64,000 nt of DNA from Nitrososphaeraceae archaeon (lineage in GTDB: Archaea > Thermoproteota > Nitrososphaeria > Nitrososphaerales > Nitrososphaeraceae). The stretch spans positions 160,001 to 224,000 of the forward strand of contig DATGZA010000014.1 in NCBI GenBank assembly GCA_035297365.1, given 5' to 3'. Every line of letters begins with the position of its first letter. Position 1 is the stretch's first letter. Shown here one piece after another: positions 1 through 64,000 of this stretch. The position numbers were made by a program, and so were the translations under genes. The notes beneath the pieces are model-generated. The model had not been told where the DNA came from and ran no database searches. It saw only the letters and a list, made by a program, of their open reading frames with translations.

Positions 1-400
1 GACAAAATCTTGGATGATTTAATAGTATGCATAATGCATCTGTAAATTTAGTTTTCATATGATGTTCTATTCCACAGACCATTTCTTCATCTATCTCTAT
101 TTTTAGCGCATCATTCATCATAACTTCTAATAATCGTGTATTACGGATCATCTGTTTTCCTATTTTTTCGCCTTTTTGTGTTAACTGGACTAAATTTCCT
201 TTTTCGTATGAAACAAGATTTGAATCATTAAGCTTATGCAACATTTGAACTACCGAGGGTTGTTTTACATTCAATAATTTTGCTATTGAACTGACCTTTA
301 TCTCTTTACCCATTTCACGAATAAACCAAATCGCTTTTAAATACATCTCTGTATGTTCAGATTCCGCTGTCCCTAGATACAAAGCCTCCTCGCTAACCAT
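1..400 (-). CDS. DtxR/MntR-family metal-dependent transcriptional regulator (runs off the window edge)
   Basis: Manual translation from ATG at 400: MVSEEALYLGTAESEHTEMYLKAIW...IAKLLNVKQPSVVQMLHKL...LTQKGEKIG...RLLE...CGIEHH. These are DtxR wHTH and metal-site motifs. Not in the ORF track. Confidence 0.88.
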   Translation of the reverse strand, partial: MVSEEALYLGTAESEHTEMYLKAIWFIREMGKEIKVSSIAKLLNVKQPSVVQMLHKLNDSNLVSYEKGNLVQLTQKGEKIGKQMIRNTRLLEVMMNDALKIEIDEEMVCGIEHHMKTKFTDALCILLNHPRFC

Positions 401-508
401 CTCTGGAGATATCTTCAAGCTTACGTTACTCCTACTGTTAATTCCAACTATTAACTTTTCCCAACTATTAGAAACTAAATTTAAATCCCCGAGTGTCTGA
501 ATATCTAG

Positions 509-1657
509 ATGATGTCAACTATTAATCAGATTACTGTTGTTGGATCTGGTGTTATGGGTCATGGCATTGCACAAATATCAGCAATGGCCGGTTATGAAGT
601 TGTTATCCGAGATATCCAACAATCTTTTCTTGATAAAGCGATGGAGAAAATAAACTGGTCTGTAAATAAATTAGCGGAGAAGAAAAAAATTAATCAAACT
701 GAAGCAGAAAAGATAATAAACAGGATTCATCCGATCGTGGATATAGAACAGTCATTAAAAAACTCTGAGCTAATAATAGAGGCTGTTCCAGAAGATTTAC
801 GATTAAAACATAAAGTATATGAAGAATTAGATAAATATGCCGATAAGAATGTAATTTTTGCATCAAATACCAGTACCTTACCAATTTCTGAAATTTCGTC
901 ATTTACTTCAAGATCAAACAGGTTTATAGGCCTACATTTTTTTAATCCTCCTCAATTGATGAAATTAGTCGAGGTAATACCTGGAGATAAAACTGATAAA
1001 CAAATTACAGATTTAATAATTAATTTTGTCAACAAGATAGGAAAGATTCCTATTCTGTGCAAAAAAGACGTCCCTGGCTTTATAGTTAACAGAATTTTCA
1101 TCCCACTTGTTCATGAAGCTGTGTATTCTTTGGATAGATCAAAATCATCGCTTGTTGAAATAGATTCAGCATCAAAATATAAAATGGCCTTGCCTATGGG
1201 TATTTTTGAATTAGCAGATTATACGGGTATTGACGTTATACATAAAGCAACAAATGAAATGTATTCTCGTGATAAAAAGGTAATATTTCCTCATCCAAAA
1301 ATCCAGGAATTATTTGAAAATAAAGAATTGGGTCAAAAGACAGGAAAAGGATTCTATCAGTATCAAGGGGATAATTATGAAAGAATACAACTTACAGAAG
1401 AATTGGCAGAAAAGTTTGATCCTATCTCTTTAGTATCAGTGGCAGTCAATAATGCCTCATGGTTACTTTCTAACGGAGTATGCAACAAGAATGAGCTTGA
1501 GCAGGCCTTAATGTTAGGAATGGGATTAAAAAGAGAATTATTTGAAACAGCGGAAATTTTTGGAATAAATAATATAATCGATACATTACAATATCTCAGT
1601 TCGGAATTCGGAATGTTCTATGAACCAGACAAATATTTACTATCTATGAAAAATTAG
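509..1657 (+). CDS. 3-hydroxyacyl-CoA (3-hydroxybutyryl-CoA) dehydrogenase
   Basis: Rossmann VVGSGVMGHG, EAVPE, ASNTS, GLHFFNP, GFIVNR and LGQKTGKGFY motifs. Confidence 0.93.
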   Translation: MMSTINQITVVGSGVMGHGIAQISAMAGYEVVIRDIQQSFLDKAMEKINWSVNKLAEKKKINQTEAEKIINRIHPIVDIEQSLKNSELIIEAVPEDLRLKHKVYEELDKYADKNVIFASNTSTLPISEISSFTSRSNRFIGLHFFNPPQLMKLVEVIPGDKTDKQITDLIINFVNKIGKIPILCKKDVPGFIVNRIFIPLVHEAVYSLDRSKSSLVEIDSASKYKMALPMGIFELADYTGIDVIHKATNEMYSRDKKVIFPHPKIQELFENKELGQKTGKGFYQYQGDNYERIQLTEELAEKFDPISLVSVAVNNASWLLSNGVCNKNELEQALMLGMGLKRELFETAEIFGINNIIDTLQYLSSEFGMFYEPDKYLLSMKN

Positions 1658-1683
1658 AATAAAAAAATAAAAACAACATTTTT

Positions 1684-2190
1684 TTACTTTTTAATATATT
1701 TAATAATATGTTCAACTGCTCTTTTTGGGCTAGTCGTTTTTTGAATCATTATTCTTTTTCGTTCGTCTAAAAATTTTCCACCATAACTATCAGCAATTCC
1801 ACCGCTTCCAGTAATTGCTACCATTCTCTTTTTTAGCATATAACCCACAGTTACCTCAGTCAACGTACCAACTCCACCTCCAACAACTATAATACCATCT
1901 GCTGAACTCGCTACAATAAAGTCCCTACTGTAGCCTATTCCAGTAGGTATTACAATGTCGCAATATTTATTTGCAAATGAGAAGTCATCTTGAGGAATAA
2001 TTCCGATAGTTATACCTCTATTGTCATTCGCACCATTACATGCGGCTTCCATTACTCCACCAAGACCTCCACAGACCAAAACAGAGCCCGATAAAGCAAT
2101 CTCTTTTCCTACGTCATATGCTATTTTTCTTGCAATAGCGGTACAAATATTCTCATTATAACCAATTACCGAAATCTGTCTTTTACGCAT
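1684..2190 (-). CDS. LOG-family / TIGR00725 Rossmann-fold nucleotide-binding protein
   Basis: VCGGLGGVMEA, TIGIIP and GGGVGTLTE motifs. Confidence 0.88.
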   Translation of the reverse strand: MRKRQISVIGYNENICTAIARKIAYDVGKEIALSGSVLVCGGLGGVMEAACNGANDNRGITIGIIPQDDFSFANKYCDIVIPTGIGYSRDFIVASSADGIIVVGGGVGTLTEVTVGYMLKKRMVAITGSGGIADSYGGKFLDERKRIMIQKTTSPKRAVEHIIKYIKK

Positions 2191-2323
2191 CTAATACAAA
2201 GAATCATCTTATTTTAAATTTATTTGGTTATTTTAAATGATATAATGTTACGAACAATTGGAAAAATCTACATTAAATATATTTGAAAATAGAATATATA
2301 TCACCCCAATGTCCTCTGTGCAT

Positions 2324-3580
2324 ATGGAATATAGAGTCAAAGATATTATACTGTCTAATACTGGTAAAAAAAGAATTGATTGGGCACAGTCACATATGCC
2401 TGTCCTGTATGCTTTAAGAAAAAAATTCGAAGTCACAAAGCCTTTAGAAGATATCAAAGTATCTGGTTGTCTTCATGTCACAAAAGAAACTGGTGTCTTG
2501 GTTAGAACCTTAAAAGCTGCTGGTGCTCAAATCTCTTGGTGTGGTTGCAATCCTTTAAGTACCCAAGATGATGTTGCTGCTTCTCTCGCACAGGATGAGG
2601 AAATAGCCATTTTTGCGAGTAGAGGAGTATCCACAGAGCAATATTATGAAGATATTTATTCTACTATAAAACAAGGTCCTAATCTCACTATTGATGACGG
2701 TGCTGACCTTACTGTTGAGATTCACAATAAATTTGCTTCTAATGGTTTCGATCTACTTGGTGGAACGGAAGAAACTACTACTGGAGTGATTAGATTGAGA
2801 GCCATGGAAAAATCTGGTAAATTGTTATATCCAATTATTGCAGTAAATGATGCCGAGACAAAACACGATTTCGATAACGTGTATGGTACAGGCCAATCGG
2901 CACTCGACGGGATTATTCGTGCAACAAATGTACTGATTGCTGGAAAAAACATAGTTGTAGCCGGATATGGTCATGTAGGTAAGGGAATAGCTAGAAGAGC
3001 TTCAGGCTTAGGTGCAAACGTGATAGTTACTGAAGTGGATCCAATTGCTGCACTTAAAGCGAAACTTGATGGATATTCAGTAACGTATATGAATGATGCA
3101 GTATCCAAAGGTGATATTTTTATTACTGCTACTGGTTGTAAAGATGTCATTTCATATAAACATATTCTGAACATGAAGGATGGTGCTATCCTTGCAAATG
3201 CAGGGCATTTCAATGTTGAAATTTCGGTTTCTGATTTGGAAAGCAATTCAATTAAGAAAGAATCCATTAACGAAAGTACTATGTCATATCAATTATCTAA
3301 AGATAAAAAGATCTATTTGATCGGAGAGGGTCGTCTGGTTAATCTAGCGGCAGCGGAAGGACATCCTTCTGAAGTTATGGATATGAGTTTTGCAAATCAG
3401 TTTTTGGCCGTTCTAAAACTTTCTAAAGTTGGTAAGGATTTGAGGCCAAGTGTTTACAATGTAGATAAAAGTCAAGATCAAGAGATTGCAATGTCAAAAC
3501 TTCGTTCAATGAATGTAAAAATTGATGTTCTTTCCCCGGGACAACAAGAATATCTTTCTGGTTTTAGCGAAGGAACTTGA
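2324..3580 (+). CDS. ahcY: Adenosylhomocysteinase
   Basis: GCLH, CNPLSTQD, DDGADL, EETTTG, FDNVYGTG, GYGHVGKG and GHPSEVMD motifs. ATG at 2324 preferred over the TTG at 2258. Confidence 0.97.
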   Translation: MEYRVKDIILSNTGKKRIDWAQSHMPVLYALRKKFEVTKPLEDIKVSGCLHVTKETGVLVRTLKAAGAQISWCGCNPLSTQDDVAASLAQDEEIAIFASRGVSTEQYYEDIYSTIKQGPNLTIDDGADLTVEIHNKFASNGFDLLGGTEETTTGVIRLRAMEKSGKLLYPIIAVNDAETKHDFDNVYGTGQSALDGIIRATNVLIAGKNIVVAGYGHVGKGIARRASGLGANVIVTEVDPIAALKAKLDGYSVTYMNDAVSKGDIFITATGCKDVISYKHILNMKDGAILANAGHFNVEISVSDLESNSIKKESINESTMSYQLSKDKKIYLIGEGRLVNLAAAEGHPSEVMDMSFANQFLAVLKLSKVGKDLRPSVYNVDKSQDQEIAMSKLRSMNVKIDVLSPGQQEYLSGFSEGT

Positions 3581-3641
3581 TCTTCTTTTAAGGTCATGAA
3601 AGAAATAAAGGAACCTAAATCCTCTTATTGTATATCCCTTT

Positions 3642-3716
3642 GGATGGGTAGTCTAGCCTGGTTAAGATACCTGTCTCACACACAGGTGATCGAGAGTTCA
3701 AATCTCTCCTCATCCA
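3642..3716 (+). tRNA. tRNA-Val(CAC)
   Basis: Acceptor GGATGGG/CTCATCC, anticodon arm CCTGT-CTCACAC-ACAGG, T arm GAGAG-TTCAAAT-CTCTC. Confidence 0.95.
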
Positions 3717-4636
3717 TCATTTAAATAATAAATATGATCCTTTATACAGTGCTTTATGCCTTCCTGTTAAAATTTTTTAATATATAATAACAGAATTAAA
3801 AAAAATTCGTTGATATTCCAAGACTGGGGCCAAAGAGCACAACAAGGATTGAAGCTTATTTCTGTTATGAAGAGTATTTGCAGAAAATATTCTATCTAGA
3901 GTTACACGAATACCAGATCAGCAATAAACATTAGATATACATTCTATTCTGTTCCCATATTGGTTAATGGTAACGGTATCACAGTAACAATTTCTGTATC
4001 GCTTAAATTCAAATAAATGTTTGCATCCGAATATCATAGCAACAGAACCAAATAAAATAAAATATCAAAAAGGAAGTCGTTTTAGGTATTAGTTGTAGAC
4101 AAACGATATGACACAAGATAATCATAGACTCATTAGAGACAAACTGAATAGATACAGTATTACACTACTGATATAGGAGGATAAACCAATACTGAAAACT
4201 CATCAAAAATATAGTCAGTTGAAGCTTGCATACCACAATATTTTGTACATGAAGAGAAATAATATAGATGAGATTATATTATCTTTCATAAAAAGAATCT
4301 TTGGAGAACATACTACATTCAGATCGATACTATTGCAGAATAGAGAACTCATTTTTAGACGTGTTGCGTCTAATGTTAATAACATGATATGTTCGTAATT
4401 ATCTTGATGATTTCTACGCAACCGTATTAACAGATCATTTAAATAAAAACATTAGGTCTGCTTTAAGACATGTTTTTTAATATTAATCATTATGTGAATA
4501 AACTAAAAGATATTTCAAATATTTTTTTATCATTGTTTGCTTGTCAAAATTGAATGTATGATCAAATGAAATTATCTTGGTTTATTATATGTTGTAATAA
4601 AAAAAAGGAGTCAAATATTTTAAAAAATAAGGAATT

Positions 4637-5683
4637 TTATTTCTTCCTAGCTTTGACTAACACCAGTACCGCTACGGCTCCCATCATTCCTCCAAGAATT
4701 AATAATACTTGAATTGGAAAATCACCTGATGATGTAACAGTTCCTTCTGGAGCATTAGGTGTTACAAATGCTACTTCTCCACCACCAACTTTTTGAACTT
4801 TTGCAAAGCCACCTATCTGTATCTGAGCACTGGGTGGCGGATTTGATGTTCTGATTGTTACATCTGAACCATTGATTGTTGTTTCAGCCGATGCCTCGAC
4901 TGCAGTATGTGTTCCTTCTCTGAGACTGCTTTCTCCTAGTGAAAATACCGAAACAACTCTAGTACCTCCTTCTCCTGCGTAACCTGATCCAGCAGCCGAT
5001 GCCTGACTTCCAGTGGGGTCAAAGAGAAAATGCCATCTGTCCATCGGTAATCCTATCTCCTCGTAATCTAACAATGGTGTTTGAAGAATTTTTTTTGCGT
5101 CTTCTGAAGAGGATAATATTTGAGCCGCTTCTGGGTATTTTGCCAATATTAGTCCCATTGGATAGTTTATATCAAATTTCCCATATTCTGGAACGCTAAC
5201 TGTAAGTGGACCCGGAACTACTACGCTCCTCCAATCAAGATCAACTGCAGTTGTCCTATTATTAGATGGAAGTACAAAATTAGTAATTTCTGGCATAAAT
5301 TTAATTTTATATGATATTGCCACTCGATTTTCCTCACCTCTTATTTGAGCAGTATATTCTAATTTAGATTTGTTTAGTTGTATAGGGCTATTCTTATCCA
5401 CAAGAATAGCTTCATTAACGGACCTCTGCAGCTCATTCATTCCTGCGTCTGATGAATTCAATTTAAATGATATGCGTTCATTTGTACCATTAAATATCTT
5501 TGATAATTCACTTCCTGGTTCATATTTTATAGTTAAAAATCTTATACTAGTAAATACAGGATCTGCCTTGTCAGTCTGCGGGATAAGAAATGCTTCCATC
5601 TGTGCAGCAAATGCCTGTGAAAAAACAACAGGTACTAATATCAATCCCATGACCCAATATGTCAATAAGGCCTTTCGATTCAC
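4637..5683 (-). CDS. Secreted, C-terminally membrane-anchored hypothetical protein
   Basis: Signal peptide ending AFA; C-terminal hydrophobic helix followed by KARKK. Confidence 0.8.
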   Translation of the reverse strand: MNRKALLTYWVMGLILVPVVFSQAFAAQMEAFLIPQTDKADPVFTSIRFLTIKYEPGSELSKIFNGTNERISFKLNSSDAGMNELQRSVNEAILVDKNSPIQLNKSKLEYTAQIRGEENRVAISYKIKFMPEITNFVLPSNNRTTAVDLDWRSVVVPGPLTVSVPEYGKFDINYPMGLILAKYPEAAQILSSSEDAKKILQTPLLDYEEIGLPMDRWHFLFDPTGSQASAAGSGYAGEGGTRVVSVFSLGESSLREGTHTAVEASAETTINGSDVTIRTSNPPPSAQIQIGGFAKVQKVGGGEVAFVTPNAPEGTVTSSGDFPIQVLLILGGMMGAVAVLVLVKARKK

Positions 5684-5866
5684 ACTAAATCTCTAAATTT
5701 GACGAATATAATTCTTATTATTAAAAAATTGGTATATTTTTAAAAAATATTATCTTAAATATTTGAAAAAATTTCAATTTTTTACAATTTAAAACAAGTC
5801 TGTTCCCTATAATGTCAATCCATTAATCGAAAATTTTACATTCGTCGTTTTAACTTTATTTGATGA

Positions 5867-6778
5867 TTGATCACAGTTTTAGCCGGAGGAACTGGCTCCA
5901 TTAAGATAATTCGCGGGCTAAGCGTTATTACCTCCAAATTATCGATAATTGCTAACGTTGGGGATAACTTTTGGTTTCAGGGCTTGTACATATGTCCAGA
6001 TGTTGACACGTCACTCTATGGACTAAAAGGAATACTTGACAAGAAGCGTGGTTGGGGGATAAAAAATGACTCTTTTACTTTTATTGACACTCTGAAAAGC
6101 TTAGGGGAAGAAAACTGGTTTAAAATAGGAGATAAAGACCTTGTAAACCATATCATCAGAACAAGATTGCTACGAGAAGGCTTACCACTATATGAAGTAA
6201 TTAAAAAGATTGCAAAATTGTATGATATAAAACACAATGTTATACCAGCTACCGATACACCAATTGAAACAAGAATAATTACCGATAAAGGAGATATAAA
6301 CATTCAAGAGTTTTGGGTAAAGTATAAAGGAAAACCAAGAGTTTACGATGTTTATTATAAAAATGTTGAAAACGCCAAGATAAATGAGAACATTACAAAA
6401 TTATTACGTCATTCCAAATCGATAATCATAGCACCAGCTAACCCAATTTCGAGTATTGGACCAATATTAGCTATTAAACCAATTCAAGACGAATTAATAT
6501 GCCAAAGAAAAAAAGTTTTGGCTATCTCTCCTATCATTGGAAATAAACCATTCAGTGGACCAGCTGCAAAATATCTTGAATCCAAAAGAATTGAAATCTC
6601 ATCTCTTGGAATAGCAAAATTTTATTCCAGATTTGTAAGTAAATTAGTTATTCACAAAACAGACCATCTTCTTTCAGAACTTATTTCAGATATAGGAGTT
6701 CAGCCATATATCACAAATATCATTATGCGAGGTCCAAGAGAGGAAGTCAATTTGGCAAAATACATTTCAGCATTATAG
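5867..6778 (+). CDS. cofD: 2-phospho-L-lactate transferase (F420 biosynthesis)
   Basis: LAGGTG, NVGD, CPDVD, WFKIGDKD, NPISSIGPIL and SGPA motifs; adjacent to cofC. Confidence 0.93.
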   Translation: MITVLAGGTGSIKIIRGLSVITSKLSIIANVGDNFWFQGLYICPDVDTSLYGLKGILDKKRGWGIKNDSFTFIDTLKSLGEENWFKIGDKDLVNHIIRTRLLREGLPLYEVIKKIAKLYDIKHNVIPATDTPIETRIITDKGDINIQEFWVKYKGKPRVYDVYYKNVENAKINENITKLLRHSKSIIIAPANPISSIGPILAIKPIQDELICQRKKVLAISPIIGNKPFSGPAAKYLESKRIEISSLGIAKFYSRFVSKLVIHKTDHLLSELISDIGVQPYITNIIMRGPREEVNLAKYISAL

Positions 6779-6785
6779 GTAGAAT

Positions 6786-7427
6786 TTGAGATTGAAAATA
6801 GTTGCGATTGTGCCAATAAAGAATACGGAATCTTCCAAATCTAGACTATCCTTCATATTGAATCAAAATCAAAGAAGAATGCTTGTAAATTTTCTGCTTG
6901 ACTTAACAATAAAAGAACTAAATAAATCCTCTTTGATAACCAATATCCTTTTAGTATCAAGCGATAAATATTTCAGGGAAGTTTATAAAAACAAAAAAAT
7001 CGGATTTCTCACAGATTTTAATGAAGGAGTAAATAAAGCCATCTCACTGGCTGATTCTTATCTAGAAAATCAGAAAATCGACGCAAGTATAGTAATTCCC
7101 ATAGATTTACCTCTCATCACTTCTTGTGATGTTGATTATTTTTGCAGAATGTCCATGGAGTTTTCAAAATGTGTAATTATCTGTCCCTCTAAAAGATTGG
7201 ATGGAACCAATATCATGTTACGGAAACCACATAATGTCATTAAAACCTATTATGATGACAACAGTTATCAAAATCACTTTCTAGAAGCAAAACTTTACAA
7301 TGTCCCCATCAAACCGGTATATCGCGATAATCTTACTTTTGACATTGATACAAGAGAGGACTTGATTTCACTAACAAAAATTGGTAACTGGGAAAATATT
7401 TTAAAAAAATTGGGATTATTTTCATAA
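6786..7427 (+). CDS. cofC: 2-phospho-L-lactate guanylyltransferase
   Basis: VPIK..SKSRLS, DLP, DGTN and DIDT motifs; follows cofD. Confidence 0.9.
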   Translation: MRLKIVAIVPIKNTESSKSRLSFILNQNQRRMLVNFLLDLTIKELNKSSLITNILLVSSDKYFREVYKNKKIGFLTDFNEGVNKAISLADSYLENQKIDASIVIPIDLPLITSCDVDYFCRMSMEFSKCVIICPSKRLDGTNIMLRKPHNVIKTYYDDNSYQNHFLEAKLYNVPIKPVYRDNLTFDIDTREDLISLTKIGNWENILKKLGLFS

Positions 7428-7513
7428 TTTTCTTTATTTGATATTTATAATTAAGATCTTTTTTATAATTTTACTAGTTAACTATATTAAGTCTAGATAG
7501 CAATTTGAAAATA

Positions 7514-8563
7514 ATGAAGGCGGCAGTTTTTAGAGAATATAACAAGGATCCTACACAGGTAGTTAAAATTGAAGATATAGATACTCCTAAAATAAAACCT
7601 AATGAAGTTTTGATAAAGGTCGAATCAGCTTCATATAATTATAATGATTTATGGGCAATTTGGGGAGATCCTGTCCAAACCCCACTTCCTCATATTTCAG
7701 GAAGTGATGTAGCGGGTACAGTGGTAGAGATTGGAGAAGAAGTAACCAACTTTAAGCTAGGAGACAGAGTTGTTTCTCATTCTAATATGAGTTGTAGAAC
7801 TTGTGCTTTATGTACAGCTGGAAAAGAATATGATTGTGCACAAAGAAGCATTTGGGGTTTTCAAACTGGACCTCTTTGGGGAGGGTTTGCGCAATATACC
7901 CATTTGCCCGAAGTAAATGTAGCCAAGATACCAGATACAGTATCTTTTGCTGATGCTGCAGCAATTTCAATGGTGGGAATGACATCATGGCATATGTTAG
8001 TTGGTAGAGCGAAGATAAAACCAGGACAAACAGTTTTGATAATGGGGGGAACAAGCGGAGTAGGAATGTCGGGAATCCAAATAGCAAAATTATATAATTG
8101 TGATGTTATTGCAACTGCGGGTAATCAGGCAAAAATGGATAAGTGTCTGGAGCTCGGTGCGGATCATGTTGTAAACCATCGAGAGTCTGATTGGTCTAAG
8201 AAAGTACGAAATCTAACAAATAAACAAGGAGTGGATGTAGTTTTCGAACACATCGGAAAATCTGTTTTTCCACAGGAAGTCTCTTTATTAAAAATGGGAG
8301 GAACCCTTGTAGCTACGGGTGCCACCACTGGCTATGACTCCACGATAGATTTGAGATATCTTTTCTTTAAAGGCACTAATCTTCTTGGTTCTACTCAGGG
8401 GACAAAAGCAGAATTGGAAGATGTCATATACTGGGTTGGTAAAGGTAAAATCAAACCGCTTATAGCAACAACTTTACCATTTTCTGATATGGTGAAGGGT
8501 CATACTATGATGGCCAATGCTGATCAGATTGGGAAGATCCTCACAACTCCACAAAGCCTTTAA
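7514..8563 (+). CDS. Zn-binding medium-chain dehydrogenase/reductase
   Basis: HISGSD motif, structural Zn site CRTCALC-x7-C and GGTSGVG NAD(P) motif. Confidence 0.88.
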   Translation: MKAAVFREYNKDPTQVVKIEDIDTPKIKPNEVLIKVESASYNYNDLWAIWGDPVQTPLPHISGSDVAGTVVEIGEEVTNFKLGDRVVSHSNMSCRTCALCTAGKEYDCAQRSIWGFQTGPLWGGFAQYTHLPEVNVAKIPDTVSFADAAAISMVGMTSWHMLVGRAKIKPGQTVLIMGGTSGVGMSGIQIAKLYNCDVIATAGNQAKMDKCLELGADHVVNHRESDWSKKVRNLTNKQGVDVVFEHIGKSVFPQEVSLLKMGGTLVATGATTGYDSTIDLRYLFFKGTNLLGSTQGTKAELEDVIYWVGKGKIKPLIATTLPFSDMVKGHTMMANADQIGKILTTPQSL

Positions 8564-8600
8564 TCTTTTTATTTTTTTTATTACTCTAGTGATTTTATAC

Positions 8601-9533
8601 ATGGTATTTAGGACCCTTTTATTTATACCCGGAAATAACAAGAAATTTTTGGATAAATCTAAAACTCTATCTCCTGATATAATCTGTTATGACCTGGAAG
8701 ATTCTGTTCCCCTCAATGAAAAAGAAATTGCAAGACAAATGATAATGCACGCTACCTATCATGATCAATATAAGGATAATTCTGTCGAGAAACCGCAGAT
8801 GTTGGGAAAATTAGCAAATACTAATTCCCAAGTTTTTGTTAGAATAAATTCATTTGAATCTGGAATATATGACCAGGATTTAAGATCTACATTGCATAGT
8901 GGAATAGATGGAGTAGTTATACCAAAAGTAAACTCAGTTTTCGAACTTGAACAAATAATCAATCTTATTAAATCTTTGGAAAAAGAAAGGAATCTCGAAA
9001 AAATAAAGTTAATCCCATCAATAGAATCTTCTTTGGGCGTTGTAAATTCATATTCGATCGCTTCTTTTGATTCTAGAGTTATTGCATTAGTTTTTGGTGT
9101 TTTTGATTATTTATATGATATGAAACTAGATTATTCTGAACGTGATGGATTAGAATATAATTATGCGCGAGCAAAAATTCCAGTTGATGCACGAGCTGCT
9201 GGCATTTTTGCTTTAGACTCTATATGGCAAAAAATTGACGATATTGATGGACTAAAACAAGATGCAATGGTAGCAAAGAGACTAGGATATTCAGGAAAAA
9301 CCATAATTCATCCCAAACACATTGATTTTGTTAATGAAATATTTTTTCCTTCACAAAATGAAATAGATTGGGCAACCAAAGTGATATCTATCGTCAAACA
9401 ATTCGAAGAGAAGGGAGATAAAAGAGGCGCGCTCAAGATAGACGGTAAAATGGTTGACGCTGTTCATTTTAAACAGGCGAAATTAATACTTGATATATTG
9501 AAACACAAGCAAGAAGAAAATAAAAGTTCCTAG
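8601..9533 (+). CDS. HpcH/HpaI-CitE family CoA-ester lyase
   Basis: LFIPGN, DLEDSV, VRINS, IPKV, GKTIIHP and GKMVD motifs. ATG at 8601 avoids overlap with the upstream gene. Confidence 0.9.
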   Translation: MVFRTLLFIPGNNKKFLDKSKTLSPDIICYDLEDSVPLNEKEIARQMIMHATYHDQYKDNSVEKPQMLGKLANTNSQVFVRINSFESGIYDQDLRSTLHSGIDGVVIPKVNSVFELEQIINLIKSLEKERNLEKIKLIPSIESSLGVVNSYSIASFDSRVIALVFGVFDYLYDMKLDYSERDGLEYNYARAKIPVDARAAGIFALDSIWQKIDDIDGLKQDAMVAKRLGYSGKTIIHPKHIDFVNEIFFPSQNEIDWATKVISIVKQFEEKGDKRGALKIDGKMVDAVHFKQAKLILDILKHKQEENKSS

Positions 9534-9595
9534 TCTAGTAAACTTTTGATGACAGGTCAATAAGGTTTATTTTCTCATGAACTTCATAGCATGAT

Positions 9596-10948
9596 ATGGC
9601 CATTCTACCAATAGATTCTGGAAGGTATGGTAGCAAGGAAATCAAAATGATTTTTGAAGAAGACAAAAAACTGGAATATGCACTTAAATTTGAAGCCGCT
9701 GTTGCTTCTTCTCAATCAAGTCTAGGTTTAATACCCAAGGAAGCATCTGATGAGATAAATTTACATGTAAATTCTGGCAACATTACAGTAGCAAGGATCA
9801 AGGAACTTGAATCTACGACCGACCATGATATAGCTGCTCTCGTGCAAGCTTTGAGTGAACAATGTTCCCAAACTGCAAAACCTTGGGTCCACTTTGGTCT
9901 AACCAGTAACGATATTGTTGATACTACTACGTCAATGCAATTAAAAGATTCCTTGGTTATAATAGAATCAAAAATTCGAACGCTAGCATCATTATTTTCT
10001 GAGAAAGCTTTAGAATTCAAGAACCAGCCTGCAGTAGGGAGAACTCATGGACAGCATGCTAGTATTATTCCATTCGGTTTAAAATTTGCAGTCTGGGCAA
10101 TCGAAATGGTAAAACATAATGAAAGAATCAAAGAGGGAAAAAAGAGATTCCTAATCTGCAAAACTCTAGGAGTAGTAGGTACAGGATCTCTGATGGGAGA
10201 AAAAGCATTGGAGGTCCAAAATAAAGTTGCTACCTCTTTGAATTTATATCCATCTGAGGCTGCTACACAAGTAATTCCCAGAGAGAGGCTGGCAGAATTT
10301 CAATTTTTGATAGCACTTGTAGGAGCGACTCTCGATAAAGTTGCAATAGAAATAAGGAATTTACAGCGTCCAGAATTGGATGAAGTATCTGAATCTTTTA
10401 AGGTAGGTCAAATGGGAAGCAGCGCAGTGCCAGTAAAGAGAAATCCTATAAAAAGCGAAAGAGTGTCATCCTTAGCAAAACTTTTGCGTTCGTTAGTACA
10501 GGTTGCTATGGATAATATCAGTTTGTGGCATGAAAGAGATCTCTCTAATTCTGCAAATGAAAGATTTACAATTCCTATGGGAATAATACTACTTGATGAG
10601 ATGCTAAATACTATGATCAAAGTTATATCGGAACTGAATATTAACATTGATAAAATTTCTTCCAATATAGAAATTACGAAGGGACAAATTTATGCAGAAT
10701 TTGTTTTGGAATCATTGGTTAAAAAGGGAATTCCAAGAATAAATGCATATATGGATATTCAAAGAATAGCCTTTGCGGCAAAAGAATCTGGAAAACACTT
10801 TATTCAGGCTATAAAGGATGATGATATATTATCATCTCATTTCAATGATGATGAACTTGATTCTCTGTTTAAGCCACAAAATCATTTTGCCTCAGCCATT
10901 CAAATCATAGAAAATGTTTCTAATATTGTCTCGAAAGAATTTGATTAG
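9596..10948 (+). CDS. purB: Adenylosuccinate lyase
   Basis: HFGLTSND, GRTHGQHA, fumarate-lyase signature GSSAVPVKRNP and HERDLSNSANER. Confidence 0.96.
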   Translation: MAILPIDSGRYGSKEIKMIFEEDKKLEYALKFEAAVASSQSSLGLIPKEASDEINLHVNSGNITVARIKELESTTDHDIAALVQALSEQCSQTAKPWVHFGLTSNDIVDTTTSMQLKDSLVIIESKIRTLASLFSEKALEFKNQPAVGRTHGQHASIIPFGLKFAVWAIEMVKHNERIKEGKKRFLICKTLGVVGTGSLMGEKALEVQNKVATSLNLYPSEAATQVIPRERLAEFQFLIALVGATLDKVAIEIRNLQRPELDEVSESFKVGQMGSSAVPVKRNPIKSERVSSLAKLLRSLVQVAMDNISLWHERDLSNSANERFTIPMGIILLDEMLNTMIKVISELNINIDKISSNIEITKGQIYAEFVLESLVKKGIPRINAYMDIQRIAFAAKESGKHFIQAIKDDDILSSHFNDDELDSLFKPQNHFASAIQIIENVSNIVSKEFD

Positions 10949-11175
10949 AAATATTCATAATAAGAATAATCAAGTAGAACCAGAAAATGAAATAACAATA
11001 ATGGTAAATAATGAAAAGCTAAATCATGAATGCAATGACAAATAAATATAGGATGAAAATGCATATAAAAATAAGTACCCCTATTAGAATCAAAATCTTG
11101 TTTAATGATAACTAAAATTTCCTATTTTATATTATTAAAGTAGTATATTCAATAAATATTATAATATTGTTTTGA

Positions 11176-11970
11176 TCAGTGATTTATTTTGGTCAATAAA
11201 AGTTTTCTTATTTCATCCTCCTTCTTTATACCTTTGATAAGATTTTTGTGAATTAAAGAACCGTATTGCAAAGCTTTTTTTGGCTGCAGAGCTGCTTCAA
11301 CTGGTACATTCAATAAAATGGCTACTTCTCGTAAAATATGTTTTCTGAGTAAGTCATTTGAACTTCTGATCTTTTTATCTATTGGTATTTTTTTTGCATA
11401 TTCTATAAAATCTCGCGATAAAAAAGGTTGCTTGACGGAAACGTTATATTCCTTTGAAACCTCCTGGATTTCCTTAATTAGTATTTGTTCATTTTCTATT
11501 TTTTTATCCATAAATTTATTTATTTCCATAATTCCGTCTGAAAATATTTGTCTGTACCTGTTATAGCCACAAAATAATTCGTCGAAGCCATTAGCAGTGA
11601 GAACAGTGTTAAACCCATTTGATGAAGCTAAAAAAGATATATAATAGAAAGCGATACAATTTTCGATATGAGATAAATTGTTACATGGTATATTCTTTAT
11701 AATTTTTTTCAACACGATGATAAAATTCTCGATATTTATTTCATATGTTATATGTTTTATACTCATTTTGTCAGAAATAAATTTAGAAAATTCAATATCA
11801 TGGGAACCTGGAAAACCTATTGAGAGTAACGTAACATCTTTAAAATTATCCTTTACAATCTTTGCTAACAACGAACTATCTAACCCGCCAGAAAAAGCAA
11901 TAGCAAAATTTTCCCTTCTATCCACACTAATATCTATTGATTTTAAAATTTCACAAATTATATCAAACAA
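11176..11970 (-). CDS. Asparagine synthase-like protein, synthetase domain only
   Basis: PP-loop AFSGGLDSS, ANGFDELFCGY and PKKALQYGS motifs. No N-terminal Ntn glutaminase domain. Confidence 0.82.
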   Translation of the reverse strand: MFDIICEILKSIDISVDRRENFAIAFSGGLDSSLLAKIVKDNFKDVTLLSIGFPGSHDIEFSKFISDKMSIKHITYEINIENFIIVLKKIIKNIPCNNLSHIENCIAFYYISFLASSNGFNTVLTANGFDELFCGYNRYRQIFSDGIMEINKFMDKKIENEQILIKEIQEVSKEYNVSVKQPFLSRDFIEYAKKIPIDKKIRSSNDLLRKHILREVAILLNVPVEAALQPKKALQYGSLIHKNLIKGIKKEDEIRKLLLTKINH

Positions 11971-12174
11971 TTATCACTCAATACAAGTATCCTTTTAATC
12001 TAAGTTTTAAATATAGCTTTATAAATTTTCTGACAATTTATATTGTTTTTTACATTTTGTTTATTATTCAAAGAAAATATTTTTCTATAGTACTCAATGT
12101 TTTAAAAATAATAATTATTTACCAACATTAAAGATTTTTATATAAAATATTTCGATATTTAATTAAATTAAGAT

Positions 12175-12987
12175 ATGACTCGTAATCTCGTGGAAAACGA
12201 TATTAAATATATCAATCATAATGGGGTACATCTTTCAAATAGAACCAAATTATCTTTATCAAATTTATTCATTTTCTTAGGAAAAGATCATGAAATTGAT
12301 GCAAAAATTATGTCACCTAATAATAAAATGTTTATCATTGATTTCAAGATTGAAGACAACAAGTATATACAGGTAATAGATTCTGAGGAGGATTTTGATA
12401 AATTTAATAAGATTAAAGAAGATTTACCAGATCTTGATATTATAGCAATTGGTTCATCAAAATATGCCGGCAAATCAACAGAATTTGAGTCGTTATTCCT
12501 TTTTGATTCTAAAAATTGCCGTATAGGTTCTATTTTTATTGAGGATCCTTCTTTGTCTTTTGATTATGCCCATATTCTACCTCTAGTTACAAAATGCTCC
12601 ATTCTTCATGGACATACTTCAACAGTAATGGTTGAAATCATTGGAAATATGAGTAATGGCTTAGTTATGGATTTTAGCGAGGCTAAAAGACTTATCAAAG
12701 AGGCAATTAATAATTTAGATCATAAATTTTTTATCAATAGACAATATCTACTAAAAGAAGACGAAATCTATTATTTTGTTCAGTTTGAGGGACCTAGAGG
12801 ATTTTTCAATCTCCAATTACCAAAATCAACTGTCTATCTTTTAGAAGATGAGGCTACGGTGGAAAATCTTTCTAGGGAGATAATAAAAATACTTTCTCCA
12901 AAAATGCCCAAAAATATAGATGCATTGGGAGTTTATATTTATGAAGGAGTTAATAAAGGCGCCCACCTTTTGGCCAATTTAAAATAG
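12175..12987 (+). CDS. queD: 6-carboxy-tetrahydropterin synthase (QueD/PTPS) with N-terminal extension
   Basis: AH, CSILHGH, MDF, LDH and TVENL motifs in the C-terminal 150 aa. Confidence 0.82.
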   Translation: MTRNLVENDIKYINHNGVHLSNRTKLSLSNLFIFLGKDHEIDAKIMSPNNKMFIIDFKIEDNKYIQVIDSEEDFDKFNKIKEDLPDLDIIAIGSSKYAGKSTEFESLFLFDSKNCRIGSIFIEDPSLSFDYAHILPLVTKCSILHGHTSTVMVEIIGNMSNGLVMDFSEAKRLIKEAINNLDHKFFINRQYLLKEDEIYYFVQFEGPRGFFNLQLPKSTVYLLEDEATVENLSREIIKILSPKMPKNIDALGVYIYEGVNKGAHLLANLK

Positions 12988-13149
12988 GTTCGTTTTTCAT
13001 ATTGGTATTCCATAATTTTCTTTTTGTGTTCCTTTTTAAATTTAATACCTAAATTTTTAAACTGGAGAGTAATATCCCATCAAATAAGGATATATCTATA
13101 CCAACGTTAATAACCACATTGTAATATAAAGACTAACTAAATCTGAGAG

Positions 13150-15546
13150 ATGGAACCTAAAATCACTTTAAAGTCTTGGAATCATATATTAGAATCAAAA
13201 ATTCTCAAATCTTGGGAACACGAAGATCTATATAATTTTAATTTAAAAGAAAATAATATTAACAATATATTTGTAATAGATACTCCCCCACCATATCCCT
13301 CAGGAAGACCATGGCATATTGGTGCAGCAGCACATTATGCACAGATTGATATGATTGCAAGATCGGCGAGAATGGAAGGAAATGTTGTTATGTTTCCAAT
13401 TGGGATAGATCGAAATGGTCTTCCAGTTGAAATTTACACAGAAAGAAAATACAAGGTCAGAATGAGACAAATGGAAAGGGAAAAATTCCTAGACCTCTGC
13501 AAGTCTGCCCTTGATGATCTTGAATCAGAAATGATCAATATCATGAAAAATCTCGGAATTAGTGCTAACTTTAAAGAATATTATAGAACAGATTCGGTTG
13601 AATTTAGATCTCTCACTCAGAAAACATTTATCGATTTGTGGAATAAAGGTCTTGTATATATTTCTAACAGACCTAATAATTATTGTACAGATTGCGGTAC
13701 AACCATTGCGGATGCAGAAATAATTTATGAAGATCTTCCGACAAATTTAGTTTACATGTATTTCGCTATTGAAAATAGCAATACTGATAAATTAATTATA
13801 GCATCAACTCGTCCAGAATTGCTTTTTGCATGTCAAGCTATCATAGTTAATCCTAAAGATGATCGGTATTATCAATTCCACGGAAAAAAAGTAATACTGC
13901 CACTTTTCAACAGGAAAGTACCAATTCTTGTTCATCACTCAGTAAAACAGGAATTTGGAACAGGTATGGTAATGGTATGTAGTTACGGAGATCAAAATGA
14001 TGTGCAAGTTTTTAGAGACTTGAATCTAAAGGAAATAGTTGCTCTTGACCAAAATGGTTATACTACAGATGAGGCTACGCCTTACCAAAATTTAATGATT
14101 AATAATGCAAGAGAAAAAATAGTTAAAGATTTAAGAGAATGTGGCTTCGTTGAACGGGAGGAAAAAATAGTTCATCGTACACCACTTTGTGAAAGAAGTA
14201 AGACGCCGGTACAAATCATCCCTCTACATGACTATTATTTAAGGCAATTAGAATATGTGGAAGTATTGAAAGACATCTCAAAAAATATTTGTTTTTATCC
14301 TGAGATACATAAGCAGATCTTAAATAATTGGCTTGATGCAATTTCAATAGATTGGCCAATTTCAAGAAGAAGATTTTATGGTACTGAAATACCTGTATGG
14401 TTTTGTAATAAATGTCAAACTCCAAATCTTCCTGATTCTGGACAGTATTATCAGCCTTGGAAGGAAAGACCGCCTTTCGATAGGTGTTCTAATTGTGGAT
14501 CAACAGAGTTTACTGGAGAGGAAAAAACTTTTGATACATGGATGGATTCTAGTATTACACCGTTATTTATTTCCAAATTCTCCCGAGATGCGAAATTTTA
14601 CAAGCATACTTATCCTTGTACAATCAGACCCCAGGCAAAGGATATTATAAGAACGTGGTTGTATTATACTCTGCTTAGATGTTACCAGCTTACGGACACA
14701 TTAGCTTGGAATAATGTATGGATTATGGGATATGGAGTTGATGAAAAAGGGAAAAAAATGAGTAAAAGTAAAGGTAATGTCATTGATCCTTTTCCTGTTA
14801 TACAGCAGTTTGGAGCTGATACATTTAGATTTTGGTCTGCAAGTGAAACAAATTTAGGTCAAGATTTTCGTTGTTCTGAGCAAAGTATATCTATATCTCA
14901 AAAATTTTTGTCTAAATTGTGGAATTTAGGGAGATTTCTATCATCATTTCCAATCCCTAAAGAAATTTTTGCAGAAATTGATAGAAAAAGTATTTTACCA
15001 ACTGATAAATGGATACTTTCAGAATTATTTAGACTTGTGGAGAATTGTAGTAAGGGATACAATATATTTAATTTTTTCATTCCTTCTAATCATATACGTG
15101 ACTTTACTTGGAATCTTTTTGCTTCCCACTATGTTGAGATGGTCAAATCCCGAGTCTATGATGATTCTGATCCAACCTCTCAAAATTCTGCACTTTATGC
15201 ATTGCATAAATGTTTTTCGACCATATTGCTATTACTTGCACCAATTTGTCCATTTATCACCGAAGAACTATGGAAAACACTTTATTCTTCACGAAGTATA
15301 CATTTACAGAAAAAACCATTGACAAATGATTTTTTCAAAGATTTTGAAAAATTTACAGAAAAAATCGTCGAATTTAATTCATTTGTATGGAATAAGAAAA
15401 AAGAATCTATTAACCCAAATACTGGTAAACCTGCTTCATTAAAAGACCCCATCTCACTATCCGTTCCATTAGAGTTGCAAGAATTCCAAAAAGATCTTCA
15501 GCATATGCACAATTTGCATAATATCAATAATATTAACGATAATTGA
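13150..15546 (+). CDS. valS: Valine--tRNA ligase
   Basis: DTPPP, HIGA (HIGH variant), GTG editing motif, DWPISRR, DTWMDS and KMSKS. Confidence 0.95.
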   Translation: MEPKITLKSWNHILESKILKSWEHEDLYNFNLKENNINNIFVIDTPPPYPSGRPWHIGAAAHYAQIDMIARSARMEGNVVMFPIGIDRNGLPVEIYTERKYKVRMRQMEREKFLDLCKSALDDLESEMINIMKNLGISANFKEYYRTDSVEFRSLTQKTFIDLWNKGLVYISNRPNNYCTDCGTTIADAEIIYEDLPTNLVYMYFAIENSNTDKLIIASTRPELLFACQAIIVNPKDDRYYQFHGKKVILPLFNRKVPILVHHSVKQEFGTGMVMVCSYGDQNDVQVFRDLNLKEIVALDQNGYTTDEATPYQNLMINNAREKIVKDLRECGFVEREEKIVHRTPLCERSKTPVQIIPLHDYYLRQLEYVEVLKDISKNICFYPEIHKQILNNWLDAISIDWPISRRRFYGTEIPVWFCNKCQTPNLPDSGQYYQPWKERPPFDRCSNCGSTEFTGEEKTFDTWMDSSITPLFISKFSRDAKFYKHTYPCTIRPQAKDIIRTWLYYTLLRCYQLTDTLAWNNVWIMGYGVDEKGKKMSKSKGNVIDPFPVIQQFGADTFRFWSASETNLGQDFRCSEQSISISQKFLSKLWNLGRFLSSFPIPKEIFAEIDRKSILPTDKWILSELFRLVENCSKGYNIFNFFIPSNHIRDFTWNLFASHYVEMVKSRVYDDSDPTSQNSALYALHKCFSTILLLLAPICPFITEELWKTLYSSRSIHLQKKPLTNDFFKDFEKFTEKIVEFNSFVWNKKKESINPNTGKPASLKDPISLSVPLELQEFQKDLQHMHNLHNINNINDN

Positions 15547-15617
15547 ATGTTATTCCTATTTACTTTATGAAATTGTGAAAAGAAAAATGATGATTGATAA
15601 TACTACATTAAAAACAA

Positions 15618-16004
15618 TTAACTATCTATCTTACCATCAATCATGTCCAAAGAATCTTCCGCTATGTCGATTACTGTATGCGAATCAATATTCGGTTCCA
15701 AAGTAATCAAAACTACCATTTTGTCTAAGTATATTGTCAGAATAGATATTTTTTCACGTTCTACGTAGGAGAATCTAACCTTTCCCAAGGTTTCGTCAAA
15801 TCTTTCTCTCATGGATCTTCTAATAGATGTTTGAGCAAGATAGAGTTCCTCGCTTGTTTCATCTACAATAGAGTCAATACCTTTCCTCATACCACCAGCT
15901 ATCAATACCCCGCTCTCATCAACTACCCCGGCATATCTTATGTCATCATGTAAAGCAAATATCGATTTACATAACTTATTGTAATCCATTGGTAAGTTAA
16001 CCAA
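15618..16004 (-). CDS. Roadblock/profilin-like thaumarchaeal protein (DUF6659-like)
   Basis: IRYAGVVD..G.LIAGGMRKG...F...LG.V pattern typical of this expanded family. Confidence 0.72.
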   Translation of the reverse strand: MVNLPMDYNKLCKSIFALHDDIRYAGVVDESGVLIAGGMRKGIDSIVDETSEELYLAQTSIRRSMRERFDETLGKVRFSYVEREKISILTIYLDKMVVLITLEPNIDSHTVIDIAEDSLDMIDGKIDS

Positions 16005-17167
16005 TAAATCTATTATTGAATGTTCGGGTTGCTCTTAAAAATAAATAACTAAGACCATAAATCAAATTTTATACTAAAGCCAGCCTAATTTCAGCTTGAA
16101 TTTAACATACAAGAAAAACATGTATCTGAATACAAGAAAAACACGATTTTTAGTAATTTTTCTCATTCTGCTCAAACGATATTTTACAAACGACATTGCT
16201 ATTTCAATAATAATATACAAACATCTTTCACTTAAAGTTTACCAGAAACGAATTTATTTAGTTTTAAGCAATTTTATTTATAAATTTTATATAAAACTTT
16301 TGACTTCTTCTTTAATAGATTTAACAAATCATGAGCTATTAATAACTTATTCTTTTTAATTAAATTCTTGATATTAAAACAAAAATACCACATTCATTTA
16401 AGATAATTCAAAGAACTGTTTTAACAAACAAAATTTAATAGATAGAACTTGAAATCGTGACTGACATTTATCGAAATATCAAGAATATTATTTTATAGAT
16501 TAAGGTAATTAGTTTTTATCTACATCTTTATTTTGCAATTTTACTGTCATGTTTCAAAATAAATAAAACACCATTGGTTTTTTATGAAAAATACACTTCT
16601 ATACAATAGCCATATAAGTATTAACAAAATACTATATTTGTAATTGTATATTTTCATTAACGTTCTGGCAATGCCATCAAACAGTAATATTTCCAATTAT
16701 TTACAGCAATATTATTTATATTTAGTCACTTTTATTTTTTATAATATCATATTTATATAGCTATATTTATCTAAACATTGTGGAATAAAAGATAATAACT
16801 CAGGGTGATAGATTTTAGGTTAGCTGGTTCCAATTTTTTTTTACGCAAATTCATTATAATATTAAATTACAATAATAGATAAGAAGAATCATTTTTCTAT
16901 TCAATTACTATAATAGTTAAGTACAGTTAAAAAATGAGATAATACTATGGTAAAGACGATTATAATAAGTTATTGAACTTAAACTATATAAATGTCTCCA
17001 TCTTTTTATTTTCCAGAGTTAACTCTACAAATTAAACTTCCCAGTACGAAACAAATAGGAAAAAACCAAAATAAGTTGAATCGAAATATTGATTAAGTAG
17101 CTGCAAAATTTGATTAAATATTATTAACCTTTATATAGTAAGGAATTTAGTGATTTTCTTTCTCAAT
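16005..17167. other. Candidate replication origin region
   Basis: 1.16-kb very AT-rich, apparently non-coding stretch next to the cdc6 operon; ORB-like TTCCCAGTACGAAACAAATAGG at 17038-17059. Confidence 0.4.
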
Positions 17168-17473
17168 CTAAAGATAATGTTTTTCGCCAGTATATCCTAT
17201 ATCTTGAAAAAATGAAATTATTTTTTTTATAAACTTGTCTTCTCTATTTAATGAATAAACATAATTTCCTAATTTCTGTTCTATTACCCAATTTATCTTT
17301 ATCAACTCTGATAAATTTCTTTTAATATCTTCTCTTTTCAAGTGCGTTTTCTTGTGAAGAGCATAAACGGTAAACAATTTGTTTTCTTCAGCCATTGTTC
17401 TTAATATTCTTATTTTTCCTATTGTTCCAAAGCCCGTTTCCACTATATCTTTTACAGATCTATCTTCATTCAT
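17168..17473 (-). CDS. Winged-helix protein downstream of cdc6
   Basis: GKIRIL...YALHKKTHL..EDIKRNL..L wHTH pattern; starts 3 bp after the cdc6 stop. Confidence 0.8.
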   Translation of the reverse strand: MNEDRSVKDIVETGFGTIGKIRILRTMAEENKLFTVYALHKKTHLKREDIKRNLSELIKINWVIEQKLGNYVYSLNREDKFIKKIISFFQDIGYTGEKHYL

Positions 17474-17476
17474 CTT

Positions 17477-18640
17477 CTAACTCTTCTTCCCATTCATGAT
17501 ATCTTCTAAAATTTTTTCTAGTTTATCAATTGATGCAGATAACAAAATAATCTTTTTAAGAGAATGAATTCTTATTATCTTCTTTGTATCCAGTTCACTC
17601 AACACGTCCTCTACATCAAGTTTTTTTATCTTATTTTCTTCAGCGATATCTATGACCTGCATTCTGATCTCTTTTAGTTCTACATGATCCTTTTTTTTGA
17701 TTCGCAATCCTCTAATTATTGCAAGTAGTGTAACAATTTGTTCCTTGGATAAATCCTTAAGATCTTCATCGGTTATCCCTTTATAAATTTGTTCATGTAC
17801 TCTTTTAACTTGGTCTAAAAGTATTTTTTTTGTTCCTTCATTCTCAGCAATATTTCCTGCATATGTTAAAAGATCTAATGCGTATCTAATATCTCCATTT
17901 ATCTCAGGTGAAATAATTATCCTTGAGATCCAATCTATTATATCTGTAGAAATCACCTCTTTATTGAAAGCCTCTACTGATCTTTGTACGAGTATATCAC
18001 TGACTTGTTCAATTGTATATGTTGGAAATTCAATTGGTACTCTTCCTAAAGAACTTAATTCTGCTTCATCTAATTTTTCATAAAATTCAATACTTCTAGC
18101 AATAAAGATGACTCCCTTAACATTACATCTCTTATTAGGGTTGAATTCATTGAGGCGGGTCAAGTCATAAATTATTCCAATATCTTTTGATATCTTGATG
18201 AGATAGTCAATCTCATCCAATATTATTAAAGCATAAGATGATGTATTATCGAGATACTCAATCATTTGTCTTAACATCTCTTCAGCACTCAGTCCTTGTG
18301 CTGGTAATTCCGGAGCGATACATCCAAGCATATATTTATAAATCGCGTATTTGTTACCACCTTGTAATTTTAGATTAATATACACAATTTTTGAATTAAT
18401 TTTATTATTTGCTAGTTCTTCTTTTAATAAATTTCCAAATCTAATAAGTGTAGATGTCTTACCTATTCCAGCTTGACCTATTATCTGTAAAATTGTCAGG
18501 GGGTATTTGTCGGGATCGTTTTTTAAATTACTAAATGTTCTTTTGAGTAGATCAATTTGTTTTTCCCTGTGTGGCAACTCTTTTGGAATATATCTTGGCG
18601 AAAGTTTAGTCCGATCCTTAAAAATGAAGCTTTCCTCCAT
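17477..18640 (-). CDS. cdc6: Orc1/Cdc6 replication initiator
   Basis: LSPRYIP..LPHRE, Walker A GQAGIGKT, Walker B ILDEID, GDIRYALDLL. Confidence 0.95.
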   Translation of the reverse strand: MEESFIFKDRTKLSPRYIPKELPHREKQIDLLKRTFSNLKNDPDKYPLTILQIIGQAGIGKTSTLIRFGNLLKEELANNKINSKIVYINLKLQGGNKYAIYKYMLGCIAPELPAQGLSAEEMLRQMIEYLDNTSSYALIILDEIDYLIKISKDIGIIYDLTRLNEFNPNKRCNVKGVIFIARSIEFYEKLDEAELSSLGRVPIEFPTYTIEQVSDILVQRSVEAFNKEVISTDIIDWISRIIISPEINGDIRYALDLLTYAGNIAENEGTKKILLDQVKRVHEQIYKGITDEDLKDLSKEQIVTLLAIIRGLRIKKKDHVELKEIRMQVIDIAEENKIKKLDVEDVLSELDTKKIIRIHSLKKIILLSASIDKLEKILEDIMNGKKS

Positions 18641-18771
18641 GATATTATTTATTCATATTCTATCTAGTTGTTATTATTATTATTTCTTTATGATTTACAG
18701 ACTCGATCAAAATAAATTGATAGTATATTAGTCAATTCGTAAATATATTCAGATCCAACATATTGTTTATC

Positions 18772-19779
18772 TTAAAACAGTTTATGCTTTGATAATTTCT
18801 TTGCTTTTATAAAATCTACAAAATAATATAGATATACTCTCTCATTAATTTTTAATATCCACGGAATAAAAGATTCCTTTTTCTGAGTGGATTCATTTAT
18901 TTCAAATCCATTTTCTTCTATTAATTCTCTGAATGATCTTCCATCATATTTTTTTTCAATTTCTTTGTCTCTGTTATAATCATATGGATCTGTAAAAATG
19001 ACATCACTATGGGGTTTTAATAATTTATGAACTGATAATAATAATTCCTTTGGGCTTACCAATTCTATTAAATTCATTGCCAATATGAGGTCAAATTTCA
19101 TATTATGAAAAGGGAGAGAACTTACATCAGAGACACAAAATTCAGTATTACCTTGTATATCTTCCTGCATCAATTTACGAGCTTCTTTTATAAACGAAAA
19201 CGAAAGATCTACTCCTATGACAAATGAATATTTTTTTGCTAACTTGAGTGTAGTTTTTCCCATCGCACATCCAAGATCTAGAGCTATTCCATCAAGTTTT
19301 GGATTTATACTACTAATTACACGATCGTATAGCTCATTTGGATTTATGTTCCATCTTAACGATTTAATTAATCTATCCTCGTCATGTTTTTCTAGTTCTA
19401 GCCACTTATATGGTGAGTACCATATTCCACCATCTTCATATATGTTACTTCCAATTGGACTAAATAAAGATTCGCCAGCGTTTCTCAAAAAATCCTTCAT
19501 TTCGTTTGTTTGACATTCTAATAACCATTTCCCATACATTTCAGTACGATTTTGAATATAATTTGAAAAATTCTTTAGAATTATTGCAACCCCTTCTATT
19601 ATGGGGTATTTGGAATTACAATCTGGACATATTAAAAAACCTTCAATACAGTCTTTTCCCTCCTTATCTATTAGATTTTCTATCTGCAATCTGATTTGTT
19701 TATCTAAATGATTTAGACATATTAGGTGATTTGCGAAAAGTCTTTTCAATCTTCGGTCTAAGTAGTAATTATTTGGCAA
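18772..19779 (-). CDS. Class I SAM methyltransferase with Trm112-like N-terminal module
   Basis: CPDCNSKYPIIEGV, LDLGCAMG, GVDLS and LPF...FDL motifs. Confidence 0.85.
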   Translation of the reverse strand: MPNNYYLDRRLKRLFANHLICLNHLDKQIRLQIENLIDKEGKDCIEGFLICPDCNSKYPIIEGVAIILKNFSNYIQNRTEMYGKWLLECQTNEMKDFLRNAGESLFSPIGSNIYEDGGIWYSPYKWLELEKHDEDRLIKSLRWNINPNELYDRVISSINPKLDGIALDLGCAMGKTTLKLAKKYSFVIGVDLSFSFIKEARKLMQEDIQGNTEFCVSDVSSLPFHNMKFDLILAMNLIELVSPKELLLSVHKLLKPHSDVIFTDPYDYNRDKEIEKKYDGRSFRELIEENGFEINESTQKKESFIPWILKINERVYLYYFVDFIKAKKLSKHKLF

Positions 19780-19885
19780 AAATATAATTCTATGTTATTA
19801 GAAAAATATGAAGATTAATTAATATCAGATTATAAGAAAAAAATGGAAAAATTAAATTTACTATCAAGTAAATTTAGCTCTTTTT

Positions 19886-21220
19886 TTATGATACTACTAC
19901 TATTCCTCTAGATATTCCATTCCTCGTTTTATCGGCGGAGACAGTATCTGGAAAGGTTATTCCTTTGATGTTCAATTCTATCTGGTAAATTCCTTTGGAT
20001 GGAAATTTAATCATCTGTGAATCCGATGCGTTCTTTGCAGTTAGATTTTCTTTTTTTATAATTTGATTTCCTTTTTGATCATAAAAAGTTAGGTCATAAT
20101 TTATATCTCCCTTAATTGCTGAATCTGCCAATGCATCAGAAAAGTTTAATTTTAATGCATTATCTTGATTTGATAGTACTTCACTAGGCCATTCAAATCT
20201 TGTTAGTATTCCTCCCCTGTCTGATACAATCTCTGGTGTTGTTTCGACAATTTTTTCTTTAGCGGGGGATAGATTAAATATCATAGTTTTTAAACCTTGG
20301 TTTTGAAGAGATTCTGCTAGCTTTAAAATATCCACTTTGTTCAAAAGGAAGTGTAATATTAAGTTCTTTTCCTCTGTAAATGGGTCAATAGCAATGGCCC
20401 TTCCAGTCATAGGATTGCCGTTTACTAATGCATGGAAAGAAGTACTATCTCCAAATTCATTAAATACTTTAGGTATCTTGACTTCCTCATGTACGAAAAT
20501 ATTTTGTTCTTGGATTCTCTTGAGATCCCAATTAAAAGGCATTACCCATGAAATATCTTTCTTTAGTGAATCATAAGTAAAATTCTGTATTTGATCATAA
20601 TAAGATACTATGGTAATATTGTAGTTCTTGTCACTTTCCTTAATATTGTTCTTATAGATGTCGCCGACACTTAGATAAGAATCAAACCTAGGTGCAGTTT
20701 CAGGAGTGAAAATATTTCTATCGTTATCTATTCCAAATATTTCTATTGCAAAGTGATATAATCCTCCTTCCAACAATATGGGGCCGCTTACAGAGATATC
20801 TCCGGTTTCACTTGTCCAACCGCCAAGAAAGGGTTCTGTTGAACCAAAAATATTTACAAAATCTCCTTGTTGTGGGTTTATTTTTAGTTTCAAAGGTCCC
20901 TGATGTGAATGAAACAGGTCCCTCATTATCAATTTTCCATCTTTTTCTACCGAAATAAAATACGAAACATGCTCTATGTTTTTGTCAGTCTTCGCATCAA
21001 ATAATTTTAATTCAAAAAAGGCGTTTTCCTTGCTTTCAGATGTTAGAATGGGTGGACTGATTTTTGTATATAAACTTGCTTCCCTGTCTCCGACGGACGC
21101 AGGAGGTAATGTTTCTTCGAATAGACCATCTGCAACAACATTCTGAATAGGGCTGATTATAAAAAATACAACTACAAATAAAACTGTTAATAACTGTCCA
21201 TAAAGAAGATTTTTTAACAT
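19886..21220 (-). CDS. Secreted conserved thaumarchaeal protein
   Basis: Signal peptide, then DGLFEETLPPASVG, FHSHQG, GGLYHF and HEEVKIP; long clean ORF. Confidence 0.75.
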   Translation of the reverse strand: MLKNLLYGQLLTVLFVVVFFIISPIQNVVADGLFEETLPPASVGDREASLYTKISPPILTSESKENAFFELKLFDAKTDKNIEHVSYFISVEKDGKLIMRDLFHSHQGPLKLKINPQQGDFVNIFGSTEPFLGGWTSETGDISVSGPILLEGGLYHFAIEIFGIDNDRNIFTPETAPRFDSYLSVGDIYKNNIKESDKNYNITIVSYYDQIQNFTYDSLKKDISWVMPFNWDLKRIQEQNIFVHEEVKIPKVFNEFGDSTSFHALVNGNPMTGRAIAIDPFTEEKNLILHFLLNKVDILKLAESLQNQGLKTMIFNLSPAKEKIVETTPEIVSDRGGILTRFEWPSEVLSNQDNALKLNFSDALADSAIKGDINYDLTFYDQKGNQIIKKENLTAKNASDSQMIKFPSKGIYQIELNIKGITFPDTVSADKTRNGISRGIVVVS

Positions 21221-21270
21221 CTAAGCGTGTGAATATTGTCCTAGTTTTTAAAAATCTTTCTTTTATAAAC

Positions 21271-21330
21271 CAGTTTATTGAATAGATAAAAATTTTTCGC
21301 AGTTTATTGAATAGATAAAAATTTTTCGCA
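21271..21330. repeat. Perfect 29-bp tandem duplication covering the nep1 stop codon
   Basis: CAGTTTATTGAATAGATAAAAATTTTTCG at 21271-21299 and 21300-21328. Confidence 0.95.
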
Positions 21331-22020
21331 TTCATAAATCAATCTGGAAACTACAACATGTGCTTCTAAACTATATTTAGATATCGAATATATTTTATCC
21401 ATCCTGTCAATAACTTCTTGGGAAAGATGTCCACTTTGAAATCCTCCAATTACAAAAACGTAATGGCCATCATCTTTTTTCAAGTTTTCAGTTAAAATGG
21501 TCTCGATATCTTGATATTTTCCAAAGGTCGAAAAGCCTATAATTTCGTCAGGTTTCACAATTTTTCCTATTAATTCACTAAAAGTCATATCCTTGACTTG
21601 TAATAGAATATTCCTATCTGAATTTGAAGATAATATCTCCTTCTCAAGGAATAGCTTCATCATCAATCCTTCAAATCTTTTATAAGATTTTGGAATCCGT
21701 AAATTCTCCCCTATCAGAATTACTTTATTATCAATTGTGTGAATATAAACTCCTACTAACCTATTATAAAATAAAGGCGTAGAAAGTATAGATAACAAAC
21801 ATAAATGTATTATATCAGGACGTCCACGTTTCCATCTTGATTCAATTTTCCCCTTTTCCATAGCAGAATAGTGATAATTTATATCTAGCAAAATTTCTTT
21901 TACAGGTCTTTTCATCTTTTTCGCATAATTTTTAACAACAATAATGTTTTGTAAGTTTTTTGGGATGGTTTCAAGGGCTGCCTCGGCAATTATTATCGAT
22001 AACCGCAATTTAAAAATCAC
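21304..22020 (-). CDS. nep1: 16S rRNA pseudouridine N1-methyltransferase Nep1/Emg1
   Basis: RGRPDIIH, RIPKSYKRFEGLM and IGGF..GH SPOUT motifs. Confidence 0.93.
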   Translation of the reverse strand: MIFKLRLSIIIAEAALETIPKNLQNIIVVKNYAKKMKRPVKEILLDINYHYSAMEKGKIESRWKRGRPDIIHLCLLSILSTPLFYNRLVGVYIHTIDNKVILIGENLRIPKSYKRFEGLMMKLFLEKEILSSNSDRNILLQVKDMTFSELIGKIVKPDEIIGFSTFGKYQDIETILTENLKKDDGHYVFVIGGFQSGHLSQEVIDRMDKIYSISKYSLEAHVVVSRLIYECEKFLSIQ

Positions 22021-22135
22021 TAGTTGTAGTTGTTTATAATTTGGTTGTGATTCAGCGCAATAAATTAAAATTATTTATTTTTTAATCGATTTTCTTACAC
22101 ATCAAAGAAAGGTATTTTTATCTCAACAATTCAAT

Positions 22136-22447
22136 TTGATATCTAGTTTGGTAAAAAGTGAGGCTAAATTAGTTGCATACGAACGGATATCTATATTAAT
22201 CCACAGTGCTCTAAGTGAGAAACACCAAAATTATGATCTAGCAAACAAACAAGCACAACTTGCAAAAAAAATTGCAAAAAGACTTAGATTAAAACTTCCA
22301 TATAATCTTCGCCAATTTTATTGCAAGAAATGTAAAAATTTTATTTCACCAGGTTACAATTCCAGAGTGCGAATAGGGCGATCTAATGTCAAAGCAATAA
22401 GAATTACTTGTCTAAAGTGTAACTATGTATACAGGAAATTATTTTAA
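22136..22447 (+). CDS. rnp4: RNase P protein component 4 (Rpp21/Rpr2)
   Basis: AYERI, CKKC, PG..RVR and CLKC zinc motifs. Confidence 0.9.
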   Translation: MISSLVKSEAKLVAYERISILIHSALSEKHQNYDLANKQAQLAKKIAKRLRLKLPYNLRQFYCKKCKNFISPGYNSRVRIGRSNVKAIRITCLKCNYVYRKLF

Positions 22448-22505
22448 TACATTATGGACAGAGAATAAGGTTTTATAAGGGTTCTAGAAATATTCTGATG
22501 TTATA

Positions 22506-22958
22506 ATGGCTAAAGTTTATGATGTGCCAGCTGATAAATTTATAGAAAAATTAGCTGGATATTTAAAAAATGATAAAAAAATTGAACCTCCATCTTGGTC
22601 CTATTTTGTAAAAACTGGGCCTCATACTGAAAAAATTCCTCAAAATAAAGATTGGTGGTACACCAGATGTGCTTCTCTCTTAAGAAAGGTCTACATTCAT
22701 GGACCAGTTTCTGTAGCGGATCTCAAAGGTGTATACGGGGGGAAGAAACAAAGAGGATACAATTTGGCACATCATGTAGATGCTAGTGGTGGAATAATTC
22801 GTACTGGTTTAAAACAGCTTGAGAATTCTGGTTACATAGTAAAAAAAGATAAGGGTAGAATAATTTCTGAAGATGGAATGAAGAGAGTGGATAGACTTGC
22901 AACTGAACTTCATAAAGAACTTCAAAAAGATTTTCCCGAGTTAGGCAGGTATTCCTGA
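22506..22958 (+). CDS. rps19e: 30S ribosomal protein S19e
   Basis: VYDVPA, VKTG and WWYTRCASLLRK motifs. Confidence 0.97.
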   Translation: MAKVYDVPADKFIEKLAGYLKNDKKIEPPSWSYFVKTGPHTEKIPQNKDWWYTRCASLLRKVYIHGPVSVADLKGVYGGKKQRGYNLAHHVDASGGIIRTGLKQLENSGYIVKKDKGRIISEDGMKRVDRLATELHKELQKDFPELGRYS

Positions 22959-22970
22959 ACTTGATGAAAC

Positions 22971-23261
22971 ATGTCACTCCCACAAAATAATAATCCAAGC
23001 GAAGAAGATCGTAAAAGAAGAGAGGCAGAAGCAGATGCAATGCGTCAAAAGGTTTTGATGGTACTTTTGGATGCATCTGCGAGACAAAGATTAGCTAATG
23101 TTAGGATGGTAAAACCGGAACTAGCAAATGCCGTTGAAAATTATCTAGTAAATGCGGCCTCCTCTGGTCGGTTAAATCGTGCGTTGACTGATGACGAGCT
23201 AAAACAAATTTTATTGAGCATTCAAAGTCCCAAGAAAGATTTTAAAATTAATCGAATCTAG
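22971..23261 (+). CDS. PDCD5-like DNA-binding protein
   Basis: ARQRLANVRMVKPELA..VE motif; conserved position after rps19e. Confidence 0.92.
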   Translation: MSLPQNNNPSEEDRKRREAEADAMRQKVLMVLLDASARQRLANVRMVKPELANAVENYLVNAASSGRLNRALTDDELKQILLSIQSPKKDFKINRI

Positions 23262-23356
23262 TACCACGAAGCAGGATTACATAATATTGATTTGTGAATC
23301 CGTTGTACTATGTAAGTATTATAACAACAGGCTAAATTTTCAATATTCTGATTAAA

Positions 23357-24013
23357 TTGTTAGACGACTTTCTACATCCTAAACTCCTGATGAAGGTCAT
23401 TTCGCATATTGAAGCTGGAAGATATCACTTAAAAGAGTTTCAAAATACACTCGAACTAGATAATGATTCTGTATTTCAAGCTATTGTAAAATATCTGCTC
23501 AACAACAATATAGGGCAACTATCTGAAAAAGATAGAACAATATCTTTTTCTCGTTCTGACAAAATTTGGATCACTCTCATTGCTATTAGGAGGGGTTGTG
23601 ACATACAAGAATGTTCTAGATTACTCTCATGGCAAGATTTTGAATCATTGACTTCTCAAATATTAGGCCACTTTGAATACGATACCAAAGTTAATATCGT
23701 ACTAACAAAACCACGATGTCAATTAGACGTAATAGCTATAAAAAACGACTTTCTAATTTCTATTGATTGTAAGCATTGGAAAAATTATAGCAAATCGGCT
23801 ATTATGCCATATGTTGATAAACAAATAATACGTACTAGAAATTATTTACGCAATAATAATAAAATAAAAAAGGCCCTCCCTATGCTTTTGACATTATACG
23901 ATTCAAATTTTAAATTTATCAATGGTATACCAATTGTTCCTATTAGCTTTTTTAAATCATTTATATTTGAATTCGAATCTTTTAATGACAATATAGCATA
24001 TATATTAAGATAA
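23357..24013 (+). CDS. PD-(D/E)xK restriction-endonuclease-like protein
   Basis: LSWQDFE and QLDVIA...IDCKHW nuclease motif. Confidence 0.8.
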   Translation: MLDDFLHPKLLMKVISHIEAGRYHLKEFQNTLELDNDSVFQAIVKYLLNNNIGQLSEKDRTISFSRSDKIWITLIAIRRGCDIQECSRLLSWQDFESLTSQILGHFEYDTKVNIVLTKPRCQLDVIAIKNDFLISIDCKHWKNYSKSAIMPYVDKQIIRTRNYLRNNNKIKKALPMLLTLYDSNFKFINGIPIVPISFFKSFIFEFESFNDNIAYILR

Positions 24014-24114
24014 GTAAAATTCAAAATACAACTCGGTTATAATTAAAAAATCCAAATACTATTAAAATTAAGACAAACAAAAAGAAAAATGGGTAATCTT
24101 TACTTTATATTTAT

Positions 24115-24255
24115 TTATGTTGGGCGCCTTAGACCAGATGCTATCACGTATGCCAATCCTACTGCTAACCCAAAAGCTAATGGAATCCACACCCCAAAAG
24201 TATCTAAATTTATAGGAACATTCAGCTGCTGTATTAAATTACTAAATATATCCAT
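24115..24255 (-). CDS. 46-aa single-transmembrane microprotein
   Basis: MDIFSNLIQQLNVPINLDTFGVWIPLAFGLAVGLAYVIASGLRRPT; hydrophobic helix plus basic tail. Below the ORF-track cutoff. Confidence 0.65.
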   Translation of the reverse strand: MDIFSNLIQQLNVPINLDTFGVWIPLAFGLAVGLAYVIASGLRRPT

Positions 24256-24449
24256 TTTCTTCCTATGATAAGAGGAAGGTTGCTTATAAGCGTTTAAAAA
24301 ATATGGTTTTTTTTGTGAACAAAAAATTTTGGTGAATTCCTAAAACACTCTTTTGAAAGTTTGTGTTCTCTATTATTATCCTTTGATGATCGCTAAAAGC
24401 ATCTCACCAGCAGTTTTCCTTAAATAACCCTAATATCAAAAAAATCTAC

Positions 24450-24728
24450 ATGAAGATGCAAAAGGAGATGCGAAAATTCTGTCCCAAGTGTAAGACGCAT
24501 ACCGCTCAATCTGTTTCAATATATAAGAAAGGAAAAGATAGAAAGACTGCTTTGGGGGCCAGAAGGCATGCAGAAGACAAGAAGGGATACGGCGGTCAAA
24601 AATTTCCTGAATTGAAACGTACAGCAAAAACAACTAAGAAAATTACCCTTAAGTACACTTGTAAAACCTGTCAAAGAAAATCCATGAGAGAAGGGATGAG
24701 AATGCGAAAATTAGAAATTAGCGCCTAA
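24450..24728 (+). CDS. rpl44e: 50S ribosomal protein L44e
   Basis: CPKCKTH, GYGGQ, AKTTKK and CKTC motifs. Confidence 0.97.
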   Translation: MKMQKEMRKFCPKCKTHTAQSVSIYKKGKDRKTALGARRHAEDKKGYGGQKFPELKRTAKTTKKITLKYTCKTCQRKSMREGMRMRKLEISA

Positions 24729-24749
24729 ATTAGTTATTGGTAATAAAAA

Positions 24750-24947
24750 ATGAATAAAGAGAATATCTTAATTCCGCAGCCATCCAGTGAGTATTTCACT
24801 ATTCAATGCACAAAGTGCAATGATAAAATAATTATTTATTCCCATACGTCAAAGAACATTTACTGCAAAACATGCAATGAATTATTAGCTCAAAAATCTG
24901 GGGGAAAAGCAAAGATATTTGGAAATATAATTACGAATCTAGATTAG
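24750..24947 (+). CDS. rps27e: 30S ribosomal protein S27e
   Basis: CTKC...YSH...CKTC...GGKA; follows rpl44e. Confidence 0.94.
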   Translation: MNKENILIPQPSSEYFTIQCTKCNDKIIIYSHTSKNIYCKTCNELLAQKSGGKAKIFGNIITNLD

Positions 24948-25500
24948 TAACTATTATACTTTCTTCGTAGTAATTCTTATTTTCAAAATACATAAAGTTA
25001 TTCTATCAAATTACGATGTTTGGCGATAACACGTGAGTCAACGAACTAGAATAAAATACATCTATAACTGTTTATAATTGCTGTTTGGAATTCGAATTTT
25101 TTACACTCTAAAACTACAAAATAAAATTATTAGACATTATTACATTAGTGATAGCAATGCTTACTTTTGATATGAAGAATTTTTGATAGATTTCGATTAA
25201 AGATGGTGATATGAAATTTTATGGGGGAAACAAAAAACAAAGTGAAAATAATGATTACATTCTGTTTTTTGGAATATCAAGGTTCTTATTATAACAAATA
25301 ATTCTGGAATAAAAAAAGATTCTATAAGAATATTGTTTTAGTTTTCATTCCTTATATGCTAGGATATTATAATTGAAAAATAACAACAAGTGTCAGAGAT
25401 AACAATCAAGTACATCCTTAAAATTACCAGATCCAAACTAATGTTAAGATCATATAACTTGTTCATTGACTTTTAGCCTTGTCTCATGAGTTAAAATATT

Positions 25501-26151
25501 TCATGTTTTCAGCATTCTTTTCGCTTTCTCAAGATCGGATTTTTCATTTACATTAACTGCTATCCCTTTTTGATTTAATACTATGAATCTCTCTGGAATC
25601 TCATGTTCAAAGTCATATATTTTACTTGGGTTAAAGATTTCAATTCCAGAATAACAGTACTCTTTATATTTATATGTAAAGGAAATACTTGGTTTTATTC
25701 CTAAACCTTCTACAAATTCTTTTTCTATTATAATGGAATTGCATGGAAATCGAAAATCGCATGATTTTAAAATCTCATTTATTTCATATTCTGATAATAA
25801 CGGTAGGTCTGCAGATACCACAAAAATCATGTCGTTAGGAAATTTTTTAATGATTGTAATTAGATCTAGGGAATAGCCATCTCCATCCGTCTCAACAAAT
25901 TCTAGGTCATCAATAATTTTTCTTTTAATTTTTTTTAAGAGAAATGATTTTGTTCTGATTGTGTTTTTACTGGTACAGATAACAATTTTTAGAAAACGTT
26001 TAGTATTTATCAAATTTTCAATCATATATTCTATCATTCTTTTGTTTCCCAGTTTTATCATAGGTTTGTCAGTGCGATAAATTTTTTTCATTCTAGTACC
26101 TTTTCCACCACACATTATTATGGCGATAATATTCACCTTTTTTTTAGACAT
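25501..26151 (-). CDS. cobY: Adenosylcobinamide-phosphate guanylyltransferase
   Basis: MCGGKGTRM, SADLP and NVN..D NTP-transferase motifs; in the cob cluster. Confidence 0.85.
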   Translation of the reverse strand: MSKKKVNIIAIIMCGGKGTRMKKIYRTDKPMIKLGNKRMIEYMIENLINTKRFLKIVICTSKNTIRTKSFLLKKIKRKIIDDLEFVETDGDGYSLDLITIIKKFPNDMIFVVSADLPLLSEYEINEILKSCDFRFPCNSIIIEKEFVEGLGIKPSISFTYKYKEYCYSGIEIFNPSKIYDFEHEIPERFIVLNQKGIAVNVNEKSDLEKAKRMLKT

Positions 26152-26153
26152 TA

Positions 26154-26912
26154 TTATGTCGATCCCATAACGACAACATAAATAAAGTAAACAAAAAATC
26201 TTGATAATTCATTACAAGCTCCTATCACATCTCCAGATATTCCCCCGAAAGATCTATTAGAAATTAATAAGAGAAGTGAAGTTACAAGTAACATTCCAGC
26301 AAGTGATAGTGCTATTTGGTAGACCCCTAGTCCAAAAATGATTAGTATTACAACCACCAGGATTGTTGATATGATAAACTTTTTTCTGTTCTTCATCTCA
26401 GTAATAAATATTGTATTTAATCCCTCCCATGCTGATTTACCTATGTAACATTGTAATACCATGCTATACTTTGAAAGAGTTTCAGCAATTATAATCAAAG
26501 AAAATAATGCAAATTTGTTGTTAACATGAGACACTAAAACAATAACTCCTACTATGTAGATAATAATTATTACAGTTCCAGCAGTTCCATTTCTTGGATC
26601 TGTCATCACCTTATGTTTAATATCTTTAGAGCCTCTTACCATCAATCCGTCTGCTAGGTCTGCAAGCGCATCTGTGTGGTGTAATCCCGTAAAGGCAATT
26701 AATGCAATTGTTACCATCATCCCAAGGATTAAATCTTGCAAATGGTCATACAAAATGAAGGCAAAAGATCCTACACTAAATCCTATTATGAATCCCGCAA
26801 TTGGGAATAAATACATATTTTTTGCTATATAGCTAATATCATAACCTTTTCTTTTCGTTACCGGTATAACGGTTAAAAAAGATAAAACGGAAAATATATT
26901 ATCAAATGGCAA
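26154..26912 (-). CDS. cobS: Cobalamin synthase
   Basis: FLT.IP, GLHHTDALADLADG and FGGISGDVIGA motifs. Confidence 0.95.
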   Translation of the reverse strand: MPFDNIFSVLSFLTVIPVTKRKGYDISYIAKNMYLFPIAGFIIGFSVGSFAFILYDHLQDLILGMMVTIALIAFTGLHHTDALADLADGLMVRGSKDIKHKVMTDPRNGTAGTVIIIIYIVGVIVLVSHVNNKFALFSLIIIAETLSKYSMVLQCYIGKSAWEGLNTIFITEMKNRKKFIISTILVVVILIIFGLGVYQIALSLAGMLLVTSLLLLISNRSFGGISGDVIGACNELSRFFVYFIYVVVMGST

Positions 26913-27882
26913 ATACTATTGACCACCATTTCAAAAAGTCTAATAATAGTATAGTTGGAATAGAGATTAATAAACAAAAGAGTATTGTCGTTATCTTCAT
27001 TATTTTTATTGCAACTATACATTTTTGAATAGATAGTATCTCCTGAGGATCGCCTAATGCATAATGATCTATTTTTTCTAATCTTATCTTCAATGCTCCT
27101 GCCATTGCAGACATGGGATGGCCAGAGTTTATACTAATTGAACAATTACGATCACGTTTTAGAATTTTAATAGAATTTTTCCAATCAGCCCTTGCTATAA
27201 TAGATGAAATTATCATTAGCAAAGATGTCATTCTGGCTGGTATATAATTTGCAAATGTATCAGCTTTAGCAGCCATCCATCCAATATTAACAAAATAATT
27301 GTTTCTATATCCAATCATAGAATCCAAGGTGTTAATTATTCTGAACACAAAGGCTCCCGTTGGACCAAAAAAAGAAAAATAAAATAAAGGTGATATTATA
27401 CCATCTACTGTACTATCTGCTATAGATTCGACTGCCGCCGATAGGATATGTTGTTCATCCAGTTTTTGGGTATCTCTGCCGACGATGAAAGACAGTTTTA
27501 GACGTGCATTACCAATATCATTTCTCTTCAACGCGTTGATAATATCATCAACATGTTTGCCCATATTTTTTATCGCAATTGTACTGTAAAGTAGATAAAT
27601 CGATAGTATAAAAAATATAAAGAAATCAATATTTCTCAAATAAATTAAAAAGACTTGAACGAGAAATGCAGATATCACTATAAAAGATATTGTTAAAACC
27701 ACTCCTCTGATCTTCTCTTCATACTGGTTTTCTTTTTCAGTGATCTTTAATTTTGGGATAAAATATTTTACTATTTTACCGATCCATGAGACAGGATGAA
27801 ACCTATTACTAGGGTCCCCAAACGCCAGATCTAGAGTTATTGAAAGAATTAGGATAAAGATAATATGTATTGATGATATCAT
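26902..27882 (-). CDS. cbiB: Adenosylcobinamide-phosphate synthase
   Basis: GDP...HPV, VGRDT, NTLDSMIGY and PAR motifs. Confidence 0.95.
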   Translation of the reverse strand: MISSIHIIFILILSITLDLAFGDPSNRFHPVSWIGKIVKYFIPKLKITEKENQYEEKIRGVVLTISFIVISAFLVQVFLIYLRNIDFFIFFILSIYLLYSTIAIKNMGKHVDDIINALKRNDIGNARLKLSFIVGRDTQKLDEQHILSAAVESIADSTVDGIISPLFYFSFFGPTGAFVFRIINTLDSMIGYRNNYFVNIGWMAAKADTFANYIPARMTSLLMIISSIIARADWKNSIKILKRDRNCSISINSGHPMSAMAGALKIRLEKIDHYALGDPQEILSIQKCIVAIKIMKITTILFCLLISIPTILLLDFLKWWSIVFAI

Positions 27883-28769
27883 CTGGTTAATTTCAAAACC
27901 TTATCTAAAATAAATTCTAGTTCAATATTTTTTCTGATCTCTGTTGATAATATGTCTATTTGTTGGTCTAATATTTCTTTTGAATACGTGAAATGTTTGC
28001 TGTTATTATTATCATGGGTAAGGTCTATCTTACTATTGGTACCGTCTAATGAGTCTTCCTCAGGTAAAGAAAAATCAATTTTTGGAATAATTCCGAGACA
28101 TTCCATATTTTTTGCTGATTGAACATATTTTATTGCATTTTTAAGTAAACCTTTATCACCACGAAATTTGTTTATTAAAAATCCTTTGACTAATTTTTGA
28201 TGTTTTCTTTGTAATAGTTCCATAGTCCCTACAAGGCTTGCAAAACAACCTCCTCTTTCGATGTCCGATATGAGTAGAACGGGACTTTCCGTTTTTTCAG
28301 CCAGCAACATATTAGCTATATCATATTTTGCTATGTTAATTTCGGCAGGAGACCCAGCTCCTTCTACAATCAATATATCATTGTCTTGTCTCAAAGTCTT
28401 TATTGATTCCAAGACCAGGGGGAAGCCAGTCTGTAAGACAAAATCTTTATAGTAGCTAGAAGCTGTCATCTCTGCATAAAATTTTCCTTTAATAAAGACT
28501 CTGCTTCTATAATTCCCTACAGGTATCAATAAAATAGGGTTAATTTTCCAACTAGGTTTTTTTCTCGCAGCAATTGCTTGTACTGCCTGAATATTTGATA
28601 TTACCTCCGATTTAGAAATATTGAAAATTTTTGACGACATGTTCTGTGCCTTGAATGGACAAACACGAAACCCTACATCAGACAAAATTCTGCACAATGC
28701 AATAACTAATGTACTTTTTCCTGCGCCAGAAGAAGTGCCCTGAACCATCAATATTTTTGCCTGTTCCAA
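27879..28769 (-). CDS. cobQ: Cobyric acid synthase, ATPase domain only
   Basis: QGTSSGAGKS, PFKAQNMS, EGAGSPAEIN and INKFRGD. Ends about 55 aa after EEDS with no glutaminase domain. Confidence 0.92.
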   Translation of the reverse strand: MEQAKILMVQGTSSGAGKSTLVIALCRILSDVGFRVCPFKAQNMSSKIFNISKSEVISNIQAVQAIAARKKPSWKINPILLIPVGNYRSRVFIKGKFYAEMTASSYYKDFVLQTGFPLVLESIKTLRQDNDILIVEGAGSPAEINIAKYDIANMLLAEKTESPVLLISDIERGGCFASLVGTMELLQRKHQKLVKGFLINKFRGDKGLLKNAIKYVQSAKNMECLGIIPKIDFSLPEEDSLDGTNSKIDLTHDNNNSKHFTYSKEILDQQIDILSTEIRKNIELEFILDKVLKLTR

Positions 28770-28820
28770 ATTGTTTTTTACCTTCTATCTGTGCACATTT
28801 TAATTATCAATACTGACCCA

Positions 28821-29999
28821 TTAATTATTAATATTTTCCTCCATATTTTCTAAAGCAGTTAGAAGAAGTTCATTTTCGCTACGAGTTTTTACTGCAATTC
28901 TGATAAACTCATTTGACATTCCTCTAAAACTGCTACAGTCACGAACCAAGATACCATTATTTTTCAACAATTCTTCTTTGTACCATGTAGAATCCTTATT
29001 TTTTAACTTGATCAATAAAAAATTAGCATCTGAATTATATGCGACCAAACCCTTCATTTTTTCTCTTATTGTTTTCAAGATCCGAATTTTCTCTTTTTCT
29101 ATTATTTTTTTAGCTCTCACTAAGTGATCTTGATCATTAAGTGCTTCTATTCCTGCAATTTGAGCGACACCATTTACATTCCATGCAATTTGATTCAAGT
29201 TTATTTTTGTTATTAAATTAGGATTTGCAACTAAATAACCTAGTCGCAAACCAGCTAAACCAAATGACTTAGTCATAGATCTTAATATTATTAGATTATC
29301 AGATTCCATCACGTATGGAATCATTGAATTTATTTCATAATTTTTTACAAATTCTATAAAACTTTCATCAATTAATACTAATGTTGACTTGTTCTTTGCC
29401 ACTTTCATAATTTTTTTAATTATTTCTACTGGGGTTAATCTACCAGTAGGGTTATTAGGATTGCAAAGGAATAAGATATTCTTGTTTCTTTTTTTCAGTT
29501 TTTTGATCATGAGATCATTATCAATTTGAAAATTTTCTAATGGATCAATAAAATCAATTTTTAAATCCATTCTCCTAACTGCCAATTCATATTCGCAAAA
29601 GGTAGGAATTGGAATGAATGCTTTATACGGAAATGTTCTAACAAATTGATGTATTAGTTCCGTAGCTCCATTTCCGACTGTAATACATTCAGGAAGGATA
29701 TTATAATTTAAATATTTTGAAATTCTTCTTCTTAATTCTCTACATTTTGGATCTGGATATGTGATTGAAACATTTCTAATATTCTGCGATATCATGCTTA
29801 ATACTTTTCTTGAAATTCCGAGAGGATTGATATTTGAACTAAAATCTATTCTTATTTCCTGATTATTATCTGTCGAGTATAATCCTCCATGAGTACATGA
29901 ATCTAATCTTTTAAATTCAGTTTGATTATTTTTATAAGAATTCTCTCGACCATAGTTGGGCTTTATCAAATCTCTGATGAACAAGATTGATATTTCCAA
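28821..29999 (-). CDS. cobD: Threonine-phosphate decarboxylase (PLP class I/II)
   Basis: HGG, DFSSNINP, CNPNNPTG, DESF and SMTKSFGLAGLRLGY motifs; cob cluster context. True start may be downstream. Confidence 0.85.
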   Translation of the reverse strand: MEISILFIRDLIKPNYGRENSYKNNQTEFKRLDSCTHGGLYSTDNNQEIRIDFSSNINPLGISRKVLSMISQNIRNVSITYPDPKCRELRRRISKYLNYNILPECITVGNGATELIHQFVRTFPYKAFIPIPTFCEYELAVRRMDLKIDFIDPLENFQIDNDLMIKKLKKRNKNILFLCNPNNPTGRLTPVEIIKKIMKVAKNKSTLVLIDESFIEFVKNYEINSMIPYVMESDNLIILRSMTKSFGLAGLRLGYLVANPNLITKINLNQIAWNVNGVAQIAGIEALNDQDHLVRAKKIIEKEKIRILKTIREKMKGLVAYNSDANFLLIKLKNKDSTWYKEELLKNNGILVRDCSSFRGMSNEFIRIAVKTRSENELLLTALENMEENINN

Positions 30000-30067
30000 G
30001 CATGTAAATACTTTTTTTGCTTGAATAACGATTATTAGATCGTTATTATTTATTTAATTGCTGTAAT

Positions 30068-31144
30068 ATGTTAAAAGTAGCGTTAATAGGTTCTACCGGT
30101 GCAGTTGGACAAGAATTTGTAGTAGCACTTGCAAACCATCCTTGGTTTGAATTACAGGATATAGCCTCATCTGAAAGATCAGCAGGAAAAAAATATATCG
30201 ATGCCATTAGAGACCAAAACACAGGTATACTAAAATGGCATAACAAAGAACAAGTTCCAGATTATATTAAAGAGAAAGTTGTAAGTAAGGTTGATGACAT
30301 AGATCCTAAAAATTATGATCTTGTTTTTACTGCGTTAGAATCATCTGACGCACAAATAATTGAGCCAAAAATGGCTGAAATAACTCCGGTTATAAGTACA
30401 GCTGCTGCTTTCAGATATCAAGACGATGTTCCAATATTGATTCCAGGGATTAATGATGAACATGTAGAATTATTGAATATTCAAAAGAAAAACAGACAAT
30501 GGAAAGGGTTTGTGTGTCCGCTACCTAATTGTACGACCACCGGTTTGGCAATTTCTCTGAAACCTATATTAGACAATTTTGGCATCGAAAGTATTTTTAT
30601 GACTTCAATGCAAGCTCTTTCTGGAGCTGGAAGGTCTCCTGGAGTTGCTGCTTTAGATATAATAGACAATGTCATACCATTTATTCCAAAAGAAGAAGAA
30701 AAGGTGCAAGTAGAAACCAAAAAGATTCTTGGATCCCTTACAGATAGTTCTATATCTCCTTCAACAGTTAAGGTTAGTTGTACTTGTACTAGAGTACCTG
30801 TTTTAGATGGCCATACAGAAGCAGTATTTGTGGAAACAAAAACTCCTGTTGATCCAGAACAAGTAAAACAAGCAATGATCAATTTTTCAAATTCTGTCAA
30901 ACTCAGCGGATTACCGTCATCACCAAAGCAATACATAATAGTTCATGATGACCCTACTAGACCTCAACCCAGAATCGATAGGGAAATCAATGATGGAATG
31001 ACTACATTTGTTGGAAGATTACGAAAGGATACTGTATTTGACAATGGAGTTAAGTATGTCCTTTTATCTCACAATGAAAAGATGGGTTCAGCAAAAGGTG
31101 CAATACTATTAGCTGAATTGCTAAAATCTAAGAATATGATCTAG
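30068..31144 (+). CDS. asd: Aspartate-semialdehyde dehydrogenase
   Basis: GSTGAVGQ, PNCTT, QALSGAG and RVPVLDGH motifs. Confidence 0.96.
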   Translation: MLKVALIGSTGAVGQEFVVALANHPWFELQDIASSERSAGKKYIDAIRDQNTGILKWHNKEQVPDYIKEKVVSKVDDIDPKNYDLVFTALESSDAQIIEPKMAEITPVISTAAAFRYQDDVPILIPGINDEHVELLNIQKKNRQWKGFVCPLPNCTTTGLAISLKPILDNFGIESIFMTSMQALSGAGRSPGVAALDIIDNVIPFIPKEEEKVQVETKKILGSLTDSSISPSTVKVSCTCTRVPVLDGHTEAVFVETKTPVDPEQVKQAMINFSNSVKLSGLPSSPKQYIIVHDDPTRPQPRIDREINDGMTTFVGRLRKDTVFDNGVKYVLLSHNEKMGSAKGAILLAELLKSKNMI

Positions 31145-31228
31145 AATGGTGGACATTTCTTTAATTTTAAGATATAAATATCAAAACATAGAATCAGTTA
31201 TGACATAACACGAGTTGAGAGTTAAACT

Positions 31229-32116
31229 GTGATTCGACAAGTAACATTAGGAAAAAAAGTAAAAAATTATTATGAATTAACAAAACCAAAAATATGGTAT
31301 TTGTTGGTTTTTACTGCTTTCGGATCCGCTCTTACTGCTTCTTTCCTATTTGATATCCCGATTAGTGTTGTGACGTGGATTCTGTTATTAGGTGGAGTGG
31401 CAGCAGGTTCTGCTGCAGCAGATACTCTAACTGGTTATAACGATAGGGATATTGATGCAATAATGGAAAGAACAAAAGACAGACCTATTCCATCAGGAAG
31501 AATTTCCCCCAAGAATGCTTTAATATTTGGTTTAATTTTAATGTCAATCTCTTTGGTATTTTCTTGGTTCATAAATATCTGGGCATTTATTCTGATGATA
31601 TTCGGTCTTTTTGATAACATAATAATTTACAGTAAATGGTTAAAAAGACGGAGTCAGTCAAATATTATTCTAGGTGGATTTTCAGGAGCGGCCCCCGCTC
31701 TAATAGGATATCTTGCTGTAACTACACAGAGTATTGAGATAGGTCTGGTAATGGCAGCTCTGGTATTTTTGTGGATACCAACGCATATTTGGAGTCTTGC
31801 TTTGCATGTGAAAAAAGATTATCAAAAGGCAAAGGTTCCAATGTTACCGGTAGTATCAGATGAGAAAACATCAGTCAGGATTATTGCCGCAACTACTGTA
31901 ATGATGATATTTTTTAGTATTCTGCCGTTTTTCTTTAATCAATTTGGTTTAATATATTTGATCACCACAAGTGTATTTGGAGCAGTAATGATGGCACTCT
32001 GTTTGTGGCTTTTGATTAAACCTACAGAACGTGCGTCGTGGACAGTTTTTAAATTTTCGAGTCCATATCTGACAGCCATATTTATCGCATTTATTGTTGA
32101 TTCATTCTTTCATTAA
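31229..32116 (+). CDS. cyoE: Protoheme IX farnesyltransferase
   Basis: LTKP, DRDIDAIMERTKDRPIPSG, W.PTH.W and DY.KA.VPM motifs. Confidence 0.95.
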   Translation: MIRQVTLGKKVKNYYELTKPKIWYLLVFTAFGSALTASFLFDIPISVVTWILLLGGVAAGSAAADTLTGYNDRDIDAIMERTKDRPIPSGRISPKNALIFGLILMSISLVFSWFINIWAFILMIFGLFDNIIIYSKWLKRRSQSNIILGGFSGAAPALIGYLAVTTQSIEIGLVMAALVFLWIPTHIWSLALHVKKDYQKAKVPMLPVVSDEKTSVRIIAATTVMMIFFSILPFFFNQFGLIYLITTSVFGAVMMALCLWLLIKPTERASWTVFKFSSPYLTAIFIAFIVDSFFH

Positions 32117-32202
32117 ATACATCTACAAAGAACTATTTCATTTTATTTTCAGGAGATTTCTGTATTAAAATTTATTAAACAATGTAGTTTTAATGTTATT
32201 GA

Positions 32203-32676
32203 ATGAGTCTTGATCATGAGGAAGATTCAAATGAGCATGTAAAATCGTGGATGGTTGAATGGGGTAAAATAAATGAAGAATTTGAAGATTATTCAAAGGC
32301 ACTTGAACTTTTTAACTCAAAATCCTCTGAGGACGTAATTCTATACGAAGTTCAAAGAACTTTGTCTGACGGTTCTATTGTCAAAAAAGTACCCATTCTT
32401 AATACCAAAAAGTCTCGTAAAAGAATGGAGGAGTTGGATAAAAAAAGACAAAAAGAAATCCAAAATCTTAAAAAAGAGGAACAGATTAAAAAGCAAAAAG
32501 ATGCCCCACAAAAAAATAGAATTCAAGACATAAAATACAGAATAATCCTTTTGATAGTTATTGTTATTGCATTTTTTATCTTACTTTATATTCTTAGTCA
32601 ATTAGTTGCATCCTCCGATACTCTTCATTCTCACGTAATAGGATATGAAATCAAAAGAAATATCTTTGAATATTGA
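32203..32676 (+). CDS. Hypothetical membrane-anchored protein
   Basis: Charged N-terminal region followed by one transmembrane helix near the C-terminus. Confidence 0.7.
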   Translation: MSLDHEEDSNEHVKSWMVEWGKINEEFEDYSKALELFNSKSSEDVILYEVQRTLSDGSIVKKVPILNTKKSRKRMEELDKKRQKEIQNLKKEEQIKKQKDAPQKNRIQDIKYRIILLIVIVIAFFILLYILSQLVASSDTLHSHVIGYEIKRNIFEY

Positions 32677-32724
32677 TAATGGGTGAATTATTACAAAATT
32701 ATTCTGTATTCTTCTCTTTGTCTT

Positions 32725-33519
32725 TCATTTTGTAGATATATTAAATATTTCATCAAGTGTGATCGAGTACGGTTTTTTACCGCTTACTTTGAACCTAGTT
32801 GAGTTTCCCTTGAAATCAGTCTCTTGAATAAATCCTAATTTCCTAAAAATAGATAAAGCTATTTTTCCCCTTTGTCTATTATTACCGCAAGCAATTCTAT
32901 CTTTATCTTGAATATTTTGAAGAATAAACATTCCACCTTTATTTTCATTCGATAGTGAAATAACCGCCCTCCATAGTCGAGAAATATAAGAATTAGGATC
33001 GTGTAGTGATCCCATGTAAATAATTTTTGAACCACCAAGAGATTTTGTAATTAACTGAGCAGCAAAATTCATCCTGTCTGTTTCTTTGAAATAGATTCTA
33101 TACACGCTTTGTTTTTTGAATTGCCTATTTTCTTCATTGTCAAACCAATATGCATATCCAGACGGTTCTGACAAATATGGTTGAACGTATTTTTTATTAT
33201 GTTCTAAATTAATATAATTAACGTTGTTGTGGTCATAATTGATTTTTTCATCTCGAGTTATTTTCTTTTTATCATCGACGTTAATAATTTTCTGTGCATC
33301 ACCTAACCTTTCGAAATTAACTATGTATTTTCTCTTCTTCCTAGATTCGATCAACATAATAATTCCCTCGTCTATCAAATCTCTCAATGCCCTATCTAGG
33401 TTGATATCGTAATGCTTCCCGATTTCTCTCAAAATTTGGTCATGGTACACGGCATTATGTACTCCCTCTCCAATTAATTGATAAAGGAACCACTTCTTCC
33501 AGCCGTCCACATTCAACAT
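32725..33519 (-). CDS. Hypothetical protein with probable N-terminal wHTH
   Basis: Clean 264-aa ORF; LDRALRDLIDEGII...RKYIVN resembles a wHTH helix and wing. Confidence 0.7.
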   Translation of the reverse strand: MLNVDGWKKWFLYQLIGEGVHNAVYHDQILREIGKHYDINLDRALRDLIDEGIIMLIESRKKRKYIVNFERLGDAQKIINVDDKKKITRDEKINYDHNNVNYINLEHNKKYVQPYLSEPSGYAYWFDNEENRQFKKQSVYRIYFKETDRMNFAAQLITKSLGGSKIIYMGSLHDPNSYISRLWRAVISLSNENKGGMFILQNIQDKDRIACGNNRQRGKIALSIFRKLGFIQETDFKGNSTRFKVSGKKPYSITLDEIFNISTK

Positions 33520-33969
33520 TATATAAAAGCTATTTTTTTCGAATATATAAGCATAAACACGGATTATTTAAAAATATTTCAAGATTATGAAATTTATATA
33601 CGATGTGTATATTTTATTCGTAAGTTGAACCAATCGCACTCTTATAAACGAAAACGACCCATAGAGAATCTATTTAAAAACGATATCGCTCGGGTATTAG
33701 ATTTGTTTATTTTTAACTCAGAGTTTTCATATTCGACAAAAGAACTAAGTGATTTAACCGAAATCCCATATCAAAAAATCCAAAGGATTTTGATAACATT
33801 GGTGAATAAGAAAATAATTTTAGCTAAAAAATCAGACAACATTAAGAGCTTTTCCATAAACAATAATTCTGAACTTTCAAAAACTCTAATTAGGTTTGTT
33901 CATCAATCAGTTAACATTGAAATTGAACAATTTATTAAAAATTCGCCTTCATTGATAATAAAAAGATAA
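33478..33969 (+). CDS. wHTH transcriptional regulator (true start probably downstream of 33520)
   Basis: ARVLD.F.....YSTKELSDLTEI...IQRIL..LV...I pattern. Confidence 0.7.
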   Translation: MIKEPLLPAVHIQHYIKAIFFEYISINTDYLKIFQDYEIYIRCVYFIRKLNQSHSYKRKRPIENLFKNDIARVLDLFIFNSEFSYSTKELSDLTEIPYQKIQRILITLVNKKIILAKKSDNIKSFSINNNSELSKTLIRFVHQSVNIEIEQFIKNSPSLIIKR

Positions 33970-34365
33970 TGAACTCTTTCTGAATTGTTACCCGAAAGAT
34001 GAATTGATAAAGTTTTGCAAATATTCTTTGCGAAAACCAACAACAGATTAGGTACGATTGATGAGGGGATAAAATAATCAAGTCGTATCTCTTTGTCAGA
34101 ATTTTATAAGAAAATTTTCTTTAATGCCTTTTTTGTAAAATCTCATACAATAATTCCACTAAAAAGATGAGGTATAACGTATGAAATTTAGTAAGATTAA
34201 TTTTATAAGAATTTTGACATGACATTATTATTATTTTATGATTACGTTTACTAAACATAATTGATATCTGGATTATTTTAGCGATCTCGCATAGTTTACG
34301 AATCTCAAATTTATATATTGATGATTTTTAAATTGATTTAATTATGAGGATTTTCCATTAAAGAT

Positions 34366-34542
34366 ATGCCCCTCATCACCGTATCTATGTATCCAGGAAG
34401 ATCGGAAGATCAAAAAAAAGAATTTGCAAAAGAGGTTACGGATATGGCTGTAAAAATTCTCAAAACAAAAGCAGAACATGTTATTGTGGTTTTTGATGAG
34501 AATCCAAAAGAAAATTGGTATTTGTCAGGAAACAACCTCTGA
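34366..34542 (+). CDS. 4-oxalocrotonate tautomerase family protein
   Basis: MPLITVSMYPGRSEDQKKEFAKEVT...HVIVVFDENPKENWY; catalytic Pro1. 58 aa, missed by the ORF track. Confidence 0.92.
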   Translation: MPLITVSMYPGRSEDQKKEFAKEVTDMAVKILKTKAEHVIVVFDENPKENWYLSGNNL

Positions 34543-34619
34543 TATTAAATATTGGATAAAAAATAAAAATATTTTTTCTAATATTTTTTGCTACTTAAGT
34601 CTTTATTTGATTTATCTCA

Positions 34620-35591
34620 TTATCGCTGTGTTTCGTGTATTTTTTCGATATTTTCTAATCCTGGTAAAGCCTTTATTTCTTTACATCTTTTTCTCAATGA
34701 AACTGTAGAAATATCAGCTACTTGACATATCTCAACTTGTCTAATGAATTCGTCACATATTTGAGATGCCAAATATATTACTGCACCTGCAATCGCTCTT
34801 GGGTTTTTTCCTATTGATATCCCCCTTTGTTCTACATGACCGAAGATTTGTAATGCTTCTCTTTTGGTTTTCTCACTAAGTTTTAGTCTGTTAGATATTA
34901 TTGTAACATAATCTGGTCCTTTAGTTGCAGGAATGTTAAGATCTAATTCATTTAAAATCAATTTATAATGGGACATCAATTCCTTGCTGGTTATGTTACA
35001 AATTTCAGATACATCGAGAATAGTTTTTGGTGTTGAAGCCTCTCGACACGCTGCATACAATGAAGCTCCAACCAATCCTATTGTCGATCTACCCTTTGCC
35101 AATTTTTTTACTGCTGCTTTTCTATAGATGTATGCAGCACTTTCAATAACTGCTTGACTAAGACATAATTTATCACCAAAGTTATTCAGATATTTCAGGG
35201 CTTTTTCTAGATTTCTTGATACAGAATCATTTAATTGAGATCTGCTGTTCCATGTACGGAGTCTCTGAATCTCCATTCTTTGTTTTGGTTGTAATACTTT
35301 GCCCCTTGCGTCAGTGTCACCCATTCCTATCAAAGTTGATAATCCTTTATGATGAACTGCTAATGATTCTGGCATTCCTGTTCTGAACCTGTCATTAAAA
35401 TCTGATTGCATAATATAGCCCTGAATAGTTTCATTGTTCAGAGAATCATTACTTAAAACATAACCACAAGATGAACAAACAAATTCGTTTGCAGAATTAT
35501 CAAAAATAATGGCATCTTTTTGGCAATTTTCACAATATGCCGGATTATTTGTATTTGGCTTTGTATATTCTTCTTGCTTCCTATATTCCAC
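34620..35591 (-). CDS. tfb: Transcription initiation factor IIB paralogue
   Basis: Zn ribbon CENC...CSSCG, two cyclin folds with KGRS and GKNPRAIAGA, C-terminal HTH. Confidence 0.93.
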   Translation of the reverse strand: MEYRKQEEYTKPNTNNPAYCENCQKDAIIFDNSANEFVCSSCGYVLSNDSLNNETIQGYIMQSDFNDRFRTGMPESLAVHHKGLSTLIGMGDTDARGKVLQPKQRMEIQRLRTWNSRSQLNDSVSRNLEKALKYLNNFGDKLCLSQAVIESAAYIYRKAAVKKLAKGRSTIGLVGASLYAACREASTPKTILDVSEICNITSKELMSHYKLILNELDLNIPATKGPDYVTIISNRLKLSEKTKREALQIFGHVEQRGISIGKNPRAIAGAVIYLASQICDEFIRQVEICQVADISTVSLRKRCKEIKALPGLENIEKIHETQR

Positions 35592-35912
35592 TAAGTTTTC
35601 ATAGTATGCAATTATTTTATTTATACGTTTTCTAGAAATTCGATAAATAGGGAAAATTACTAGCCATATTAAGAAATCTCTCGATAATATAGATTTGGGT
35701 AATAATCTCTAATGAATATATATTATATTCTAAAGAAATCTAACTTTTATTAATAATAATGTATGTGTTTTGTTTTATTTATGAATATTGCTAATTTTTG
35801 TTATGCATTTTTTTTATATAACAATGATCAATTTTCTTCCCAGTTTCCCTCGTATTCCAACACAACGTTAATCAAACCCTGTATGCATGAATCATTTTGA
35901 TAAGACGTTTTT

Positions 35913-35986
35913 GCCTTGATAGCTCAGCCTGGTAGAGCGTTTCCTTGGTAAGGAAAAGGTCGCGGGATCGAATCCCGCTCAAGGCT
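35913..35986 (+). tRNA. tRNA-Thr(GGT)
   Basis: Acceptor GCCTTGA/TCAAGGC, anticodon arm TTTCC-TTGGTAA-GGAAA, T arm GCGGG-ATCGAAT-CCCGC. Confidence 0.95.
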
Positions 35987-36076
35987 TTTCATTTTCGTCA
36001 AACTACGATGAATTTCAGAAGAATGGTGTGAAAAATATAATGATTTCAGATAACTTAAGAAATCCTCATAATTCAA

Positions 36077-36138
36077 CCTTACCAAAAACAGTAAGAGCCT
36101 TACCAAATATAGTAAGATTTCAGAACCAAGGAAACGCT
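36077..36138. repeat. Two 21-bp tandem imperfect palindromes plus an inverted 14-bp tRNA fragment
   Basis: CCTTACCAAAAACAGTAAGAG and CCTTACCAAATATAGTAAGAT; ACCAAGGAAACGCT (36125-36138) is the reverse complement of tRNA 35936-35949. Confidence 0.85.
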
Positions 36139-38659
36139 ATATACGGTTATCTAGAATCGATAAATAATAAATAGTTGAATTAATGATATAGATCTGACTA
36201 TTATATTTACCTATGATTTCAGCACCAGTTCCGATTATAATGTTATTTGAAATAACTTTATTAGAAGTACCATCTATTATAGTAATTGTATTTCCTATAT
36301 TTACATATAATAAATTATTCATAGTATCATAATACAAATTATGTACAGGTTCACCTATGGGTAAACCTCCTCCTACTTCAATTGTTTTTACAATGGAATT
36401 GTCTGTGGAATTAATTACATAAATGATATTATTAAGAAAGCTACTGACATATACAAGATTGTTATATGAATTAATAGCTAACAAATCTATATAATTTTCC
36501 ACTGGGATAGTGAATATAATAGTGTTATCTGTAGAATTTACAACATAAATAATTTTGGTATGGAAAGGAGTAACATATAGAAGATTATTATTCGGATTAA
36601 GCGCTAATTCGGTTGGCTTGTCACCTACATTAATTGTATCAATAATAGAATTATCAGTAGAATTTACAACTGATATTGTCTTACTATCTGTGTTAGCAAC
36701 ATATAGAAGATTGTTGTTCGGATTAAGCGCTAAGTCGCTTGGCTTGTCACCCGCATTAATTGTATCAATAATAGAAATGTCAGTGGAATTGACTATAGAA
36801 ATAGTGTTATCTTCTTTACTAACAATATATAAGATATTGTTGTTATTATTAAATAATAGTTTATTAGGATTATTGAGTTTAATTTTTTCTAATGCTGAGC
36901 CATCCGTCGCGTTTCTAATAGAGACAGTGTCTGCTATATCATGAGAAGTAAGTGTATAAACATAATTATTTAGAGGGTTAACTATAATATCTATTACGTT
37001 TGTATAGGTTATCCAACTTTTCAAAATAGAATTATCAGTTGTATTTATTATAGTTACAGTGTTGTTACCAGAGTTAGCAACATATAGTAGATTGTTGTTT
37101 GGGTTAATGTCTAACTCTATTGGAGATTTACCTACTGTGATTGTGTCTACCACTGAATTTGTTGTAGAATTTATTACTGATACAGTGTCATTTTCAGAGT
37201 TAACAACGTATAGGTGATTGTTGTTCCTATTGACAGTTAGATCTGAAACCTTATTTGTTTTGATTGTATCTATAACGGTATTGTCTGTAGAGTTCAATAC
37301 AGTTACAGTATTGTTACCAGAATTAGCAACATAAAGTAGATTGTTATTTGGGTTAATGGCTAATTCTTTTGGAGAATTACCTACTGTGATTGTGTCTATA
37401 ATGGAAAAATCTGTTGAGTTCAATACAGTTACAGTGTTATTTTTAAAGTTAGAGGTATATATTATGTCACTATTATTGTTTATTTCAATATCCGTAATAG
37501 GTATATTGAAAATAGGTTCTTCATCTAACACAAGAGCATTTATAATATCGCCTATGGGATTATGTGAATAAATATCATACTCGAAAGATATTGTTCTACT
37601 CCAATCAACTGTATACATTAAATCTGTAATATTGTTAAATACTAGATCTCGAATCCTACTATCGAGTTTTATATAATGTATGTTGTTATCAACAGGATTA
37701 ATTATACTAATGGTAAAAGGTAAATCAGCTAAATAAATTCTGTCATTAAATACTTCAATAGCAGAAGTTTCACCTTTCAACAAAATATCAAAGGTTTTAT
37801 TCGGATTTGTTAAATCAACAAGAGAAAGAAAACTGCCTCCTCCATCCTCGCTTAAGACATACAATATATTGTTTGTAGTATCAATCGCTAATTCCATAGG
37901 TTCAAAGTGTAGCTTGAGTGTATCTACAATTGTATTATTTGTAGAGTTGACGACAGAAATTGTTTGGTTATAAAAACTAGATACATAGAGAAGGTTATTT
38001 GAATTAATAGATAAATCAGTTATTCCCACGTCAACTGGTATAGTGTCTATAACAGAGTTTGTGGTAGAATTCACGACAGAGATATTATTTCCCTCAAAAG
38101 TAGCAACATAGAGTAGATTGTTGTTTGGGTTAATAGCTAATTCTGTTGGAGACTCAGCTATTGTGATTGTTTTTATAATAGAGTTATTAGTCGAGTCTAT
38201 GATAGAAATCGTGTTGTTACCAGAGTTAGCAACATAGAGTAAATTGTTGTTTGGGTTAATAGCTAATTCTGTTGGAGAATTACCTACTGTGATTGTGTCT
38301 ATAACAGAGTTTGTTGTAGTATTAATAACAGAAGTAGTCTTATCATCAAAATTAGCAACATATAGTAGATTGTTATTTGGGTTAATAGCTAATTCTGTTG
38401 GAGATTTACCTACTCTAATTGTATCTATAACAGAGTTCGTTGTAGAGTTGATGACTGAAACAATACCTTCTTCTTCGAAGGGACCTGGTACTGTAGAACT
38501 CGAATAAATATAGCCATTATTGCCATGTAGAATAGAATGAATTTCTACTGAATTATCAATCGTGATAGTATTTTCTAACAGTGCTGATTCCGATTCGGGT
38601 ACTAAGATACTAATAAATAAAATAAAAAAACTTAAATAAAAAAAATACCTGACCTTCAA
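36137..38659 (-). CDS. Secreted YVTN/YncE-type multi-beta-propeller protein
   Basis: Signal peptide and many ~42-aa repeats of the form ITVGxSPxELAINPNNNLLYVAN; repeats also visible at DNA level. Confidence 0.92.
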   Translation of the reverse strand: MKVRYFFYLSFFILFISILVPESESALLENTITIDNSVEIHSILHGNNGYIYSSSTVPGPFEEEGIVSVINSTTNSVIDTIRVGKSPTELAINPNNNLLYVANFDDKTTSVINTTTNSVIDTITVGNSPTELAINPNNNLLYVANSGNNTISIIDSTNNSIIKTITIAESPTELAINPNNNLLYVATFEGNNISVVNSTTNSVIDTIPVDVGITDLSINSNNLLYVSSFYNQTISVVNSTNNTIVDTLKLHFEPMELAIDTTNNILYVLSEDGGGSFLSLVDLTNPNKTFDILLKGETSAIEVFNDRIYLADLPFTISIINPVDNNIHYIKLDSRIRDLVFNNITDLMYTVDWSRTISFEYDIYSHNPIGDIINALVLDEEPIFNIPITDIEINNNSDIIYTSNFKNNTVTVLNSTDFSIIDTITVGNSPKELAINPNNNLLYVANSGNNTVTVLNSTDNTVIDTIKTNKVSDLTVNRNNNHLYVVNSENDTVSVINSTTNSVVDTITVGKSPIELDINPNNNLLYVANSGNNTVTIINTTDNSILKSWITYTNVIDIIVNPLNNYVYTLTSHDIADTVSIRNATDGSALEKIKLNNPNKLLFNNNNNILYIVSKEDNTISIVNSTDISIIDTINAGDKPSDLALNPNNNLLYVANTDSKTISVVNSTDNSIIDTINVGDKPTELALNPNNNLLYVTPFHTKIIYVVNSTDNTIIFTIPVENYIDLLAINSYNNLVYVSSFLNNIIYVINSTDNSIVKTIEVGGGLPIGEPVHNLYYDTMNNLLYVNIGNTITIIDGTSNKVISNNIIIGTGAEIIGKYNSQIYIINSTIYYLSILDNRI

Positions 38660-38855
38660 TAATTTTAAATAATCTAAGTTATTTAAAAAGAATTTGATTA
38701 TATTTGTTATTTTGGTGTATTTTGAGCATTTATTTGTCGAAAATTTGAATTATTTAGAATTACCTTAATTTTTTAGAATTAAAGTCTTTCACAGTCTTTT
38801 GAAAAGATAGGCTATAGTAGGATCTTTTATATTAACATAAATAACAGTAAAAATA

Positions 38856-39115
38856 ATGAATAAGAGACTTGTATTACTTAACAAGTCTGAACTGAATTAC
38901 ATTCTTGAAAATAAGAAATTCTCAAGTCATTTGAATATAAAATAAAAAGCCAGTTAAAAAAGAAGATTTTAATATTCCTAGAAAATGAATTTCCTTTATT
39001 ATTGCAATCGGGTTTTATTGATGTTAATAAACTGCTAGCCTATATAAATAATAATATGTTACTAAATCGTGGTAAGGAAAAGGTCGTGGGATCGAATGCC
39101 GCTCAAGGCTACTAA
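38856..39115 (+). pseudogene. Small att-associated ORF (possible integrase N-fragment), frameshifted, ending in the tRNA copy
   Basis: MNKRLVLLNKSELNYILENKKFS/SFEYKIKSQLKKKILIFLENEFPLLLQSGFID...RGKEKVVGSNAAQGY; 1-nt frameshift near 38925. Confidence 0.7.
39070..39110 (+). repeat. att-like copy of the tRNA-Thr 3' half
   Basis: 39/41 identical to tRNA 35946-35986. Confidence 0.93.
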
Positions 39116-39719
39116 TAACACATTTAAGCCTATAACAATAGTCCATATTCAAGAATTATTTGATTTTAACGAAATCCATTTACAAGTTCTTAGCAATATA
39201 AAGTCATTATTTTACATGTCCACAAATAGACTCAATATAGTTGGAGAGCGTGGTATAACAAGCGCGTTAGATATAGAATTTGCTAGAGTCAACGGGGTCA
39301 TTTGCATCAATTTTCTGAAGAGGTTAAGCATTATCATTTTTTAGGCACCGAAAAAGTTTTCAATCAAAATTATTCTGTTAATAATTTCAATCAAGTTTTA
39401 TCTCATTACCTTTGCTTTTTGATTAATTTAAACATATATGTCGAAGTAATGATAGAAGATATTGCCAAAGAGATCAATCCAAAAATAGTAGTTACCATTA
39501 GAGCAATATTGTTATTTAATGTTAATGAAATTATAACTACGAAAGTATAATTGTTACTAGAACAGTATAGAATTCAAAATTAAAATCTATTCTCTTTCTA
39601 CTATAAAGTTGTAACAACAATACAAAAGGTGATAAATATATATGCTTAGCAAAGAACTTGCGATAAAACCCGAGGTTATTCAAATTTAAGTCGTATAGAT
39701 ATGGAAATATAACTACAAA

Positions 39720-40051
39720 CTTTCATGATCCTATAGAACTAAATCTGCCAGAAGGTTACCGGGACCAAATTCGTTTGGCTGTAGCATCCGTAGTAATACC
39801 TGCTCTCATAGGATGCTAATACCTAGCATGTTTGGTTTCATAAACGGAAGAAGGCGAAGATGGTCTATGAGAGAAAATATAAAAAAATACTAAAAATACA
39901 AAACACACAATATGATTATGAAAATTTTAGAAGAGATCTTTCAGTAATTCAAAAAGATGTAATTACAAAATTGACCGTGGAAAAAATAAGTGATTCTCAA
40001 TACGAAATATTGAATACTAAGATAGACAATTTACCTAATGAGAAAGATTAG
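39720..40051 (+). pseudogene. C-terminal remnant of a membrane-anchored surface protein
   Basis: VVIPALIG/LIPSMFGFINGRRR...KISDSQYEILNTKI across frameshifts; resembles C-termini of Nitrososphaera YVTN-type proteins (from recall). Confidence 0.5.
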
Positions 40052-40790
40052 CGATTATTGTTGTACGAAACGCCTTATACAAATATCTTATTTGTGGCGC
40101 AGGATGAGCAACTTTTTTTATATATCTTACTTTCTTGTTATCCCCTATTAACTGAAGTGAATTGTCCATACATTAGAATGATATTAGATATTAATAATAT
40201 TTTCATTCTATATTTCGATTAGAAGAGATATATACTTTGCAATATGGTTTATAATATATTAAACATATCTGCGAATGTTTCACTGTTATTAAACAATCGC
40301 ATCTTATAACTATATTGGTCTAAATTCAGAATCATGTCCTTCTTAGAGAAACATGTTTTTAGAGGTGCAAAATCTTTTTCTATTGTTAAGAGAATAGAGA
40401 AGTATGTTCAAGTTAACTAAATTCAACATGTGTATCATAGGAATGATTGTAGGAGCAACTCTAATTGCAACACTGCCTTTTATTGGACTGACGTGTAGAT
40501 GGTGTTAGAATCATGCTAAGAAAGATGAGTAGGTAACAAATATAATCTACTCAACAAGAGATCGATACGTCTAGCTATATTTCATAGATTATAAGTAATC
40601 TAAGTTGATACATATAGTCAACATGATGAAAAAGTTTTACCTCCCGTACTACCAAATATCATAAATAATACAAATGATATATAATTATATCATCACACGA
40701 AGAAAACGATGTGACGATAATAGGATGGACAGAATCTGAGTTATATCTTTACATCTTATTTGATAATGCCATGAAATATTCCATTCCTAT

Positions 40791-40810
40791 TTTTTTCGGC
40801 GCCGAAAAAA
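40791..40810. promoter_or_regulatory. Perfect 20-bp palindrome overlapping a BRE/TATA-like element
   Basis: TTTTTTCGGCGCCGAAAAAA immediately followed by TATATAA. Confidence 0.55.
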
Positions 40811-40891
40811 TATATAATCAAATAAAGCAGCATTGGATGGTGACAAAGTAAAAAGGTGCAAAAATTTTAAATATTATTATACTAATTCCAG

Positions 40892-41737
40892 ATGATTATG
40901 AAATTTAATTACATTGTTTCAATGTCTATTGCATTGGTAGCGGTCATAGGTTCTGTTACCCAATTTGCCTTAGCGCAGGAAGATTCTTCTGTATCAGACA
41001 TTTATAAAAATAAGATTATGTATTCTGTAAAATTCATTTGTATTCCATCAGTGGGTCCAGATAAAGAAGGCGTCTTTATGCCCCAAAATTACAGTACTGT
41101 AATAAATGTGCATAATCCATCCAGTCATAACCTTACCCTCTTTAAAAAAGCAGTAATAGCACAAAGTGAAGATGAACAGAGAGGACCTATATCCAAATTC
41201 CATAAAGATTTTCTAGCAGTTGATCAAGCACTCTCGATAAACTGTTGGGATATTTTCGATTTATTTAATCATACATCTTCATTTGGAGACGGCTTTGTAG
41301 TTCTTTTATCAAATGAAAAACTAGATGTGTCTTCAGTATATACTACAATGAATTCAATAGATGTAGAATATATTAAACCTACTATAACGAATGCGTCGGG
41401 TAAACTTCCTGATTTGACTATAGAGATACTTGGTTTTGCAAACAATTGTGGACAAAATGGTTGTAGTGTTGACGTAGATATGAAAGTAAATAATTTGTCT
41501 ACTGAAACAGTATCTACTCCTTTTAATATTGAAACAACAACAAGCAACGGTTTTTCTAATATTCAAACAATTCCCTCAATTTCTGGAGGTGGAAGTCAGA
41601 TACTTTTTGCGAAGTTAGGTCCAGGTAGTAATTGCCATAGCCCAGATTGCACCGTTAACGCTTTTGTAGATAGTTCTAATGTAATAATTGAGAGTAACGA
41701 AAATAATAACAAAGATTCAGTGACGTCACCTGGATAA
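40892..41737 (+). CDS. Secreted protein with C-terminal CARDB-like domain
   Basis: Signal peptide; YSVKFIC...INVHNP domain; LPDLTI...VD..N.I.ESNENNN CARDB motif. Confidence 0.85.
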   Translation: MIMKFNYIVSMSIALVAVIGSVTQFALAQEDSSVSDIYKNKIMYSVKFICIPSVGPDKEGVFMPQNYSTVINVHNPSSHNLTLFKKAVIAQSEDEQRGPISKFHKDFLAVDQALSINCWDIFDLFNHTSSFGDGFVVLLSNEKLDVSSVYTTMNSIDVEYIKPTITNASGKLPDLTIEILGFANNCGQNGCSVDVDMKVNNLSTETVSTPFNIETTTSNGFSNIQTIPSISGGGSQILFAKLGPGSNCHSPDCTVNAFVDSSNVIIESNENNNKDSVTSPG

Positions 41738-42167
41738 CAAAATTATTATTTTCTATTTTAATAAGTTCATCAGGCAGTTTTAGAATGCAATTTTCCATAT
41801 GTATTTTAGAACTAAATATAGGTTGAAAAATACAAAGGAACAACAACAAAGTGGGCTCTGTTTTATAGTTGGGGCAGCAATTGCAAGAATAGAGGAGCTA
41901 TTCATAATACTTCGTCTTAGCATTTTCATTTTCTGTTAACGTATTACTAAAACAAGATTGAATCAGTTTTTCTTCTTATTACTGCAAAACCAGCATTTAT
42001 GTCGCAATATACGAGAAGCAGAAAGATTTTGATATTTAAAAGCTGTAGTTTGAATTTATATGTCATTTTATCGAGAGAAATTTTTATAATTGTATCTACT
42101 TATATAAGTCCTGGGAGTATGGAAAACTTATATTGTTGTCGAGATTTGAAAGAGAGATATTAAAAAA

Positions 42168-42430
42168 ATGGGGAAGATTGTAAAGGTTGTAGGTTGGTTT
42201 TTTGGAATTCTCATTTTTCTGTTTGGTCTACTGATATTCGGCAACACCTTGTTGAGTCTAGGAGACGCAGCAACTCCAATCCTGGGTGCTTATTGATAAT
42301 GCTTATAGGAGCTCTAGCATGTTATCGAGCTAGTAGATCTGGCAGAAAGAAGGATGTGACATATCATGGAGTCAATAGATCAAGTGCAACCAACAATTTA
42401 GAAGAGATGCAAGAAGAGAAGATAGAATGA
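42168..42430 (+). pseudogene. Two-TM small membrane protein, frameshifted
   Basis: MGKIVKVVGWFFGILIFLFGLLIFG...PILG / LLIMLIGALACYRASRS; same architecture as 46781. Confidence 0.6.
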
Positions 42431-42672
42431 GAAATTGACCTAGAAAAGGAAAGAAGTAAAATAATGGAGATGCTATGAAGGACTGGAATACCAAGCAAAA
42501 CTAAAAACGTGCTTGATTAGTTCCATAGTGTATTTCTCTGACATATGAAACATGTCATACCATTTATCTTTCAAAGTTTCAAATAGCTAATATTTAAGAC
42601 AATACAGCGTTGGCAAAATTATTGCTGATGGAAAATCTGGATTAATTATATTTATATAAATTTTGGTATTAA

Positions 42673-42823
42673 AGTGAAAAATATCGAGAATTCAGATCGG
42701 TTTTATATTATCATTGAAAAGTTTATTTATTAAAAACAAGTAATAGATCGGGTCTATAATCTCTAATTAATCAATCCAAAGGTTAAGATTCGAGGTGAGC
42801 ATAATGCTCCCGCTTAAGGTTGT
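42673..42823 (+). repeat. ~150-bp promoter plus structured-RNA-like repeat, copy 1
   Basis: Aligns with 45620-45769; ends in TCCCGCTTAAGGT, 11/13 identical to the tRNA 3' end. Confidence 0.85.
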
Positions 42824-43039
42824 AATACCTAGTGAATGATTGTCATTTTGACTATCTATTTTTTGACAATACCATCATCATTTCTATCTTAACTATTTGG
42901 ACATCTATCATAGTTTGCCCCTACGAATCCGTCAATCAATTGAGTTAAGATAGTTTGTAGTTTATTTCAAGAAAAAGAATTGAATTTGAATATAAAATCG
43001 AAGAACAAAAGATGAAGTACGCAGATAAAAAATATTTTA

Positions 43040-43657
43040 TTACATTTTTAGGATATCTTGTTTCATTTTTAAAAATTCTGCTTCATTAATTATCCCTTGT
43101 TCTTTCAATTTAGCCAATTTAAATAATTCATCTGCAATTGATAATTTTTGATCAGAATGAATACCCGTATGAACTTCTGTGGTTTTTTGCTTTTTAATAT
43201 TCTCCATCGATCTTTTAATATATTCGACTATTTTCTCAGCCTTTTCTTTTGAAATAGCATCTATGTCTCCTCTATAGCCAGAAGCCATAATTTTTACTGC
43301 AGATGAGAACATACATTTTTCTAATTCAATAGATGTAATTTTATCATATGTAATAGACTCGAAATCTTCTCTTGCTCCAAAAAATGAAGGATCTCGTATC
43401 AATATCCTCTTATTGGTTACAAAGATAGTATCAGGGGTAGTGTGAGAACCACCTGGTCTTAATTTTGATTGTTTGGCAACGATCTCAACTTTCTCATCTG
43501 AATCTAATCTCTTTGAAATTTTTTTAATTTCTTCTATTTCTTTAATATCAAATTTGTCTTTGTCTGGGATTTGTCATTGATGGATATTTAAGTTAGGGTT
43601 TGATTCAGACTTGGTTTCTTTATCATTATTATCTTTTCTACCAAAATTCAGAGCCAT
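43040..43657 (-). pseudogene. Bacterial PH-domain plus SHOCT protein with in-frame TGA
   Basis: ATG at 43657, TGA at 43574-43576, then AKQSKLRPGG..TPDTIFVTNKRILIRDP and SHOCT motif ELFKLAKLKEQGIINEAEF. Confidence 0.8.
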
Positions 43658-43929
43658 ATGAATACAATATATTAGAAATTATCAAGTTATCAATCATCAA
43701 TTACCATAGAAATTGAGAAATTAAAAGACATGCTAAAAGCATATTGCAAGTGAAAATCTAATTATCTTGATTAGAGAATTATAATAAGATTGTAAAGTAA
43801 TTAATTCATTTTAGCTGATAAAGGCATTAATTTATTATAATATTTTTCGAGTTTTTTTATTGTGTTGATAATATCTATGAATTGGTAAATAATTTACAAA
43901 ATATGCTAAAATAGCTTTGTTAAATAGTT

Positions 43930-44253
43930 TTAGACTTGAATAATTCCAAAATAAAATGAGTTGAAAATATTCAGGTAATCATCCTCATCGTCATCAAATA
44001 GCCATGGCTGACATACGTTTGGATATCTCAATGAATCATCAGGGTCGTCACAGACATCATCTTCAAAATATGTCCTCTCTTTTTCATTCTCAATCTCATA
44101 TCTGTCCTTTTTAACACTCCATTCTCCCCCATAACCTTCGCAATATTATTTAGGTTTGTCTTCTTTACCTGCATATATAATAGATATTAGCGAGGTAAAT
44201 GAAACAATAGTTACCATCAGCACAGGAATCATTATGCGTTTTGTTTCTATCAT
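43930..44253 (-). pseudogene. Small secreted acidic Cys-containing protein with in-frame TAA
   Basis: Signal peptide, TAA at 44146-44148, then YCEGYGGEW...EDDVCDDPDD...YPNVC in frame. Confidence 0.55.
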
Positions 44254-44784
44254 AAAATTGTTATTCAAACATTATAAGATATTGTTAACCTTTTATGGGT
44301 AACCATGGAATTAGTCTTTCAGCTTTAGAAAGATCTTTTAGTTACAGAAATTCTTAAATTAAGAACTAAGACTCATAAGATTTTCATTTATAGATTCGAA
44401 AAGTGAATTCTTTATTTGAAATAATTAATTAACTAAGGTCATCGTATTGAACAGATAAGATTTACATATGCCTTTAAAACTTCTGCTTGAAATGTGACCA
44501 TCTTTATGCAATAGGAATATGCAGCAAATCCTAAATTCAGGGCTTGGATTTCCGTGGTTAGCTCCTTCATTAAATCAGGATTACCATTTTTAATATGAAT
44601 TTTTATAGTGGCTGTAACCAAATAATCAAAATGTTTATTATACTTACGTTCTAAATGTATACAGGATGGCAGCAAAAAAGAAGAGTAAAAGTAAGAGTAC
44701 GAAAAAAAAATAAAGCGTTAGCATCTATTTCTATTTTTTGTCTAACTCTTCTCATTCGTTTATTGACACAGTTGTATATTATTT

Positions 44785-45177
44785 TCAAATTATATTTTCA
44801 TCAACTTCAAAGAATCTTAACTTGCCTGGATAAGGGATTGGATTTTTTAACATCTTTGCATCTCTAATGAAGAAACCATATCTATAGCCTTCAAAATACT
44901 TGGTAATCACAGAAAAGTGTTTGTGTCTGTCCTTTTCAAATTCTTGTTCATTACTGTATTCTTTAACATCATATAGAAAAGCAGAACCTATTATTGCTCC
45001 TATTGTAAAGTTGTTACTATTCATATCTAGTCTTTCACAGGATTCTATATCGATATTTTTTGAGGCATGAATTAGAAATTCTGCTCGGAATGAAGAATTC
45101 CATTTCCTTAGCTCTATTGTCTTTTCACCATGAGCTAAAAGGTCTGCAAAAGGCTGTTTTAATGACAAACATTTCAT
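44785..45177 (-). CDS. ASCH domain protein
   Basis: CLSLKQPFA, GEKTIELR, LIHAS and GAIIG motifs. Confidence 0.92.
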   Translation of the reverse strand: MKCLSLKQPFADLLAHGEKTIELRKWNSSFRAEFLIHASKNIDIESCERLDMNSNNFTIGAIIGSAFLYDVKEYSNEQEFEKDRHKHFSVITKYFEGYRYGFFIRDAKMLKNPIPYPGKLRFFEVDENII

Positions 45178-45619
45178 GAAATGCTGGTGTATTGTTACAA
45201 GGAACTTGTAATTTTATTTTATGTCTTTGTATGTTTTGTCATTTATTTTTGCTAGATTTCAATCTAGCGGATGCGTTTTTGATCTTCGAATATCGGCATT
45301 GGATGCTTTATCATTACGAAAACATGCAAATGCTCTACAATAATAAAAAAAACCACAAGAAGGACATATTGGGTTTACTAATGATGACATATTCAAAATA
45401 GCAATTAAGACATTTCATATTACAAACATAAATTATAATTTTTATATACACCTATGGGAAAATTGATTGAGTAATAACAGATATTTCATTATAAGTAGTA
45501 AACTTGAAGTTTATTTCCTTATTAATGTCTCATAACAATTTATGAATCAATCAAAGAACTCTACTAGTTTCAGAATTCTGAACCTCTGGTTGATGATATT
45601 ATTGTCAATTTTTATAACA

Positions 45620-45769
45620 TGTGAAATATCAAGGAATCAGATTGGGTTTCTTATAATATTATCGAAAACCTTTATTTCTTTCAAAACAAATAATAGATAG
45701 AGCACATAATCTCTAATTAATGAATCCGAAAATTAGGATTCGAAGTGAGCATATTTCGCTCAAGGCTCA
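45620..45769 (+). repeat. ~150-bp promoter plus structured-RNA-like repeat, copy 2
   Basis: GAAAACCTTTATTT, then a 70-nt cloverleaf-like unit containing CGCTCAAGGCT, identical to the tRNA 3' end. Confidence 0.85.
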
Positions 45770-45884
45770 TCCTTTAAGCATAAATTTTGATATTTTTGAA
45801 AAATCGGTTGCGTATTTATGACTATCGACATAACTTTTTATCAGAATTCGTATATATCATCTTGTTATATTATTAAGTTGGATT

Positions 45885-46244
45885 TTGAAAGTCATCAGGA
45901 AACAACAAGGAAAATCGGTTAGTACCAAGGTAAAGATTTCGGATAAAAGTATCAATACGAATAAAGATAACAGATCAACTAAAGTAACGATAAGAAAGAA
46001 TAGAATTTTATCAAATCAGAAAATGGTAGGAAAAGATATGGTAAAGAGACAGTTTAAAGGAAGTAGTAGGAAATTATGTATGGGGATAACTATGGATAAA
46101 GAATTCCTTGAAGGGTATTTAGACAAGCATGCAGCTGAACTGAAAATGTCAAGGAGCTGGCTTGCATATTCAATACTTAGAATGTACTATGGTTTACCAG
46201 TAGAACAAAATATAAAGAAAGCATTGTGGTCTTCTAAAAAATAA
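45885..46244 (+). CDS. Basic protein with ribbon-helix-helix-like C-terminus
   Basis: MGITMDKEFLEGYLDKHAAELKMSRSWL CopG-like pattern; start uncertain. Confidence 0.6.
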   Translation: MKVIRKQQGKSVSTKVKISDKSINTNKDNRSTKVTIRKNRILSNQKMVGKDMVKRQFKGSSRKLCMGITMDKEFLEGYLDKHAAELKMSRSWLAYSILRMYYGLPVEQNIKKALWSSKK

Positions 46245-46780
46245 TTTTCCTACAACAACAAATTCACTGTAAGATTTATTGAAAAAATTCAGAAAAGAAG
46301 ATTAAAAAGAATATTATAAAAAATATTATGAATAACAGATAAAATAACCGGGAGAAAAAACGATTCAACATTAGTAATTCAAATATTAATTCAGTATTTA
46401 ATTATATTTTTACATTTAGTATGGGTCTTCAATTTTATAAGTCGTGCATCATTTCCATTCATAAATGTAAATAATATCTCTTTTTACCAAAACATTATAC
46501 TTTTATTATCGTATCAATATCGGTATTACATCGCACGCGTCAATAATGTTTAGGGTTTTATTTATTGCACAATACATTAATTATCAAATCAATTTTAGTT
46601 ATATAAATGAGAAATTAAAAGAAAGGTAATGAATTTTAGTAAAAAGAGGTGTATTACTTGGTGTTGATTTTTATGAAATAGATGTGGTATGTAAGAATCA
46701 TGAATCTTGGAAAGAAAAGATGAAGTGATAATGTACAGCTATCAAAAAATATGAAATCAATGCAATTGGTGGGTGAATAA

Positions 46781-47092
46781 ATGGGTATAGCGTCACAAGT
46801 ATTTAGATATCTTTTTGGTTTCATAATCCTATTAACAGGATTTGGATTAATAATAACAGCATTGGCTCAGCCTTTACTGTTTTTAGGCGGTATTCCTATA
46901 ATTGGTTTATTAGTAACAATCTTTGGATTTGCCATTATGTATCTGGCACACAGGTCAAGACCTACAAAAGAAAAGGAGATGTTGAAGATGCAGGCTGAGG
47001 AGTAATTTAGAGAACAAAAGTTGAAGAAGGATATGGAAAAGAGAAAGATAGAGGAGATGGAAAAAGCGGAAAAGGAAAGGGAAAAAGAATAG
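46781..47092 (+). pseudogene. Two-TM protein with charged tail and probable premature TAA at 47003
   Basis: Frame continues FREQKLKKDMEKRKIEEMEKAEKEREKE after the TAA; could also be a functional 74-aa protein. Confidence 0.55.
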
Positions 47093-47583
47093 ACATGAAA
47101 TTAAATTTTTAAATTTGTATCTCAATAACATATTATACTTTCATCTAATTTGCATTGCGTGTTATACCTCATTATCTGAAAAGTTATTGCTAAATAAAAT
47201 CATAAAATAAAAGATATAAAATAATTTATTACTTTTGCAGACAGAATTTCTCACGAAGCACAAAATATCTTTTAGACAATTCCATCTAATTTTTGTATTC
47301 TAATAAATTCTATGCATCAACATTATTACATTTATTTGCATGGTTTAAAAATTCCGATGTTTTAGAAGTATGCATAAACTACTTACTGATTTAAAAATAA
47401 AAATGAATAGAATGAATTGTTGACAAATTAAATAGGATAACTATTTCATAATACAATTTTGAACCAAGACATGGATATTTCTTATATTTTTTTATTGCAA
47501 ATAATATGTGGAATGTTTTTCTGTAATTAGCTTACCTCTTCATGTGACGTTATACTAAAATAAGTAAATTCTTTATTAATAAT

Positions 47584-47844
47584 ATGGCAAATAGAAGCAG
47601 AACAGAAATAGTTTGTAATATACTTGATGCTGCAAATGGAGGAGCAACCAAGACAAAAATTATGTACATAGCTTTCGTAAGTTATAATCAATTAAAAGAG
47701 TATCTTTCTATTTTGATAGAATACAATCTAATAGAATATATTGATGGCACTCACACATTCAAGACAGCAGAAAAAGGATTAAACTTTGTTAAAATGCATA
47801 ACGAAATGGGAGAATTATTACAAAATACCATCAAAAATAACTAA
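47584..47844 (+). CDS. Small archaeal wHTH regulator
   Basis: RSRTEI...IL.....TKTKIMY...SY.QLKEYL..L...T.EKG pattern. Confidence 0.88.
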   Translation: MANRSRTEIVCNILDAANGGATKTKIMYIAFVSYNQLKEYLSILIEYNLIEYIDGTHTFKTAEKGLNFVKMHNEMGELLQNTIKNN

Positions 47845-48163
47845 TTAATTTATAATCTGAGGTATGGTAACAACTAAAGACTGTTCAATAGTTGGTGACT
47901 AATCAGTAACGAACTGTTACACAGATTATATATCATTTTTTAATACGATATTATAGTTTCACAATAATTGATTTGTTGTGCTTAAGTATGGGATCACAGG
48001 TGATTGTGATTCACTTCACCACTGACTTTTTATTACGCAGCGTTATAAGGGAATCAATAATGTCTCAAAAACATCATTTCAACCATCTTTGACCTTTTTA
48101 TAATGCCAACAATTTTGTAATACAAAGTAATTTTTAAATATTATCTTATTTATTACTATAACA

Positions 48164-48409
48164 TTAGACTCGTATTTTTGCAAAGCTATCAGTATTACTG
48201 CTGATGGTTATGTGCCTGTCCATAGGCCTGTATATCCATTTCTTATAGGGTCTATTACCATTGGTGTCTTCAAATTCACTTGGTAATTCTATTGATGTTG
48301 TTTTATCTGGAGTTACATCATATTTTAATATCTTTTTATCAAAATCATAAACAGGATTATACAATTCAACAATCACAATATTTTCTATAATTTGTAATAA
48401 TATTCTCAT
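48164..48409 (-). pseudogene. Probable gene fragment
   Basis: IVELYNPVYD...LKYDVTPD..TSIELPSEF resembles a C-terminal piece of a secreted family (from recall). Confidence 0.35.
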
Positions 48410-48585
48410 GTTTATTCAGACTATCTTGATTTACATTTAATTGAACCTTAGATAATTAAATTTTCTACAAACATACATGTATTACAAATATTCATGAAAA
48501 TGAATGAAAAAATAGAAATAGCTAAAAATACATTCATGTTAGTCGGAACTAATAAAAAATCCCAAATTCGATAACCTTTGATTTT

Positions 48586-49755
48586 TTAATTAAAATCAAC
48601 AATTTCAATCCAATTTGGATCTTTACCCGACTCATACCGATCCAAGAGTTTTAATTCACCAGTTTCTGGATTGATCGCGTGTACCGATAAATGATCTGAT
48701 TTTTGTCCTGCTACGATTACAAAATTACCCTTAGGATCAATATTAAAACCACGTGGCATCTTTTCAGTATCGTAGGTTCCAATGTAAGTCAAATTACCCA
48801 AGCGACTGTCAACAGCAAATGCGCTAATCGTGTTGGTAGCTCTTTCACTTACGTATAACCATTTACCATCAGGTGTTATGTGAATATCTGCAACTTTAAT
48901 GGTAGTACTCTCCCCATCTGTCATACCTTGGGCACCATATCCGGCTACATTAGTTGATTGTTCAAGGTTTATGTTAGGAGGAAATACCGAAATTCTCTGG
49001 ATTTCCGTTAAAGTTCCTGTCTTGTTATTGATTTCATAAGAATAAACCGTACCATCCATTTCATTTGATACAAAGACAAACTTGTTATTTGGTGAAAAAG
49101 CAAGATGTCGTGGTCCAGAACCCTCTTTTGTATATACAGCATCAGGATCGTTTGGTGTAAGAATTCCAGTAGATTCATTAAACAAAAATTGTCTTATCTG
49201 GTCATTTCCTAATTGAGGTACGTACACAAATCGGTTTGATGCATCAACTAAAATTGAATGGGGATTTGGACCCGTAGGAATTACCTGTATAGGTTCTGCT
49301 TGGACGAAACCTTTCAGGTTTATAGGATTTACCGCAATTTTTGATCCAGTATAGGATGCTGATAAAAGAAAACGTCCGTTTTGATCTACAGAGATATATA
49401 CCATGTTATCTGTCAACGGTTCTTTAGAAAGATGAGTTAGGTTACCAGTCTCAGAATTAATCGAATAAGAAATTACTGAATAAGGTTCTGAACGAACAGA
49501 AGCATAGAGGAACCGATGTTCTGGACTCAATGCCATATGCATCACGTTTGGCCCAGCATGTACCTTTTCCAGCATTTTCATATCACCTGTTTCAGCATTT
49601 AACTTCATGACTGCAATATTTCCATCACCACCATTAGAAACATACACAAACGTTCTATCTGAATTAGCATACACAAACGTTCTATCTGAATTAGACTGAA
49701 TTATTACCAAAAATAAAATCTGAATCATTAGCGCCCTCACAAAAATTCGAAGCAT
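48586..49755 (-). CDS. Secreted 6-phosphogluconolactonase-like beta-propeller
   Basis: PHS, GSGPRH, ADIHITPDG.WLY.SER and PRGFNIDP motifs of Pgl/YbhE; in-frame 27-bp duplication at 49641-49694. Confidence 0.88.
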   Translation of the reverse strand: MLRIFVRALMIQILFLVIIQSNSDRTFVYANSDRTFVYVSNGGDGNIAVMKLNAETGDMKMLEKVHAGPNVMHMALSPEHRFLYASVRSEPYSVISYSINSETGNLTHLSKEPLTDNMVYISVDQNGRFLLSASYTGSKIAVNPINLKGFVQAEPIQVIPTGPNPHSILVDASNRFVYVPQLGNDQIRQFLFNESTGILTPNDPDAVYTKEGSGPRHLAFSPNNKFVFVSNEMDGTVYSYEINNKTGTLTEIQRISVFPPNINLEQSTNVAGYGAQGMTDGESTTIKVADIHITPDGKWLYVSERATNTISAFAVDSRLGNLTYIGTYDTEKMPRGFNIDPKGNFVIVAGQKSDHLSVHAINPETGELKLLDRYESGKDPNWIEIVDFN

Positions 49756-49962
49756 GAATGAGACTATGCAGTGTCTTTTGTTATTATTAATTTATCCATA
49801 TGTTATTGTCGGTAGATATAATAATTTGAACCAACTTTTGGAATCATTTGAAATAAATATTAATCAAAAGAGATCCATGTAAATAGAAAAAATTTTGTAT
49901 TCTGTTCTAATAGCTATTTCGATATCTATAATAACTATGACTAAAATCCTTATCTCAGAAAA

Positions 49963-50265
49963 ATGCAACCAGATAACAAAAACAATAGGAAATCAAATTA
50001 TTCATTTTTAACCAAATCAGAATTCGACCTATTCAATGGAAAAGGACATTAATCTATTTCAAATAACTTTGAGTATAAAATGAGATCCAATATTAAAAAG
50101 TTCTTATATTCTTGGAAAATGAATTACCACGACTTGCAGAAAATAACCTGATTTCCTTTGGCTATGACAGTTACAATATTGATCCTAATATTGTAGAAAA
50201 TATTGAAAATGATAATGACTTGGTAAGGAAACGGTCGCGGGATCGGATCCTTCTCAAGGCTATAA
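49963..50265 (+). pseudogene. Second small att-associated ORF, decayed, ending in the tRNA copy
   Basis: SFLTKSEFDLFNGKGH*SISNNFEYKMRSNIKK/FLENELPRL.../LGKETVAGSDPSQGY; homologous to 38856-39115. Confidence 0.68.
50219..50261 (+). repeat. att-like copy of the tRNA-Thr 3' half
   Basis: 39/43 identical to tRNA 35944-35986. Confidence 0.92.
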
Positions 50266-50342
50266 TACAGAAAAATAAAAAAATATAATATTATTTAATA
50301 TACCTAAAAATGGTATCTAGCTTTGATCTCAAACAGTGGCAG

Positions 50343-50480
50343 TTATTCACCTTCATATTTCTCTTCTTCCAGTTCATCTTCTTCTTCCTGTTTATCATCC
50401 TCTATGTGATGAGTTTCATCCTTATTTTCTTCTCTTTCAGTTTGTTCACTTTCTTCCTCATTTTCAGATTTATTACTCAT
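50343..50480 (-). CDS. 45-aa hyper-acidic small protein
   Basis: MSNKSENEEESEQTEREENKDETHHIEDDKQEEEDELEEEKYEGE; may be truncated. Confidence 0.45.
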   Translation of the reverse strand: MSNKSENEEESEQTEREENKDETHHIEDDKQEEEDELEEEKYEGE

Positions 50481-50799
50481 AATTATAATGATATAAAAGT
50501 AAATCTAATAACTTTATTGTCATGTCTTTTTATTTTTTAAAAAATCATTTATTTCTAACTTGCTAGGTATTTTTGTAACACGTAACGATTTATGAATTTG
50601 GGACCAAGAGAAATTGAATTCAATGTTTCAATAATATTTTTCCTCAACTATTAGATAAATAAAAATTTTTAATGTCTTCTAATATCATTAAAGAAGAACG
50701 TGTATCAGCGATTCTTCGTTTATTTTTATTAGATTGGATCAATAATTTTTCGATATAATGCTTATCTGGATTAGGCGATTCAATGAACCCCAGAATTCT

Positions 50800-51036
50800 C
50801 AGACTAAATTTTATAACCATGTCCAAAATAACTTTGTTATCTCGTTTTGAAAATTGTGTGGGTTAGTAGCTTTTTTTCAATTATGTGATAAGAACGCTTT
50901 CAAAATTATCAATTTTTTTTCTAATTTAGCTTTTAATCTTTTGAATGATAATCACCTATTCATTCTTTATTATCCTAATAGCCATTCTAATTGTGTTTTA
51001 GTAAATAGCGATGGTTTAACGATTTGGTTAACTCAA
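50800..51036 (-). pseudogene. Third, heavily decayed member of the att-associated small ORF family
   Basis: VNQIVKPSLFTKTQLEWLLG, then frameshifted K.KS..RKKIDNFE. Confidence 0.5.
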
Positions 51037-52850
51037 TTATAGGCTGCTAATATTTTATCCTAGATAAAATCAATTTGAAAGAAAGAAATACAAAAGTCAC
51101 AATAATTTTATAATGACAATATGATAGTTTAGTATTATGTGTTGAGAATATTCATGTCAGGAAACAGATTGTATTTGTAGCTATTCACAGAAGATGAAGG
51201 GATATCGTTATCATGTTGTGTATACTAAAGTTGTGATCTGTGATAACTGGTCTTCTATTTATCTTCAGTTTGCTTAATAACCATAATACATCTTTAAAAT
51301 AGTCAATCGATGACTTCTGGAGCGATATCAGGAGATTATCTTGATTATGAGAATCAATTACAGTTCTGCTATCTTTGGTTTTATTCTCTTTGTTTATACC
51401 TACCTCATTTTTAGAGGTGCGATTCATCAAACACCAATTCAAAACCATATATATATCAAAGTTTATCCCCCCTCTATCACCTGATACCAGGAACAGAAAT
51501 ATTTATGAGCCTCCTCACACAAGCACTCTAAAAAATTAGAGATTTCTAGCTAAAAATGCTTTTGGCCTCCGAGTTCGCGGCTTTTTGTATTATCTAAAGA
51601 AATTAAGTACTTCCGGCACAAAAAAGTTATTTGATATTAGAAATGATGATAGAAAATTAGAAATATCTAGGTTTTCTATATTTTGGTCTAGATAATTCTA
51701 CTAAAGTATCCTCAAGGATATTTCTAGCGCAGCCATCAGGATGTTCGGTATATTATCTATAATCACGCCTGCTGTCTTTTAGTGGAAGCATACTTTAATC
51801 GCATCTGTACACTGTTTAGATACAAGATAGAACAAATCGGTGATATGCGATCCGTACTTTCTTTTTATGTTCTCTGTATTTAATGCCTAGTATTCTTCTA
51901 AGTTTCCATAGAAACTGTTAATTTTTCTTTAATCGTTTGTACAATGTTGATTGTTTATTTATTCCTCTGTTAAATGCTGATTTTTCTCGTTTCATGTTGG
52001 GATAATATCGTTAGGTCATAATATCGTGAGTTAACTCGAATCTCATGGGGGCTTTGCGTTAAAAAATAGTTATATACATTTTAGTCTAGGTCAAAACATT
52101 TCCTAAAAGATATAAACAAATAATTATAATTTATAAGCCCTGTGACTTGTTAGATATAAACAAAATAAGGCAGCCAGAACAACATTTATTTTCATTTTTA
52201 TTGAAATAATCACACTTTCGACAATTTAAAAATGACGATTTTGTCTTTTTATACGCTAATAACAGAGGATGAATTTCTTATAGAGATGAGCGGTAACAAT
52301 CCAGTCGCAACTCAATTTGATGTTTCTAGTATCACGTTGGATGATTGGTTGGGTCCAAGTATATATGTAATAAAATACACAGTATATCAATCACTTTCGC
52401 AAGATTTAGTTTCTTTAGAACAGCAATTCCCAGATCCACGATTCGTTAATCTTCCCGGTTCAACACTATTTTTTGAGATTGTATTTAGTACTATATTACG
52501 GCAACAATAACAAGAGGAGCGAGAGAATCACATATCTGTACTATACAAAACCAATTTGTCGTTTTGAATGAAGAATAAAATTGGAAAATAATTATCAAGC
52601 AAGACTTGGTAACCAGTATACCAATTGAACAAACTGTTTTTCTTCTTTTTTTCTTTTTTTCAATAATTGATTAATCTGTTACTCTAAGGAAATTGCTACT
52701 AACGGTAATAACATGAATACTAGTAAAAGATTTGTTTTAATAATGTGAAAATTCTTTTTCAGTTCCTCCCCTTTATCTTTTGGGATCTTTAAATAATTTA
52801 CATTTACATCTCAATATTGTTTTTTAGTAGAGTATATTACATTATATTTA

Positions 52851-53234
52851 ATGAAAAATATCTTAATAGTTGATGATGATCTTGATACTTCTTTAAGATA
52901 TAAGAAATGGTTGGAAGAAGATGATTTCAATCTAACTTTAATAAACGACCCACAATTAGCAGAAAAAAATTTTAGATCTCAAGACTATGATCTTGTTCTT
53001 ATTGGTTTTAGAATGTCTGTAATGGATGGTTTTGATCTTTATAATAAATTGCTTGAGATATCAAAAAAGGTAGAGGATACACCTCAAGAATTTAAGATAT
53101 GTTTTATGACATCATCACTAATAAATTATAAAGCGTTAGCAGAAATGCATCCAGAATTTGGAAAGGAATGTTATGTTTCAAAACAAGTTCCAAAAGATAT
53201 TTTTATAAAACATATCAATTCCTTGATACCCTGA
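52851..53234 (+). CDS. Stand-alone receiver (REC) domain lacking the phospho-Asp
   Basis: ILIVDDD, DLVLIGFRMSVMDG, CFMT and VSK; Gly at the usual Asp position. Confidence 0.88.
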   Translation: MKNILIVDDDLDTSLRYKKWLEEDDFNLTLINDPQLAEKNFRSQDYDLVLIGFRMSVMDGFDLYNKLLEISKKVEDTPQEFKICFMTSSLINYKALAEMHPEFGKECYVSKQVPKDIFIKHINSLIP

Positions 53235-53969
53235 ATTACTCATTTCTTATTTTTTAACTCTTCAATATCTGCTCTATGGTCTACATTAAACAATTTGAGG
53301 TATCTGAAGATGATGTATTTAACAGCATAAGCATGGCACTAACGACATCATTGTATATAGTTTCTACTTGTAAAGTACCAAGAAAAAGTAGTGTTCCAGC
53401 ATCATAGTAAAACAATTTAACTTACCTGAAGATAGATTAGATTGGTATATGCATATACATAATACCTTCTACTGATCTTACCAAATACTGTAGCATCGTT
53501 ACCAATATTATAAGATTCTCTAATAACTAAGTAAACCCTTTACCCAGTCATAGGTACCAAGATAATGAGATGTTATTTCAGGTATTCACAGATGATAAAT
53601 TTGATGATGAGTATTGGTCAACATTTAAGGAATATCTTCTAGAAATATAAATATCTAGAAATATAAATAAAAGAGCACTGCTAGCATCAGGTTTTTTTTC
53701 TAAAAATATCATTATTTAGTGATAAAGAATAATGGTCAGCAAAGTAAAGAAGAAATCAATAATTTGACAGAACGTGATAAGATATAAGAAGATGAATTAC
53801 CATATTTGTAAGATTAAATATTGAATCGGATAGAAAATTTCGAGAAAAAGAGAAATGAGATTTCTAGAACATATCAATCAAAAATAAATTTCAAGAATAG
53901 TGTCAACAATAATATTTGCATTAGTAAAGATCACTGCTACGCAAGTGACGAAAAATATCTTTATTTGAC

Positions 53970-54620
53970 TTACTTGCCAAAGTCTCGGTAGTCTTCTAAA
54001 ACAAAGTCAAAATTAGCAAATTTTGTTCCATTTTTATCAACAATTTTCATTATCAATGGATCTTTTACAAAGATATCCATATTTGGATCTCCTTCAAAAT
54101 ATAATTGACTAACCAATGAGGGATTACCAGGGTTTTCAGGAATCCATGCCTTTACATGTATATGGGCAGGCCTAGTAATATTTCCTTGAGAATAACTTCC
54201 AGGGAGTATAGTATCTAGTGTATAGTTCCCATTCTCATCAGAAATAACTTTGCCTCTCAGGTTAAAATCCGTATTGTCGTACTTTCCTTTAGAGTCTGCT
54301 TGCCAAAAATCTAAGACGGCACCATTTACTGGATGGCAGTCAGGAAAACTCATGACTTTCCCAGTAACTACTAACTTTTCTCCCTCCGTTTCTCCGACAA
54401 ATTCTTCTCCTTCTTTGATTGGTGCACCTTCTTTATAGTATGGTCCTTGTACTGTTGGAAGTGTTAGTTCACAAGATGGGTTTATTTCGTTCATTTTGAT
54501 ATCATCTGATGAAGTGTTAGTATTTTGAGCATAAGACTCAGAATATGGCAAGATAGAAAGGAAAAGGGTAATTATAATCGAAAATATGACTAGAGTTTTT
54601 ATACTATTGATCTTTAACAT
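53970..54620 (-). CDS. Secreted intradiol ring-cleavage dioxygenase-like protein
   Basis: QGPYY, DFWQAD..G.Y, LRG, PG.Y and RPAHIH Fe-ligand motifs; signal peptide. Confidence 0.9.
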   Translation of the reverse strand: MLKINSIKTLVIFSIIITLFLSILPYSESYAQNTNTSSDDIKMNEINPSCELTLPTVQGPYYKEGAPIKEGEEFVGETEGEKLVVTGKVMSFPDCHPVNGAVLDFWQADSKGKYDNTDFNLRGKVISDENGNYTLDTILPGSYSQGNITRPAHIHVKAWIPENPGNPSLVSQLYFEGDPNMDIFVKDPLIMKIVDKNGTKFANFDFVLEDYRDFGK

Positions 54621-54998
54621 GTTTTGTAATTGATAGATTCAATTTATAAAAGTATTGTGACAATCCTCTCATAACAATATTGAATTTACTAGTCATATGA
54701 AAATTCAAGAAAATATTAATCTGTCATTATTAATCGATTATTACTTGAACTAAGTAAACGAATATTTATGGTGTGGGGACCATTTATAATAAAATTTAAT
54801 CACTGAGATTTACAAGAGACGAAACAATGAGTTCAACTATCTTGTTGATATGTCTTGAATATTTTGAAATTGATCTTTTGACGATTTGCTAAATGACTAA
54901 CTGAAAGTTTTGACAAATTAATGATGTTTTTTAATTTCGAAATTCAAAAATAATAACCCTAGTGTAAAATTATTCCATCAAGTGCTTGTTTATATTGA

Positions 54999-55409
54999 TC
55001 AAATTTGATTAATTCCACTTCTTTTATTTGCTATAATATTTTCAATTTCCTTCAATTCGGTGCTGTTAATCAACATATCACCTTTACTTTGACTATCGAT
55101 GTCTTCTATACGTGTACTTCCTCTAGGTAGATCTTCTAATACATTTACTGCCAAAGTTTCGGCCTTAATTTGTGATTGTGCTAATTCTATTGATGCTTGA
55201 TTAATTAGATCTGCATTACTTATCATTGATGACTGATTATTAATAAAGAGAACTCTGAAATTTTCTGGCAGGTAGGATAATAGAGAATCTCGTTGTTGAC
55301 CTGTAACAAATGACTCCGTTAACATTATGTGTATAGATAAAATAGATAAAATAAAAATCAAGAATAATGATAATAAATTTAAATTTGTAAAAACTTTCTT
55401 TCTTATCAT
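54999..55409 (-). CDS. Hypothetical protein with N-terminal hydrophobic segment
   Basis: 136-aa ORF with signal or anchor helix. Confidence 0.5.
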   Translation of the reverse strand: MIRKKVFTNLNLLSLFLIFILSILSIHIMLTESFVTGQQRDSLLSYLPENFRVLFINNQSSMISNADLINQASIELAQSQIKAETLAVNVLEDLPRGSTRIEDIDSQSKGDMLINSTELKEIENIIANKRSGINQI

Positions 55410-56624
55410 ACATCTAGAAGGATTTTATACTATATATATAGGTAAACTTTCATAGTTTAAACGTCTTTATTTTTGAAACTCTTTCATGTCTTTTAGAGCT
55501 CTTGCTAGGTATGTTTATTATTAATCCGACAAGATTTCATATGGTTGTCCCACTGGTAGATCACTTGTCGTTTCCTTTTTCTGCGCTCCTACTGCCTATA
55601 GAACGTCTAAACTCCTTTATTCCTCTTATGGATCCTCCTCCATCTCTGATGCTAACATGACATGATCAATTGTCTATAGTATTTGTGATCGAATGACTTA
55701 TTGATAAATGACTTTATTGGTATCAGAACTCAATGTTTTATTATTTGAAGAGATTTGCCACTTTTAGAAGCTATTGTTCTACATACTCTCTTCTTAACAT
55801 AATTGCTAATACTGTATGTACAGAATCAGATGGTAAAACAGTATAAACAATTTTCGCCTATATATTATCTACATTCATTAAATAAGTTATCTGATTACCA
55901 TTAAATTACTCTCATTAGGATTTTACAAACGGTAGTAATCTGAAAATTGATAAAAAAAGAGTTAGAATCTTTGTTTAATGACTGTTTTTATGAGGTTCTT
56001 TTAGTTGGTCTGATGCTACCGGTATCAGCTTATACTTTATTATCCTTATATCATAATTCTGCCAGACGTCGGTATTGATCAGAATTTTAACTTTATTAAG
56101 ATAGATTCGAAATTTTACAAGATTTTATGAAAAGCTTTATGATCCAGAAATAATCTAAAAGATACAGCTGATGAATTCAATATTTGCAGGCAGGTTTATC
56201 ACGATAATAAATTAGATACCTAAACTGAATTTGATCAAGATTTTATCAAGTAATGATGTCTTTTCAAAAGACGTTAGCGGCTTTTTTGATAGAGCTCTCC
56301 CGGTGGCCTGACTTAATGAAAAAATATCGTATTTGTTTATCAGTGAATCTAATATTATTCATGTACATATTTTCTAAGTACTATACTAGATTAACTTTTA
56401 ATCTTTTCAGAATGACCCAAGGCAATGTTATTAGAATTTCTTTTTGAATATTAGGTTCTGTAAAAAAATTTTAGAGCGACTTGTAATTTCAATTTTGTTT
56501 TCGATCATTAAACAAAACATAATTGTTAGCAGTTCAACTAATAGTCAAGAAAGAGTATGCTCTCCTAAGGAAGTTCAATAAAATTGCAGTTCAAATAATA
56601 AAAAAAGTTAGTAATAAAAAAAGG

Positions 56625-56744
56625 TTAGGCATTTATAATAATTGGTTTTTCTTCCACTTTTTCTGTGTCATCCTCTTCTTGCTTTTTAACCAATTTCTTG
56701 TATTTTAGTTCGATCTTCTCTGGTATTTCGTAATCGAAACACAT
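56625..56744 (-). CDS. 39-aa microprotein
   Basis: MCFDYEIPEKIELKYKKLVKKQEEDDTEKVEEKPIIINA; T-rich tract downstream on the minus strand. Confidence 0.6.
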   Translation of the reverse strand: MCFDYEIPEKIELKYKKLVKKQEEDDTEKVEEKPIIINA

Positions 56745-57520
56745 ACAAATATACTTGAACTCGGTTTCTAATAAATATTATATTATTCGGGTTGATTTAT
56801 ACCAGTATTTTTTTATCTGTCTGCTTTGTTATGACTTTCAAAATTCATTTTAGGCTTATTGATAGCCTTTGATAGGCTTTCTATTGACGTTGAAATCTTT
56901 AGGTATAAATTTCAAGTCAAATAGTCACCTCACGCATCTATTGAAAATATAAACATAAAATTCATCTTAGAATTTTATCGAATGAAAAATATACGATTAT
57001 CCATCGACATTTGTCATCCCGTTTCTGTCTGTAGTCGTAATTAAGTAACATCTTGCCTATTACAAAGTCAACAACTTGGATACTATCCGAAAGTTAAAAA
57101 CGGGTATTTTATCTGGAAATATACCGTTTAATATGCTTTTCATCTATACTACAGTTAGTTATTTTAGTGAAAGTCAATTATCGTAAAGGGAAAATGATAC
57201 GATTTATTTTAGATCTATGTGTTCTGCAATAAACCCGAACATTAAAAGATCATTGTTACGGATGAAGTGAGACAAAAGCCAAATTTCATGTTAATGGTAT
57301 TTCGTATTAGAATGTGAAATTTATGCAAATGAAAATAATACCTTCAGATATTTATAATCAACTCAATATACTTCATAATTATGAATTAATAAATATTATA
57401 TTAGAGACCGAAACTTAATGAAATCCGCTTTACCGAAAAAATTGATATGTTTGTATAAAATTATTTTAATATTTTTCACAGTATTGTGACTATACATTAA
57501 ATCTGTATCAGTATCGAAAT

Positions 57521-57736
57521 TCAATTTAATTGTCCACTCTCAAACCAGAATTTAAATTCGTCAAGTGTCGGTTTTTTATCTTTATTGGTAGCTAAATTAA
57601 GATGATAGAGCACATAGTTTATCTTTTCAATTGTCTTTTTATTATCATCAATATTTTCTTCTGCAACTTCTAAAGATTTTTTTCGTAAATCAGAGGGAAG
57701 GCTGGTTCACCACTCGGCAAATGTTCTTTTTCTCAT
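57521..57736 (-). pseudogene. Small protein with in-frame TGA at a probable Trp codon
   Basis: MRKRTFAEW*TSLPSDLRKK...INYVLYHL...KPTLDEFKFWFESGQLN; TGA at 57707-57709. Confidence 0.6.
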
Positions 57737-58264
57737 GCTTTTCATAACTTAGTATTTATTAAATGATTTAAAAAATTTTTGATAAAGATTTATGTATCAT
57801 TATAATATACTAATATAATTTTATTATTATATATACAAGAAATAATCTATATACATAATATTATTACAGATATTGTGTTAATTGACAGAAATTATGAATA
57901 ATTTGGTTTTATACATGTTATTTTATGTTATTTTTTTGAGTTAAAAACTTTACATAAATTGGCTTCATTAAATGATATTTTTAATAAATTTTTTTTAATT
58001 TTTCATAAATTTAATTCTTGAATCTCTACATTGCAACAAGGGTTTCTATCTAAATTAATATAATTATAAAATAAAAATAATTGATCAATAACATTGCTCT
58101 GGCGAAATACAGATAATCCCCTGTTCAAGTGTTATTGATTTCATATTGTACTAAAAGATATTTTTTATGTATGTTACTGTCGTTAATTCAGAATATTGAA
58201 TTAGTAAAAATTTATTTAATGATCTGTCCTAGCTCAGATATATTTAGTTGAGTAACAAAAAATA

Positions 58265-58825
58265 ATGAATAGGCAAAGAAACAAAACGATCAGTTTTGTT
58301 GCAATAATGATAGCAGCGGCAAGTATAACTGGTCTAGTGACACCGTCATTAGGCATAGATGTGCAAGCAGAAAAGGATGGAGGAGAATATGGCTCTAATT
58401 ACAACGATAACAAATACAAACAAGAGTCCAATCACAACAGTAACTATGCAGGCGATGAATATGCAAAATATTATGACCCAAAAGATAAAAATGTAAAAGT
58501 ACAGGTAATTAAATGTGAGAATACTATAAACAACATTCAAGTCTCAGACATAAAAGGTGAAATAGATCAAGATGCTACAAATGCTAATATCCCAATTTTA
58601 GGAGGACTTGGAGCTGAAGATACGTCAGCAGAAGGAATTCCAAATGAGGCAAGTAACCTTGAAGAGAATGGATTAAACTTTGACAAGAACGTAGTTGTTA
58701 TATGTAAAAATGACAATAATTCCGATAACGATCAAAGTCTCGATGTTGGATTAGCTCAGGCAGCATCAAACGAAGCAAACCAAGATAACGATGTTGTAGA
58801 TATTGACGGAGAGGAAGAGGAATAA
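58265..58825 (+). CDS. Secreted acidic low-complexity protein
   Basis: Signal peptide; IKCEN..NN and VVICKNDNN motifs; D/E/N-rich. Confidence 0.78.
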   Translation: MNRQRNKTISFVAIMIAAASITGLVTPSLGIDVQAEKDGGEYGSNYNDNKYKQESNHNSNYAGDEYAKYYDPKDKNVKVQVIKCENTINNIQVSDIKGEIDQDATNANIPILGGLGAEDTSAEGIPNEASNLEENGLNFDKNVVVICKNDNNSDNDQSLDVGLAQAASNEANQDNDVVDIDGEEEE

Positions 58826-59038
58826 ATCGAACTTTCGTTGCATGAGATATAAAGAGCATAAAAATATACAAATAGTTCACCTAGACGGATCATATAAAAA
58901 ACTTCTTTCTTTTTTTTGATTTCTATTACTTGATGGTATCTTTGTTTTTTTTTTGTAATATTAATTTACTACCTAATTTTCATGTGACTTATTTTTACGG
59001 TTGATTTAAATTCAAACAATTACTATGTTTTCAATAAA

Positions 59039-59476
59039 ATGACCGCATCAAACATAGTTACTAAATATATTACATTGTCTTCTAGAGGAGAAAATGATAT
59101 TATTGATATCACAAGTAACGTTAACAAGATATTACTAGAAAGTCAAATGAAAAATGGAATAGTAACACTTTTTGTGGTTGGTTCTACAGCAGCAGTAACT
59201 ACCATAGAGTATGAACCAGGTCTGAGAAAGGATTTTCCCAGAATGTTGGAACGAATAGCATCTAAAGATATTGAATATGAACATGATAATACATGGCATG
59301 ATGGCAATGGACACGCACATGTAAGAGCGTCGTTAATTGGTCCCAGTTTAACCGTCCCTTTCGTTGATGGTAAATTCACCCTTGGAACTTGGCAGCAGAT
59401 TGTTTTTCTAGAATTGGATACAAGAAGTAGAAATAGAAAAATTGTAGTTCAATTAATTGGAAGTAAAATTTCCTAA
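59039..59476 (+). CDS. yjbQ: YjbQ/UPF0047 family protein
   Basis: DIT, STA.VT.IE, NGHAH.RASL.G and LGTWQ motifs. Confidence 0.93.
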   Translation: MTASNIVTKYITLSSRGENDIIDITSNVNKILLESQMKNGIVTLFVVGSTAAVTTIEYEPGLRKDFPRMLERIASKDIEYEHDNTWHDGNGHAHVRASLIGPSLTVPFVDGKFTLGTWQQIVFLELDTRSRNRKIVVQLIGSKIS

Positions 59477-59652
59477 ATTTAAAATTGTTTGTGACTATAT
59501 TTTCTATTTCATGATATGATTTTTTCGTGTTCTGATGTCTTTTGCTTTAATGTCGTATAAAAATATGGATCCGTATCTTTTGTTCAATTTATCCTCTCCC
59601 CCTTATCCAAGAGTATTACACAATTTATCTACTATCTATATGAAAATACTTC

Positions 59653-60603
59653 ATGGACCTATGGTATGATAATTCTGCTCCTGTGATCTCCAGTAAGAAA
59701 GGAAAATCACTGCTTCACAATTTTTTCGTTTATGGCAAAGAGGGATTGACTATTAACCCATATCAGGGATGTCATCACAGATGTGGGTATTGTTATGCAA
59801 CTTATGATTGGTCTCCAGAGTTCTTCGATCATATCTATGCCAAAATAAATGCTGCAGATCTATTGTATGAACAAATTAGAAAAAACAAAATCAAAATTTC
59901 TCATCCTGTAATGATTTCCTCAGCAACCGATGCTTATCAACCAGCCGAGTTAAAGTACTCTATAACTCGACAATGTGTACAAGTATTACAAAAATTTGGA
60001 ATTCCGTATTACATTTTTACCAAGTCGATAATAATTGAGAGAGATTTGGAGTTACACAAACGATATTCTGATAAATGTTTCATAGTGTGGTCAATTACTA
60101 CTTGCAATGAGGACGTAAAAAGAATAATCGAACCAGGTACGCCTACATTTGACTCTTTATTTAAGGTAATCGAAAAATTCACAAATTCTGAAATCCAGTG
60201 TGTTGTTAATATTGATCCTATTCTACCTCTAATTACTGATTCAAAAAGCGATCTAGAAAAAATTTTAGATACCGCTGTCAACAGTGGAGTCAATTTTATT
60301 AGCGGATCAATTTTAAGGCTTAGATCCGACATTTGGGAGAGATTGAAATCTATCCTGCACCTTCTGGATATGTCAGATGCAAAAAAACAATATGAACAAA
60401 TTTACAACATTAAAGAACCGATAAAAGTAAAGATCAGTGTGAATGCCGAAAATAAATACTCATACACAATTTTAAACATGTTGATGAGAGAATGCGATAA
60501 AAGAAATCTGAAATATGGATTTCCCAATCTGAAACCTCAGGAAAATGACCGTTCATCTGCAGATAATTTAAAAATGGTTACTCTTTCCGATTTCATAAAG
60601 TAA
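59653..60603 (+). CDS. Radical SAM protein, SplB/Rv2578c-like
   Basis: NPYQGCHHRCGYCYA, ISSATDAYQPAE, TKS and IEPG motifs. Confidence 0.9.
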   Translation: MDLWYDNSAPVISSKKGKSLLHNFFVYGKEGLTINPYQGCHHRCGYCYATYDWSPEFFDHIYAKINAADLLYEQIRKNKIKISHPVMISSATDAYQPAELKYSITRQCVQVLQKFGIPYYIFTKSIIIERDLELHKRYSDKCFIVWSITTCNEDVKRIIEPGTPTFDSLFKVIEKFTNSEIQCVVNIDPILPLITDSKSDLEKILDTAVNSGVNFISGSILRLRSDIWERLKSILHLLDMSDAKKQYEQIYNIKEPIKVKISVNAENKYSYTILNMLMRECDKRNLKYGFPNLKPQENDRSSADNLKMVTLSDFIK

Positions 60604-60650
60604 AAAACAGAGGACCCACTTGATAAAGTAACAAACAGAGGACCCACATG
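60595..60650. repeat. 28-bp tandem duplication covering the radical SAM gene stop codon
   Basis: ATAAAGTAAAAAACAGAGGACCCACTTG and ATAAAGTAACAAACAGAGGACCCACATG (2 mismatches). Confidence 0.9.
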
Positions 60651-60713
60651 AATTTGTATATGAAAAAGTGTTAATAAAACATAAAATAGCCGATAATTAA
60701 TATAAAATAATTA

Positions 60714-61304
60714 TTGAAGTCATATAACATAGATAACTTTCAATTAATGTTGATTATATTATCGGTTTCATTAATCTTGATTCTAGGTAATACTGGAATA
60801 ATAAATGAGGCATTAGCAATTTTTGAGAGCAAAGCAGATCAAAGTTTTATTACATATGATAATAGTAAAATGAGATTTAGTCTCATGTATCCATCTAATT
60901 GGCAGATGGAAGAACATTTTAATGGCTTTGTCACTATTACTGCTCCAATTGAAGATTACACACAAAACCGGTTTCCAGCAGGACTGGGAATTTTTCCACT
61001 AAAATTAGAATCACAAAATATTTCTCTGACAGCATTAAAGAACGTTCATCTTAAGAATTTAACCAGCAATCTTAAAGAATTTCAATTGTTGGGATCTAAT
61101 CAAATTATTCTTCCAGGAAATTATCCCGCACAGCAAATAGTTTTTACTGCACTGGACGGGGATGAAATCAGAAAATCGATGCAAATTATTGTTAAAAATC
61201 AAGACAGAGCATATCTTATTACATACAAAGCTGATTTGAACAAGTATGATAGTTATTTCCAAACGATTCAAAAAATCCTTGAAACTCTTGTCTTTACAAA
61301 ATGA
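60714..61304 (+). CDS. Secreted PsbP-like protein
   Basis: F..Y.....FS..YP.NW and AYLITY.A...Y......IQKIL pattern. Confidence 0.8.
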   Translation: MKSYNIDNFQLMLIILSVSLILILGNTGIINEALAIFESKADQSFITYDNSKMRFSLMYPSNWQMEEHFNGFVTITAPIEDYTQNRFPAGLGIFPLKLESQNISLTALKNVHLKNLTSNLKEFQLLGSNQIILPGNYPAQQIVFTALDGDEIRKSMQIIVKNQDRAYLITYKADLNKYDSYFQTIQKILETLVFTK

Positions 61305-61327
61305 TTTTTTCCTAATATCGTCACGAA

Positions 61328-61633
61328 TTGAAGTATATTAAATTACTCTACTACTTTTTCACTCCTAGAAATAAATATTTAAGATTTGGTTTGATTTTCT
61401 TGTTAACTTTTTCAATATTAGCTATCTACCTGAACTTCCAAGGTATGACTTGTCTTAAACAACTAGCTCCTTACTATAGTTCAAATATTGGCGATACAAA
61501 AATCAAATCAATTGAATCTCTAGAAATGAATTGTTTTATTGTTACTAATTCTTATGTCTATTCCATCTTTGGTATAATTATTGGGATTATATTGATATTA
61601 GTTTATTTTTTCAAAATCAAAAAAAGAAAATAG
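61328..61633 (+). CDS. Two-TM hypothetical protein
   Basis: Two hydrophobic helices, a Cys pair in the loop and a basic tail. Confidence 0.65.
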   Translation: MKYIKLLYYFFTPRNKYLRFGLIFLLTFSILAIYLNFQGMTCLKQLAPYYSSNIGDTKIKSIESLEMNCFIVTNSYVYSIFGIIIGIILILVYFFKIKKRK

Positions 61634-61703
61634 ATTTCTAATTTATTTTCAATGTATTATGTGCCTTTAACAATACAGGTTCAGTACGTCCTGCTTCTGC
61701 ATC

Positions 61704-62252
61704 TTAATGAGTTTCATGTTCTCCCTTGGCTATTTCATTAACGCCTATTACGACGGTTGAGGTAACTGGAAATTCTATGTCGTCTTCGGTTGGATTCATT
61801 AAGGCGATATCTGTTATTTTAGAGACATTTCCACCTGGCATCAAATCAACATGATATAGACATAAATCTCCAGGTTTAGATAGATTTGCTACATTTTCTA
61901 ATTCAGCTGGAGAAAATTGTGGTGCAGACCCTATTAAGACTTGAATTGGAGAAACAGAGTCATCTCCACATGGTATTTTTACTGCAACATGACCTTTTAA
62001 TATCATATCAGGGGTACTGTCATATAGATGGATAAAATCCTGGGCTGGTAATACTATATCCTGCAGCAAAACAGTAACGGAATCCCTGACCGAAATTCCT
62101 TCAGTGTACTCTTCACCGTGCTCTTCAGTAGTTGTTGCATTAGACATTGTCTCGTTGCCTCCTTGTGCAAAGCTAGGTACTGTATTCAAAAGTCCTATCG
62201 CAAATACTACCGTGACAAATACTATGATACTATTTGTATGATATTTTCCCAT
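61704..62252 (-). CDS. Secreted His/Cys-containing conserved protein
   Basis: Signal peptide; DFIHLYD, GHVA.K.PC, CLYHVD and C-terminal EHETH. Confidence 0.8.
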   Translation of the reverse strand: MGKYHTNSIIVFVTVVFAIGLLNTVPSFAQGGNETMSNATTTEEHGEEYTEGISVRDSVTVLLQDIVLPAQDFIHLYDSTPDMILKGHVAVKIPCGDDSVSPIQVLIGSAPQFSPAELENVANLSKPGDLCLYHVDLMPGGNVSKITDIALMNPTEDDIEFPVTSTVVIGVNEIAKGEHETH

Positions 62253-62420
62253 TAAATCTTCTTGACAATTAATGCTTTTAAACTTTATAGTACATTATTC
62301 GAAGATTCGATATTGTTGAATTTATCGGTTACTATACTATATCCTGAAATATTTTGTTTATAAAAAAATTGCTCCTTTCAAGGTTGTACCATAATATATT
62401 TAAATTCTTTCTGTTGATTT

Positions 62421-62834
62421 ATGACATTGCTAAGGAATTTTAATAATCCAGATACATTCTATAATAAGCCAAAAGTACTTGCTTTGATTGCAAGCGTTGT
62501 GATCTCATTTTTAACTGTTCCAGCTATCTTACCGCACATTTACCACACAAATATGATTTACCATATTATAGTCCATTTGACATCATTGATAATCTCACAA
62601 TTCCTTGCATTAGTTTCTATCCTAGCATATGTTAGAACCAAAAGTGTCAAGATCTTCTTTATGACCCTAGGTTTTGTAACTCTCGTAGCGGTAGAATACT
62701 TGTACCTCTTTAATTCCACTGCAGATATTTACGGTATTCTTATTCCAATTACTAATATAGAACTTTCTCACGTCATTCTACTAATTATGGTAATTTTTTT
62801 TGGTATAAGTTTTCTGAAAGGTGGTAATAAATGA
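62421..62834 (+). CDS. Four-TM His-rich membrane protein
   Basis: LPHIYH...YHIIVH and ELSH; stop overlaps the next gene's start by 4 nt. Confidence 0.78.
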   Translation: MTLLRNFNNPDTFYNKPKVLALIASVVISFLTVPAILPHIYHTNMIYHIIVHLTSLIISQFLALVSILAYVRTKSVKIFFMTLGFVTLVAVEYLYLFNSTADIYGILIPITNIELSHVILLIMVIFFGISFLKGGNK

Positions 62835-63370
62835 ATAGAGAATTTGCTCTAGCAAAGAGAGAAAAAAATTCAGTTCAAGAAAAAATAATTTATTTTATTA
62901 TTAAATTTCCAGGAGTCAGATACAGGGAATTGTTAAGACTGACTGGACTTTCTAATGGTGTACTTACCTATCATTTAAATATATTGGATCATTACGGTAA
63001 AGTTAAAATCGACAGAATTAACAACAGAGTAACTAGATATTATTCTAAAGATATACCTGATAAGGAGTCCAAAATTTTAGCAATATTGAGACAAAAAAGT
63101 ACAAGAAATGTTTTACTGTTTATAACGTATCATGATTCTTGCACCTTTAATGAAATAGTAGCTTATACCCATAAGGTTCCATCAACTGTCTCATGGCATT
63201 TGATGAAACTAAAAGAATCCAATATGATCAGGATACGAAGGTACAAAGATTATAATGTTTATGATCTATCGATAGATAAAACTTTTCTACTCGATACTTT
63301 ACAAAAATACAACAAAAGTCTCAGTTCTGACATTGTCGAAGATTATGTTGAAATGATGGAAGAATTTTAA
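62831..63370 (+). CDS. Double-wHTH (ArsR-like) regulator
   Basis: PG.RYREL.R.TGLSNGVL.YHL and STVSWHL..L motifs. Confidence 0.88.
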   Translation: MNREFALAKREKNSVQEKIIYFIIKFPGVRYRELLRLTGLSNGVLTYHLNILDHYGKVKIDRINNRVTRYYSKDIPDKESKILAILRQKSTRNVLLFITYHDSCTFNEIVAYTHKVPSTVSWHLMKLKESNMIRIRRYKDYNVYDLSIDKTFLLDTLQKYNKSLSSDIVEDYVEMMEEF

Positions 63371-63416
63371 TTTTTCACGAACTTTATCCCCTAGAGTTAG
63401 CCAAATAGTTTTATCT

Positions 63417-63444
63417 ATATCTATCGTTTCTAGTCGATAGATAT
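63417..63444. promoter_or_regulatory. Inverted repeat with 10-bp arms (operator or terminator)
   Basis: ATATCTATCG-TTTCTAGT-CGATAGATAT, 46 bp after the regulator stop. Confidence 0.45.
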
Positions 63445-64000
63445 TTTACTTTTATCAGGAATCGACATTTTTTTCCGTTATCGGCTCAAAATTTTTTAGA
63501 AGGATATCTTAATCTATACATCCTCTCAAAAAAACGAAAACAAAAAATGGCTTTCCAAAATGGAAGTATCGTAAATATTGTTTCTCCTAAGACATGCAAA
63601 AGACAGAGAACTTCATATTAATTAACTATGCAATATTATCAGAATGGAATTAAAAATGCAGGTGACCAGAAATGGTCACCTGAAACGAAACTACTCGAAA
63701 CCTTGTTAAAGGTGTTTTAATTCATTTACATGCATAAGTGTTAATAACCTTATGGTACATTCGATGAATGTACTTTAATAGATTAATCTTCTATAATGAA
63801 CTTATTTTAATTTATCTTGGTAAAAATGAAAATTTAAGAATCTTTTCTGAATTGTCTAATCCTTTCTCAGTTCTATCTTTTGCTAATTTAAACAGACTAT
63901 TGCTATCTAAAACATAATGTACTATTAGATATGAAGAATTTGAAAATGGATCTATTGACACAGAACTTTTACTTATTTCATCAAAATCAATGTCATTTAT

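Follow-up and report, generated by a model that had tools for sequence, protein, structure and literature searches.

Suicidal integrases, whose own gene is split on integration, are the closest described counterpart of the locus analysed here. In the type I or SSV-type enzymes (SSV1, pTN3, pT26-2; available parts of PMC8371274 and PMC7253208), the att site lies within the integrase frame and insertion takes place in the 3' part of a tRNA gene. The tRNA is then joined to int(C), the promoter stands with int(N) at the far end, the stubs decay as pseudogenes and arrays accumulate at one tRNA. On our reading of the locus, these features would recur there. The enzyme differs, however, in being XerC/D-like: Pfam finds only Phage_integrase (PF00589), SAM-like domains and Zn ribbons, with no match at E<=1 to Phage_integr_3 (PF16795), the domain that the SSV/pTN3/pT26-2 superfamily carries according to the available text of PMC8371274. 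Its hosts also differ, as they are soil Nitrososphaeraceae (by database labels) and not hyperthermophiles, and so does its short-form int(N), which has about 13 codons and a core of 11-15 nt, whereas the same text reports suicidal integrases with cores of 40-50 bp.

The integrated elements of Thaumarchaeota offer a second comparison. For these the available parts of Krupovic et al. (2019, PMC6563490) give att sites of 8-26 bp (median 17), 57% of them in tRNA genes, known tandem arrays, and one split SSV1-like integrase in Nitrososphaera, that of element NitEve-E3. Our locus shares with them the short att, the preference for tRNA genes, the tandem insertions, the small cryptic elements, the varied cargo and, on our reading, a split integrase. 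The same parts of that paper contain no mention that we could find of a conserved promoter and 13-codon stub common to tRNA-Thr(GGT), tRNA-Thr(CGT) and tRNA-Gly(TCC) targets, and the term 'tRNA-Thr' occurs 0 times in its main text. With integrases of the lambda/P4/pNOB8 type, too, tRNA genes are insertion hotspots and the far end of an island is marked by a second, directly repeated copy of the tRNA 3' end, but there the gene stays whole with attP outside it, whereas the frame evidence presented below puts att inside the gene.

Against this background, the core finding is an instance of a described phenomenon and a known kind of feature. The two repeats studied here are most likely scars of serial mobile-element insertions behind tRNA-Thr and not small-RNA genes. 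More specifically, each is probably the attR junction of an integrative element at tRNA-Thr(GGT), bearing an att core together with the promoter and int(N) of an integrase that is split on integration.

The repeated unit and the island behind tRNA-Thr(GGT)

The window, that is, the whole stretch of 64,000 nucleotides that was analysed, contains two stretches, 42673-42823 and 45620-45769, which the original prediction described as homologous. Our results confirm this homology: a search through the genome from which the window comes pairs 42679-42803 with 45620-45775 at 78% identity (E 3.1e-22, query 5-134), and a MAFFT alignment of the two repeats has a mean column identity of 82% over 235 columns. 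The sequence of copy 2 is as that prediction rendered it, the hairpin GAATCC-N8-GGATTC that it drew exists in our fold analysis, and the tRNA-Thr 3' sequence that it placed at the end of copy 2 is present as 11 nt, CGCTCAAGGCT, in common with the tRNA-Thr(GGT) of Table 1. In relatives of the repeat the stretch in common with this tRNA end is 14 nt long, TCCCGCTCAAGGCT. As to its promoter claim, the A/T-rich boxes that it named are there, but the better-conserved element is a different 16-mer, AAAACAAATAATAGAT.

Table 1. Features of the island between tRNA-Thr(GGT) and the end of copy 2 (positions in the window)
Feature	Position	Strand	Basis
tRNA-Thr(GGT), probable integration target (attB/attL side), left edge of variable island	35913..35986	+	ARAGORN; Rfam 69.7 bits
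Long-form int(N) remnant, N-terminal ~70 codons, one frameshift	38856..39069	+	translation matches N-terminus of G010:C271 557-aa gene
Copy of tRNA-Thr(GGT) 3' half, anticodon loop to 3' end; probable att core of leftmost element	39070..39110	+	93% identity over 41 nt, G017 tRNA-Thr
Promoter-like 16-mer, copy 1, AAAACAAGTAATAGAT, one change from consensus	42733..42748	+	
Putative int(N) mini-ORF, copy 1, decayed: ATC for ATG, palindrome end pairs both lost	42770..42807	+	
Probable att core, copy 1, TCCCGCTTAAGGTT, 2 changes vs tRNA end, then GTAATACCT	42808..42830	+	
bPH_3 + SHOCT gene, one in-frame stop; putative cargo of element between repeats	43040..43658	-	Pfam, translation
ASCH-domain gene; putative cargo of element between repeats	44785..45177	-	Pfam E 2.6e-6
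Small Cys-rich ORF, conserved right end of element	45259..45396	-	blastn
Inverted remnant resembling tRNA-Thr(CGT) 3' end + downstream flank	45567..45592	-	blastn
16-mer, copy 2, AAAACAAATAATAGAT, putative BRE/TATA box centred ~28 nt before ATG	45683..45698	+	
Putative int(N) mini-ORF, copy 2 (MNPKIRIRSEH..)	45720..45756	+	
Probable att core, copy 2, CGCTCAAGGCT, = last 11 nt of tRNA-Thr(GGT); conserved chromosomal flank follows	45757..45767	+	

Several of these features recur in relatives. The bases GTAATACCT behind the core of copy 1 are the first bases of the int(C) side of the next element, the remainder of which is deleted; they also stand behind the tRNA-Thr of G017, and in the X5/X6 soil contigs they continue into an integrase motif. 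In these contigs tRNA-Thr, preceded by the same left flank as in the window, leads into GTAATACCTCGCTTCGAGTC, whose translation is S-L-R-V, the conserved start of int(C). A homologue of the bPH_3 + SHOCT gene lies directly behind tRNA-Thr in G017. By blastn, the DNA of the Cys-rich ORF, which has no Pfam match, is conserved beside the repeat in G014:C89, G017:C2 and L049, and 45507-45590, around the inverted remnant, matches G017:C2 and G000:C60 in the opposite orientation. In copy 2 the palindrome lies at 45722-45741, inside the mini-ORF, which a 4-nt deletion before the core has put out of frame.

A search for further copies, which the original prediction had proposed, was productive and collected 12, from four of the 25 genomes of the genus (relaxed pattern) and from metagenome contigs. 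Of 238 family genomes, three contain the strict pattern, which has 0 control matches and 0 matches in the viral contigs; the metagenome holds five true contigs with the unit, all in attR form. Weak BLAST matches in G018 and G029, which give no alignment with the family, and the metagenome loci L047 and L051, which are chance pattern matches, were dropped from every count. Such a sporadic distribution is as expected for mobile DNA. The copies also rule out a plain local duplication, as further ones are found on different contigs and in different genomes, where they end in different tRNA sequences.

Each copy shows the same anatomy, namely a TATA-like box ~27 nt (about 26-29) before an ATG, about 13 conserved codons (MNP..RIR.EH..) and a tRNA 3' end. 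The 16-mer is invariant in eight of the 12 copies, has one change in two and is replaced by another TATA-like box in two, and three unrelated upstream sequences all have a TATA-like box at roughly -23 to -32 relative to the ATG, which itself is kept in 10 of the 12. This spacing suggests that the upstream part is an archaeal-type promoter with the geometry of a leaderless mRNA. The short form would be translated from the unit's ATG. The tRNA end varies by locus: it is that of tRNA-Thr(GGT) in six copies, of tRNA-Thr(CGT) in four (two degraded) and of tRNA-Gly(TCC) in two, and the type-2 sequence is the exact end of the full tRNA-Thr(CGT) in the same genome.

Synteny between the window and G014 extends to 35966, within tRNA-Thr(GGT), and 45675-56000 is syntenic with G017 at 88% identity, a flank that is also syntenic with G014. 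The genes between tRNA-Thr and the unit are unrelated in three genomes, where they span 3.7, 9.7 and 14 kb, and tRNA-Thr(GGT) is not followed by an integrase in the window, G014 or G017. The breaks at the tRNA and at 45675 fit an island inserted at the tRNA. Homology between genomes begins exactly at the 16-mer, which taken alone could mean that the unit belongs to the chromosomal side.

Reading frames of the unit and of the integrase

The frame of the unit's ATG reads the core as P-T-R-G-S, P-A-Q-G or N-P-G-P-G, and for all three tRNA targets XerC/D-like integrase ORFs located directly behind full tRNAs read the cores in the same frames as the unit (G000:C12, G003:C44, G010:C271, G002:C97 and G014:C88). 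In the long form, the att core is demonstrably inside the integrase reading frame: G010:C271 carries an unbroken integrase ORF of 557 aa that contains the 3' half of tRNA-Thr(GGT). These matching frames, together with an intact gene with a piece of tRNA inside it in a relative, argue that the repeats are attR junctions. A tRNA followed by int(C) occurs at G000:C12, G003:C44, G002:C97, G014:C88 and in the X5/X6 soil contigs, and int(N) plus core occurs in the 12 units and at window 38856-39110. On another contig a unit is joined in frame to the window's sequence from 39101 onwards. Among the contigs examined, the int(N)-core end and the tRNA-int(C) end never stand on one contig, and the G000:C12 end, with tRNA-Thr(CGT) and an integrase, has no k-mer overlap with other contigs such as C6, which bears a type-2 unit.

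The codons of the unit were tallied by eye, on sequences that are short and related. Among the 12 copies there are 0 in-frame stops between ATG and core, and Ile7 is invariant; Arg6 is encoded by AGG in eight and CGG in three, with AAG in the decayed copy 1, and Arg8 by CGA in nine, CGC in two and AGA in one, the last of which disrupts the GGATTC arm of the hairpin. Arg-Ile-Arg is thus kept through synonymous codons, one of them breaking the hairpin, and this pattern of change fits a protein-coding constraint. The palindrome is unaltered in nine of the 12 copies, and its conservation is also compatible with a DNA-binding or RNA constraint.

The integrase itself belongs to a large family, with 356 homologues at E<=1e-10. 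Its matches to PF00589 score 53.3 and 51.7 bits (cut-off 27.1), and the closest solved chains are XerD (1a0p) and XerA (4a8e). A single-protein query found no integrase relative in the viral contigs. The N-part of the family has ~87 codons, beside which the short-form stub of 13 codons is very short. Integrases that lie close to units of G014 and G017 were considered as partners and rejected, as they are distant (20-26% identity) and lie beside tRNA-Val and tRNA-Ser.

The mechanism that we propose would run as follows. In the free circular element the promoter, int(N), the core and the remaining gene would be contiguous, the core repeating the final 11-15 nt of the tRNA in the integrase frame. 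Recombination between this core and the identical tRNA 3' end would split the integrase gene. At the left end the tRNA would regain its 3' end and be joined to int(C); the right end would carry the promoter and int(N) stub beside the old flank downstream of the tRNA. Later insertions at the same tRNA would push older elements rightward and produce a decayed tandem array with three right ends, 38856-39110, copy 1 (42733-42830) and copy 2 (45683-45767).

Alternative readings of the unit

A first alternative is that the unit is the element's P-arm, made of binding sites for integrase and accessory proteins plus the att core, and that the integrase is unsplit, its gene starting downstream of att at the Met of a conserved MRDLY motif as in pNOB8/lambda-type systems, with the short ATG frame incidental. 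We consider this alternative improbable, although several observations agree with it. A Met (or Leu) stands at MRDLY, 50-70 residues past the tRNA, in nearly all of the 120 listed homologues, and many of their gene calls begin there, so the integrase may begin downstream of att. Moreover, the palindrome and the 16-mer resemble protein-binding sites, and a T-arm-like motif right behind the tRNA in int(C) copies is roughly the reverse complement of GGATTCGA. An intact short-form gene, with the unit joined to int(C), was found neither in the viral contigs nor in the five metagenome contigs nor among the 120 listed homologues, none of which starts with MNPN. On the other hand, an incidental ATG frame is difficult to reconcile with frames that agree at every one of the tRNA targets or with the synonymous Arg changes, which preserve R-I-R yet break the DNA motif. 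Neither does a start at MRDLY agree with the 40-70 codons that are open from tRNA to MRDLY in AT-rich DNA in many homologues, or with the long form, which is a single ORF across att.

It is very unlikely that orphan units have been adopted by the host as promoter or 5' leader of a downstream gene, for example ORF 45885-46244. The unit, together with the flank on its right, is conserved and in synteny in G000, G014 and G017 despite there being no integrase left, the 16-mer is intact in all three, and a contig from an RNA library spans 45909-46070. However, transcript starts are not visible from contigs, the sequences downstream of type-2 and type-3 units are unrelated, and at a flank identity of 88% between G000 and G017 survival of the 16-mer by descent alone is not unlikely.

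The first suggestion of the original prediction was a small RNA that mimics a tRNA. On this reading, which we regard as very improbable, the unit would encode a structured RNA that imitates a tRNA in part, has its own promoter and ends with the 3' strand of the tRNA-Thr acceptor and T-stem. Some properties of the unit did invite it: the promoter-like box upstream, a fold z-score of -3.45 for copy 2, a hairpin ~40 nt from the 3' end and so near the anticodon-arm position of a tRNA (manual count), and 5' bases that in several copies can pair with the tRNA-like end. The tRNA and Rfam scans and the covariation test which that prediction proposed do not bear it out. ARAGORN finds two tRNAs in the whole window, neither at the repeats; Rfam at gathering score returns the same two and none at the repeats, and at E<=10 on 42600-45900 it gives six sub-threshold matches, of which 0 are tRNA. 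Across nine distinct copies, helices 1, 2 and 4 of the predicted cloverleaf are paired in only 69-78% of cells, and both sides change in 3 of 19 pairs, a count reached by 91 of 500 shuffles. By each of two other measures, the covariation score and the overall share of paired cells (79.5%), only 1 of 500 shuffles did as well, in a test where related sequences may outscore shuffles even without structure. RNAalifold on the nine copies keeps the central hairpin only, an invariant one with seven pairs and 0 compensatory changes, and five other copies have z-scores of only -1.3 to -1.95. Neither the 3' end, which varies with the neighbouring tRNA target and not with its partner strand, nor the codon-like conservation, nor the presence of the unit in so few genomes of the genus agrees with an RNA gene. 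C/D-box and H/ACA sRNAs were also considered and rejected, as the boxes are absent by eye and the Rfam matches are sub-threshold chance ones.

The second suggestion of the original prediction, a recombination site analogous to attC, came closer. The unit appears to be a recombination site in kind, as the att junction of a tyrosine recombinase, and like integron attC it is repeated, partly palindromic and placed between blocks of unrelated genes. It differs from attC, however, in that it has a tRNA end and the start of an ORF, its copies join whole elements and not cassettes, and single-strand folding is unnecessary for explaining it. The outcome that the prediction had named as refuting it, a gene fragment or plain duplicate of an element's end, is in essence what we find.

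Integrase evolution and insertion history

The preferred reading, a split integrase and stacked insertions, changes how the locus should be annotated. The units would be element boundaries, attR junctions with an integrase 5' stub, and not small-RNA genes, and the 9.8 kb from tRNA-Thr to 45769 would be a decayed stack of integrated elements. The units may then be convenient for tracing past insertions at the tRNA-Thr and tRNA-Gly genes of ammonia-oxidising soil archaea. There is a hint, too, that integrases which split their own gene are common beyond hyperthermophiles and beyond the SSV family, and the units bear on the question of how self-destroying integrases persist.

We speculate further, as a tentative idea that is rather less likely to be right than wrong, that this large XerC/D-like, non-PF16795 integrase family of soil Nitrososphaeraceae evolved the att-inside-gene layout independently of the SSV superfamily, and that in one branch int(N) was reduced to a leaderless stub of 13 codons. 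Given so short a stub and the conserved internal Met in int(C), the split enzyme could remain active after insertion, suicide would be reversible, and the stubs would act as portable modules of promoter and att that switch between tRNA-Thr(GGT), tRNA-Thr(CGT) and tRNA-Gly(TCC).

Contigs from two RNA-labelled runs, of a kind that cannot show starts, strand or absence, were also compared with 35500-46500. Those of run X20 cover the tRNA and some island genes, and those of run X19, which is probably DNA, cover 45571-45721.

The repeats and their relatives

The repeat is real and its explanation is ordinary: the two stretches are most likely ends of elements, each with the stub of an integrase gene and a tRNA end. 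As the original prediction stated, copy 1 (42679-42803) and copy 2 (45620-45775) are homologous, with a mean column identity of 82% over 235 columns (MAFFT), and the sequence of copy 2 is as first written out. When copy 2 was searched against the window's own genome, G000 (110 contigs), it recovered copy 1 (78% identity, E 3.1e-22) and, on contig C6, part of a third copy (77% identity, E 1e-7), the remaining 26 of the 29 listed matches being short, with E > 0.1. The tRNA-Thr 3' sequence was also rightly recognized, since the final bases of copy 2, CGCTCAAGGCT, are identical to the 3' end of the tRNA-Thr(GGT) gene at 35913-35986.

BLAST of 61 related genomes found genuine copies in two of them only, G014 and G017, with two copies each; weak matches in G018 and G029 failed to align with the family and were rejected. 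A strict pattern (the promoter-like 16-mer, AATCC and GATTCG) matched six sites in 3 of 238 genomes of the family, with none in the reversed control and none in viral contigs. It also matched seven metagenome loci, of which five are genuine: the unit sequence is one and the same in L048, L052 and L053, and L049 and L050 are related to the window. L047 and L051 are chance matches. Three further variants (G017:C4, G000:C11 and G024:C286) came from a relaxed pattern that allows one mismatch, run on the 25 genomes of the genus. The total is 12 distinct units (TATA-like box, ATG in ten of them, about 13 codons, tRNA 3' end), every one ending in a tRNA 3' end: Thr(GGT) in six (TCCCGCTCAAGGCT or near), Thr(CGT) in four (TCCCACCAGAGGCT, two of them cut to ...CCAGAG; type 2) and Gly(TCC) in two (ATCCCGGCCCGGGCGC or near; type 3). 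The type-2 end is exactly that of the full tRNA-Thr(CGT) gene of G000 (C12:33265-33339).

Reading frame of the units and the integrase genes

Directly behind that tRNA-Thr(CGT) lies a tyrosine-recombinase gene (PF00589, E 3.6e-14) whose open frame starts within the tRNA, reading its end as ..N-P-T-R-G-S.., and the ATG of type-2 units sets this same frame over the tRNA-end bases. Units and integrases likewise share P-A-Q-G at Thr(GGT) (integrases of G003:C44 and G010:C271) and N-P-G-P-G at Gly(TCC) (G002:C97 and G014:C88), an agreement of frames at three of three tRNA targets. There are 356 integrase homologues at E<=1e-10; among the 120 listed, on which our grouping is based, many begin at a conserved 'MRDLY' and many others extend upstream through the tRNA T-loop ('GSNP') and a conserved E-S-S-V/L-R/Q-I/V-P motif. 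The integrase of G010:C271 is unsplit, an ORF of 557 aa in which the first ~87 codons are followed by an in-frame 43-nt copy of the tRNA-Thr(GGT) 3' half. This gene and the matching stub in the window indicate that att lies within the integrase gene itself in this family, and the stub (38856-39069, with the tRNA-Thr half behind it at 39070-39110) means that the window island holds a long-form N-part, int(N), besides the two short units.

We consider it probable, from sequence comparison, that the repeats are attR junctions of elements whose integrase gene is split on integration. Each repeat would consist of a promoter, int(N) and the att core, and 35987-45767 would be what decay has left of a tandem array, whose three right ends lie at 39110, 42821 and 45767. 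This explanation has its weak points: an intact short-form gene was not found, no unit shares a contig with its own C-part, int(C), the internal Met is a conserved residue, nine of the 12 units retain the palindrome unaltered, and int(N) is very short. Beside it stands the rather unlikely alternative that the unit serves as a protein-binding P-arm and nothing more, the integrase beginning at the internal Met. Codons and promoters, counted by eye in the 12 units, point to a coding role of the short unit, with a promoter ahead of it. The ATG is kept in ten (the exceptions are copy 1, ATC, and L049, ACG), Asn2 and Ile7 are unchanged in all 12, and no unit has an in-frame stop between ATG and core. 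Arg6 is AGG in eight units, CGG in three and AAG in the decayed copy 1; Arg8 is CGA in nine, CGC in two and AGA in one, where the arginine is kept and the last hairpin pair is lost. Deletions before the core (4 nt in copy 2, 1 nt on G000:C6) and a stop within the core of copy 1 are the decay expected of orphan stubs.

The upstream 16-mer, AAAACAAATAATAGAT, is invariant in eight of the 12 units and has one change in two more, and the sequence upstream of G000:C11 and G024:C286 is unrelated to it. All three upstream arrangements have, at about -23 to -32 relative to the ATG, an A/T-rich TATA-like box with an A-rich stretch before it; in archaeal promoters this is the expected spacing for a transcript start at or near the ATG. 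That orphan units have been taken over as host promoters is very improbable.

The integrase-side DNA of the E-S-S-V/L-R/Q-I/V-P motif, ..TCGGTTCGAATCCC.., directly behind the tRNA end, resembles a second T-arm, and its reverse complement roughly matches GGATTCGA of the unit (P0001-P0120; L061-L072); the two may be inverted integrase-binding sites around the core. Two family integrases (L063 of G012:C18; L071 of G010:C222) have no recognisable tRNA in front and are preceded by a common ..ACGCCG(G/A)GAGTGGGA(C/T)T(T/G)GAA.., which may mark another kind of target gene.

[quoted passage not shown] By sequence, however, it falls outside that group: the integrase has no PF16795 match at E<=1, Pfam assigns it PF00589 together with a SAM-like domain and Zn ribbons, and the nearest solved chains are XerD and XerA. 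For Thaumarchaeota, the relevant sections of Krupovic et al. 2019 (PMC6563490) describe att sites that are short (8-26 bp, median 17) and lie preferentially in tRNA genes (57%), insertions in tandem and one split SSV1-like integrase, NitEve-E3. A side point of modest interest is the gene-splitting layout in a non-SSV integrase family of mesophilic soil archaea, with what would be an unusually short int(N).

The proposed tRNA-like fold

The cloverleaf proposed originally did not hold. ARAGORN detects two tRNAs in the window and none at the repeats, Rfam at gathering score reports only the same two window-wide, and relaxing Rfam to E<=10 on 42600-45900 yields six matches below threshold, without a tRNA among them. 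The minimum-free-energy z-score of copy 2 is -3.45, and those of copy 1 and four relatives lie only between -1.3 and -1.95; the hairpin GAATCC-N8-GGATTC is the sole element common to all folds. In alignment A2 of nine distinct copies, RNAalifold retained this hairpin alone (7 pairs, no compensatory changes). Helices 1, 2 and 4 of the cloverleaf are paired in 69-78% of cells; 3 of its 19 pairs vary in both partners, and 91 of 500 shuffles reach as many. Its percentage of cells paired and covariation score are each reached by only 1 of 500, which kinship of the sequences alone can yield without structure. With no tRNA or Rfam match, one hairpin and no compensatory change, the RNA-gene reading fails, and a tRNA-mimic small RNA is hardly tenable.

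The island at tRNA-Thr

Synteny shows a putative insertion hotspot at tRNA-Thr. The window matches G014:C89 at 95% from 30001 to 35966, stopping inside the tRNA, and G017:C10 at 88% from 45675 (first base region of the 16-mer) to 56000. The interval between tRNA-Thr(GGT) and unit is 3.7 kb in G014 (copper chaperone, two DUF1326 genes), 14 kb in G017 (bPH_3/SHOCT, TPR, binding protein, IS4/5 transposase) and 9.7 kb in the window (beta-propeller, CARDB, bPH_3/SHOCT with an in-frame stop, ASCH genes). For type 2, the sequence common to G000:C6 and a metagenome contig starts only at the 16-mer, and G014:C36 and G017:C2 are alike in the ~94-nt unit only (94% identity).

Contigs of the soil sequencing runs X5 and X6 hold both ends. 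On some, the window's left flank and tRNA-Thr continue into GTAATACCTCGCTTCGAGTC.., encoding the conserved S-L-R-V start of int(C); on another, a unit (45683-45752 and nine further letters, still in frame) is joined to window 39101 onward, the same place where the window carries the long stub. We infer that these ends, on separate contigs, belong to one element. The same GTAATACCT comes after the core of copy 1 (42822-42830) and after the tRNA-Thr of G017, the integrase then missing. This fits the model, in which copy 1 would be one element's right end lying directly against the deleted left end of the following element.

Features of the window and of the related locus L037
Feature	Position	Strand	Remarks
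Beta-propeller repeat protein, 840 aa	36137-38659	-	Lactonase, NHL, YNCE-like matches; fills leftmost element remnant
Long-form int(N) stub	38856-39069		Homologous N-part, one frameshift
tRNA-Thr half	39070-39110		Directly after long stub
Cys-rich ORF, 45 codons	45259-45396	-	DNA 84-89% conserved beside unit in G014:C89, G017:C2 and metagenome contig L049
Inverted remnant resembling tRNA-Thr(CGT) 3' end and downstream flank	45567-45592	-	Just upstream of copy 2; cf. G017:C2, G000:C60
tRNA-Thr(GGT) candidate of G014	L037 15311-15400		G014:C89:172310-172400
Flank repeats of G014	L037 15395-15440 vs 19212-19260		G014:C89

The Cys-rich ORF has no Pfam match and may encode a small Zn-ribbon protein of the element's right end. 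In G014:C89, ~45 nt of unit-downstream sequence (the start of the conserved right flank) recurs ~85% alike directly behind tRNA-Thr, and the 3.7-kb island is flanked by ~58-nt imperfect direct repeats extending past the tRNA end. The sole full-length tRNA-Thr(GGT) candidate of G014, missed by ARAGORN, has a ~21-28-nt insert in its T-loop. By eye this insert can fold as a 3-bp helix flanked by two 3-nt bulges, resembling a bulge-helix-bulge splice motif, and it could be a T-loop intron or recombination damage at att; elsewhere in G014, tRNA-Thr occurs as 3'-half copies only. The inverted remnant suggests a past exchange between elements at the two tRNA-Thr genes. At G000:C60:49834 (L056 ~9835) lies a copy of the tRNA-Thr(CGT) 3' end and the flank found behind the G017:C2 unit, with unrelated sequence before it and no unit; an element of another type probably has its right end here, in this same target. 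The end of G000:C60 carries a repeat gene similar to the beta-propeller gene of the window.
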